From contig CBFFRP010000426.1 in assembly GCA_965644295.1 (NCBI GenBank), positions 124,001-188,000 on the forward strand: a stretch of DNA of 64,000 nt, read 5' to 3'. The notes beneath the pieces are model-generated. The model ran no database searches, was not told where the DNA came from, and was given only the letters and a program-made list of their open reading frames with translations. The stretch comes from Paraphysomonas bandaiensis. Its lineage: Eukaryota > Protista > Chrysophyceae. How positions within the stretch are numbered: the stretch's first letter is position 1; every line of letters begins with the position of its first letter. Position numbers and translations under genes: made by a program. Of this stretch, positions 1 to 64,000 are shown one piece after another.

Positions 1-2
1 TT

Positions 3-3000
3 GTACAGTGGTTGATAGAGAGTGATTCTGTTCCAATACCTGTAATTAAGAATATTGCGGGTGGCTTTAAGTCTGCTATTGCATTGTGTAGAAGGGGTGT
101 ACCCTTTGATGTAAAAATCCTTACGGAGGCAAAGGAGCCACCGGGGTTGCAAGCTAGGATAACTGCTTGGGAATTAGATTTAAATTTTGACATTATATTA
201 GGAGTGCAAACTGTACGAGAACTAGATTTAGTGGTACATTGCCCTAATGCTTTTATGAGTGCAGACAGTGCTCGGCGGGTAGCCAACGTAGTGGGAAACA
301 GCGCAGTCCCTCATGCGAGAGAGAGAGATGATCAGTCTGGGGGAGCAGTGTCTCTTGGCCTGGGCGTGCACGCGTCTTACCCTTGTGGGGGGGAACGAGC
401 CAGCGTTCGTCTACCGCTACGCAAGAATTATGATCTTGGGGTGAAGAGCGAGTTAGCTCCACTCGAGATAGGTATCAGTGACAGTGGCGAAGATTGGTCA
501 TACCCAGTGGACGAGCAGTTGCTCTCTCTGGGGGTCGAGGACCCTTCTAACTTCTCAACCAGGTCCGCATGGGACCGAGAGAATATGAAGGAAATTCGCG
601 ATGATCAATTGGAATCTATTGATTCTGATTATTTAAGTGCGGAAAAGGATCCGCAAGTGCTTCCAGATAAGATATTTGGTTCCCCGAGTTTACAGAGTCG
701 TATCCGGGATGTCCTGGAGGAATACAAGGAGATATTCCGACTAGAAATTCGTAAGGGGGAACCAGCCAAGCTGGAGCCGTTTGAGTTGGAAGTCCGGAAC
801 CCGTCTGAAACGTGGTTTATACCGGCAAATAAGTTGCCTCCCAGGAGGTTAGACAGGAGTCGCCAGCGCGAGCTCCAACGTTTGGTGGATAAGCTAGAGA
901 GGTTAGGAGCAATCCAACCTAGCACAGCCACGCATTACAGTCATCCCTTTGTGGTGCCGAAGCCAGGTAATAAATGGCGGTTGGTATTGGACTATAAAAA
1001 TTTAAATCGGGTCACGACTTCAGAAAGCTGGCCAATTCCTAATATCAGAGATATGATCTATAGGATTGGTGAGAAGCGTCCTAAATTCTTTGTGGTGATG
1101 GACCTCACGTCTGGATATCATCAGGCGCCAGTAGGCAAACGATCCCGTACTTGGATTGCCTTTATTACTCAAAACGGGGTGTACGAGTGGCTCCGGCTCC
1201 CCATGGGTTTGAAAGGCGCTCCATCTTATTTCCAGCGGCAAATGCAAAGTCTAGTGCTGGCGGGTCTGGTTTATAAGATTTGTGAAATTTATCTTGATGA
1301 TTGCATTATTTTTGCTAGCTCAGAGGAAGAGCTCATTGAGAACTTAACTGCCGTATTGGCAAGGTTTAAGAAATTTGGTCTGACAGTGAATCCTAAGAAG
1401 TGTGTCTTTGGGGTGTCGGAAGTAGAGGCCGTTGGCCATAAGATAAATGAGTGGGGTCATACCTTCACGAGGGAACGGGTGGATAGTATTGTAGCCATCC
1501 CGAAGCCAAATACCCAAAAGCAGTTAAAGCATTTTATGGGAGTGGCAAATTTTGTAAGAGATTGTGTTCGCGATTATGCGCTTATAGCGAAACCTTTGCA
1601 TGCGATGTTGGGGAATTATACAAAGGCTCAGGCGCGTCGAAGAGTGCTAGACTGGTCAGAGGAGGCCACGGGAGCATTCGATGCGCTCAAGGAGCGAATT
1701 CATGAGTGTCCTTTATTATTTTTTATGGATGATGTTTCCCCCATCTATCTATATACTGATGCATCAATAATAGGGATTGGAGCTCATTTAGTGCAAATCG
1801 TGGAGGGTCACGAGCGCACGATTGGGATGATTAGTAAGGCGTTCGACTCCACCTTGGCAAAATGGCATACCTGTGAGCAGGAAGGATTTGCCATATTCTA
1901 TGCCTTGAATAAGTGGGAATACTTGTTGAGAGATCGACGTTTTATTGTTCGAACGGATCACGACAACTTACGCCAGCTTAAGCAAGAATACGGTCATCTA
2001 AAGCGTGTGCAGCGTTGGTTTATGTGTTTTCAGTCGTTTGATGTTACCTTCGAACATTTGGCAGGAGAACTCAATGTGATTGCTGACGCTCTTAGTCGAA
2101 TTTGTGGGGTGGACGCATCCGATGAAATCGGTGAAAATGTCTGTTCTTCACTCGAGCAGTGCCTTGAGGTAGAGCAGGATACAGAGTGTGAGCATATCCC
2201 GAGTCGCTTCTGGAAAGTTATTAAGACCTGTCACAATAGTGTAGTGGGTCACCATGGGGTAGAACGAACCATGGGGAAGTTGCGAGGGAGCAACAACAAT
2301 TGGAGGAACATGCGTCAGCATGTAATAACTTTTATTAAGAGATGTGTGTGTTGTCAGAAAATGTCAACGTTGAAACCATCTGTGTGGGTTCGTCCATTTA
2401 CACTGTCGAAATACTCGATGGGAGAATGTATTTATATGGATTATATTGAAGGCTTGATGCCGGATGAATATGGGTTTACGAGTATATTAGTGCTGATTGA
2501 TGCCTTCGCGAGGTGGGTTGAGTTATTCCCCACGAAAGGCATATCGGCGAAAGATACAGCCCGAGCGTTGATTCAATATTTTGGTAGATTTTCGATGTGC
2601 TCGATTTGTAAACTTACCTCGGATAAGGGCAAGGCGTTTATTGCGGATATCATTCGTGAGATAACTGCTTTGTTGGGTGTCAACCACTCTTTTACAATCG
2701 AGTACTCGAAGGAGGAAAATGGCATGGTCGAGAGGGAGAATAAAGAGATTCTTCGACATTTGCGGAACATCATTTTCGAGCGAGTTGCTTTAAAGTGGTG
2801 GTCTGATGTATTACCAATGGTGCAGCGCATCTTGAATGCGTCTGTACATGGATCAACTGGGGTGGCCCCAGCAGAACTGGTGTATGGTAAAGCCATAAAT
2901 CTGGATGCGGGCTTCATTTTGGATAGAAAGAATTTATCATCTCGGGAGAGTCGAGATTTATCACAATGGGTGGCAGACAGACTTGTCGCTCAGGATAAGG

Positions 3001-3605
3001 TTAGGGCGTATGCACAACAGAATTTGCGTATCCGAGACCAGCATCATATTGAGTCTAATATGCCGGAGGGTATATCCTCATATCCGGTAGGGGCTTTGGT
3101 GCTAGTGGAATATCGCCATAACTCGTTGAGGAAGGGTCCTCCGAGCAAGTTATTACCCTATTTAAAAGGCCCCATGAAGGTGGTGGCAATAGATGGTGGA
3201 ATTTATACAGTGCAGAGTCTTTTGACCAGAGGCACGACGAAGCATCATATCTCGAAGTTACGTCCGTTCTGTTATGATCCGAGGGTGGAAGACCCGGTGC
3301 AGATTGCGTTACGGGATGACACAGAGGGCGCCGAGTTTGTGATGGAGAAAATAACGAACATGCGAGGGGATGTTAAAGGGTCACGATTTGACTTATACTT
3401 TGAGGTGTTTTGGTCTAATTATAGTGTACCGACTTGGGAGTCTTGGAAGACAGTGCGAGGTTCAGAGGCATTGCTAAGATACCTGAGGTCCCACTCTAAC
3501 TATCTTGTTCGGGCCCTATTACCCAAGAGGGGAAAGAAGCGCTCCAGGTCAGTTGATTCGACGGAAGAAGAGGCCCAGTCTGAGGAGGAGGGCTCGTCGA
3601 GTTAG
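3..3605 (+). CDS. pol: Ty3/Gypsy (chromovirus-type) pol polyprotein, 5'-truncated by the window edge: end of protease, RT, RNase H, integrase, chromodomain
   Basis: The frame is open from nt 3. RT motifs WRLVLDYKNLN, MDLTSGYHQ, LPMGLKGAP and YLDD. RNase H LYTDAS...EQEGFAI...TDHDNL...NVIADALSR. Integrase HHCC (HNSVVGH...CVCC) and D,D35E (MDY, SDKG, ENGMVEREN), then GPY/F-like PYLKGP. C-terminal chromodomain FVMEKITNMRG...FEVFWSNYSVPTWE. Domain order is RT-RH-IN. Confidence 0.96.
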   Translation, partial: VQWLIESDSVPIPVIKNIAGGFKSAIALCRRGVPFDVKILTEAKEPPGLQARITAWELDLNFDIILGVQTVRELDLVVHCPNAFMSADSARRVANVVGNSAVPHARERDDQSGGAVSLGLGVHASYPCGGERASVRLPLRKNYDLGVKSELAPLEIGISDSGEDWSYPVDEQLLSLGVEDPSNFSTRSAWDRENMKEIRDDQLESIDSDYLSAEKDPQVLPDKIFGSPSLQSRIRDVLEEYKEIFRLEIRKGEPAKLEPFELEVRNPSETWFIPANKLPPRRLDRSRQRELQRLVDKLERLGAIQPSTATHYSHPFVVPKPGNKWRLVLDYKNLNRVTTSESWPIPNIRDMIYRIGEKRPKFFVVMDLTSGYHQAPVGKRSRTWIAFITQNGVYEWLRLPMGLKGAPSYFQRQMQSLVLAGLVYKICEIYLDDCIIFASSEEELIENLTAVLARFKKFGLTVNPKKCVFGVSEVEAVGHKINEWGHTFTRERVDSIVAIPKPNTQKQLKHFMGVANFVRDCVRDYALIAKPLHAMLGNYTKAQARRRVLDWSEEATGAFDALKERIHECPLLFFMDDVSPIYLYTDASIIGIGAHLVQIVEGHERTIGMISKAFDSTLAKWHTCEQEGFAIFYALNKWEYLLRDRRFIVRTDHDNLRQLKQEYGHLKRVQRWFMCFQSFDVTFEHLAGELNVIADALSRICGVDASDEIGENVCSSLEQCLEVEQDTECEHIPSRFWKVIKTCHNSVVGHHGVERTMGKLRGSNNNWRNMRQHVITFIKRCVCCQKMSTLKPSVWVRPFTLSKYSMGECIYMDYIEGLMPDEYGFTSILVLIDAFARWVELFPTKGISAKDTARALIQYFGRFSMCSICKLTSDKGKAFIADIIREITALLGVNHSFTIEYSKEENGMVERENKEILRHLRNIIFERVALKWWSDVLPMVQRILNASVHGSTGVAPAELVYGKAINLDAGFILDRKNLSSRESRDLSQWVADRLVAQDKVRAYAQQNLRIRDQHHIESNMPEGISSYPVGALVLVEYRHNSLRKGPPSKLLPYLKGPMKVVAIDGGIYTVQSLLTRGTTKHHISKLRPFCYDPRVEDPVQIALRDDTEGAEFVMEKITNMRGDVKGSRFDLYFEVFWSNYSVPTWESWKTVRGSEALLRYLRSHSNYLVRALLPKRGKKRSRSVDSTEEEAQSEEEGSSS

Positions 3606-3797
3606 TTTAGGGATTATGAGTTTTGACGGTTAAAATCCGCTCTGTCCATGTAGTGGACACCTATGATAAGGTTCTCGTAAGTCAGAATAATGCTTGGAGT
3701 GAGATGTGGGGTAGTAGTGGTGATTTTTTTTAGGAGTAGTAGTTTTCGTAGGCTAAATGCCAGGTTTTTTTTCAAAAAAAAAGGAGGGAAGGGGTAG

Positions 3798-4004
3798 TGT
3801 GGCATGAAACCCCTGCCTTTTGGGAAAACCTTAGGTTTTTAGATTTGCGATCACTCTCCTTCAGGGATTGCTTTGGGCACATCCCTTCAGGATCGTGATA
3901 TAGCGATAGGCAGTTGCTTCATGCCAGTCTATACATACATGATTCTTATATGCATAATAACCATATATTCCTAGTCTACTTTCTCTTGGTGTCTGTCAGC
4001 TACA
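3798..4004 (+). repeat. 3' LTR (about 207 bp)
   Basis: Starts TGTGGC 3 nt after the PPT and ends GCTACA (imperfect terminal inverted repeat, TG..CA) at the junction with the (ATAC)n tract. The 5' LTR is outside the window, so the end is inferred. Confidence 0.7.
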
Positions 4005-4348
4005 ATACATACATACATACATACATACATACATACATACATACATACATACATACATACATACATACATACATACATACATACATACATACATACATAC
4101 ATACATACATACATACATACATACATACATACATACATACATACATACATACATACATACATACATACATACATACATACATACATACATACATACATAC
4201 ATACATACATACATACATACATACATACATACATACATACATACATACATACATACATACATACATACATACATACATACATACATACATACATACATAC
4301 ATACATACATACATACATACATACATACATACATACATACATACATAC
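4005..4348. repeat. (ATAC)n microsatellite, about 86 units
   Basis: Perfect tetranucleotide run read directly. Confidence 0.99.
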
Positions 4349-4491
4349 CCGTTTGCTGTACTATAGGTATACAGACGGTAGTCTTACCAGTGATAATACA
4401 TACTCCTGCCGACTTATGGCGGAGTGTGCACTGCTGTATCGAGTCAGTCTTACAAGCTCGACGCGCCACTTATTCATACTCTCATCTTCTT

Positions 4492-5697
4492 ATGTCAACA
4501 AAAGGCATACTCATCTTCTGTACAGTATCCAGTGCAGCTCTATTCCGGGCATGGTATCGCACACATCACAAGCCTTCAATACACTACAAGCCCACTGATA
4601 GGAACCACAGTGTAGTAAACCAGTGCACTACTCTGCATAAATATACCCCCCCGTTACTTATTGATGTATACGGGCATCTACATACTGTATTCAATCATGT
4701 GTTTCGAGTAATGCATGCCAAACATCATAATATAGACAGACAGACGTTACAGTTAGAGGATGGTGGGACTGTTGCATTGGATTGGCTGACAGGGCTACCA
4801 TTAACAGAAGAGAAGAGTCCAATTGTTGTGTTAATTCATGGATTATGTGGTAGTAGTGAATCTCCACATATTGTGTATGCAGGACATGAATTTAAAGCAC
4901 GTGGATATACTGTGTGTGCATTCATATCACGTGGGTGTGGGGGACTACCGCTGACAACACCGGAGTCTTTCACAGCTGCAAGGACTAGTGACTTAGCGGA
5001 AGCCTTGGAACATATTCGCAGTAGGTATCCGGACCGAAGATTGTGTGCTGTTGGGTACTCGTTAGGGGCGGGGATACTTCTTAAGTACGTAGGGGAGAGA
5101 GGCGATAGATCTCTATTATCTTCAGCTGTTGCAGTGAGTCCATCGTGGAACTTTCTGAAAGTCACACCATGGTTTCAGACATGGAGTAGTACTAGACTAG
5201 TTGGTAAGTAATACTATATTTGTGTTGGAACCACTGAATTGGCACTACTGTATGCAGAGGGACTCCGCGGTTATCTCTTGGACCATATGGACTACCTGAA
5301 GAATCATGAAAACAACAGAGTTCGTATTGCGGAGACGTTACGAGCAAAGGACGTCCGAGAATTTGATCACCATGCTGTTGTACCAGTGCATGGATACCGA
5401 GATGTGGACCACTACTATCAGGATTCTAGTGCAGTCCATCACGCCCATAATATCACAACGCCAACATTAGCGTTGTCAGCAGAGGACGACCCCGTGTGTG
5501 CAGTTGAAGGAAGACCTATGGACATTTCAACCTACGGTGACGGACTAGTAGTGGTGACGACGCGCACTGGAGGACATGTGGCTTTTACTCGAGGTATTCA
5601 TTTTTTTAGCACGCGATCTTGGATGGACGATGTTGCGATTGAATGGTTGGAAGCTAACCAGGCGTATGACGAGTCTCTCAACACTGAACAAACATAG
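4492..5697 (+). CDS. Alpha/beta hydrolase, ABHD1/2/3-YheT family (2 exons; intron 5204-5257)
   Basis: DGGTVALDW, VVLIHGLCGSS, RGCGG, nucleophile elbow GYSLG, acid in AEDDP, His in GGHVAF. A GTAAGT...CAG intron joins ORFs 4390-5211 and 5239-5697 in frame. Hydrophobic N-terminus from ATG 4492. Confidence 0.9.
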
Positions 5698-6291
5698 TAC
5701 GTGTAGTTCATACAGAATACATGCATATTATTGTACAAGTTTAATCACGGAAGGGATGAGATACTCAAATAAAGAATTTTTCTAAAAGAATAATCAATAT
5801 ATTGTAGCAAGCGAAAATAAATAATTGCATTATATTGCAATCCAATATATTTTTGACTGACCCTGCTAATTATTAGCTATAAGTATCCTGCCATACAACG
5901 ACTTACAAAAGCAACTTCTTTCGATAGGTTGTCAATGCTTTGTTCATCTAGTCTGATCCACTGATACATATAGGGGTACATAATCAATCAAGTAGTCCTT
6001 ATTTGTTGTTCGTGATGACTACGTAGTATGTAGCTACGTGACGTACAATGTTTCGTAAACTTTAAAAGAACTGAAGTGCAACTGCACTTAACATATGTCG
6101 CATCTAAACGACCCAGTTAGTTACTAACTGATATAGATTGAATAATTGAGGCAGATGTACTTAAACAAAATAACTTCAACTCCTGTAAGTAATATCACAA
6201 CATGTAAACACATTGATACATGTCTTCAAGCCCTATAGTTTATACAACGCCACAATACAGTGAGTAAACAGTACCTCACGCAATTTCGTTA

Positions 6292-9200
6292 TTACACAAC
6301 ACAAGGGGCTAATCCCGACTCCTGAAGCCTGTTATAGAACTCAGATATCTGTTTCGCAGTGATGACATCTATTATTTCCGATACATGCCTAGCTTCATTT
6401 AGAGCATAGTCCAGAATAGTTGAAATCGAAACACTATCAATGATATCACCAGATTTGGTAGCGCTGTTTACATGTCCACTTCTTGTTTCGGTGGAATCAG
6501 AGCGCTCTATGCCCTGTCTTCTCTTCTCGTGTATCTTAAATTGGGCTATGTCAACAAGAGTTAAAGAAAGAGAACGGTCAACTTCAAGCGCTTTCATCAT
6601 ATGCTTCTTTGCTAGTTGCATCTGATTTAACTGTTGGTACACACGGGAGGCATTGATATAAGGCATAGGGTGGTGTGGGTCAAGCTTGCACGCTTTCTCA
6701 TAAGCCGCCAAAGCACCAGCCGGATCCCCCGCCTGACTGAGAACCTCCCCCAGACATATTAGAATCGATGTGCTGGTAGGATAAGTTCGCGTCCCTTGTT
6801 GTAACACCTGAAGAGCGCGCTACACGAGTACACAGCAGTTAGTCACTGACAAAAACACGTGCACGGCAATACCTCTGGGTTTTCAGGATCGACACGGAAC
6901 TCTGCAACTCCTAAAAGTGCCGATACAGAAGGTCCTAGGTGATCTATCACCGCTCGTTTGGAGGCGGCCTTTCTAGCATCTAAGTCATCCTGTCCTGCCC
7001 ACACAAAGGCATCTGTCTCGGATTCGATTCGTCGAGAAGCCTTTCGTAGCGCCTGGGCAGCACTCATATAGTTGGTCTGATGCACTGAAAGTTCTGCCTG
7101 GTGAAGATCCACCACTAGCTCCGATGGCCACTTCCTACTTGCATCACGAAGATGGACCTCAGCCTAACAACGAAATCAAAGTTACACATATGAGTTAAAA
7201 CTAAACTATATCATACCTTATCCAGTTCGTCCATCTCCATGAGCATTGTGCTGATCTTAATCCTCGAATCAAGCATGTCACCGTCCAACATGATACTAGC
7301 TTTCATACACTGGTATCCACCCATTGCATCCCCACATAAATATGCTATGGATCCACATAGTGAGATTAGGCGAGCTCGTAATTGACGCGACACTTTTCGG
7401 AGAGGCTTGCCCTGACTTTCGGAGGATACACAACTTTCTTCTTCATCACTAACAGCACCGCCACCCAAACTCTCATCGCTATCAACGTCACTATAGTCAA
7501 CATTGTGCATGCTATTGTGCATGCTCCTATCACAAATAACTTCTTGCATTTCGTCAGTTAGAGAGGCCGATATACGGAATCTCGTTGGGATGTTTTCACA
7601 ACTGCTACCACTGCTAGTGTCTCCAGAGAGCCCATTTAGGCCATTCATAGCAGAACATAAACCTGAATCTATTACATTGGCCGGTAACAAAGAGCCTGCT
7701 GTTTCCCTCCATTTGAATGTCACACCTGTCAATTCGTGAGCAGTCGGTGATGTTACGATTGAAAATGCTTCAAGAAACGAACTACAAGGGGCACCGACAC
7801 TGTCCTCTGGCTCATCAATCTTACTATTTTCATGTTCCTTGTCAACACCATTACTAATCTCTCCGGAATCAGTGGTGGGCAGCATACCAGATACCATCAC
7901 TTGTAAGTCCGATTCCTCCCTTAGATTTAGCCCCCGTTTCAATTCAAAGGCGAAACTGTCCATATCACTTACAGCAGTCGTATCTACACTTGTGCATTCC
8001 GTTGACACTTCAAACTTGTCACATCTAGGAGTGTCACTTAATATGCCACTCTGAAAGCCCTTAATTTCAGTATCAGGAGTTAACTCAGACGTAGCAGTTG
8101 CTTGTGCACTCAATGCACGGCTAAAGGCGTTCGCCACACGGCAAATCATTTTGAAGGCGTCATCATCTCCCTCTGGCTGATCACAATAGATATTAGCATC
8201 ATCTTCCTCGTCCTCAGTAGGAGGCGGTTTTGTGTCGTTCGTGCGCAAATGATCAAAGGGTGCTGGGTCTTCCCCAAGGCCATCTTCATATGCCTCCACG
8301 ACTTTCTGTTCCTCCTCGGTCGGAGGAAGCGGAATATCGAGCGCAGTGTGTATGGGCGCATACAGTGACTGAAAAGCACAGACCATCCACCGCTTGGGCA
8401 TGCATGATGAGCTCAAGAGCTCCCTGTAAGTACGGCTATCACACGGTTCCTTGCCACATTTTTTACACACTTCTCCCTCCCGTCTGTCACCTCGACAGAG
8501 TGTAGAGACGTCACCCTCGCTAATAGGAGCACTATCACAGTTATTCACCACATCTTCTGTGGAGCTCTCGCCATCTTCATCAGATACATCATCAGCAGAA
8601 TTTTCATTAAATCGCCTCCAGAAGTAAGCCTTGGCCTTTTCTCTACAATAACCCATATCACGGCCTGCATTCAATACAACATACGACAGCAACCACCTGC
8701 AAGCCTCTCGTGCAGCATCTTCAGCCTCCCCAGCGAGAGCGAGATTCGAAGAGCCACCTAACACAAATGATGCCAGAGCATCATATGCACTCTTCATTAG
8801 CAACTTCTGGGCTGGGAGTTGCAATGGATTCTCATCATCGCTAAGGCCATTTCCGTCTAGCTCGTCGACATCAGCTGCAGCTGCAGCTGCCAAACTGCGG
8901 TATATTTCGTACCGGCACTTATAAGCAGCAGAAGACTTGGGGTTTAGTAGGAGTGCTTCGTTTACATCAGCCAATGCATCCTCAAAATCTTGCATCTTAC
9001 TGCGGCATACTGCCCTGAAAAAACATAGGTACTCAGAAACATATATGCCCGATGCAAAATGCCAACTACCTCTCCGTTAACAGACCGCCTAGCAACGGGG
9101 GCGGCACGCCTTCCACTAACACTGAGGATTGACCTGCACTTTCTCCCAACACCTCATCTAGGGAGCAGAGAACTTGTACAGTGTCTCCACTGTCCTCCTG

Positions 9201-10274
9201 CTCCTCCTCAGCTTCACCAAACATATTCCCTCCAGAGGAGCTAGGACGCAGAGAGAGCACATGTCTGTATGCAGCGACTTGCCTCATGAGAGCATCATAA
9301 GATTCCGCTCCCTCCTGCCGAACAACAGCAGCAACAACAGGGTGCCGAAATACAGATCCATACACCGCGTTCTCGTTGCCCACACACCTCACACGTCTAA
9401 GGAGTTCCTTACCCTCTCCATCCTTCTCACCTAAAAGGGAAAGCAATTCCTCGCGAATTTCGTCAGAATCCGCGTAGGCCTCAATGAGGGCAATATACTG
9501 ATCATATGAAAGAGATTCGAAAGTCTGTGGATTCGATAATGGAACAGGAACATGCGAGAGACATTTCAATACACCCTCAACAGTGTCAACTGAGAGGGTT
9601 GAGGCTACAAAGTTCACGTCGCTGGAGTTGGTTACGCTGAAGCCATATGCCTCCGCTTTTTTATACATAGGGCTGGACCGGGCTCGTTGAAAATCTTTGT
9701 CTACAGCCTGCATAGAACAATCGTCAATAAATCTCAAATATATTGTAGAAGTACCTTCATCGCTGCCACTACAGATGTTAGAGCTGCGCGGGCCAACTCC
9801 GGTCCAGCTGATGTAGGTAGTTCCACCACAGAAGGTGCAGACAATAGCTGTGTGGAGGCTTGCTCGTTATTGCGAAGGACAGAAAGTACCTATACCAACA
9901 CCAGACATTAACTCCACTGAAAAGTACGTAAGTCAATGCATACCTCTCTGTCTTGGTCCTTTTCTAAGTACCGTTGCATACTAGCAGCGATCCTATCATC
10001 CGGTACACCACTTAATAGATATAACTTCCTAGAAAGAGAGTCCTCCCAACTCCTGTATATCGCCTTGTAGTCACTTGAGGCTACATTGCTTCCTAGGATA
10101 TCCTCAGTATCCGGAGACAGACCAAAAGGCGACTGGAATATATAAGAATATAATAATAAAATAGACTTGAATTTATATTACCACAAAAAGTTTTGTTAAT
10201 GTTGTAACATTCTGAAATACTTGAATAATATCAGCTTTATTCAATGGTTCAGCAGTTGTAAAATATGATGACAT
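6292..10274 (-). CDS. Multi-exon TPR-repeat protein
   Basis: Splicing at about 9070/9014 joins LLTE-R-AVCRSKMQDFEDALADVNEALLLNPKSSAAY (a TPR). Further TPRs at the C-terminus (LGEVLSQAGDPAGALAAYEKACKLDPHHPMPYINASRVYQQL). Probable ATG at 10274 (MSSYFTTAEP). Internal exon boundaries are approximate. Confidence 0.75.
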
Positions 10275-11020
10275 TATGATTGTTTTAATTAATAGAAAAC
10301 AATAATGAGGAGTGTGTTTATAAACTATACAATCACTCGTATACTATACACAACAATATGATGAGAATAGAAGTATATACGTAGAATATGAAGTTAAAAA
10401 AGAATGAAGTGTGAAGTTTGAGGTTTATATAGTGAGAGAGTGATGGAGAGGTTGACAACCATTGCAACAACTTCAGTTTTTTAGAATGAAGGGATGTGGT
10501 TGGATGATTTGGCTTTCTTTTTCATATACATCCTGCCACGATGTACTTTGTGTATTCCTATATCTGTACATTCAACATATGTTCAATATGCGGCTCCTGT
10601 TTTTGCAAATACATTCCCCTAATCTCCCTATCAACCAATTGGACAGTCCAAACCTCCAGTATACGATTACTATTCGCTATTTCCTATGACAGAATTTGGG
10701 TGTATTGCTATCAATCCATTTAGGAATACAGTCAGAATACAGCAGGATGTTGGTATAGCTGTGTAGCCCGTTTATTCCAATTATCAGTATACATATACAG
10801 ACACAGCAGTGCACATATATATACATGTATATACACTGATGTGCATATATATTGCAAGCTTCTATTAAAAATACATAACTATATCGCTCATTATTCCATT
10901 AAACTTGATGTCTATTTTATTCCATTCAGGATCACTTTGTACTGACCTGCACAAGTTACTGTATGATGCAACGATAGTCTATTAGCTCCCCAATACAAGT
11001 ATCAGTGTCCTCAGATTATT

Positions 11021-13157
11021 ATGATGGAGAATGAAACAATAGCCACTGGTCAGCCTGTCCTTAACAACCCTTTAGCACAACCTCTATCTGATGAAAACAA
11101 TCTACCCAGACATAGTCAAGTATACATCAGAGAGAAAAGAAGAGAAGATCGTCTGAGGCGAATGAAAGAACGTCAGTTTGATGAGCCAACTCTTCATCAG
11201 TTATTTCGTCTCTTTGACCGAGACAATGATCACATCTTATCACTTTCCGACTTTCAGACGGGACTTGTGGCTATGGGTTACAGTGACGCGAAAGATACAT
11301 CTGTTGTTGCGCGTATAGTATCAGAGATAGACACCGACCGGTCAGGCAATATTAGAGAAGATGAATTTGTGGAATACTTCGTACGCAGAAGACTGGATGA
11401 TCTTGAGAAACGCCTACATGAGGTAGCCAAAGAGGACACACCTACATTGGTGCGTGTAATTGAGTACGGTGTATTAGATAGAGAGTACCTCGACAGTGGA
11501 TTCTTACACATGAGTCGAGATGACGATATCACTTCCTTTAGGTTTCTGCTTAAGGGTTCCGCCCCTAGTACGTTGAATTGGTCAGTAAGCCCCCGTCGAT
11601 GGTTTGATATGAATGGCTACCATCAAGACTCGATGCTTTTGTTCTCTCAGTGTTTTGGGATTCACGAAGAGACTATGAAAGACGCCGGTATATATCAGAA
11701 GCAGAAGATGGAAGTCCTAACCCCTGGTCCGGCTGCAGTACGAGAAGGCATGCCGTCACCAATAACATGTAGTCGTAGTGCCACACACAGGATACCCTCT
11801 GATCATGTGGAGACTACAGAGGGGAAGAATAAAGAGGGCGGGGGAGATGTTGTTGACATCGCGGATCTGAAGGGTTGCGATCTTGAGGATTTTGCTAATG
11901 CCGGTCCTGCCCCCCCCTGTGCTCGTACAGAAACTGACCGGAGCAAACCAGAAGACACAGATTGTAGTGATAGTGTCCAGTCTTTGCCTGTACCAGTTGC
12001 TCAAAACAAGTCACCTCTAATTCCAATACCAGACAAGGCTGAGAGAAATGGTAGTGTCCGTAGTCTCCCTATCCCTCCCCCACGCAGCCTTACGGAGCAT
12101 GAACAACACAATGATCCTGCCCACGCAATCATTATCATTCATGCACTAGACTGCTCCCCTCCTCTCTCAGAGTGTGTCTGGGGAGGGGAGGCGCACGGAG
12201 CGCAGTCTTCAAAACGGCTGACCCCTTCTCCTGACCCGACATTGGTCATAACACAGTTTACTGTATTTTCTGTTCACGATGACGTTGTTCTGACTGTGCG
12301 TAAAACCTTTGCGCCACTAGATGATGACGGATGCGAGCAAGAAAGTACACCAAGTGACATGTGGGATGATCTGAGAGAGCGAATTCGTTGCGCAGATGCA
12401 GACATGCGCGTCAACTCAGGTTCGGCCAAGTATCTTGCCTTCTCCGCTGTGGAAGTTATAATGGAGCATAACTACAAATTACGAGACTCTCTCAGAAAAT
12501 GGATTCAGGATCTCGAGGAGGCTGTACAAAGAAATGCAGAGACCCATCATACAGTACATTTGTATGAATTTAGCAAACTGGCAACATCTTACCTGGCCGA
12601 GCTAAGAGCGGTGGCAGATAGTTTGGAATCAGTCTGTGGGAAGCGGTCGTCCGATAATAGTAAAAAATCCACGTCAGCAGCGTCGCTGGCGCTTTACTTT
12701 AACAACGAGCACATATTTTTCAAAGATCTAGCTGATGAGGTAGATACTATTTCTGTAGAGGTGGGTTTTGGTTGTCGGTTTGTATTAGTTGTGATGAAGC
12801 GTTACAGGTGGAAGAAATGCTCTCCACTGCCCGTGGCCTGGGGGAGTACTACAGAGCAGTTCAAGAAGACCGAATGAATCGTACGCTGTATATACTCACA
12901 CTAGTCACTAGTGTGTTTGTTCCTGCGCAGTTTTTGACTGGTCTCTATGGAATGAATTTTGAAGTAATGCCCGAACTGACCTGGAGATATAGGTCTTGTA
13001 AAAATATCTGTATTTAGTATATCGTACTAATTTCCTTTGCCACAGCTACTATGTATTTTGGGGGGTGGTATTGTTATCAACAGGACTGGTGGCACTGTGG
13101 TTACGCTATTCTTTTCTCTGGGGACTTAGAAGTGGAATAGGAGGGAGCATTAGCTAA
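11021..13157 (+). CDS. CorA/Mrs2-family Mg2+ transporter with an N-terminal EF-hand pair (3 exons)
   Basis: EF-hand loops DRDNDHILSLSD and DTDRSGNIREDE. C-terminal CorA signature MNRTLYILTLVTSVFVPAQFLTGLYGMNFEVMPEL followed by a second TM helix (YYVFWGVVLL...). Introns at about 12761-12808 and 12993-13045; TAA at 13155-13157. Confidence 0.88.
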
Positions 13158-14571
13158 GCCTGTGATTAAGTTGTATCAAGTTATGATCGACGTAGCATGT
13201 ATTAGTCTTGTGACAGTATTGGAATGGTAGGGCGATGTACCATTGGAATTGAATCACAAGTTTATGAATAGGATACTTACTCTTTTTTCTGAAATCATAG
13301 TATAGATTATATTTTTGTAATATAAGCCGTATGTTGTGGATAACTTTTTTATATCAGTATTCTCTTTAAAACAGTGACTGCTATTTTTTTCAGAAAATTG
13401 GTTTCCAGCCATCCATTAGAGTTTTCCTATAACATTATTTTCTGCAGAGCACTAAACCGGTATACGGTATACCCCTAGATCCCTAGGGGTATACCACCTC
13501 AGTAAACTGAGATGAAAACACACAAACTCAGTGATTACTTAGACGAGGAAGCAACAAAGAAGAGGATGCCAATGCCCGGTCTGTGAAGTTTCAGAAGCCT
13601 TACTTGCTACTGGTTTGGTCACTAAAAGACTTATTATTAGCAATAGACGTCAAGAATCAGCACCAGATATGTAGCAAGATGAAAACTAGTCAATCTAGAT
13701 AGACTTCTACCTGTAACTAACTAGAATAAAATTCTCTTATCCGAATAGTCCCAAAAACTACCAGAGAATTGACGCTACTACCCCAACCACTTGAAAATAT
13801 TATCATGGATGTGACTGATTGCATTCGATTATTGTCCGACAGATTTGTTGCCACCAGCCGTTGCACATCAGTACGATCCTGCTCCCATCAGCCCATTTGA
13901 AAGAGCACATTTTCCACCATTACAGGGCTTATTTACCTTACACTCTCTCGCACCAAGTGAGTGTTATAAATCTCCAGTTGCGTATTTGCTTTAGTGTGTT
14001 TTGCAGCAACAACAAGCAAGCAAAGGAACAAAACTACGGTACTACGGTACCCAATTCAAATTCATATATGCACAATGAATATGTATCAAAATCGGTATAC
14101 CTTTCAAACACTATCATTCATTTCGAAACGTTCTCCAATGATAATACATCTTTAAAACAAAAAACCTTTCCGCTGAATATTTGGGAAAATAATAACCACC
14201 ACTGTACAAACAACTTGGTTGATTCTTTGAAAAGTGACAAAAATGATTGAGTTTTTATTTGCATGTTTGCTTAAGAAATGATGTAATCTAACCCTTTTTG
14301 TGTTTCTTAGTAATATATGTTGGTTCGCTGAGGCTGTGTTCGACTCAAGTGCGCAACAATAAAATCTCAATTAACTTCAGATATCTAGTATATATGGTCT
14401 TCATAGGAAAGGAGAACGATAATTTTCCAAAACTAGTAGTCGCTGACACTGTGTATTTTGCACAGCCGATACTCTGATAAATATTCAGTACTCATCAGCA
14501 CGTGCAAAGAAAAGTAAGGAACATGCATATATTTTACTTGGTATGATTATATTACTACAATAGCCATTACA

Positions 14572-15024
14572 CTACAGCTCAATTGTATCGCCATCATCTA
14601 CTTCATCGTTCTTCTTGGTAAAAGATTTATCCCGTTTTGATCTCCTTGACTTATCAGAAGATTTCATCTCATCAAAATTCATATTCTTTAAATCATCTTG
14701 TGTGAATACTTTGGCACCACCAAACTGTTTTAATTTTTCCAAAATATCTGCCATTGAATCATCTTTTGATTTCCCTCTACTTGTATCATCATCACTAGTA
14801 GCTCGTGTATCACTTTGTTTTTTTGGAGTATCTCTATGTTCTTCTGCCATCTTCACATAATCTGCTTTCTCTGCGCATCCTATACAATTAAGACCTCGAT
14901 CATATAAGAATCTCTTCAATTCCTTTACTCTCATTGCATTGAAATCAATGCTATCATTCCCATATATACCATGAAGAGATAACAGTAAAAGAGCCCATAT
15001 GTATACAATAACTCGCTTAAACAT
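14572..15024 (-). CDS. Secreted/ER protein with an ARMET(MANF)-C/SAP-like domain
   Basis: Signal peptide (FKRVIVYIWALLLLSLHGIYG); MRVKELKRFLYDRGLNCIGCAEKADYV with CxxC; C-terminal TIEL resembles an xxEL ER-retrieval signal. Confidence 0.75.
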   Translation of the reverse strand: MFKRVIVYIWALLLLSLHGIYGNDSIDFNAMRVKELKRFLYDRGLNCIGCAEKADYVKMAEEHRDTPKKQSDTRATSDDDTSRGKSKDDSMADILEKLKQFGGAKVFTQDDLKNMNFDEMKSSDKSRRSKRDKSFTKKNDEVDDGDTIEL

Positions 15025-16535
15025 TATCACAGTGAAGTATTCTTATTAGTTCGTATAGTTAGTGTCTATATATACATACACTTACACAGTACTGCTTTAT
15101 GATTGAGTGCTGAGTCATTCAATGCACCATACACACCTCATCGTATCGGCATCCTTCGTTTATTTTTGTTCCAAGATGCCTCTAATATTGAGGCAATAAT
15201 TATGTGTAATCCAGCCGTAGTTGTAGTTCAGTAATATAGAAGAATTTTGCTTCAATTTATTTCCGCAAAATGAGATGCTGACTGCCGATATGATCGACCT
15301 GCTGTATGCTGTACATGTTTAGTTGTTCACTGCAGATTAAACATTTCATTATAAAAACCAGTTTTTTAATGATAAAATCAAAGTATTTCGATAAAAACAA
15401 TGAGTTTTATTGTGAAAATGCTATATATCGCCCCTTTCGTAATGCTGTATATGGTTGTTCAAACCATACATACTTATACTCTATACACAGATTCAGCCAA
15501 TCAGATGTGAGTAAATATCTTGAGGTTCACATCATATCATGCATATGCCACCATCACATGCGGCATGGCTGTTACAGTTACACTCATCACCACAATGATT
15601 ACAAGGCATCTATATGTGTATCACTACTTATAATGACAGTATTATTGTTCGATGCAGTCCGCAAGTAGCATATAGAGATACTATACATATATAGTTACTG
15701 GAGGGGATGTCGTTATATCGACACACTATGCTTTACATAGCAGCTATTTAGAGGCCTAGAATCTAGACTATGAAAAGTCAAAATAACATGCATATATTTG
15801 AACGAATACGACGAGCGGTGACCAATACCATCACTTCTTGTATAGTCATCACATAACAAAACAGGGACAGGGAACAACATACCATATCGTGCAATAAATA
15901 GGCATTTTACTCTTCTAATACGAGCTAAATTCGTTAAATTGAGATTCGCATGATAACTAAACCCACTTCGCTGGATACTGTTTAGCTAATCACAATTTTC
16001 TTCATACTCATCCTCTGAGCTCTGAGCCATCATCGGTAACAAATTCATTCAAAATTCATTGAAATATGTATTCGTCCGGCCACAACTGTCGATTTGCTTT
16101 CAGAAACAACATCCTATTAAGTATAATCACTGTCCGAACATGGTTATATGACAGTGCACCCTACAGTTAAGAATCTCTCGGTATATGACAATCATACTAT
16201 TGATTGCAATATACTGTGAGCTATATTAACCAAAATTCCATATATTGTTACCGAACCCTGATACATGGCGACTTGAAGAATAATAACGACTGTACATGAC
16301 AATTTCTCAAGAACAACAATGTGGTAGAAATAAAGCATTTAGTCATTCCGATTATCTAGATTTAAATTAATTCAGTTTAGTCGCTATTAAACTACAATAC
16401 AGAACACAGCAATCAAAATGAGTTTGCGTGTTCCTACAACTAATTCAATATCAAAAACTCAATTTCAATGATGCCTTAGACCTTTGACATTCAACATTTT
16501 TGAATTAAGTCATACCACTGGATATATATGTATAT

Positions 16536-18839
16536 GTCGGTACTATTTCCCATATAAAATATTAATCAGTGAGGTTCACATCACCTGAACACATACAAGT
16601 GAATATGTTATATGCAACAATGCTAAGAAAGACAACAATACAAGCCAATCAAAGCATGTTACACAAAGTTAATTTTGCGATGCTAATGACAACTATAGCG
16701 TAGAGAACTGACTATAGATGTTTTACACAACGCGAGACATACGCGATACCTAACCGGTTATCCGAACAGGCAATCATATAATCCACATACATCATATGTA
16801 CCTTCCACTCCTCTGTCGGTACTATTTCCCATATAAAATATTACTCAGTGAGGTTCACATCACCTGAACACATACAAGTGAATATGTTATATGCAACAAT
16901 GCTAAGAAAGACAACAATACAAGCCAATCAAAGCATGTTACACAAAGTTAATTTTGCGATGCTAATGACAACTATAGCGTAGAGAACTGACTATAGATGT
17001 TTTACACAACGCGAGACATACGCGATACCTAACCGGTTATCCGAACAGGCAATCATATAATCCACATACATCATATGTACCTTCCACTCCTCTGTCGGTA
17101 CTATTTCCCATATAAAATATTACTCAGTGAGGTTCACATCACCTGAACACATACAAGTGAATATGTTATATGCAACAATGCTAAGAAAGACAACAATACA
17201 AGCCAATCAAACATGTTACACAAAGTTAATTTTGCGATGCTAATGACAACTATAGCGTAGAGAACTGACTATAGATGTTTTACACAACGCGAGACATACG
17301 CGATACCTAACCGGTTATCCGAACAGGCAATCATATAATCCACATACATCATATGTACCTTCCACTCCTCTATCGGTACTATTTCCCATATAAAATATTA
17401 CTCAGTGAGGTTCACATCACCTGAACACATACAAGTGAATATGTTATATGCAACAATGCTAAGAAAGACAACAATACAAGCCAATCAAAGCATGTTACAC
17501 AAAGTTAATTTTGCGATGCTAATGACAACTATAGCGTAGAGAACTGACTATAGATGTTTTACACAACGCGAGACATACGCGATACCTAACCGGTTATCCG
17601 AACAGGCAATCATATAATCCACATACATCATATGTACCTTCCACTCCTCTGTCGGTACTATTTCCCATATAAAATATTACTCAGTGAGGTTCACATCACC
17701 TGAACACATACAAGTGAATATGTTATATGCAACAATGCTAAGAAAGACAACAATACAAGCCAATCAAAGCATGTTACACAAAGTTAATTTTGCGATGCTA
17801 ATGACAACTATAGCGTAGAGAACTGACTATAGATGTTTTACACAACGCGAGACATACGCGATACCTAACCGGTTATCCGAACAGGCAATCATATAATCCA
17901 CATACATCATATGTACCTTCCACTCCTCTGTCGGTACTATTTCCCATATAAAATATTACTCAGTGAGGTTCACATCACCTGAACACATACAAGTGAATAT
18001 GTTATATGCAACAATGCTAAGAAAGACAACAATACAAGCCAATCAAACATGTTACACAAAGTTAATTTTGCGATGCTAATGACAACTATAGCGTAGAGAA
18101 CTGACTATAGATGTTTTACACAACGCGAGACATACGCGATACCTAACCGGTTATCCGAACAGGCAATCATATAATCCACATACATCATATGTACCTTCCA
18201 CTCCTCTATCGGTACTATTTCCCATATAAAATATTACTCAGTGAGGTTCACATCACCTGAACACATACAAGTGAATATGTTATATGCAACAATGCTAAGA
18301 AAGACAACAATACAAGCCAATCAAAGCATGTTACACAAAGTTAATTTTGCGATGCTAATGACAACTATAGCGTAGAGAACTGACTATAGATGTTTTACAC
18401 AACGCGAGACATACGCGATACCTAACCGGTTATCCGAACAGGCAATCATATAATCCACATACATCATATGTACCTTCCACTCCTCTATCGGTACTATTTC
18501 CCATATAAAATATTACTCAGTGAGGTTCACATCACCTGAACACATACAAGTGAATATGTTATATGCAACAATGCTAAGAAAGACAACAATACAAGCCAAT
18601 CAAAGCATGTTACACAAAGTTAATTTTGCGATGCTAATGACAACTATAGCGTAGAGAACTGACTATAGATGTTTTACACAACGCGAGACATACGCGATAC
18701 CTAACCGGTTATCCGAACAGGCAATCATATAATCCACATACATCATATGTACCTTCCACTCCTCTGTCGGTACTATTTCCCATATAAAATATTACTCAGT
18801 GAGGTTCACATCACCTGAATACATACAAGTGAATATGTT
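16536..18839. repeat. Tandem array of a 279-bp unit (8 full units plus about 74 bp)
   Basis: Unit starts at 16536, 16815, 17094, 17372, 17651, 17930, 18208, 18487 and 18766; the units are near-identical. Confidence 0.97.
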
Positions 18840-19336
18840 CTATGCATTTGATGACAATGGGATGCTGCTCTGTTCGTGTGATGGTTGCTTGCTCTCATTG
18901 CAATCTCTGCATTCAACACCGTTACAGTATTCCATGGTATTCCGTTGTATACCGCATACATTCTACTGTATATTTGTTTGTATATGTCAGATTTTAGTAC
19001 AGATGTACTTATCTACTTTCGTGTACCTGTACATCAATTCATTCTTGCTACACCTACCCCTTTATTACCCTGTACCTCTGTACTGCTTTGTACTGCTCGA
19101 CTTCTGTTTAGAACACAATATTTTCCTGGACATATCCTGAACAATCCTATCGACACTAGTGTAGAGATACATACATATCTCCTGCCTGTACTTCCATACA
19201 TAACACACCACTGCAGATATCAGTACACACATATGTATATATAACTAAACAACACCACACATACTTATCAATCCTCTAGATACACTCATATGATCTTCAT
19301 GTAATCACATCTAAATCATTTCTATATTAATCTGAT

Positions 19337-21118
19337 ATGACAGATATCTCTCAGAGCTTCATATGTCCCATATCTCTCTGTATAATGGACGATCCAGTGA
19401 TCTTAGGGACCACCGGACACACATATGAGAGATCACAGATTGCTCAATGGATACAACATAAGTGTACAAATCCCTGTACGGGTGCAAGATTAAAAGCTAC
19501 TGAACGAACTCTTATACCTAATATCGCCCTGTTAGATGCTATTACAGCCTATCGTATAGCAGAGGAGCAGTCAACACACGACAAGTCGATCTGTAAGGTA
19601 ACTATACTTGTAGTGATACTAATATACTTTAAAGAGGGCTTATAACTGTATTATCAATTGAATGTATTTCAGGATGATATGCCGAAAGCTTCGGCCCCAC
19701 CACCCACAGAAGAAGAGATGTATGCTCTCATTCATCAACTTTATAACGAATCACGGTGTGGTAAAATGGCATCATGGAAACGGTTGACTGACCTCTCCAG
19801 TCGTGGTGACATGCTCGCCAAGGCCTACGTGAGCCTTTTGTTACATAAAAATGAGACATCTCTCATCAAGGAAAACGTATCGAAGTCTCACCTTCTGGCA
19901 GGTGAGATATTACACTGGGCATCAAGTTTTACTACAGTTTCCCCATATGTATCAACTGTGCTGGGTCTCTATTATTACCACGGCGTGGGTGTTTCTAAAG
20001 ACTTACGTGATGCTGTTCAAGCTCTTGAGGTTGGGGTAGAAGGTGATGTGATCACTGCGCAATGTGCATTGGGGTGTTGTGCACTGCTGGGCAAAGGAAT
20101 GCGTCCGGATTATACCATAGGTGCAAGGTTAACGCGATTGGCGGCCGATCAGGGCTTTGCTCTAGCACAGCGAAACCTTGGATGGTGCTATGAATTTGGC
20201 CGCGGTGTCGAGAAAGACCGGGCTGCGGCGATGAGATGGTACTCCCTTGCTGCAACGCAGGGGTATGCACCGGCTCAGTACTCCCTTGGAGTATGTTACG
20301 CCAAGGGGTGGGGAGGGCCTCGCGAGCCGCTCCAAGCAGTAAGGTTTTACCGTATGGCAGCAGAGCAGGGTGAAGAACGTGCTGTTGCGTACCTACGACG
20401 CAAGGGATTTTTGAGACCTGTGGATATAGACTCTGGTGACCTTGTGGCCCAGTTGTTTATGAGATGTAGGTGTGGTGATAAGGATGCTTTTACACGCTTA
20501 TCCCGCATGCCTTCATATCTTGCCAAGGCCTACGTTAGCATATTTTTATGTAGCAGCGAGACACTTTTTATTCGTCGAGACAAGAGCAAGGCCACAGCTC
20601 TAGCAGCTGAGGTTCTTCCTATTCTTCATCTAAATAATTCTCGTTGTCCGTCTCCGCACATTCATTGTGCTCTGGGGTATATGAGTTTCTACAATCTTTC
20701 GCGGGAAAATGAGACGGCACACTATTTTACTCTGGCAGCCAGACAAAAATTTGTGTTAGCACAATGTGCGCTGGGGTGGTGCTATCTCAACGGTGCTGCC
20801 GAGTTAAAGAAGAACTATAAAAAAGCATTCAAGTACCTTTTACTGGCTGCAAAGCAAGGTTATGCAGCTGCCCAGTGCAGTGTGGGTTATTGCTACCATA
20901 CCGGGCAGGGTGTACGTTGTGATTATGCAAAGGCTGCAAGATATTACGGGTTGTCTGCAGATCAAGGATACGCTTTCAGTCAGAGCAATATGGGTATCAT
21001 GTACGAGCGCGGTTTGGGAGTTGAGAGAGACATTGCAAAAGCAATAAGTTTTTATGAAGCAGCCGCAGCTCAAGGAGAGGAAACCTCGCAGCGCGCATTG
21101 AGTCGATTAGGATTCTAA
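19337..21118 (+). CDS. U-box + Sel1-like-repeat protein (putative E3 ubiquitin ligase); intron 19598-19672
   Basis: U-box FICPISLCIMDDPVILGTTGHTYERSQIAQWI...P.T...LIPNIALLDAI; multiple Sel1 repeats (AQRNLGWCYEFGRGVEKD, AQYSLGVCYAKG, SQSNMGIMYERGLGVERD). Confidence 0.92.
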
Positions 21119-21450
21119 AAGTTGAATTTTATGGCGCTAAGTATTTTATGACTGTACTCTGTACACACAACTAGTGTCTACCTGGAAACAATAACTCTCA
21201 GCTAAATTTGAAGGATATTATATGCCCTAAAATATTATTATATTTAATATATATTCTTATATTGGTGTATTCAAAGCTTATTACAAAAGAACACTTTTTT
21301 TTAAGGTTTAGAAACTCAAGAAATTTAGACGACTACACTAAAATCTAAAGTAATAGGATACAGAAGATAGCTTTTATATTACTCAGTATAAATTATAAAT
21401 AGATGTAAATGAAAAAAAACATAAACCTAACGAAGTATAGATATATTTAA

Positions 21451-21537
21451 CCACGGACAATAAGGAGTCTATATATCTTCCCCGCTCAAAATTTTGAAAC
21501 GAGGGCGAAAAGGACGATACTCCTTATCCCTAGTAGG
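21451..21537. mobile_element. Tiny degenerate piggyBac-like MITE/foldback (87 bp)
   Basis: TTAA on both sides (21447-21450 and 21538-21541), CC...GG ends and an imperfect TIR sharing ATAAGGAGT/ACTCCTTAT. Confidence 0.35.
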
Positions 21538-22306
21538 TTAAACGTAGCTTATCCTCATGGTGTTGAAAACTTAATATTAGATTGTATAGCTATTTGTAGC
21601 TTGATATAAAAAGAAATAGGTGTTCCTTAATTAACATTACATTCTGATTAACAAATGAGAACTCATATTCTTTCAAATCAATGGTACGTATGCTGTATAT
21701 GCTTAAGGAATAGCAATTCACTACAGATCAACTCAAACAATAAACCCCCAAATTTCTGTATATAATAGCTACGACAAATGCACTCCTACCACAGAAGGAA
21801 ACTAAGGGAAGAATAGAAATTGCGGGGTGTTGAAATTCGAACATGAGTTTGATAATGAAGGTTCTGAAGGTAGATCGTTTGTACCATTATTATTATTATC
21901 TTTTAGAACAGACGAAGGATTGAATATAACTTGGAGTGTTTGATAATCTGCTTGGATTGTGATTTCTCTATAATCTATAATATATTGAGAAGTCGTAGAT
22001 ATGGCTGTCAATATCCTAATTAAAGTAGAAGTCAGTTTCTGTTGAACCGAGTATTGAAGTTGGATGTCTGTATTACCAGGTGCTAATATGAAATATGAGC
22101 GCTCTGTTGAGCCCAAATCAAGTCAAAAAAACTTTTTTGAGACAATACATGAGGATAAGGCTAGTATATTTACCAGGTGGGGATATGAGTATTCTATTCA
22201 ATCAACAGCAAATGTTTAAAGTCAAAATTATTTATAAATGTGACTTGTAAACAAAACACACTACTCTACTTTTCCATACTAGAAAGCAGACGATTCACAA
22301 GTGTAA

Positions 22307-24637
22307 TTAATTGCTCTTCATTGCAGCTGCATCTTCCATCTCCATTCCTTCGTCCTCCACGACACATGTTCTCGCTATGTGCCTACGTAGAAGGGAAAGC
22401 GAAATACATCGTGAGCACAAGCAATATAATTAATGTCCGTGCACCATACCTATGCTCCAACACCTTATCAGTGGGGACTCTTTCCAGCAACATCCAAAAT
22501 TTTGTGGTCGCATTTTTGATGACGCGCATGACTGATGCTGTAGAAAAAGCAATACAGTGTGAGAATTAAGAAAGGTAAAAGAAAATGTTGAATGAGACTC
22601 ACTTCGTGTGTCATCGGCCTGGTCATCACTTGCGGGGTGAACTGACATTAGCTCCGGAAAGTGCTCCCGGAGTGAATTTATCAACAACACAACCGATCCG
22701 ATAACAAATACAAGAGGGCGGATCTGAGGTACCATGAAAATACCTCAACGTTAAAGAGCTAAAACCTTACCGAAAAAACATATATAACGACCGTGGATAT
22801 CAAGGAGAAAGAGAGCAGAGCACCATAGAAAATTATGGACACTTGCATGTCAGAGAAGTTCCAAATATTGATCAGTGTCTGTATCATCATAAGGGTAAGC
22901 ATATACGCATATAATGTGCACTAAAATAGGTAGTATCTATCATTTATAGCTAACATATGGAAGCAGCTTATAACGATGATAGTATTGAACGAAAACTACA
23001 CCAACCCACACACCTTACAGAATAACAATATACATAAACACGATAGCCTACCTCCAAGTTGGACATCATACGATCAAGGTCTTCTTGCGCATCATGAAGT
23101 GGTTCCTGTAGTGTCTGCAGTACAAACTCTGGAGTTTTCATTTGAGCAACACTAAGGTTACGGGTGGATCCCGCTGGGGCGGCAGGCGATGAATTAGGTT
23201 TCGCATCGATCATACTGTTCCATTTGATAATGTGAGTGAAATTCTTTTTCTCCGTGATTGAGAGGAATCCGTTGATAAGCACCACGAAAAAAAATATTAG
23301 CGGTAGGTGATGGGCCTCGGTCCCAAAACAGATAAACCCGAAAAGCTGTTTAACAGTTACGGTTGCAAAGGGTATGCGTTTTCTCGTACCGCTATGAGAA
23401 TAAAGACTTCTGGAAAGCGTAATACAGGTGAAAGGGCGGCAGGAGGGGTGTTCGCAAAACGACGGATGCGGAGATAAGTTCGATACATTTCTTCTGGATC
23501 AAAAGTTTTTCGTTTTGGGTCCACCTCCCCTTCTCCCTTATCCTAGAATGAACAACCAATATTTACAAAGGGCTATCATTTACTTTTGTCACTAACCTCG
23601 CCGGTGTAGGAGGCTAGCAGACGCAACATCTTCTTAGGTGGTTCCCCTTCCAGATACAGTCGATATACGGGCCCTGGTGGGAGCAGTAGCTGCACCTCAA
23701 CACAGAGGAAACCTAAACTGTGTTTGCTCTTTTGCATCGCCGAGCCCGGAAGGACATCAAGACCGGACCGATACATGTCCATTGGATTCTGTCTCATATA
23801 TTATCAACTTAAAATGTAGTGAAAGTACATATAACTTGCCTTGTCATCGACCACGGGATGTACCATCATCCACTCTGTTTTAGGTGGGCGAGGTCCTTGA
23901 GGGGTGACATAAGACGAGAGGGGTATGACCACACGACCAAGGAAGCTGTCGCGACCGCCCTGTACGCTGTACTCCTCCTTAATAAGGATATATGCATCAG
24001 AAGTGATATCTCCAACAGGAAATGTGCCTTCAAACTCTTCCTTTGAACTTCCATCAGCCGCATCAAGACCAAGGAACTGAAAAGTCTCTACTTGTGTGCC
24101 CACCCACACCTACACACATAGCCAACTTAAATAATGTAAACCATTATGCTAATACTCACCTCAAAGCTCGGCCGTGTAGCAGACATGTATTTCGCACCTG
24201 ACACTTTAATCACAACACTACCAACCGTTTTGACGGGTAGCGAGCCAGGGACAGGAAAGAAAGCAGGTGTAGATCTAGAAACTGGTTCTGGCTCATACCC
24301 AGCATAACCCTTTGGTGGTTTCCGTCCAACATATTTCCCTATTACACTATCAGATTAAATTATCAGTATGAGTGTTATGTATAATACCAAAATAAAATCC
24401 TGAACTACCCCCTGAAGATTTTTTGGAAGTTGATTCCGTCAATTCAGAAGACTTCTCTTTTATTTCTTGTGATCCTATTGGCTCAGATGAAATTGAAGGT
24501 GTACTATCAGATGATACAGTGGGATCAGAGGTGTCAGATGGAGTAGAATTTATAGTAGTTTGTGATTTTCTTTTCTCTCTGTTTTCTTTAATGTATTTAC
24601 CGGGATACCATTTATCTTTATCACTGGATTTAGACAT
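22307..24637 (-). CDS. Multi-exon C2-domain membrane protein (MCTP/PRT_C-like)
   Basis: C2-like segments (GSVVIKVSGAKYM, FPVGDITSDAYILIKEE...DSFLGRVVIPLS, LGFLCVEVQL); hydrophobic C-terminal region ending ...LLERVPTDKVLEHR-HIART...KSN*. Internal exon boundaries are approximate. Confidence 0.7.
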
Positions 24638-25135
24638 GTTTAAGAGAGTAATAGGGATTAAAAGAGTATTTGAATAGATTGAGAGTTTGGTTAGGAAGAT
24701 GTATGTATGTATGTATAGAGGGGGTGAAGATGTGGATGTTGTGAGTGTATGCTGAGAGTTGTGTAGATATGTAGAGCAGATATGTAGACAGAGTGTATGT
24801 ATGTACTGCTGTGTGGGGAATTCCTATCAGTACATGTGATGCGGTATGTACTCTATAGATATGTCTATGTGTACAGGTACATCCATACAACATACATATA
24901 CAGCAGTACTCTAGAACCTTGTACCGAAATCCTGTCCCGTACGATACGAACGTACCGTACACCGTATAGCACTGTATTTCTCGTACAGCAGTATGCTATG
25001 GAAGGATGCATCAACTCAACTGCACTCTACTTAAGTCACTCTACTATCTATTGCAGTGAATATGCAGATAGAGTTACATCAGTTGATATATCATACTCTG
25101 CAATAGCATTTGTGTAGTGGGTAACAGATTATAAG

Positions 25136-26171
25136 ATGTCTACATTTTGTAAATCTGGAATCCAGTTTATAATATTCATCGTATTGCTTCTTATATCTCC
25201 CATGCACTTATTGGCTAGAGAGAGTTCTCACTACGACACATTAGGAGTTAAACGAGGGGCATCAGAGAGTGAAATTAAGAAAGGTATAGCAATCTAATCC
25301 CACATAGTGTTTTATTTAATCATAGTTTGTGGTTTATTTAGCATTTAGGAAGCTATCTCTCAAATATCACCCGGATAAAAATAAACATGACCCGTCCGCC
25401 CAAGAAAAGTTTATGAAGCTTGCTGATGCTTACGACGTATTGTCTGATTCTGAAAAGCGTCGTCAGTACGACTTGTCTCAGCGAGTTGACTTTCAGCCTA
25501 GAAATGACCCTAGGACCGGCGGTATGTATCATCACTCCAATAGGCGATATTATTACTCAAAGAGAAGTTTCGGAGGTCCGAATAGGAATTCATTTACATT
25601 CACATCTTCTGGTGGAAAATTTTATTTTACATCTGATTCGAATCAATTCACTGTTGAAGATGGCGGAGTTCTTGCTGTGCTCGGTTGGATCGTGAGTACG
25701 GCTGCATTTGTACTTCCTTTGTGCTTCATTGGGTGCCCACTGTTAGCAATATGTGGTGTATGGAAGCTATGCAGCTTTTGCCGTCGAGGATCCGCCCAAG
25801 CTTCAAATGTAAATTCGTCCGCATTGCTACCTTCTTTAACGCATGCCACTCTGACTCGGGATAAAAGAATACTCATAGTTGCTCTCTCGCCGTCAGCAGC
25901 TGTATCACTAGATAGAATCCGTAAAAAATTTCTTCGCGACCCTATACTCATGTGTACTGCCACGGTCGACGGGAGAATGAACAATAAAAATGACATTATT
26001 GCCTTCTGCAAGCAAGGTTCGAAGTATACTTTGTTTCCTCCGGAAGGACCTATGCACAGTTCAACTGTTGAAGTTGACAGTTGGATAGAAAAAATTCTCA
26101 ATGGAGAGATTCCGTGGGAGAGTACCGCAACAATTCCTCCACATGTAAAGCCCAATGTGTTGCAGTCGTAA
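25136..26171 (+). CDS. DnaJ-domain (Hsp40/ERdj-like) membrane protein; intron 25284-25341
   Basis: Signal peptide, then [32 protein letters not shown]...[21 protein letters not shown] (J domain with HPD), a G/F-rich linker and a TM segment. Confidence 0.9.
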
Positions 26172-26958
26172 TGGCTTTGTGTATAATAGAAAAAATGTAA
26201 TAATACCTCATCGCTCGTAATTTACCTTGTCGACCTCTTTGTTGGCGACTCTGCAGTAGAAATTAGAAATCTGTAACCACTGTGTGTGGATTAATAAATA
26301 CTTCAGCTCTCAAAGTCAAATTTGTTGCATGATTCGTAGCTCGTTCATTACTCCCGGTGTACATACGCCTTGTTATGCATAGGGTTCACTCCTGACGTGA
26401 TGTAGTATAGCAGCTAAGGTGCTAAGGATGTTTCCATAAGATGGAAACTACGTAGTGGTACAAGTTTTCACTCGAAGGAACATACTTAATTATACCATCA
26501 ACCATCATATGTATTAGCACTAAATATTCATACAGGGATAGCATCTAATATTATGATGTAACCGCGACATAGTCTGTAAGAACTAGATAATTAGTCATCA
26601 CCCCACAAATTAGTTGACAACGACATCTGTGTTACAGTTTCTTATCCTCTCTAATCGTATCTAGCAACATATACAGTTGTAGATTGTAGAAGTAGTTGAT
26701 ATAATTACACTGTGTAAGCTAATATGCTAACTACAATAATTACATGGGAGCATTAGGTGCAGATTGCATTTATAGTAGATAAATCCGCCCCACTTAATTA
26801 CAAATAAACGTATCTCACTCCTGCTTAGAAACATAGACTACAATATATATGTCTTATATGTTGCATTCGCACTTATGGCGCGATACTGTAAATTTTCACT
26901 TTTCTCATCCCCTAGTCTCTCACACCGATCGTTCATTGAACAGTTGGTAGAGCTTATG

Positions 26959-27586
26959 TCAACTGCACACTGCTGGAAACCATTCACTCACATGTTTGAA
27001 AAGCTTCTCAGACGCAGCTTGACGACAGTCATTGTAGACGACAGCATCAAAGTTCCCCTCACATAAGCCATATTCTATCTCTTCTTTGGCGTTTCCTAGT
27101 CGTACTTTTAACTGTTCTTCGCTTTCAGTTCCCCTTTCTCGCAATCTCTGCTCGAGAACATCAATACTGGGTGGAGCTATGAAAACAAATTTTGCACTAA
27201 AACTGGCCTCGCGTAATTGCTTCACACCAGAGACATCAATATCCATAATGCATATTCGACCAGTACTATGTATTCTAGAAATAGCCTCATGGCTTGTACC
27301 GTATATATTAGAGTGAACCTGTGCGTGCTCAACAAACAGTTTGTTATCAATACCTAGTTGCATCGCCTCATGTGAGACATAGTGATAGTGTACACCATTA
27401 ATTTCTCCACGACGAGGTTTTCGTGTTGTATGTGACACAGCAAATGCAAACTTATCCTTGAATCTAGACATTAACAACTCTATCAGAGTACCTGTACATA
27501 CACATACTATAAATACCCTTCATTATAATCTATTAAAATATACCCTTCCCCACACCACTAGGGCCGCATATAACCAACGTTTTCAT
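26959..27586 (-). CDS. GUK1: Guanylate kinase; intron 27492-27543
   Basis: MKTLVICGPSGVGK-GTL P-loop, VSHTTRKPRRGEINGVHYHY, NIYGTS, DIDVSG, FIAPPS...LEQRLRERGTES. Confidence 0.95.
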
Positions 27587-28087
27587 AGTAATATAATAGA
27601 TTCACAATGTAATGGAGACCCACCACTATCAAGGAATGAAATGGAGTGTGTATGGTATGTGTGTGGAGACATACATCTAGACATGATGATACTGCTGTAC
27701 ATTGCTCGAGCCACTGGAGTGTGTATTTCACGCAGATTACGATTTCGTAGTGCATACAAAAAAGCAGTACACTACATTGCAGAAAACTAGAATTTCAAGG
27801 GTTTTGTGTGGCAGAATCTTCGATCCATGCATACCTACAATACTGGGGGTGGTTGTGGTATACCATCATATATCATATACGCACAGTATTCTGTGCCCCA
27901 GGAAGTTTCCCCACCAGTTCCTTTCAGCTGCTGTCTGTACACAGCAGTGTTCGTCCCACATACAGTGCAGTGCAGTGTATGTATATATACAGCAGCTCGT
28001 GTCTGCTGTACAGATGTGAGTCACTGTCATCTGCTGTGTATGTATACACACTCCATCAGACTCACGTAACCTCATCATATCATCAGT

Positions 28088-28927
28088 ATGGGTATGTTGA
28101 GTATATCTGATCTCAACGATGACGTGATTCGTCTGATCATCTCTATGATCCCACACAAAGCTCTCCTTCCTGTGATGATGACTTGCAAGAGACTTCACGA
28201 CATGGCTGATAACACGAGAGCTAAGAGCAGAGACAAGAGCAGAGAGAGACTTGAGTCACATGCATCTCACTACTGTATGACCAACTCCATGGTCTCATGG
28301 GCTCTGTCTATGGGCTGCCCTCACCTCAAACTAATGAATACATGTGCACTATACGGCAGACTACAGCAGATGATATACTTACACACACATATATATATAC
28401 ATACACATAATGCAGATCATGCTTCTATTGAATTGGATACACATCAGTGGCTTCATGCACAGGACCCTCCATGTCCATGGAATGTATATAATTCAATGAC
28501 TTGCAGAGATGCTGCAAGAGGTGGGCACTTGGATGTTCTTAGGTGGCTTCGTTCACAGGACCCTCCATGTCCATGGAATGGATTTACTTGCAGTGCTGCT
28601 GCAAGATGTGGGCACTTAGATGTTCTTAGATGGCTTCGTTCACAGGACCCTCCATGTCCATGGAGTGAATACACGAAGCTGCTACATGACGTGGACGCTT
28701 GGATGTTCTGGAATGGCTTCGTTCACAGGACCCTCCATGTCCATGGGATGAAGTTACCTGCAAATTTGCTGCAGAGACACTTGGTTGTTCTTAGGTGGCT
28801 TCGTTCACAGGACCCTCCATGTCCATGGAATGAATTTACTTGCAGTGCTGCTGCAGAGGGTGGGCACTTGGATGTTCAGAGATGGCTTCGTTCACAGGAC
28901 CTTCCATGTCCAATGTCCATGTTTTGA
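28088..28927 (+). CDS. F-box-like + CPW-type ankyrin-like repeat protein, short paralog (5 repeats; two compensating frameshifts)
   Basis: N-terminal ISDLNDDVIRLIISMIPHKALLPVMMTCKRLHDMA matches the F-box pattern; repeats TC.AA..GHLDVLRWLRSQDPPCPW; near-identical to the start of 57765-51523. Confidence 0.8.
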   Translation: MGMLSISDLNDDVIRLIISMIPHKALLPVMMTCKRLHDMADNTRAKSRDKSRERLESHASHYCMTNSMVSWALSMGCPHLKLMNTCALYGRLQQMIYLHTHIYIHTHNADHASIELDTHQWLHAQDPPCPWNVYNSMTCRDAARGGHLDVLRWLRSQDPPCPWNGFTCSAAARCGHLDVLRWLRSQDPPCPWSEYTKLLHDVDAWMFWNGFVHRTLHVHGMKLPANLLQRHLVVLRWLRSQDPPCPWNEFTCSAAAEGGHLDVQRWLRSQDLPCPMSMF

Positions 28928-29268
28928 AATGATATGCCTCTCTGCTACATAGTATGGACATTTGGATGTTTTGAATATCTTTATTTATATTAGGCATTAT
29001 GGCCTAGTTTTCAGGAGGTGCCTAATATTCTAATCAGACATGAAATAATAAGAATCTCATGATTATTTTGTATATGGATAAAGAGAGCATTTTTAAAATC
29101 CACATCGACTGTATTACATACAGGGGGATTCAAAATACGTAATCGGAATCTTTTCGTATATGGCTATATATATAGGAAAGTCTGATTATTACATGAGAAC
29201 GGTTGTGTACAGAAACTAGTTTATATCTATATACTAACTACAGTAATAACTAGATTTGCTAAATACTA

Positions 29269-29792
29269 CTAGTGGCGCGCAACCGTCTCGGGACTGCTTG
29301 TGCATCGCTGCGAGCACCATGGTGCAACCGTCCCTTGTATTGAGGTTAGTCGGGGGGTCTACCTTTGGGCAATGTGTCTGGCGGGCCTGTGCCATGGATT
29401 ATGTGAGGGGTGGATGAGGCGAGATGTATATGAAAGTGTAAGTCGGTGGTGGAGATGGTGCTGGTTGTTGAGGTGGGGTTTCGGCCACAAGTAAGGAGGA
29501 GTTGTTTCCGGAGTGGTTGCGCTTGCCTCTGTCGGGTCTGGACTCTTGCAGAGAGTGTAGTTCTTGGGGTGGGTGTCGCCTGGAGTAGTTGGAGTATTTT
29601 TGGTGTCGGGTGGGTATCCTGGGACTGGCATTGCTGTGAAGGTGTCGTGACCGGTGTCGCCGGTGCCGTGTCTGCGTTGTGGTGTCTGAATCCCCCTATT
29701 GCGAAGCATGCGGAGCCCTCCATCATATAGGGGGAGTAGGATAGAGGCGATGGTTTTTCGAGGGCGTGGAACTGATGTTATCATAATAGTGA
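29269..29792 (-). mobile_element. Possible non-autonomous Helitron-like GC-rich insertion
   Basis: GC-rich island in AT-rich flanks. On the minus strand it begins A|TCACTATTAT and ends with GC-rich hairpins followed by CTAG|T. No TIR or TSD. Confidence 0.3.
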
Positions 29793-31724
29793 TTGCAATA
29801 CAAAATCGGAATCTTTTCGTATATGGCTAGTTAGATGTGAGACAATGCCATGACATAAGTAGAGTTTGCGTATCTGATCCATACCAACGTACGTGACAGT
29901 TTCCAAAATAACTGTATTATCAATTTAACTCCTTGTTTCTGTTAACATCGTATTTAACTCAACATCGTATTATCTCATGAGTATTGAGCTCACGATGAGT
30001 ATCTGATATACTTCGAATAGCTTAAAGAGCCATATATCAAGAAATCAGCTTCAGATGTCAGGTTGAAATCTTAGCTAAATAATGTTTCTGAAAAACGCAT
30101 TCTAGTAGTCTTGACTGTGGGATGATTTCGGGATAGATAATAACGAACAAGTATCTATCAGTGTATCTATATACATGATAAATTTAGTTGTGGAATGTAT
30201 TCATGTACACTATACACGCCCTACTATCTACTACATATATACTTTATAGTCCGATCGACTAATGTAAATTCATTAACACTAATCCCAGGAGAGCTATGAA
30301 TTTAAATTAACGTATTATATATATACTAATTCGACGTACGTAGTCAACAGAAATTCGTAGATATGTCAAAAATTAGCAAAGATAGGCCATAAGCACTGGT
30401 AGAGGTATATAGATACAAGCATCACACATACCTTTATAGTACCTCCTTGCTATTCCTCCTTCCTGCTATGATCCCACTACCACTACTGGACTCTACATTT
30501 TATCCTCTGGTAGCTATTCTATATTAGTATAAGGCGGTTGGCGGTCATCCCTGCCCCAACGGGTGCTGCATCGTCGTCATCGAACTCAACCTCATACATC
30601 CCTGAACGTATTTTGCAAGGCATGTTGTCAACATCTATACAAAGCCTTATACCTCGACACAATGTCTCCGATAACATCTAAACTCTTTTGGGGGACTCTC
30701 AAATACATAAATACACAGTGATATCTATGTGGCTGTATCATATTCTAGATCATAGATCACGGATGTATCATTTTCATAGGGTAGCAAACTCGCACATAGT
30801 AATGTTCTTATGTATATCCTCTTTATGCACCTCATCCAATTGATTTAATGCACATATTTGGGATTGATCGTGTTTGATAAATGTATCATTAGCACCAACA
30901 GGACACCTTCGCAAAGAACATGCATGCAGATAGTGCTTTCACATGATTTCGTAGATAAGGATTGAATGATAATTCCATTGTATAAACGTAGTTGGATATA
31001 TGTGCTGCAGATTGAGGTACTCCACGGATTGGACACTTAACTGCACTGAAGATACTATTGTCTATTGTCACCTTCAAAGCGGTATAAAACCCATGGCCAA
31101 ACTGACACTATGAATTATATTTATAGCAAGATTGCATCATTTTCAACGATCACGAGTAAACATAGTGTGTGTAGAATGAGGGTTCTAACGTATATCTGAT
31201 CCGATGAAGAAAACCTCAACCGGTACTAGATGTTATCACTGCAGTGACTAAATAACTGAAGAATATTTCATGAAAAATACTTGTATATAACTCTTGATAC
31301 ACAAGGCCGTGCAAGGTGTCCTAATCGGGACTTGGTTAATTCTATCATCCTGATAAATCACTTCAATCGTTTTTTAATTGGTTTCGTGTGAGTAACGGAG
31401 TACTATTTTCTAGTTTCATAAAGATATCATATACACAGTATAGCTGTCTTAAATTCGAAATAATACCTTTAAATTCTAACGGACTACGTGGTAGCTGTGA
31501 TTCGATTACAGTGAGTCGAATCTTCAAGCCACTTTCGTTTGTGAGTGCCTGCAATTGGCAGCCATAAAACGATAGTGGGCGTTCGAAGATGGATGTCTAA
31601 AATTGATAGTAGATGGGTAGTTATTATTCCAATGCCCCACATATACACGAAGTCAGTCCAATCTACATATCAGAACTTATAACTAGTCCAACAATCACTG
31701 GTTATCTATACATAACTCGCCCAC

Positions 31725-32483
31725 TTAATCACTCTTATCAGCTTCAATTTTGAAATCATAGGGTCTGTAAAATCCATGGAGCTTATCCCAATACATTGTA
31801 TACTGAGCATAGTTTGACTCGGGAAGTCTATGGTGCACGTCGTGGGCCTTGACGCTATACAAGCCGAATGGAAGGTTTAAATCCAGCCTAGTATGATTGA
31901 GAGATGCCAAAATGCCACCTGTGGCAATAAATACTGCTACTGTGTATATATGGCAAGGAATGACATAAATCGTAAGAAGATGCAAGTATTCCCCAACCAC
32001 GTACTCAAAAGGATGTACGTTGATAGCATCTAAGTTGCCTCGAGATGGAGCCTTCTGTCTGTGGTGGTGTTTGTGCACAAGAGGATACAATGCACGGATA
32101 TGCAAAATGCGATGAAACCACATGTAGAAATAATCGTAGAACACAAAGAAAGCTATGAATGCAACCAATGTATTTCCGATTGTTAACTCACTTGATTCCC
32201 ATTTTATGGATGGGGTAGCATATGTGACCTGAATTACGTGATATACGAATAACACCGTAAATATTTTGTTGATAAATATGTACACCAGATCAAGCGTTTC
32301 TAGCTTATCCAGATGCTTCCCTCGGATTTCTATTTTGTTTGGAGTTCCGAATACCAATGGAACATATCGCGACAATACCTCCATTCCCACCCAAATGATA
32401 CACGCAAATAGGATACCAAAAGGAATGGTCCAAGTGGTAACATCATTCAATTGAAATCCTTCATCAAACAAACTGAATTCCAT
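31725..32483 (-). CDS. Fatty-acid-hydroxylase/sterol desaturase superfamily enzyme (ERG3/ERG25-like)
   Basis: Histidine boxes FHRILH, HKHHH, LNH and HDVHH; NYAQYTMYWDKLHG; several TM helices; ATG at 32483 (MEFSLFDEG). Confidence 0.9.
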   Translation of the reverse strand: MEFSLFDEGFQLNDVTTWTIPFGILFACIIWVGMEVLSRYVPLVFGTPNKIEIRGKHLDKLETLDLVYIFINKIFTVLFVYHVIQVTYATPSIKWESSELTIGNTLVAFIAFFVFYDYFYMWFHRILHIRALYPLVHKHHHRQKAPSRGNLDAINVHPFEYVVGEYLHLLTIYVIPCHIYTVAVFIATGGILASLNHTRLDLNLPFGLYSVKAHDVHHRLPESNYAQYTMYWDKLHGFYRPYDFKIEADKSD

Positions 32484-32564
32484 GTTAATAGATATATAGA
32501 TATCTCTTAATACTGTGGTTTGATAATTGAGTGACAGGATGGTTGATATATATGGACATGTATG

Positions 32565-32596
<32 letters not shown>

Positions 32597-32903
32597 TATA
32601 CCAAACGATCACTATTTTACAACCATCAATTTGCTTCTATTTTTCACAACTTGAGTTTGAAGTACAACAAGTATGAAAATTATTTTTACAACTGGACAAT
32701 TTTTATTTTTGATATTTTGCAAAAAATTCGAAGAGGTGTGTCTGTCTCACTTGCCTCAACTTAAGTTCTTGTCAAAATGAAAACTCCGGATTTGATACAC
32801 TGAAATATAAGAAATTTATGAGGTTTTGACAAATTGTAGGGTGGGATTTTGACGAATTCCCGAGTTTTCATGGGGAAATGCATATTATTTGCTCTGCTGT
32901 ATA

Positions 32904-35900
32904 CCTATAACGAAAGAAAATCGGCCCCCTCAAAAAAATCGGCCCCCCCATTTTCTCATCCATTTTCCCACCCCCCCTTGAACTGATATGCACATACATA
33001 CATGACATTAACTCCAACACCACAACTAACCACAACATACACCAATACAATCAGACACATACACGCTGTCTTTACAATGGAGTATGTCAACATTATATGC
33101 AGCCATTTTCACCATCACACCCTGTGTCTCGAGTGATTAGACAGAGGAGCCCTGCGTCCTCAGGATGGCTATTGATCGCTATATGCAGAGCAGTGGGATA
33201 CATTAACCACTACTGAGACTCTATATTCGACTTACTACTGCAGACAAAGTGTTTGGAGAGGTGAGAGGGTGTGGGAGGGTCACGTATCATCTCTGTGGCT
33301 TGGATTCTGTGCCGGTCAGTATTTGTCCATAGGGAGGAGGGGTCCATACAGTGCACATCAGGTCATACATTCACCAGAAATTTGAAATGCGCCAAAATAA
33401 TATGCCATATCGATGGATGAAGGGCATTGATATGGCATATCCACCAATTTGATTAGATTTAAGTGCACCGCTGCCGTCCGTAGAAATTATGTGGATATGC
33501 TACCTTGTCACCATCCGAGTCAGCTTATCAGTGTCGGAACCGACTTATCGAATGGAAGATAAGCGATCTTTATTGGTAGAAAGAGATTTGGCACTTTATG
33601 GGCTTCCTTGTGCGCTGTACAATGATTAATGTTGCAAATACCCTTGACTAGCTTGTTGGTTGCAGGCACCCCATGTTAGGGTGCTGTAGGGTCACAGCAA
33701 GCAGTGTTCACTCATGTCATATATGTAGGATACCTAATATATTGCACTCATTCAGCTTTATTGGGGTCTTGTTACATCTACAATGCCATTGTTGCCATAC
33801 TTGTCGATTTAAATGGGCTTTACGGCGAGTGCAGCTGATGATTGTTGAAAGTCTATACATGTCTAGTCTTTGTTGGCTATTCTCAAGACTTTGTCCCGAA
33901 CTATCTCTCCACGCGCCTTCTGTGAATCTGTATGTTTTATGTCTATACATATATATTACCTTTGTATGTACTTTATATGCACATGTGTGTACTACGTTTC
34001 CCTTATGTTTACTAGGTTTATATGGGTGTATGAGGTTTATTATATATATTACCTACAATGCTTCATATAAGCGTCAGTGTTCGAATATATATACTCTTGA
34101 CTTATGTATGAGAATATGTTATCTGTGTGTTTTTGTATGCATATATATACGAGCGTTCTGAATGTATGTGTATCTGTGTGTTGTCATGTAGATATTTATA
34201 ATAATAATATGATATCGTTATAGTCGATGTGAACTTGCTTGTATAAGTACTAGTCATAGTAAAGTAGCTATATATATATGTAGATCTTAAATACAACGAT
34301 TGGCAGTATGTGTTTACAAGAAGTATAGGTATAAGGTATAAGTTTGCTTATCACACAAGTGTCTAAATCTAAACTACGAAGGAGTACAGTAGCTGATTTA
34401 TATTGACAGAAGTAGTGTACTATTCCAAGTTATATGTGGGCTAGCATCGAGGTATTTGCTGGAATAATTACATGCATAACAAGACAGTATACTATCAAAC
34501 CACACATATACCGGCATGAATTTATAAGCAAATATTAGAATATTAGTCAAGTGGTTATCTAGTTTCAAATAGCAATCAATAGACGATAACAACCTAGGAA
34601 TTATAAGCACACTACCAGTACTCTCGCCACTAAACAGATTAGTTGGGAATATGTGCGAACAATAGCATACAACTACGCAATGTTTTAATGGTTTAAGTAT
34701 TACGTTTTCAGTGATAATACGGGATGAAGTGGTAGATGTAATGTTTGACTTAATTTTTGTGTTTTCGTTTATGTCACACTTCGTTGTCGCGCAGCACATA
34801 GAGAGTTGGTTGAGGGTGGTATTGAACCTGGTACTACCATCATTTGTCATAGTAATCTCACGCATGTTGAACTTTAGTCAAAGAGTGTTAATCATGAAGT
34901 AGTTGTTGAAAGATACAAAGCGGAGATGGCTGCTGGAGATCTTAAGTTCATTATAGAATACATGTTGATGAAGAAAATATTCGTATAAAGGTTTCAAGAC
35001 AGCAACAGCTATAAAGCAGAAAGGAAAAGAATAAAAAAGGCAGAAGATGCGCTGTAAAGAGCAACAAATGAAAGAACTTGACACTTAAAAAACAAAATCA
35101 GAGTCTTAATCGAAACGTAGAGCTGATATTACTTTGATAGGCGGAGGCAAATTGTACATGCTCTATCAGTTCTAGCTGCTCCTAAAACCAGGAGCACTTG
35201 AACTTAAAATGACTAATTCAATTTAAGGACATTCAATAGTTCGTTGTACCATTGCGTAGTTGTATGCTATTGTTCGCACATATTCCCAACTAATCTGTTT
35301 AGTGGCGAGAGTACTGGTAGTGTGCTTATAATTCCTAGGTTGTTATCGTCTATTGATTGCTATTTTGAAACTAGATAACCACTTGACTAATATTCTAATA
35401 TTTGCTTATAAATTCATGCCGGTATATGTGTGGTTTGATAGTATACTGTCTTGTTATGCATGTAATTATTCCAGCAAATACCTCGATGCTAGCCCACATA
35501 TAACTTGGAATAGTACACTACTTCTGTCAATATAAATCAGCTACTGTACTCCTTCGTAGTTTAGATTTAGACACTTGTGTGATAAGCAAACTTATACCTT
35601 ATACCTATACTTCTTGTAAACACATACTGCCAATCGTTGTATTTAAGATCTACATATATATATAGCTACTTTACTATGACTAGTACTTATACAAGCAAGT
35701 TCACATCGACTATAACGATATCATATTATTATTATAAATATCTACATGACAACACACAGATACACATACATTCAGAACGCTCGTATATATATGCATACAA
35801 AAACACACAGATAACATATTCTCATACATAAGTCAAGAGTACATATATTCGAACACTGACGCTTATATGAAGCATTGTAGGTAATATATATAATAAACCT

Positions 35901-37629
35901 CGTACACCCATATAAACCTAGTAAACATAAGGGAAACGTAGTACACACATGTGCATATAAAGTACATACAAAGGTAATATATATGTATAGACATAAAACA
36001 TACAGATTCACAGAAGTCGCGTGGAGAGATAGTTCGGGACAAAGTCTTGAGAATAGCCAACAAAGACTAGACATGTATAGACTTTCAACAATCATCAGCT
36101 GCACTCGCCGTAAAGCCCATTTAAATCGACAAGTATGGCAACAATGGCATTGTAGATGTAACAAGACCCCAATAAAGCTGAATGAGTGCAATATATTAGG
36201 TATCCTACATATATGACATGAGTGAACACTGCTTGCTGTGACCCTACAGCACCCTAACATGGGGTGCCTGCAACCAACAAGCTAGTCAAGGGTATTTGCA
36301 ACATTAATCATTGTACAGCGCACAAGGAAGCCCATAAAGTGCCAAATCTCTTTCTACCAATAAAGATCGCTTATCTTCCATTCGATAAGTCGGTTCCGAC
36401 ACTGATAAGCTGACTCGGATGGTGACAAGGTAGCATATCCACATAATTTCGAACACTGACGCTTATATGAAGCATTGTAGGTAATATATATAATAAACCT
36501 CGTACACCCATATAAACCTAGTAAACATAAGGGAAACGTAGTACACACATGTGCATATAAAGTACATACAAAGGTAATATATATGTATAGACATAAAACA
36601 TACAGATTCACAGAAGGCGCGTGGAGAGATAGTTCGGGACAAAGTCTTGAGAATAGCCAACAAAGACTAGACATGTATAGACTTTCAACAATCATCAGCT
36701 GCACTCGCCGTAAAGCCCATTTAAATCGACAAGTATGGCAACAATGGCATTGTAGATGTAACAAGACCCCAATAAAGCTGAATGAGTGCAATATATTAGG
36801 TATCCTACATATATGACATGAGTGAACACTGCTTGCTGTGACCCTACAGCACCCTAACATGGGGTGCCTGCAACCAACAAGCTAGTCAAGGGTATTTGCA
36901 ACATTAATCATTGTACAGCGCACAAGGAAGCCCATAAAGTGCCAAATCTCTTTCTACCAATAAAGATCGCTTATCTTCCATTCGATAAGTCGGTTCCGAC
37001 ACTGATAAGCTGACTCGGATGGTGACAAGGTAGCATATCCACATAATTTCTACGGACGGCAGCGGTGCACTTAAATCTAATCAAATTGGTGGATATGCCA
37101 TATCAATGCCCTTCATCCATCGATATGGCATATTATTTTGGCGCATTTCAAATTTCTGGTGAATGTATGACCTGATGTGCACTGTATGGACCCCTCCTCC
37201 CTATGGACAAATACTGACCGGCACAGAATCCAAGCCACAGAGATGATACGTGATCCCCCCACACCCTCTCACCTCTCCAAACACTTTGTCTGCAGTAGTA
37301 AGTCGAATATAGAGTCTCAGTAGTGGTTAATGTATCCCACTGCTCTGCATATAGCGATCAATAGCCATCCTGAGGACGCAGGGCTCCTCTGTCTAATCAC
37401 TCGAGACACAGGGTGTGATGGTGAAAATGGCTGCATATAATGTTGACATACTCCATTGTAAAGACAGCGTGTATGTGTCTGATTGTATTGGTGTATGTTG
37501 TGGTTAGTTGTGGTGTTGGAGTTAATGTCATGTATGTATGTGCATATCAGTTCAAGGGGGGGTGGGAAAATGGATGAGAAAATGGGGGGGCCGATTTTTT
37601 TGAGGGGGCCGATTTTCTTTCGTTATAGG
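32904..37629. mobile_element. Foldback-type non-autonomous DNA transposon with 1.78-kb inverted arms (Tc1/mariner-pogo-like ends, TA TSD)
   Basis: 32904-34682 is the reverse complement of 35250-37629 apart from a 600-bp tandem duplication, a 1-nt indel and a few SNPs; 567-bp spacer. Ends TA|CCTATAACG...CGTTATAGG|TA, with the direct repeat AAAATCGGCCCCC twice in each tip. Confidence 0.85.
35848..37047. repeat. 600-bp tandem duplication inside the right arm of the foldback element
   Basis: 35848-36447 repeats at 36448-37047; the junction lies in the microhomology acatatattc/acataatttc. Confidence 0.95.
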
Positions 37630-37752
37630 TATACTGCTATGCACTCTGTACGAAGTCAGCATATGCATGTTACGTTATGATGCAGTGAGGTCAGAGTGCA
37701 TCTAATCCAATTGCATGCATCTACTCCTTTAACTCTGTATACATAGAACAAA

Positions 37753-39585
37753 ATGGGCTTCTGGGTTCTTGAGTGCATCCCTGTCTTACTCATTATCCTA
37801 CTATCCAGTATACATATCTGTGTATTTGGATATATGCAAGCTGCTGTCTTCTTCTTAAAGATATGCGCTCTGTGCTTCACAACCGCCTCACAAGAACGCT
37901 CATTGGGGTTTTCTATGTCAACTCTATTGGGTCTAGTCTCTGCTAGTACACTCAAGCTCTACATAACCTCAATATACTATCCAAATGATTTGTCGTTAGT
38001 GTGGCTGGATATGGACTTCTGTATAGTTACCACATCAATAGCGATGCAGCTTGTAAAAGTATGTAGTGTTGGAAAAGTTGGTATTGTGACTGCTGTATCA
38101 TCAATGATATTGCTCGCCATTAATGGGTTCCGTGGTGTGGACATGTCAGCTGGCCTTGTGTGCCTTCTTGCGATAGCTGTTGGTATGATGAAACTCAGAC
38201 TTCCAGACTATGAAGCAGTGTTGTTTTTCTGGGGATTTCGTGTATCAGTGCCCTTTGTGCTGAGCCCAACAATGCACTATTTTCCACTACCTCTTGATTC
38301 ACTTGGTTTAGTTCTCATGATATCAGCTGCAGGAATCTGCTGTACAATACTAGCAGGTATTGTTGTTTTTCCTACATTTTTCTTATCATCTTTGCTCTGT
38401 AGGTGTTGTTCTTGGTATTTTGCAATCGCTGATTGCGCATAAAATTCATCCACCAACATCTGGTGTACGCACATACAATGTTCTTGGGTCGAGCTTATTT
38501 GTTGCTGCACTGGGTGTATGTGTCGTAGGCGGGATGTTTCCCGTTATGCAGAATCTTATTTCATTATACGATCCCCAGTACCCCCACCCTCTTATTTGGG
38601 TGCTCTATTTTCTTTTTCCCTCTCGTGTATTGATATGTGTATATTGGATAATACTCATATTAGTATCTTTGCCTGTTATCCAGATGTTAGGGAATATTCC
38701 TGCTGTACCACAGATATGTGTGCGCAAAGCATTCCACCTGTTGAGTGTAATTTTGTTTGCGCCTATCATTGAGATGGATGTGGAGATGCTAGCACTCTCT
38801 CTGGCAGTTGCATTTTGCGCCCTCTTGGTTGTGGAATACGTCAGGTGTAATAGCTGCAGCATCATTTGTGATGTTTCATGTGTTTTAGGTATTTCAATGT
38901 ATTTGGTATTGCATCCAGTCCAGTGGGAAAATACTTCGATATATTCATTGACGAAAGGGACCGCAGTAACGCACTTGCGCTAACACACTTGGAGCTCCTT
39001 GGAGGTTGTGCCGCACCCGTTTGGGTGTACTGTCTGCTGATAGCTGTACAGACAGACCCTGAAAGGCTAAGTAGTTTGAGGCTACTCCCACATGTGGGAT
39101 GGCTGACAGTGGGGTTGGGAGATGCAGCTGTAAGTATTATGTTGATATATCTGCGAACTATGCTAATTCAACTATTATTCATGCGTAATGTTAGGCGGCG
39201 GTAATAGGGAGCATATGGGGACGGCATCAGTGGCGTGGTAAATTGGGTGGACTGAAGGTTAGCCCTATAGTTGAGAGGCGGAGTGTGGAAGGGTCGCTGG
39301 CTGGGTTCACGACGATGGTAGTAGTATCAGGTAAATGCATATTTTACTGGTGGGTATAATTTGAGGTACTTTGCGTAGGTGCACTATCACTTGTGGCTGA
39401 AGATTATCACAATCAGGTATGGTTGAAGAATGTGTTACCATATTTTAATTAATAATCTGAAGGTTGTTAGTATGATCATCGTTTCAGCATTTGCAGCAAT
39501 ATTGGAGACTATCACTGTCGAGGCTGATAATGTTGTAATGCCATTGTGCTCTATGTTGATATATATCCTAATTATAGATAGATAG
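37753..39585 (+). CDS. DOLK: Dolichol kinase (SEC59/DOLK family), multi-exon
   Basis: RKAFHLL, FIDERD...LTHLELLGGCAAP, VGLGDAA-AAVIG...GRHQW, RSVEGS and LETITVEADNVVMP; polytopic membrane protein; introns include 38357-38402. Confidence 0.88.
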
Positions 39586-39968
39586 AAAAGTGTCGCGTAT
39601 TTCTCAAGACTATATTAGATTTCACATGTGCGAAAATGGTTTTCAGGCTAATTCTCTCGTTGTGTTTTTAGTAATAGATGTTAATTGCGTGAGTTCGCCT
39701 AAATGTTGGCATTTTTGTTATATTCTCAGAGTCGTGTTTATAGAAACTAGTTTAGCTGCAGTAGTGAGGGACGAAAAGGATTATGATAGTGACTGACAAT
39801 TCGTTGTATCCGGCATCATGAAAGTTGGAACACTCATTCTACTGAAGTTTTACTACCTTTCATGGATTTATAAAATAACAATGTTTTATGTTTTTATACT
39901 AATACATTGATACTGGCTGACTTTACTCTCCATTAAGGAAGTCCATTTAAATCTTGGTGAGTGACAAT

Positions 39969-40124
39969 CAGGGCTGTAATCAATTAAATATTACATATCA
40001 GGGCTGCGAATCATTTAATATGTACCGACCAATTAATTTCTGATTAATTGAAATAGGTTTTCATCATCTAGAGTTGAAATTATTATATGCTGTCCGAATT
40101 TCAAGGAATTGATACTCAGCCCAG
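39969..40124. mobile_element. Degenerate hAT-like MITE
   Basis: Begins CAGGGCTG and ends CAGCCCAG (imperfect TIR); flanked by GTGACAAT and GCGACAAT (8-bp TSD, 7/8 match); the left end is repeated again at 39999. Confidence 0.5.
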
Positions 40125-40555
40125 GCGACAATATATCTATTGTGATTACAATACTAGGTAGATATATAATATATGACATTTCAGAATTAGTAGATTGAAT
40201 TCGAGCATATAAATTCGATTAATTGCAATGTGTATCATTGTTACATATTACTGATACATTCCTTAAATTAAGTACACAAAATTTAATTATATTCAATGAG
40301 AATTCAGAAATCTTATACAGGTCACTATACTATAAACTATAAACAATATAATAGTTTGTTATTAGTCAATATTCAACAAATGCTATTGTTATACATCGTC
40401 AATCTCCTACGTAGCCTCACTGGTTGTCACTAATCGGACATAAATAATATATATACAACGACAAAGAAAGATAGCTTATAGCAGATATATAAAGTATTCG
40501 AAAACAAGCTATCTAGGCTACAAAACAAACAATCCGTTTAACAACTAGTCTTGAT

Positions 40556-43500
40556 TTATGTATTCTGAGCTGCCATCGCGGCTACCATCGTCGCTATAAC
40601 TTCGCCAACCAGCACCGAGAGATTCTAGAATATACATTACATAATTTTAAATATAGATATAATTTTTACCTTGACAGGCTCGTGCGATCTGCTTTTACGC
40701 ATCGAACACATAACTGCCTTGAATGCAATTACGCAAATAACCCATTGCCACTGCGGGAACCTCATTAACTTTCGATGGTAGGGAAATACCGTCGATGACG
40801 CCGTTTTTTGTGCCGACTCTCCGCCAGGAAGTATATCTGCTATCAACTGCTGCACCTCATCGGCGCTGACAATTTGGGGGATAATTTTAATGCGCGTCAG
40901 CGCTGCTACAATGGGGTCATCCTGTGATAGACTCGCTCGAGTTGGAATTCCTCTGCGGATTGGAGAGACAACAACAGGACCGACCGCTGTATGCTTCGAT
41001 GAGAGCCGCTTGAGCTGTTTCTGATCCGCTTCGAATAAAATTAACATATCTTTCTCGCATGCCTCTATGCGGAAGAGAATATCCAAGGAGAACATGAGGC
41101 TATGCTCATCCCGATCTCTGGCATCATCCGGAGAGGCCAATACCAGGCTCCGTTGCAGTGGTGGAAGTACACACTCCTCAAGAAGGCGGCGAAACGAAGC
41201 GGATTCCATCATGATTTTCGACCACATCACAAACCACTTCTCGTCCTTATCAGCAGACATGTGCTGACTATCCTCTCGAGATAAAGACAGTGAAATAGTG
41301 TGGGGAGAAAAAACGGGGAGTTGTACCGTGCCTTCGAACCGGAGTTGAGCAAACGCACAAAGAAAAACAAGAAACTCCTCGAAAGAGAGCAAGGGTGAGG
41401 TAGACTCGCCGTCTTGGTCATCTCCTGCAGAATTGGAATGAAGGGGACTCTGTGCAAGAGAGTGCGCAGATATCTGGTGCAGCAGCACGCCCACATCGGA
41501 AAGCATTGTTGTATCTGTGAGAAGATCCAGTTTGGAAAGGAGAGCAAAGAGATTAGGACCAGATAACTTCCCAGGGTCAGAACTATCTCCGCAGGAACAA
41601 TATGTCGCGAACACCGGCCAAAGTGCTTCTTTTGTTCCCTCAAGTATCTGGTCATTTTGTACACATGCAGTATCTTTAGTCGTTTTCACAGTATCGACCT
41701 CAAGAACAGACTCGCCACTGTGCAATAATCCCTTGGGCGGTGACACTGGTGGTCGGGTGTCAATCTTAAGTGCATCCAAAACTTCACGCCTTATACTTGA
41801 ACCCGTCATTCGCGGTGGACTTCTTCCAGTAAAAACCACCGAATTACCACTGGCCGACGTAATAGACGAGGTATTCGTTTCCTGTGTTCGCATTGCCAGA
41901 ATCTTATTCAGCATCTCTGCACTGCGGGTCTCCACGGTCCGCAGTAAGTCGCTGATGTCTCCATCCTGTGTAGAAGATACAAAGGTTGATTCATTAATTG
42001 TAGAGGTCAGTGATGACAGTTTAGACATGTTGAAATCAGGAGACAGGGATGTTCTATGCTGAATGGTAGCAGGAGACAGAGAATCACCGTGAGGTGCCAA
42101 TTTCGCAGATTGTCCAACAGTAGTTGGTGAGAGCAACATTTTCGGAAGCATACGTACACTACTAGATACTTGAACAGATACCCTCTTCGGGATAATAGCA
42201 GCTTCTTTCAACAAAGATATGAGAGGACTCATATAATCCATTCCCCAGGTACTACCAGCACCATCGGCATTACGTGTTCTGAACAGTGTGTCCGCACTAC
42301 TCTCGCGGGAATTCGACTGTAGTGTAGGCTGGTTGTGCCCCAGAGAGGAACGATAGGCTTCACAATAGATAGACACTGAAGAGTCCATCATTGTGGGACA
42401 AGCTTTTTTGACTGCATCAAAGAGTTCAGTCTTAGAGCAATCTTTGTGTAAAGCTCCAACGCTTTCCCAAAGGGAGTACGCACAACGAATCAACAACTCC
42501 TCAAACTCGGTAAGTGATATACCAATATCGTTTTCGGCTGACGGGGGCTGTACATTACTCTGAACTGTGTATTGGTCCTGGGACTCATTCAAAAATGACG
42601 GCTGTGATAACTTGTATGTTCCCCTAATTCTTGAACACAGAGATGCTTTCATAAGAACAGAGGCAGTCCCAAGAGTAAAAGCTGATGAAGATACAATGTA
42701 TCTGCACACGTCAAATAGAAGGGGCTCTTTTTCGCCATTCAAAGCACATGGTGAACAATTTCCCAGGGCTTTATAGGTGTCAAGCATCCATTTATATTCC
42801 CGATTCAACGCGGCAATGACACGATGACCACCATATCGGAGCAAGTCTTCCAGAGGCACGTACTTCCCTTTCCCTGGTGATCGGGTCGGGGGTAGCTCAT
42901 CATCTGCCGCCCCTGCCAAGCATGGAATGATGCTAGTGTGTAGAACTCTAACTGAGCTGGAAGGGCATGAATTGTGAGGAATGGACAATTGAAGATGCCC
43001 CAGGAGGTTCAATAAGGAGGCTGGATCCATCGATGTAGTCAGTGGTGGGATCACAGAGTCACCCCATTCCTGCAGCCTAGAAGGTGGGAAAGCGTCTACA
43101 AGAGCCTTCCTAAAGGCGGACCATGCAATCGACAATGAAACCAGGGTGCCTGTGACACCACTGCACTTGCAGAAATGAACAAATCGAGGGGCATCCCACA
43201 ACTCGAGTGCTGGGCGTGGAGGGACTTTCATAAAACCTACAGATGAGGTAGCTCGTTTGGTAGCCGTCAATGGAAGAGTATTATAGAAATTCGTCATACT
43301 AAATTCAACAATTTCCTCAAGGCTTGGCTCACCCTCACCAAGTATACCGGAAAATATCCCATCAACAGAGTTGGATTCCAGTAGCTCAATACTTGATGAA
43401 ACACGATCAAATAGATCTGTTAACTGTCTTCTCTTGCCTTCCTCTGATGATTCAGAGGTGGAAAAGCAGCACAACAGCACAAAAACAATGAAGCTGGAGA

Positions 43501-46311
43501 AGGTCAACGTTGATACACCTGAGAGTGTTGTTATCATAATAAACAACTCTTCACACCTCTCCTTCTCCCACTCATGTCCAATCGCCCACTCCACTGCTGC
43601 ACGCTGTGAAATCTGCATATCTGACGCTCTATCTAACAACACCGCACGTGAGGGGAACGGTGTGACTACGTCTTCAAGAAAGGGATTACGGCGAACGCCT
43701 TGTAAGGTAGACATAGACTTTCTAGTAAAATAATTTCCCCGTAAACAACGTAAATACTCCCATAGAAAAAGAAAGCTTCCTTCGCGCATTAGCGTCAAAT
43801 TCGAAAAAGTAAACATGCCATCTATCATGTCCATAAGCTTCTCAAGAATACTGCGGACATCGTCGGAGTCGGAAGTTGGACTTAACGCATGACGAAGAAA
43901 TAATTCCAATTCCTTCGCCCCTATTTTAAAACTTGTGCAAATATATCGAAAGTCCAGTTGCAGGCCCGCGAACTCCTTGTTAGCGTCAGTTAAGTATGTG
44001 ATGTCGTGTCGACTTTTTGCTGGATCCGATATTAAGTCAGTCAGATCCCAGGGTGTCAACGATAATGAGTTCACAGGAAAATGGAGAAGAAGTAATACTA
44101 CGACCTGCTGAGTAAAAGACATGTCTATATGCTTCAACGATTTGGATATGTCAGTTCGGCGGAAAGCACATAAATTTGCAGCCGTCAAAAGGCTGTTCAA
44201 GATGTTACAAAGATCCGAGGAGAAGTTCTCAACTGCGACGACCTCGCGCTCACTGTCATTAGATATTCCGTGATTACTATTCGGATCCACCTTACTCTCT
44301 TCAAATTGCCTAATAGTAATTCGATCCATTATCGGTCGGTCTACAGTCATAGGATCGCATATTTCCAGCAGAAGACAAAGTCGATGCACTCTGTCCTCAA
44401 CTGCAAATTGTGTGATTACATGTGAGTGATAACCATCACTAAGATGCATCGATGTTTCAGGTGCCAATGCAGTCCACGTTCCCTCTTCATCATCCTTGGT
44501 GAGTCGTGAAAGTAAAATACAGTCAGGAGACGGGCTGAACTCTTCCCCCACACCACCAAACACAACCTGCGCAACACCAAAAATAACCTCCATAGCCTCC
44601 CGCATTGATAACTTCTCAGCATCCGCTATAGTTTCCTGGTAGCATACATCACGCGATAGTACATATGATGCTGTAGATATAACCACATCCAGTTGAGCGA
44701 AGTGGGGTACAATCCCCGCTTCCGTCAATAAATCAACTAGTGGGTTGAAATAGACATTACGTTTCTCTTCAGTCAAACAAAACCCAGAGTAGTCCGGAGG
44801 CATACTAGACAATACACGATCATCCGCTTTAATAGAAGTCATACGTCTAAGAATACGACCCATCGGTTCGTCTAAGTCCCTCAAAACGCGAGCACCACGT
44901 GTGGAGTAGAGGTCCTCAATGAGAGATGGGATGGGTTGTGGACAAGCGAAGAGGAGTGTGGGAAACCGCATCGCAATGACACTGGCATCGACAGCTATGT
45001 CTGACGAGCCAATCAGGCATTGAGTATAGTAATCAGCGGCACTGGAACCGTGAATCAACTGACCAGTAGCTGGCCCATAGTCTCCTGGACAATCGACGCG
45101 TACCCCTCCATCATTCGATGCACATACTGTGGAAAGTGTCCCTGGAACACGACTTACAGGCACTAAAGCCTGTGCCCCTCCGGCAGCTGCCTGCTGGAAT
45201 ACATCACTGAGAGCGCAGAGGTAACTTGGTCCCTGGATTAGACCACCCTGTCGACAGACCCAAAGCAGTAATTTGGGGCTCAGACCGACGGAAAGGCTAT
45301 CGTTGGACTCGTATGTCTTCCAGCTATCCAACGCTCGATGCAGCAAATATTCAGCTGCTGCCTGAAGGATAGCATGTAAGCCGTGGTGATAGGAGGATGG
45401 AGACGACGCTGTTGGTGGGGACTCCACTGAGGAAGCTGCAAAACCCAAAATTTGTAAAAAATCAGAGAAAGTGAGAACGCCGTCCGTGTTATCAGCCTCA
45501 CGAGTTGCTCCAATAGACGCCAAAATCGAGGAGCAGTGCATCAGCTGCTCTGCGTTGACCACCCTGTCAGTAATACCAGTATTCTGGAAAGCTCGTAGTA
45601 ATACATCTACCGGGAGAACGAGATTGTCCTGAACCACCACCCGCCATACATGTGTCAGCGTGCACAGTCTCTGCGGCGCCTTAATCTGTACTGAGGTTAG
45701 CTTACTAGAAATAGTCCACGCATCACTTACATTCTCATGCAGGTGGAAGTACCAGAGTCGAAGGAAACCATGGAAGAGTTGCATGCCCCCAAGTAGAGCT
45801 CCTTTCACCCTGTTGTCAAACTTACTGGAAAAAGTCAACACCTCCCACGAGGAAGCGAGCGGGATAATTCTCTACAACAGCACAATGATAAATGTAAGGA
45901 ATGAGTGGATGACAATTACTTCTGTGAGAAGAATATGGAGCGACTTCCTTGCGCATCCAACGAGGTCGTAGTACAAGAAGCATGCGATTCCACGGAGCCA
46001 AGCGTAAAACTGTTCGTAAGACATCGCACCCCCACTATCTGCACTTGAAGTGTCGTTAGTGGAAAGTCTAGCAGCCTCACATTCCAAGACAGATATCTTA
46101 TTTCCAAGAAGCCCAAGATCTCCCAAGAAGAGCACAAGCCCATCAGTTGCATTGTCTGGATGATCATCCTTTATATATAACGACACATCATATGACATAC
46201 ACTCATATGGTTATCATACAGTACCTTTAATAGATAATGCTCATACATATAGTACAAGAGCTTGGCTATTTCTTGAAGAGACTGTCTGATAGTGCTCTTA
46301 TCGCTATCCAT
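40556..46311 (-). CDS. Large (about 1,850 aa) protein of unknown function with repeated EF-hand-like/p25-alpha-like helical modules
   Basis: 1734-aa ORF plus small 5' exons (ATG 46311, MDSDKSTIRQ) and a 3' exon ending ...AAQNT*. Recurrent motifs MSYEQFYAWL, LTFSDFLQIL, ISLTEFEELLIRCA and VFATYC...KLSGPNLFALLSKL...LSFEEFLVFL. The ORF may contain retained in-frame introns. Confidence 0.7.
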
Positions 46312-46525
46312 TGTATACTTTTCAAATCAAATTGTATGATAGAATACACAGATACATAACTCGATAATCATGTATGTATATGCGGTCTTTCTTATGTGTA
46401 CTTAGAGGTAATTTATTGATAGTGTAGAGATGTGAAGCATTAAGATTGTAAAGACAGACAACCGACTTACGGTTAATGATATAGACTTTTAAGTATATAT
46501 ACCTGTGTTCTTGAATCATCAACCG

Positions 46526-47761
46526 ATACATACATACATACATACATACATACATACATACATACATACATACATACATACATACATACATACATACATA
46601 CATACATACATACATACATACATACATACATACATACATACATACATACATACATACATACATACATACATACATACATACATACATACATACATACATA
46701 CATACATACATACATACATACATACATACATACATACATACATACATACATACATACATACATACATACATACATACATACATACATACTGTACATACAT
46801 ACATACATACATACATACATACATACATACATACATACATACATACATACATACATACATACATACATACATACATACATACATACATACATACATACAT
46901 ACATACATACATACATACATACATACATACATACATACATACATACATACATACATACATACATACATACATGCATACATACATACATACATACATACAT
47001 ACATACATACATACATACATACATACATACATACATACATACATACATACATACATACATACATACATACATACATACATACATACATACATACATACAT
47101 ACATACATACATACATACATACATACATACATACATACATACATACATACATACATACATACATACATACATACTGTACATACATACATACATACATACA
47201 TACATACATACATACATACATACATACATACATACATACATACATACATACATACATACATACATACATACATACATACATACATACATACATACATACA
47301 TACATACATACATACATACATACATACATACATACATACATACATACATACATACATACATACATACATACATACATACATACATACATACATACATACA
47401 TACATACATACATACATACATACATACATACATACATACATACATACATACATACATACATACATACATACATACATACATACATACATACATACATACA
47501 TACATACATACATACTGTACATACATACATACATACATGCATACATACATACATACATACATACATACATACATACATACATACATACATACATACATAC
47601 ATACATACATACATACATACATACATACATACATACATACATACATACATACATACATACATACATACATACATACATACATACATACATACATACATAC
47701 ATACATACATACATACATACATACATACATACATACATACATACATACATACATACATACA
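46526..47761. repeat. (ATAC)n microsatellite, about 1.24 kb, with three TG insertions
   Basis: Read directly; TG interruptions at 46790, 47175 and 47516 and two ATGC variants. Confidence 0.99.
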
Positions 47762-47975
47762 ATGCATGCATATGCGTATGCATACAGTGTATAGTGCAGT
47801 TAGGTATGGTATACTCCATACCATAAACGATTTAATTTTTACAGCGCATGTTCATATTCAGATATCACTCAGGAACACTCACTGTAATTGAATCAACTCT
47901 TCGCTGATTGAACACATCTCAAGAACAGTTCCTTCATAGAGTTGAATATACTTATTCCTTAACAGTAATATCAAT

Positions 47976-50190
47976 ATGGGACTATCATTATTATTTGTTG
48001 TAGTCATCTCTTTGTACTCATCATTAGCTGATGATAACAACCATATGGTGAGCACACATCGTCTACTATATTATGAATGTGTTATTGTATTGCTTTTAGT
48101 ATAACACAGATGAGACTGTTACACTGTGGGTGAATACTGTGGGCCCGTACCACAATCCTCAGGTATACTTTATTCGTTATGCACTCTTGCTCTCACTGCA
48201 GGCACATGTAGGAAACATATCCATACTATGATTTGCCATTTTGTAAACCAGACTTGGGAATAGAAACAAAGAAACGGCCGTCTGGAATCGGGGAAATCCT
48301 TGAAGGAAATGAGCTCCGCAACAGCGGATTCAAACTTCATTTTGCAAGTACGACTGTGAATTCATTCATCTAAAAAATAACTCTTTGCTGTAGGGGATGT
48401 TAGTCGCGAAGATGTTTGTGATATGGTACTGAAGAAAGATGATGCCCGTGAACTGAAGCAAGCTGTTGAGCAACAGGTAACAATAACATGTGAGGTACAT
48501 TTTTTTACACGCTGTGCAGTATTGGTACGAACTGTATCTTGACGACTTGCCTATGTGGGGAATGGTTGGAGAAATCTTACGTGATGAAAAGTCTGGCAAG
48601 ATGATTCCGGTAAGAGTTGTAGTATAGCAGTTGTGAGTAACCTGAACGGCTTTTGCTTTGTAGCATATCTTTACTCATAGAACTCTGAGCTTGTCCTACA
48701 ATGGCAACCGAATTATTGAAGCCAACCTCACCTCCGAGAACCCCGTTCCCATTGAAGTGGGTGCTAATTTACAGTACACCTATACCGTACGGTGGAAGTC
48801 TACTAACAAGCCTTTCGAGACGCGATTCAATAGGTACCTGGAATACGACTTCTTTGAACATCAGATACATTGGTTCTCCATTTTCAACAGCTTCATGATG
48901 GTCATATTCTTGTGCGGATTGGTGGCTCTAATACTGCTTCGTACTCTTCGGAATGATTTTGCTCGGTACGCGAAGGATGATGAACTCGACATGGAGGGAT
49001 CGCGTGTAATGGGTGAGGACTCTGGGTGGAAGCAAGTTCATGGCGATGTATTCCGTCCACCCTCCCACCTCATACTTTTCACAGCCTTGTGGGGGTCAGG
49101 CTGGCAACTCATTGTACTACTTCTGGGAGTTATTCTTTATGCAATGGCAGGTACGTGATGTGTCTAAGCCATATATTATGCACATTCATTTGACTATTAT
49201 TGTCTCTGTGCAGGACCTATGCACGGCTACATGTATGAAGACCGCGGGGAGATGGCTTCAACTTTCATAGTATGCTTCGCCCTTTCTTCCGCTGTGGCTG
49301 GGTTCTCTTCAGGATCCTTCTACAGGAAATACTTTACTTCTGTTCGCGCTGAGCAGAACTCCCAGTGGCAACAGGCCATGCTCTGCACCAGCCTCCTATT
49401 CCCAACAACTGTGGTGGCGATTGTTGCATTGCTCAACTCCATTGCGATATACTACGACACCGTAAATGCGATTCCGGTCATGGTTATTATTAAAATGATT
49501 GCGGTGTGGCTTTTTGTTTCATTTCCCTTGACTGTGGTGGGGACAATATTTGGTAGGCACTTTGTAGGGAAGGTGGATATACCGTGCCGCGTCAACAGCA
49601 TACCGAGGTAAGTCTTGTAAACCCCGCTATACTCCAAGTCCTAACTGAACATGTTTTGGGTCTTCAGGCCTATCCCTAACCCACAATGGTACGCATCCCC
49701 ATGGTTCATTATTCCCATTTCTGGTGTTCTCCCCTTTGGTTCTATATTCATCGAGATGTACTTCGTGTTCACCTCATTCTGGTCGTATAAGTTCTACTAC
49801 GTATATGGCTTCATGCTGCTGGTATACTGTATTCTCGCCATGGTCACAGTTTGCACCACTATTGTTGCAGTATACTTCCTGCTTAACTCAGAGAACTATC
49901 ACTGGCAGTGGATATCTTTCCTTTCTGCGGGGTCTACAGCAGGATATGTGTTCTTTTACTCCGTATATTATTTCACTTACAAAACTCAGATGACAGGGCT
50001 ACTTCAGGTTTCGTTCTACTTCGGCTATATGTAAGAGAATGTTTCGTGATTTGTATTACCCTTATGCCTGTACAATATTCGTTACAGGTTTCTGTTTTGT
50101 TTTTCGCTTTTTCTGATGTGCGGAACAATTGGAGTGTGGGGAGCTGGTATATTCGTCCGGAAGATATATAGCAATGTTAAGATTGATTAG
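47976..50190 (+). CDS. Transmembrane 9 superfamily / endomembrane protein 70 (TM9SF3-like), multi-exon
   Basis: Signal peptide; [101 protein letters not shown]; ends IYSNVKID (KxD/E motif). Confidence 0.96.
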
Positions 50191-50949
50191 AGCAACGTGT
50201 TGGGTGAAGATGTTGGATGAAGAACTGCTTCATATCATCAGAAGAGTAGTGTGGGAAGATAATACATTCGTTATGCTTTCGTAAATTGTTAGTTGCAGGA
50301 GTTTTGATAGCCCTTGAGGGTATGTCTTTGAGTAATTTAATAGCGATGCAATTGTGGTCCTTCGAGTAAATGAGTATAATCTTCTTTTTTATATGATTAG
50401 CTGCAACTAGCAGCATATGAATATGACACTCATCACTCAATTTTGAGGTGGCTATATTTTTAATTATAATCCATATTCTAATATTATTAGCACTTTACAC
50501 AGGTGCGATATCAGTTATGTTATTTTCATTTGATGTTATTTATTTTTTAATATCTGAAATACATATATAATATTTTTATGATTTATGATATTGGGTTAGT
50601 TGTTCAGTTGTACTTATATATCTATTTACGCGGTATATGTATCAAAAGTTGCAAATATTACCGCAGAATATTCATTGTGTTTCCTTTGCGCTGTAGTTGG
50701 CGTTTTAATTCGTTTATTTCGTGAAGATATTTTCAAAATTTTGTCTATTTCACTATTCGATATTCGATATATATTTGGTTAAAATCATGGTTTTCCTATA
50801 ATTTTCGTATAAATTTACGAGGAAATTTCAAGATAGCATTCTATATAAGTGCTCATATGAATCAATCTAGAGCATCTAGCTAGCTAACTAGCTTAAATCA
50901 AGGTCGCATTTGGTGCTTGCGGCGACGCACAAGCAGCTTCTGTAGCGCT

Positions 50950-51127
50950 CAGGCTTGCGTAACCATTAATGGCCATTAATGGCGACGCATTGCTTCCCCC
51001 ATTTTTATGGCCATTAATTTTAAAAATCCCACCATTTTTATGGCCATTAATGGCCATTAATGGACCATTTATGGTTTGATTACTATTGCTTTATTGCCTT
51101 TATTGCATTAATGGTTACGCAAGCCTG
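50950..51127. mobile_element. hAT-like MITE (178 bp) with perfect 22-bp TIRs
   Basis: CAGGCTTGCGTAACCATTAATG ... CATTAATGGTTACGCAAGCCTG; left flank GTAGCGCT, right flank GTAGC-GTAGCGCT (8-bp TSD plus a 5-bp duplication); internal GGCCATTAAT repeats. Confidence 0.8.
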
Positions 51128-51522
51128 GTAGCGTAGCGCTAAATACTAGGATAATGGAATTTGTGCTGATTAGTTATGGGTAGAGGTCTAAATAGTATAT
51201 GTCTAGCATTCAACTAGCCACTATATTGGTGCAGGTTTTTAACGCCTATTTTTAAATAATAAGACTTTCAATATATCTTAAATCAATATTGCAGTCATCA
51301 TTCATCGGACAGTTGTATATTTCATCGGACAGTAATACACTCGATGTGGATTTTAAAAATGCTCTCTTTATCCATATACAAAATAATCATGAGATTTTTA
51401 TTATTTCATGACTGATTAGAATAATAGACACCTCCTGAAAACTAGGCCATAATGCATAATATGAATAGAGACATTTCAAAACATCCAGAGGTCCATACTA
51501 TGCAGCAGAGAGGCATATCATT

Positions 51523-54500
51523 TCAAAACATGGACATTGGACATGGAGGGTCCTGTGAACGAAACCATCTCAGAACATCCCAGTGCCTACCGTCTGCAGC
51601 AGCTTTGCAGGTATCTTCATTCCATGGACATTGAGGATAGTGTGAACGAAGCCACTTCAGAACATCCTAGTGTCCACCTCTTGCAGCAGCACTACAAGTC
51701 CGTCCATCCCATGGACATGGAGGGTCCTGTGAACGAAACCATCTCAGAACATCCCAGTGCCTACCGTCTGCAGCAGCTTTGCAAGTATCTTCATTCCATG
51801 GACATTGAGGATAGTGTGAACGAAGCCACTTCAGAACATCCTAGTGTCCACCTCTTGCAGCAGCACTACAAGTCCGTCCATCCCATGGACATGGAGGGGC
51901 CTGTGAACGAAACCATCTCAGAACATCCCAGTGCCTACCGTCTGCAGCAGCTTTGCAAGTATCTTCATTCCATGGACATTGAGGATAGTGTGAACGAAGC
52001 CACTTCAGAACATCCTAGTGTCCACCTCTTGCAGCAGCACTACAAGTCCGTCCATCCCATGGACATGGAGGGTCCTGTGAACGAAGCCATCGAAGAACAT
52101 CCCAGCGCCTACCGTTTGCAGCAGCTTTGCAAGTATCTTCATCCCAGGGACATGGAGGGTCCTGTGAGCGAAGCCACTTCAGAACATCCAAATGCCCACG
52201 ATCTGCAGCAGCACTACAAGTCCGTCCATCCCATGGACATTGAGGATACTGTGAACGAAGCCACTTCAGAACATCCAAGTGCCCACGATCTGCAGCAGCA
52301 CTACAAGTCCGTCCATCCCATGGACATGGAGGGTCCTGTGAACGAAACCATCTCAGAACATCCCAGTGCCTACCGTCTGCAGCAGCTTTGCAAGTATCTT
52401 CATTCCATGGACATTGAGGATAGTGTGAACGAAGCCACTTCAGAACATCCTAGTGTCCACCTCTTGCAGCAGCACTACAAGTCCGTCCATCCCATGGACA
52501 TGGAGGGGCCTGTGAACGAAGCCATCGAAGAACATCCCAGTGCCTACCGTCTGCAGCAGCTTTGTAAGTATCTTCATCCCAGGGACATGGAGGGTCCTGT
52601 GAGCGAAGCCACTTCAGAACATCCAAATGAACACGATCTGCAGCAGCACTACAAGTCCGTCCATCCTATGGACATTGAGGATACTGTGAACGAAGCCACT
52701 TCAGAACATCCAAGTGTCCACCTCTTGCAGCAGCACTGCAAGTAAATCCATCCCATGGACATGGAGGGTCCTGTGAACGAAGCCACTTCAGAACATCCAA
52801 GTATCCACCTCTTGCAGCAGCTCTGCAAGTATATTCATCCCAGGGACATGGAGGGTCCTGTGAACGAAACCATCTCAGAACATCCCAGTGCCTACCGTCT
52901 GCAGCAGCTTTGCAAGTATCTTCATTCCATGGACATTGAGGATAGTGTGAACGAAGCCACTTCAGAACATCCTAGTGTCCACCTCTTGCAGCAGCACTAC
53001 AAGTCCGTCCATCCCATGGACATGGAGGGTCCTGTGAACGAAGCCATCGAAGAACATCCCAGTGCCTACCGTCTGCAGCAGCTTTGTAAGTATCTTCATC
53101 CCAGGGACATGGAGGGTCCTGTGAGCGAAGCCACTTCAGAACATCCAAATGAACACGATCTGCAGCAGCACTACAAGTCCGTCCATCCTATGGACATTGA
53201 GGATACTGTGAACGAAGCCACTTCAGAACATCCAAGTGTCCACCTCTTGCAGCAGCACTGCAAGTAAATCCATCCCATGGACATGGAGGGTCCTGTGAAC
53301 GAAGCCACTTCAGAACATCCAAGTATCCACCTCTTGCAGCAGCTCTGCAAGTATATTCATCCCAGGGACATGGAGGGTCCTGTGAACGAAACCATCTCAG
53401 AACATCCCAGTGCCTACCGTCTGCAGCAGCTTTGCAAGTATCTTCATTCCATGGACATTGAGGATAGTGTGAACGAAGCCACTTCAGAACATCCTAGTGT
53501 CCACCTCTTGCAGCAGCACTACAAGTCCGTCCATCCCATGGACATGGAGGGTCCTGTGAACGAAGCCATCGAAGAACATCCCAGTGCCTACCGTCTGCAG
53601 CAGCTTTGTAAGTATCTTCATCCCAGGGACATGGAGGGTCCTGTGAGCGAAGCCACTTCAGAACATCCAAATGAACACGATCTGCAGCAGCACTACAAGT
53701 CCGTCCATCCTATGGACATTGAGGATACTGTGAACGAAGCCACTTCAGAACATCCAAGTGTCCACCTCTTGCAGCAGCACTGCAAGTAAATCCATCCCAT
53801 GGACATGGAGGGTCCTGTGAACGAAGCCACTTCAGAACATCCAAGTATCCACCTCTTGCAGCAGCTCTGCAAGTATATTCATCCCAGGGACATGGAGGGT
53901 CCTGTGAACGAAACTATCTCAGAACATCCCAGTGCCTACCGTCTGCAGCAGCTTTGCAAGTATCTTCATCCCAGGGACATGGAGGGTCCTGTGAGCGAAG
54001 CCACCTAAGAACATCCAAGTATCCACCTCTTGCAGCAGCTCTGCTAGTATATTCATCCCAGGGACATGGAGGGTCCTGTGAACGAAACTATCTCAGAACA
54101 TCCCAGTGCCTACCGTCTGCAGCAGCTTTGCAAGTATCTTCATCCCAGGGACATGGAGGGTCCTGTGAGCGAAGCCACCTAAGAACATCCAAGTGCCCAC
54201 GATCTGCAGCAGCACTACAAGTCCGTCCATCCCATGGACATTGAGGATACTGTGAACGAAGCCACTTCAGAACATCCAAGTATCCACCTCTTGCAGCAGC
54301 TCTGCAAGTATATTCATCCCAGGGACATGGAGGGTCCTGTGAACGAAACCATCTCAGAACATCCCAGTGCCTACCGTCTGCAGCAGCTTTGCAAGTATCT
54401 TCATTCCATGGACATTGAGGATAGTGTGAACGAAGCCACTTCAGAACATCCTAGTGTCCACCTCTTGCAGCAGCACTACAAGTCCGTCCATCCCATGGAC

Positions 54501-57410
54501 ATGGAGGGTCCTGTGAACGAAACCATCTCAGAACATCCCAGTGCCTACCGTCTGCAGCAGCTTTGCAAGTATCTTCATTCCATGGACATTGAGGATAGTG
54601 TGAACGAAGCCACTTCAGAACATCCTAGTGTCCACCTCTTGCAGCAGCACTACAAGTCCGTCCATCCCATGGACATGGAGGGTCCTGTGAACGAAACCAT
54701 CTCAGAACATCCCAGTGCCTACCGTCTGCAGCAGCTTTGCAAGTATCTTCATCCCAGTGACATGGAGGGTCCTGTGAGCGAAGCCACTTCAGAACATCCA
54801 AATGCCCACGATCTGCAGCAGCACTACAAGTCCGTCCATCCCATGGACATTGAGGATACTGTGAACGAAGCCACTTCAGAACATCCAAGTGTCCACCTCT
54901 TGCAGCTGCTTCGCAAGTAAATCCATCCCATGGACATGGAGGGTCCTGTGAACGAAGCCATCGAAGAACATCCCAGCGCCTACCGTCTGCAGCAGCTTTG
55001 CAAGTATCTTCATCCCAGGGACATGGAGGGTCCTGTGAGCGAAGCCACTTCAGAACATCCAAATGCCCACGATCTGCAGCAGCACTACAAGTCCGTCCAT
55101 CCCATGGACATTGAGGATACTGTGAACGAAGCCACTTCAGAACATCCAAGTGCCCACCTCTTGCAGCAGCACTGCAAGTAAATCCATCCCATGGACATGG
55201 AGGGTCCTGTGAACGAAGCCATCGAAGAACATCCCAGCGCCTACCGTCTGCAGCAGCTTTGCAAGTATCTTCATTCCAGGGACATGGAGGGTCCTGTGAG
55301 CGAAGCCACTTCAGAACATCCAAATGCCCACGATCTGCAGCAGCACTACAAGTCCGTCCATCCCATGGACATTGAGGATACTGTGAACGAAGCCACTTCA
55401 GAACATCCAAGTGCCCACGATCTGCAGCAGCACTACAAGTAAATCCATCCCATGGACATGGAGGGTCCTGTGAACGAAGCCATCGAAGAACATCCCAGCG
55501 CCTACCGTCTGCAGCAGCTTTGCAAGTATCTTCATCCCAGGGACATGGAGGGTCCTGTGAACGAAGCCACTTCAGAACATCCAAATGCCCACGATCTGCA
55601 GCAGCACTACAAGTCCGTCCATCCCATGGACATGGAGGATACTGTGAACGAAGCCACTTCAGAACATCCAAGTGCCCACGATCTGCAGCAGCACTACAAG
55701 TCCGTCCATCCCATGGACATGGAGGGTCCTGTGAACGAAGCCATCGAAGAATATCCACGTGCCCACTCTCTGCAGCAGCTTTGCAAGTATCTTCATTCCA
55801 TGGACATGGAGGGTCCTGTGAACGAAGCCAATCCAGAATATCCAAATGCCCACGATATGCAGCAGCACTACAAGTCCGTCCATCCCATGGACATTGAGGA
55901 TACTGCGAGCGAAGCCACTTCAGAACATCCAAATGAACACGATCTGCAGCAGCACTACAAGTCCGTCCATCCTATGGACATTGAGGATACTGTGAACGAA
56001 GCCACTTCAGAACATCCAAGTGTCCACCTCTTGCAGCTGCTTCGCAAGTAAATCCATCCCATGGACATGGAGGGTCCTGTGAACGAAGCCATCGAAGAAC
56101 ATCCCAGCGCCTACCGTCTGCAGCAGCTTTGCAAGTATCTTCATCCCAGGGACATGGAGGGTCCTGTGAGCGAAGCCACTTCAGAACATCCAAATGCCCA
56201 CGATCTGCAGCAGCACTACAAGTCCGTCCATCCCATGGACATTGAGGATACTGTGAACGAAGCCACTTCAGAACATCCAAGTGCCCACCTCTTGCAGCAG
56301 CACTGCAAGTAAATCCATCCCATGGACATGGAGGGTCCTGTGAACGAAGCCATCGAAGAACATCCCAGCGCCTACCGTCTGCAGCAGCTTTGCAAGTATC
56401 TTCATTCCAGGGACATGGAGGGTCCTGTGAGCGAAGCCACTTCAGAACATCCAAATGCCCACGATCTGCAGCAGCACTACAAGTCCGTCCATCCCATGGA
56501 CATTGAGGATACTGTGAACGAAGCCACTTCAGAACATCCAAGTGCCCACGATCTGCAGCAGCACTACAAGTAAATCCATCCCATGGACATGGAGGGTCCT
56601 GTGAACGAAGCCATCGAAGAACATCCCAGCGCCTACCGTCTGCAGCAGCTTTGCAAGTATCTTCATCCCAGGGACATGGAGGGTCCTGTGAACGAAGCCA
56701 CTTCAGAACATCCAAATGCCCACGATCTGCAGCAGCACTACAAGTCCGTCCATCCCATGGACATTGAGGATACTGTGAACGAAGCCACTTCAGAACATCC
56801 AAGTGCCCACGATCTGCAGCAGCACTACAAGTCCGTCCATCCCATGGACATGGAGGGTCCTGTGAACGAAGCCATCGAAGAATATCCACGTGCCCACTCT
56901 CTGCAGCAGCTTTGCAAGTATCTTCATTCCATGGACATGGAGGGTCCTGTGAACGAAGCCAATCCAGAATATCCAAGTGCCCACCCTCTGCAGCTGCTTC
57001 GCAAGAATATAAACTCCATCGACATGGAGGGTCCTGTGAACGAAGCCACATCAGAACATCCAAATGCCCACTTTCTGCAGCAGCACTGCAAGTCTGTGAA
57101 TCCCATAGACATGGAGGATGTTGTGAACGAAGCCACTTCAGAACATCCAAGTGTCCACCTCTTGCAGCATCTCTGCAAGTCCGCCCACCCCAGGGACATG
57201 GAGGGTCCTGTGAACGAAGCCATCGAAGAATATCCAAGTGCCCACTCTCTGCAGCAGCTTTGCAAGTATCTTCATTCCATGGACATGGAGGGTCCTGTGA
57301 ACGAAGCCACCTAAGAACATCCACGTGTCCACCTCTTGCAGCATCTCTGCAAGTCATTGAATTATATACATTCCATGGACATGGAGGGTCCTGTGCATGA
57401 AGCCACTGAT
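51523..57410 (-). repeat. Coding tandem array of 67 x 87-bp ankyrin-like units, all in one frame, interrupted by 14 TAG codons
   Basis: The anchor ggacat at 57377 and 51539 gives (5838-9)/87 = 67 units. 57765 to 51523 is 6243 nt = 2081 codons and ends with the same CPMSMF* as the short paralog. Confidence 0.93.
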
Positions 57411-57765
57411 GTGTATCCAATTCAATAGAAGCATGATCTGCATTATGTGTATGTGTATATGTATGTGTGTGTAAGTATTTCATCTGCTGTAATCTGCCGT
57501 ATAGTGCACATGTATTCATTAGTTTGAGGTGTGGGCAGCCCATAGACAGAGCCCATGAGACCATTGAGTTGGTCATACAGTAGTGAGATGCATGTGACTC
57601 TACTCTCTCTCTCCTCCTAACTCTGCTCTTAACTCTCGTGTTATCAGCCATGTCGTGAAGTCTCTTGCAAGTCATCATCACAGGAAGGAGAGCTGTGTGT
57701 GGGATCATAGAGATGATGATACGAATCACGTCATCGTTGAGATCAGATATACTCAACATACCCAT
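55972..57765 (-). CDS. F-box-like + CPW-type ankyrin-like repeat protein, long paralog (597 aa and 16 repeats to the first TAG; frame continues to TGA at 51523)
   Basis: F-box pattern ISDLNDDVIRIIISMIPHTALLPVMMTCKRLHDMA; 29-aa repeats CPWxxxTCxAAAxxG[H/R][L/W]DVL[K/R]WLRSQ[D/Y]P[P/Q]. Confidence 0.85.
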   Translation of the reverse strand: MGMLSISDLNDDVIRIIISMIPHTALLPVMMTCKRLHDMADNTRVKSRVRRRERVESHASHYCMTNSMVSWALSMGCPHLKLMNTCALYGRLQQMKYLHTHTYTHTHNADHASIELDTHQWLHAQDPPCPWNVYNSMTCRDAARGGHVDVLRWLRSQDPPCPWNEDTCKAAAESGHLDILRWLRSQDPPCPWGGRTCRDAARGGHLDVLKWLRSQHPPCLWDSQTCSAAAESGHLDVLMWLRSQDPPCRWSLYSCEAAAEGGHLDILDWLRSQDPPCPWNEDTCKAAAESGHVDILRWLRSQDPPCPWDGRTCSAAADRGHLDVLKWLRSQYPQCPWDGRTCSAAADRGHLDVLKWLRSQDPPCPWDEDTCKAAADGRRWDVLRWLRSQDPPCPWDGFTCSAAADRGHLDVLKWLRSQYPQCPWDGRTCSAAADRGHLDVLKWLRSQDPPCPWNEDTCKAAADGRRWDVLRWLRSQDPPCPWDGFTCSAAARGGHLDVLKWLRSQYPQCPWDGRTCSAAADRGHLDVLKWLRSQDPPCPWDEDTCKAAADGRRWDVLRWLRSQDPPCPWDGFTCEAAARGGHLDVLKWLRSQYPQCP

Positions 57766-58391
57766 ACTGATGATATGATGAGGTTACGTGAGTCTGATGG
57801 AGTGTGTATACATACACAGCAGATGACAGTGACTCACATCTGTACAGCAGGACACATACATACATACACTGCACTGCACTGCACTCTGTGTGTGGGAACA
57901 TCATTCTGGTGACACTTCCTGGGGCACAGAATACTGCTGTATATGATAGTATACACTGCTGTACATATCTGCTGCTGTGTGTGCAATGTATGTACGTGTA
58001 TACCTATATAGTAGTACGTGTATACCTGTACACTATGTATATGGAGTGTCGGCCACACGTGTACGTGGTATACACGGATATACGTACACACTGCTATACG
58101 CCTTGCACCTTGTTGTCCATGTAATGAGTACATGGTATACAGGACGGTATATAGTATGGTGTGTGGTGGCTTGCAGCAATTAAGTGGTTGGTATGACTGT
58201 ATATGTACAGTACATATACACACACAGCAGCAGTGCAGATATATACCCTCATATATATATACATACAGACATCTCTGCATATAACAGTAGCGATATAACA
58301 CCATAGATATTCATATAGCAAGTGTCAACTTGTGGTGGTATAGATATATTGTTGGTTGAGTTGTCTATCGTATCAGCGCATAGATAGCATC

Positions 58392-60458
58392 ATGTCCAGT
58401 GGAATTGAAATGAAGAGCGCTGAAAGAGACAGTGAGGTACAACACACACCTACATATACATATATACATACGAATAAGATCATATGACAGGGGAGGGAGT
58501 TTCTATCTGATTCAAAGTGGCAAAAAATGGGCACTCAAACATTTTCAAGTGCCGCTACAGAGTATATGGAGAACGTATCACGTCGTATGACTCAAGGGTT
58601 TTTCGATGAAGATAAAATTCGTGTATTGTGGCTATCATCAACTCTTTTTTTTACTGTTGGTGGATATTGGCTATTGAGATCACTGAAGGATCCTATCATT
58701 AGTGTCATTGACGGGGTAAGATTGCATGTGAGCTCCGTTTCGAAGTGTTTACTTTTGTACTGCAGGTCGACCGCATTCCCCAAGCCAAAATATTGTCTTT
58801 AGTCGTAGTTTTGGCCCTTGTAGTTGTATGTAAGTAGACCTGCTTTTGCATATGGGTTTTCTTAGCAATTTGTGCAGATAATAAGCTGGTGGATATCATG
58901 CCCAAACATCACTTATTCTACCTGATGGGTAGTGCCTATGCCATTATATTCGGCATCACATCGCTTCTGTTATCACATCCTACAATCGGTATTGCCAATA
59001 ATGACGCGGATCCGACCCGTCTACTGGGATGGATATCTTATGTTGCAATCGAATCGTTTGGCTCTATTGTTATTCAGTGCTACTGGGCGTTGGTCAATGC
59101 ATCAGTGGATGTGACATTTGCCAAGAAGAACTACGGCATTATCGTCGCTGGTGCACAGATTGGCTCTATTCTTGGTCCGACAGTGGCTACTCACGCAGAG
59201 TACATTGGTGTGCCTACGTTGTACATGGGTGGCTCCCTGTGTATGGTGTTTATGGTACTTGCGATGTACATGTATGTGGAACGCTTTGGTGCACCTGTGG
59301 AGGAAGAGGCTCCTGAAAAGCAACCTCTTTCAGGAGATGATAAAAATAAGAAACCAAAGAAAACTGGTGTGCTTGAAGGCTTTTATCTGTTTTTTGAACA
59401 CGACTTTGTCAAAGGCATATTCTGTGTGTCAAGTTTGTTTATGATTCAGTTTACAGTATTCGATTATATGATGAAGGTGCTGGCTAAGGACAAGTTTGAG
59501 CTACTCTATCCAGATGACCCTCAACTTGCTCTTCGAGGCTTTGCATCATTTATGGGTAGGTTTGGGCAGGTCACCAATACCATATCTTTCGCATTTTCTC
59601 TCTTCGGTACTGGATTCGTCATACAGAACTGTGGTCTAACAGCCACGATGTTGTCCTTCCCGATTCTGATGCTCATCTGCACTGTCCTTGTGTGGATTTC
59701 ACCTGACTTATGGGTACGTCACAGATAGATATAGTTTAGTGTATTTGAGCATAGCGTAGTGCAACAGAAAACTGATTACTGTATTCGTTGAATGTGATGT
59801 ATTGCACTTTTATATGTGATGCATATATTCCCTGTCATAACTTACGTTTATGAAATACAGACCATATTCGCGGTTATGATGATCGTAAAGGGTATGAGCT
59901 ATGCTCTCAACAATCCTTGCAAAGAAATTTTGTACCAGGTGTGTGTAACAACCTAGTGATGAATGCACGGTGATCCTATGTTTTTGGTACTGTAGGTTAC
60001 ATCTACCAATGTCAAGTTCAAGTGCAAGTCTTGGATTGATACAATGGGGCAAAGGGGATGCAAGGCAGCAGGGTCTTTGATCACAAATGCTTTTGCAAAC
60101 AGCCTAGGAGACCTTCTAACGTGAGCATCATTTTCTTATCTAATCTAGCCTGACTTAAAAACAGATATGGCAACGGGGTTGGACTCATCATAAATCTCTT
60201 TCTCTTAGTGGTGTCCAAGTACATGGGCAGGTGAATTATTGCGTGGAATTTTCTGTCGATCAGATAGTAATATATACTCTGTACAGAAAATTTGAAGAAT
60301 TATCCGAAACCGGACATAAGGTTGGAGAAGAACCTCCAGCAGTTCGTGTCGGTGATGGTCTCGACGTTGACCATCCCGAGGACCTTGAGGCAGATGATGA
60401 CGACTCGAAGTGTGGCCTTGAGGAGGAAGGGCAAGCACTGGACGAGGAGAAGAATTAA
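58392..60458 (+). CDS. TLC/NTT (ATP:ADP antiporter, AAA family)-like nucleotide transporter, multi-exon
   Basis: [37 protein letters not shown]...[57 protein letters not shown]; many TM helices. Confidence 0.8.
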
Positions 60459-60853
60459 CGACATAATGTGGACATTGTAGCTCATGTGTTATGATACTAT
60501 GGTAGGAGATGAAGTAAATACAAAATAGCCCACTCGTCACTCGTAGTAACGTCTTTGGGCCAAACTATTAGACTTAATTACTTTTCTGTTGTAGTTGAGT
60601 GATGTAACAAAATCTTTCTACTCATATATATTTGTTGTTCGAAACTTAATGTCCACTGACACACGATTCATTTTCAACAAGAGAGATTAGTGGTCTCGAA
60701 TAACAGTAACATGTACAGTAGATCTACTTCAGCTGGGAAGCTATTTAGTAGTAGACAGGTGACGATTTTATATATAGTATGTACTATGTATGTTACGTAT
60801 TTCAAACTTGAACAATATTTACACTTCATGTTTATTTATATTCTAGCTGTAAA

Positions 60854-62814
60854 CTACACATATGACAATAATTTCTTGAATTTGCTGTAGAGATTAAGAT
60901 AATCAGAGTGAAAATAAAGCTTTCTACCATCAATGTCTAGAGCATCTTGTGTGGAAGAAACAAAGAAACTGAAGTGCATCAGGTGACACCTGCATTAAAA
61001 AAGTATATTCCAGAATGAAAACGTATACACTGAAAAAAATAATTATACCTCTCACTCGATGGTCTGTACTCCCGGCACTTGCATCTGCAATTATGTATAC
61101 AGAGTAAAAAATGAGCAGACAAATTCAAAAGTCTTACTTTATGCACAGCTGATGAACTCCTCCGATGGGACAAGCACTGCCAACTTGTAAATCCATGGAT
61201 TTCCGGCTAAAAGGCTTCTTCTCCACCGCTACACCTTCCCAGCAGCCCAGCATGCGGTCGAGTGATCTACGGCGATTTGTGGAAGCAAAAGCATCCCGCA
61301 TGCATTGGACCGTTTTTGAAAATAGTATATCGTCTAACGGCACGGAATCGCCTGCCTGACGAGTAAGTACCGGGGAGTAAATCACGCGGGGCAGGCTCAG
61401 ACCTAGATCAACATGATATAAGTCATTATGATACCTGAATCACTGTCCAATAACAAGGTATGATGGAAACTTACGCTGTACCCCGATATTAACCATTTCA
61501 GTGAAGTATTTTCGCTGGTAAGTCTTCTGGTTGGAAAGACTACTAACCACTTTCACTGCATTCTGTCTCTGACGTGTCCTTCCTATCTTGTCTTTGCTGA
61601 TTGTTAAGAAATCGGGCAAACCAGAACAAAAGAAAAACTCATCCCTATCAACAAATAGCATATACGGAACATGGCTGTACTGCTGCCGAGCTAGCATGTA
61701 AGTCTTGCGTTTGTCAGAATTTTGGTTACCCTCTTCATTATCCTGCAGATCAACAATAAGTGCAAAGGTATAAAAATAACTTCTATGCAATCATACTTTG
61801 GCAATATTGGGGTTGCTACTTTCTCGTGCAGTCGCATTGTTGTAATGCAAAAAGCCGGAATTCGACTAAGATACAATCAGAGAGAATCCAAATATTTCAA
61901 TACCCACATACCTGTTGATTCCTGTACCGATCATTATATATATCTGGAAGCACAAGCTGCAGCATAGTGTAGGGGTGGTATCTGAATCTTTCATGTGTCA
62001 TAAGTTCCCGAAGGAACCCCTCATGCATACCAAATCTATCATACACAATCACCATCCATCCAAGAACTAAGTGAAAACGAGCGAACATATACATCATTGG
62101 GCCTGTGAGTTCATTGTAGAATGTCTGTACAGTACATACGGCACGATAGCGTGCTTGCTTCTCGTACTGGTCATTAGAAAAGTGCAATGAGCGCACCATC
62201 ATTTGCGCTAGCAATGGAGGGGAACAACCTTGGAATACACTAGTGAACTTCAAGAGTGATGGTTTATTTCTAATTAATTCTGAATAACATTTTGGGTATA
62301 CTCGGATCTGAGTGTCACTTCTGTTTACTTGATCACTATTCAACGCACATATGTTCATTTTCTCTGATTCAAAATCAACAAAGCATAGAATAGCAATGGA
62401 TAATGTAAACGGAACATCCTGTAAAAGACGGAATGAGAAGTTTATACTGACCCCTATGTATTGACTACTCACCGTTGGGTTTCCAGGCATCACACCATCA
62501 TGTGTCATGTAGAGACATGTATGTATATCGGATGCATATCTTAAGGCTCCATAGCCATGCTCCCATATAGCAGAGTCCTCTGCAGGTAGCTTTAACACAC
62601 CCGTGTAAAGTATTTCACACTGATATGTATCTGGTATTAACAAGCGAAGTGATTCAGGTATTAACCATCTACTTGCTTTGGAAGTATGAGATAAGGGGAT
62701 CAGTGACTGGCTCGTAACGTATAGATCAGTATGTGTATTGCTACATACATGTATATATGTGATTGATAATACAGACCACCATAACCCGATTACTGTATAT
62801 TGTAATCGAACCAT
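60854..62814 (-). CDS. Putative GT-A glycosyltransferase (GT92/GT2-like), multi-exon
   Basis: N-terminal hydrophobic anchor; FARFHLVLGWMVIVYDRFG, YMLFVDRDEFFFC (DxDE), KSMD and CHLMHF near the C-terminus; stop at 60854. Confidence 0.6.
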
Positions 62815-63344
62815 TGATATTTGATACCACCTTATTGAAAGGGAATATCATATGGAGAACAACTGCATGTGAATGAGTGATATGGATGACTCTATCTATG
62901 TACTGTATATATATTTAAGAGACACAGAGGTGTGTGTTGATATTTCATAGATTTTTAGTTTCCAAGGACTAGATTTCAGTATTTTGGTAGAAATTCCCTA
63001 TATATGGGGCATAATTTTCTGGTTTATGAATATACCATAATATATATACGTATGTGCCGATTATGTACTAGCCTACAGGTGTATGAGTACATATACACTA
63101 TCCATGTGATGACTTAAATATATATATATGATACATCCCTAACCTTAACAAGATGATTACACTCTACTTGACTCCTTGTATCATATCCCTATAATTCCTT
63201 GGAAGACAATGACACTTCCAATACATTACTGTATCAATTAGTTGATTCTATATGTCATAACACACATAGAAGTGTCCATTACTGTCCTGTTATCTATATA
63301 TACATATATATCTATATATACACATATATTTCATATATTTATAC

Positions 63345-64000
63345 ATGAATACATCAAATACTTTGATTCTCACCCCATCATATCAACCTCCACCACCGTC
63401 CTCTATGGTAAATACGAGTATTCAGCAAGATATTAAGATAATGAGGAGATGTGTCAGTATACATACATATAACAGTAATCATCACTCTACTCTCGATAAA
63501 CTATATAAGAATTCACATATTCCATCAAAGTCTTCATCAGAAAACAAAATTAATACTGATATGTCGCATTCACTGCAGCTGTTTGAGGGCGATATATCTC
63601 TAGACCTGAGACAAGAGCTCACGCAGAACATGCAGTCACAACCTCCATCTGTAGTTACCCGCAAAGGTCCAAGTTGCGAAAAGTTAATCCGGTCATTCTC
63701 AAGTAAACCATCAACTTGTGACAGCTCATCGTCGCTGGAGGCTCCTCAGCAGAGTATTATATCGTTCTTGGCGCCATCAGAGTCCTCAAAGAGACCATCT
63801 ACAACACCACACTCTCCCACTCGTGTTAGAAAGCGCAAGAAAGCTCCCATTCCAGCCGACACGTCCGTTCAACAGCGTATTGATAATTCCTCTAAAGCTT
63901 TTCATGGAATAGAGAAGTTCTGTCGTAATGCCGGTTCATGCGAAAAGGGACTGAATCTCCTTGTGAATAAGTGTCAAGCTACTTCAACTGTTGCTGTGGC
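63345..64000 (+). CDS. 5' part of an unidentified, probably nuclear protein (runs off the window)
   Basis: Uninterrupted frame from ATG 63345 to the window end, absent from the ORF track because it has no stop. Ser/Pro-rich, with QQSIISFL (PIP-box-like) and RVRKRKK (NLS-like). Confidence 0.6.
   Translation, partial: MNTSNTLILTPSYQPPPPSSMVNTSIQQDIKIMRRCVSIHTYNSNHHSTLDKLYKNSHIPSKSSSENKINTDMSHSLQLFEGDISLDLRQELTQNMQSQPPSVVTRKGPSCEKLIRSFSSKPSTCDSSSSLEAPQQSIISFLAPSESSKRPSTTPHSPTRVRKRKKAPIPADTSVQQRIDNSSKAFHGIEKFCRNAGSCEKGLNLLVNKCQATSTVAV

Follow-up and report, generated by a model that had tools for sequence, protein, structure and literature searches.

An ankyrin-type repeat array that has probably run away in a member of a large F-box-like gene family of Paraphysomonas bandaiensis

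Proteins that combine an F-box with ankyrin repeats are best known from viruses and from intracellular bacteria that hijack host ubiquitination, and hypervariable arrays of self-similar repeats are best known from fungal immune-type receptors. The genome of the protist Paraphysomonas bandaiensis, a cellular organism, joins both features in about 70-90 genes. This family raises the questions whether ubiquitin ligases are retargeted by repeat shuffling in microbial eukaryotes, in which direction such genes have been borrowed and how such arrays fail. In this work we focused on one of its members, found in a window of 64,000 nucleotides (the whole stretch of DNA that was analysed), in which an F-box-like head is followed by 67 repeat units, most of them lying behind a stop codon. 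An earlier reading made from the letters alone (the sequence-only reading) had proposed that the units behind the stop serve as a reservoir of cassettes with which recombination reprograms the binding surface of the protein. We asked what these units are, and consider it fairly likely that the locus is a member of a large family in which the array has recently run away, that the protein ends after unit 16, and that the distal units are a decaying by-product.

The features of the locus are collected in Table 1. Translation in a single frame of the minus strand, starting from the ATG at 57765, yields a head of 124 residues, 67 in-frame units and the sequence CPMSMF before a TGA. The 29-residue period claimed beforehand was borne out: only unit 1 deviates, with 32 residues, units 2-67 have exactly 29 (87 nt), and there are no indels. 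Sixteen whole units precede the first stop, a TAG at residue 3 of unit 17 (55974-55972), and 51 follow it in frame, again as described from the letters. TRF called a tandem repeat over 51538-57354, its periods being 174 and 261 nt. The array also contains plus-strand ORFs, the longest of 402 aa; nothing independent supports these, and as antisense by-products of a stop-poor repeat they were not accepted as genes. The paralog reported about 22 kb away, with the same head and tail and 5 units, was confirmed (28088-28927; 22.6 kb from the array end, head 92% identical, tail likewise CPMSMF). Two compensating frameshifts, which had escaped the sequence-only reading, shift its units 3-4 to another frame, with a stop.

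Table 1. Features of the 67-unit locus and of the neighbouring paralog (positions in the window)
Feature	Position	Strand	Remark
Paralog, convergently oriented, 5 units	28088..28930	+	279-aa frame; head and tail as at the 67-unit locus
3' flank, ~190 nt	51332..51522	-	Kept in paralogs; probable 3' UTR
Original C-terminal tail CPMSMF and natural stop TGA (51525-51523)	51523..51543	-	Common to paralogs
Units 17-67 (51 in-frame units)	51544..55980	-	14 TAG stops; repeat DNA in decay, probably not translated
Exact 884-nt run, lag of 6 units (522 nt)	52509..53914	-	6-unit block, three-fold
Exact 791-nt stretch, two copies, 13 units (1131 nt) apart	54843..56764	-	Units 6-16 = 19-29
597-aa ORF (head, units 1-16 and 2 residues)	55972..57765	-	Premature TAG 55974-55972 at its end
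Units 1-16, translated part	55981..57381	-	Units 1-5 divergent; 6-16 are 3-unit repeats
Residues 49-124	57394..57621	-	Basic/acidic linker, degenerate ankyrin-like cap, short Thr/His microsatellite-coded stretch
F-box-like N-terminus, residues 1-48	57622..57765	-	Pfam F-box matches residues 6-46
5' flank, ~45-65 nt	57766..57830	-	Nearly invariant in closest paralogs; probable 5' UTR/core promoter

The proposed architecture, an F-box-like head and an ankyrin-type array, is supported by Pfam matches and by the predicted helices and units. On the ORF, Ank_4 matched at E = 8.4e-34 (115 bits), Ank at 1.6e-25 and Ank_2 at 2.3e-22 (PF00023, PF12796, PF13637 clan), and ankyrin profiles matched 35 of 35 family members. 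No Pfam match to a NACHT or NB-ARC domain was found in the ORF or in these 35 members. The models show the units as helix pairs (unit positions 5-14 and 17-25) at pLDDT 85-97, and the best Foldseek matches were the Espin ankyrin and DARPins, at TM values of only 0.3-0.47. In HMMER alignments unit positions 1-26 align one-to-one with DARPin positions 1-26, and the 33-residue ankyrin period is absent, each unit having exactly 29 residues with a deletion of four in the loop after helix 2. The TPLH motif is replaced by x-T-C-x, and its His position is hypervariable.

The assignment of the head as an F-box is marginal. PF00646 reached 19.7 bits with the 597-aa ORF and 21.2 bits with its first 270 residues (cut-off 20.5), and gave E<=0.01 (best 2.3e-5) for 28 of the 35 family members; a profile of the head only gave no match at E<=1 to PDB sequences. 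AlphaFold2 predicted head helices at 11-19, 23-32 and 34-42, at pLDDT 40-60. The canonical Leu-Pro of the F-box is absent; the head has Leu9-Asn10, of which Leu9 is invariant and Asn10 nearly invariant among the 35 members, and keeps the remainder of the motif (D-D-V-L-R-x-I-x-S, then T-C-K-R-L/F). The genome contains Skp1 genes, one of them on contig C421, and co-folding of head residues 1-60 with the C-terminal exon of Skp1 scored 0.39 against 0.02 for the best control, which falls in the 'weak support' band for Skp1 binding by the head. Three runs shared at least 90% of the contacts, with a partner pLDDT of at least 65. As calibration, the tool passed 51 of 78 solved complexes and 2 of 108 mismatched pairs, and only 5 of those 78 solved complexes scored 0.60 or lower. 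The score of the complex may also reflect memory of solved Skp1/F-box structures.

A search for the head through the 62.6 Mb of the genome returned 96 matches, about 70 of them near-complete, which suggests roughly 70-90 intronless F-box/ankyrin-like repeat genes; the family census comprised 38 genes. Its members are scattered over more than 60 contigs, and the neighbourhood of the locus consists of ordinary cellular genes and a Gypsy element; on these grounds an endogenous giant-virus element was rejected for this locus. The product of a neighbouring fatty-acid hydroxylase gene has its best matches among metagenomic proteins, at up to 78% identity, and one of 62% to a protein labelled as chrysophyte. 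An allelic haplotig was likewise rejected, as the closest paralog (contig C43) shares only ~65 nt upstream and ~200 nt downstream. The exact 597-aa product gave no record in public assemblies. Open frames of the family are mostly 400-600 aa long, and its genes carry from 5 to 73 units. The largest intact paralog, with 73 units in an ORF of 2274 aa, lies on a separate contig and has exact twins for 47 of its units; other intact paralogs have about 50 units (1562 aa) and more than 30. The nearest relative of a unit is found in the same gene for 67% of the units, against 4% expected.

The sequence-only reading had located the variation at fixed sites. All those listed were found again, i.e. the three residues after CPW, the one or two after TC, the two after AA, and GHL/RHW/RRW, and family-wide the per-site entropy peaks at unit positions 4, 5, 6, 9, 10, 13 and 14. 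In the ankyrin fold these positions lie in the turn and on the side of the inner helix that is exposed. Estimates of selection place their rate of change at, or somewhat above, the neutral one, so that diversifying selection is no more than a possibility there. The pN/pS at the variable sites was 1.15-1.42 overall and 1.7-2.2 at positions 6, 9 and 13 with an all-site synonymous baseline, against 0.4 for the scaffold; it was about 1.15 when the synonymous rate of the variable codons themselves served as baseline. All these values are crude, being derived from short, recombining units by counting over pairs and spanning trees.

The history of the array can be read from its stops and from its exact copies. 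The 14 in-array stops are all TAG and occupy only three unit positions: TGG>TAG is seen at position 3 in 4 units and at position 22 in 2, and TTG>TAG at position 17 in 8. Three mutations were thus multiplied to 14 by duplications of 2, 6 and 13 units. The 67 units fall into 32 DNA types, and from unit 6 onward most have an exact 87-nt twin. A duplication has crossed the first stop, since units 6-16 equal units 19-29, and the TAG of unit 17, like a Gly>Val change in it, recurs in the distal units 43, 49 and 55. The three-fold 6-unit block of Table 1 holds two of the stop-bearing unit types. With the stops copied into the array, only the first 16 units are likely to be translated. A frame kept without a single slip over 5.8 kb despite 14 stops is predicted by very recent copying; some further constraint would also fit. 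RIP-like mutation as the source of the TAG codons was not supported: a T>A transversion accounts for one of the three events, and the changes found alongside are of mixed type. Family genes do use TAG for termination (14 of 38 end with it), and an alternative genetic code was therefore rejected.

It is in our opinion unlikely that the locus is dead throughout, a pseudogene in which the 597-aa frame is left over and both local paralogs are decaying. The two frameshifts of the neighbouring paralog and an array full of stops would agree with it, and no firm sign of expression was found among public assemblies and runs, the RNA origin of the public runs that resemble transcriptomes being only guessed. 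Such a view has to contend, however, with an intact head and intact units 1-16, with a conserved 5' flank that has been retained, and with a truncated product of the usual family size (602 aa in the closest paralog). Against its closest paralogs the head has a dS of 0.08-0.12 at a dN/dS of 0.20-0.48, which dates constraint on the gene to long before the array expanded.

The length of the array might also be an artefact, wholly or in part, of an assembly in which near-identical blocks were stacked too often, which we regard as improbable. Exact internal repeats of 791-884 nt are of the kind that assemblers mishandle, and the public contigs matched to the array, 60-190 nt long and from short reads, span no more than about two units each; apparent 'joints' among them have sides of only 20-30 nt and are not trustworthy. 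Yet the periodicity is broken by unique units (17, 18, 31, 36, 37, 39, 56, 61, 63 and 67), contigs of independent runs match unique junctions exactly, and the intact 73-unit gene of like construction stands on a contig of its own. A stop-bearing unit pair, found at >=99% identity at this locus only (next best match 87%), recurs without a mismatch in a 121-nt contig from an independent public run, which means that the stops did not arise as errors of the present assembly alone.

The claim of a cassette reservoir, according to which the post-stop units are silent donors moved into the 16 expressed ones by gene conversion or unequal exchange, fared worse still, and we hold it to be very improbable. 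The copies that cross the first stop, the two changes shared by unit 17 with distal units and the frame kept intact throughout the array speak for it; plain tandem duplication, however, explains the identities equally well. The distal units also have little to donate: all 51 carry only 11 variable-site signatures between them, 7 of which are also present in units 1-16, whereas 564 units from across the family carry 405. Stops and scaffold-breaking changes have been amplified along with them, and they depart from the scaffold about twice as often as the translated units (1.9 against 0.87 departures per unit), among others by Cys8>Tyr/Ser, Gly15>Val, Leu23>Phe and Gln26>His. Units behind the stop are present in just three of 15 family genes with enough downstream sequence (6, 2 and 1 units), so a post-stop tail is not part of how the family is built, and intact paralogs reach 73 units without a silent part. 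From the wider claim of unequal recombination one part stands, as out-of-register duplication does change the number of units (exact copies of 791 and 884 nt here, 5-73 units among paralogs); the part that makes the distal units a store of cassettes does not.

Recoding of TAG, by readthrough or UAG-to-UGG editing into a protein of about 2080 aa, can be set aside as barely credible: the 14 internal stops are without exception TAG, Trp codons are replaced at 6 of them and the frame is open as far as the natural tail, but these are only three independent mutations, which would all be TAG with a chance of about 1 in 4 because TGG gives TAG or TGA and TTG only TAG, 8 of the 14 replace a Leu TTG of the nearest relative, TAG terminates family genes, and the distal units also carry scaffold-breaking missense changes.

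The account that we favour, a recent runaway at a gene whose product stops after unit 16, can be put as follows. The family is a large, intronless and lineage-specific one in a marine protist. Its N-terminal F-box-like motif would dock on the Skp1 of an SCF ubiquitin ligase, and the solenoid of 29-residue ankyrin-type units would form the substrate-binding part, with the specificity residues presumably in the turn before the inner helix and on the exposed side of that helix. Arrays would grow and shrink by out-of-register recombination or by replication slippage between near-identical units. At the 67-unit locus this process has probably run away very recently, in steps of 2, 3, 6 and 13 units, and three point mutations to TAG would have been carried along until 14 copies were present. 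The protein would now stop at 597 aa, a usual size for the family, and may still work, and the 51 distal units would be an untranslated, decaying by-product of array instability and not a maintained library of cassettes. On this account the locus answers the question of how such arrays fail: a runaway expansion copies its own nonsense mutations and leaves a gene that is mostly satellite-like DNA. For annotation the lesson is that an array being in frame is no evidence for coding or function.

It is conceivable, though we rate it as doubtful, that the family consists of SCF substrate receptors whose ankyrin arrays are re-dealt time and again by repeat shuffling, which would let them bind and degrade foreign proteins that keep changing, in an arms race with giant viruses, and that the 67-unit locus is an overshoot of this process. 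If so, the family would be a protist counterpart of the fungal NLR and nematode F-box repertoires, the locus a snapshot of shuffling in which the overshoot has been capped by a stop, and the opponents giant viruses that carry the same F-box and 29-residue ankyrin architecture. With its 70-90 genes, its range of 5-73 units and the near-identical unit types on giant-virus contigs, the family is in any case a tractable study system.

The closest analogy to the arrays is offered by fungal NOD-like receptors, such as Podospora nwd/HNWD, whose ANK, TPR and WD repeats are highly internally conserved (Dyrka et al. 2014, PMC4986451). Both systems have near-identical repeat arrays that vary in repeat number (here between paralogs), concerted evolution via shuffling within and between paralogs, and, on the inner helix and turn of the concave ankyrin surface, sites that vary or, in the fungal receptors, are positively selected. 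They differ in the partner domain, which is NACHT or NB-ARC with an effector in the fungal receptors and an N-terminal F-box-like motif here, and in unit length (33 against 29 residues). The mean pairwise identity of units in the 67-unit array, 0.75 over all pairs, lies below the 85% used as criterion in PMC4986451. Silent-cassette systems (VLR, VSG, pilin) draw on a diverse donor store, whereas the distal units here are of low diversity. Such systems also copy one way, from donors to a single expression site; the identities between units of the present array indicate no direction.

Expanded F-box families of Caenorhabditis and plants, with positive selection in the substrate-binding domain (PMC8120010), resemble the present one in their large size and fast turnover, in coupling a conserved F-box, as SCF adaptors (here putative ones), to a variable target-binding part, in their many pseudogenes and in a proposed role against foreign proteins. 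They rely on FTH, FBA, MATH, LRR or kelch domains, and most of their diversity comes from gene duplication and point change; shuffling of near-identical ankyrin units in tandem is a feature of the family described here and not of theirs.

Ankyrin and F-box proteins of giant viruses and poxviruses expand by a 'genomic accordion', with Bodo saltans virus (PMC5871332) and repeat families of amoebal giant viruses (PMC5753266) as examples. Giant-virus contigs in IMG/VR encode the same 29-residue unit with RSQ-(D/E)-PP-CPW, at 52-57% identity over the repeats, and several of these homologues have F-box-like N-termini. Viruses and protist family have in common massive recent duplication that also breaks coding sequences; they differ in GC content, which is 25-36% in the viral contigs and about 50% in the cellular family, which stands among host genes. 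In the ANK proteins of poxviruses the F-box-like PRANC motif is found at the C-terminus, not at the N-terminus.

DARPins, finally, share with the units studied here a constant scaffold with a handful of variable surface positions per unit. In the HMMER alignment unit positions 5, 13 and 14 coincide with positions that are randomised in DARPin libraries. The protist family differs in having fixed the hairpin tip (PP-CPW) and lost four loop residues, and its variability falls on positions 4, 6, 9 and 10 and not on DARPin positions 2, 3 and 33, position 9 being that of the conserved His of the canonical TPLH motif.

The focal gene lies on the minus strand and is read in a single frame from an ATG at 57765 as a head, an array of repeat units and a tail. 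The array, placed at 51538-57354 by Tandem Repeats Finder with periods of 174 and 261 nt, has a G+C content of approximately 51%, versus approximately 40% in its surroundings. The frame contains 14 internal stops, the first of which (55974-55972) is residue 3 of unit 17. The open frame comprises 597 aa with 16 whole units (the translated part) and is followed by 51 more units beyond the stop (the distal units). Translation confirmed every countable claim of the sequence-only reading, with 67 in-frame units, 16 before and 51 after the first stop, and the 5-unit paralog with the same head and tail announced about 22 kb away was found at 28088-28927, 22.6 kb off. Units 3 and 4 of this short paralog are out of frame between two compensating frameshifts; its 279-aa frame is open only thanks to their mutual compensation, and the proper frame of the two units contains a stop. 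This copy is probably decaying, unless the indels come from the assembly. Elsewhere in the window, the simple-repeat array at 46526-47772 extends over 1.25 kb and is strongly GC-skewed (-0.55), and no Pfam match at E<=1e-4 was obtained for the 1734-aa open frame.

Features of the focal gene and of the window (window coordinates, or unit positions for the stops)
Feature	Position	Strand	Description
Head	from ATG 57765	-	124 residues (translation in one frame)
Unit array	67 units	-	unit 1 of 32 residues, units 2-67 each 29 residues (87 nt) exactly, 0 indels
Tail	ends at TGA 51525-51523	-	CPMSMF, same frame as head
Stop type 1	unit position 3		TGG>TAG, 4 units
Stop type 2	unit position 17		TTG>TAG, 8 units
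Stop type 3	unit position 22		TGG>TAG, 2 units
Short paralog	28088-28930	+	convergent with focal gene, 279-aa frame, same head and tail, 5 units
Pair of long arrays built of one short simple repeat	46526-47772; 4001-4348		period ~8 nt, 98-99% alike
Tandem array	16535-18846		279-nt period, ~8 copies, >=99% identity
Large inverted repeat	32899-34682 vs 35250-37634		arms 99.6% identical; adjoins fatty-acid hydroxylase gene
Open frame	40637-45841	-	1734 aa
Gypsy-type retrotransposon pol	12-3605	+	RT, RNase H, integrase; extends past window start

The ankyrin-like nature of the units, also proposed from the sequence, was borne out by strong Pfam matches (Ank_4, E=8e-34), by structure modelling and by alignment to the DARPin repeat. 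In an AlphaFold2 model built on a 35-member family alignment the units form helix pairs (helix 1, unit positions 5-14; helix 2, positions 17-25; pLDDT 85-97), and ankyrin proteins and DARPins came out as the best Foldseek matches, their TM scores being modest. Positions 1-26 align one-to-one with positions 1-26 of the DARPin repeat using HMMER, with four residues missing from the loop that follows helix 2, and the unit is therefore a shortened ankyrin repeat. The hairpin tip is always PP-CPW, and another sequence takes the place of the canonical TPLH motif.

Variability was computed on 501 distinct units drawn from 38 genes. Entropy is highest at unit positions 4, 5, 6, 9, 10, 13 and 14, with a lesser peak at 21, and positions 1-3, 8, 11, 12, 15, 17, 20, 22-26, 28 and 29 are near-fixed. 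In the model, positions 6, 9/10 and 13/14 form an i, i+3/4, i+7/8 stripe on helix 1 with positions 7, 8, 11 and 12 conserved, so that the variable residues, as modelled, would occupy one exposed face of the inner helix together with the preceding turn. The concentration of variation at fixed sites, noticed in the sequence-only reading, is thus confirmed by the entropy, and its location on one face, which that reading had put forward for verification, is found in the model; this surface is the binding surface in solved ankyrin complexes (PMC4986451). Changes counted along a minimum spanning tree gave a pN/pS of 1.15 at the variable sites with their own synonymous baseline and of 1.42 with an all-site baseline, reaching 1.7-2.2 at positions 6, 9 and 13; the scaffold gave 0.4. 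Constraint is thus absent from the variable sites, which are perhaps under mild diversifying selection; the values fall short of proof of positive selection.

The head scored 19.7 and 21.2 bits against the Pfam F-box, i.e. at the threshold (cut-off 20.5), and 28 of 35 family members gave an F-box match at E<=0.01. Three helices were predicted with low confidence by AlphaFold2, and the motif has Leu-Asn in place of the canonical Leu-Pro. Skp1 genes exist in the genome, the main one on contig C421; a second Skp1-like gene, which is more divergent (54.6 bits), is located outside the window on the same contig as the focal locus (C426:23025-23165). Co-folding of head residues 1-60 with the Skp1 C-terminal exon gave a score of 0.39 (graded by the tool as weak support), versus 0.02 for the best control, with at least 90% contact agreement between runs and a pLDDT of at least 65 for the Skp1 partner. 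In the calibration, 51 of the 78 solved complexes and 2 of the 108 mismatched pairs reached the mark, and just 5 of the 78 scored 0.60 or less. Given the good prior from the motif, the modelling suggests that the head is likely to dock on Skp1.

A search of the 62.6-Mb assembly with the head gave 96 matches; approximately 70 are near-complete, and most of their open frames measure 400-600 aa. Detailed figures rest on 38 genes, whose coding regions lack introns and contain 5 to 73 units each. An intact gene on another contig bears 73 gapless units in a 2274-aa frame, with exact twins for 47 units; this genome therefore does contain long arrays of recent expansion, some of which are coding. The nearest relative of a unit lies in the same gene in 67% of cases (4% expected by chance), so that the units evolve in concert within genes. 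Outside the gene, the closest paralogs have only about 65 nt upstream and about 200 nt downstream in common. Among the closest family members, with the focal locus (57766-57830 and 51332-51522), L031 and L033, some 45-65 nt just upstream of the ATG are near-invariant, and some 115-210 nt after the stop are also shared. The scattering of intronless genes with common flanks over many contigs hints that a compact module of gene size was duplicated; no poly(A) tract was seen at the boundary.

The 67 units comprise just 32 DNA unit types, and an exact 87-nt twin exists for most units from unit 6 on. An exact stretch of 791 nt recurs 13 units off, units 6-16 being the same as units 19-29, so that the duplication extends across the first stop. 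Another exact run, of 884 nt, recurs at a distance of 6 units, inside a three-fold 6-unit block bearing two stop types, and both ends of the distal part are formed by 2-unit repeats. The blocks are broken up by unique units, and the array is thus not a simple periodic stack. All 14 stops are TAG and confined to three unit positions, 6 of them at Trp positions. Units sharing a stop are identical or near-identical copies, so that the 14 stops go back to three mutations multiplied later. Nothing points to a changed genetic code, since TAG terminates 14 of the 38 family genes and three such events would all yield TAG with a probability of about 1 in 4, TGG giving TAG or TGA but TTG only TAG.

At >=99% identity the stop-bearing unit pair occurs at this locus only (next best genome match 87%). 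A 121-nt contig from an independent public run matches this pair exactly, across a TAG, and unique junctions are matched exactly by contigs of other public runs; errors of this assembly therefore do not account for the unit variants or for the stops among them. The count of 67 units is as assembled, the public-run contigs on the region covering no more than about two units. Distal units are present in two public runs that may, at a guess, be transcriptomes. Compared with the closest paralogs, the head has a dS of 0.08-0.12 and a dN/dS of 0.20-0.48. The gene was constrained for most of its history, and its array expanded far more recently than the gene arose.

The sequence-only reading had proposed a repeat-shuffling F-box/ankyrin receptor in which the post-stop units serve as a store of donor cassettes for the translated part. 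Of this proposal, the architecture and the shuffling find support; the cassette reservoir fails. The 51 distal units carry only 11 variable-site signatures, 7 of which already occur in the translated part, in a family with 405 signatures in 564 units. Scaffold departures amount to 1.9 per distal unit versus 0.87 in the translated part, and affect the most conserved Cys, Gly, Leu and Gln, among others. Post-stop units were found in just 3 of 15 paralogs with enough downstream sequence (6, 2 and 1 units), which looks like occasional decay, not design. A gene on contig C49 (L041, from locus position 127), with an 824-aa frame and then 6 in-frame units past the stop, is a smaller instance of the focal pattern. 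Unit identity on either side of the first stop means that the sequence was duplicated across it, and plain tandem duplication accounts for this identity. The focal locus is best understood as one of the family in which the array overshot and a copied stop truncated it. An innate-immunity role of the focal gene is not supported.

The interest lies mostly in the family and its giant-virus relatives, and less in the 51 dead units. No description of this protist family was found in the literature searched, which is not proof that it is undescribed. Closest by mechanism are the fungal NOD-like receptors with highly internally conserved ANK, TPR or WD arrays, whose repeats are polymorphic in number, evolve in concert and have their selected sites on the inner helix and hairpin (PMC4986451); unlike these, the protist family has an F-box-like head and no NACHT/NB-ARC. 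Closest by concept are the nematode F-box families, which are expanded and positively selected (PMC8120010). Closest by sequence are giant-virus proteins: in IMG/VR contigs (L049-L055; G+C 25-36%) the 29-residue unit recurs at 52-57% identity, with a nearly identical motif, RSQ-(D/E)-PP-CPW, and several of these proteins have F-box-like N-termini. Accordion-like ankyrin expansions, which break genes as well, are known in giant viruses (PMC5871332).
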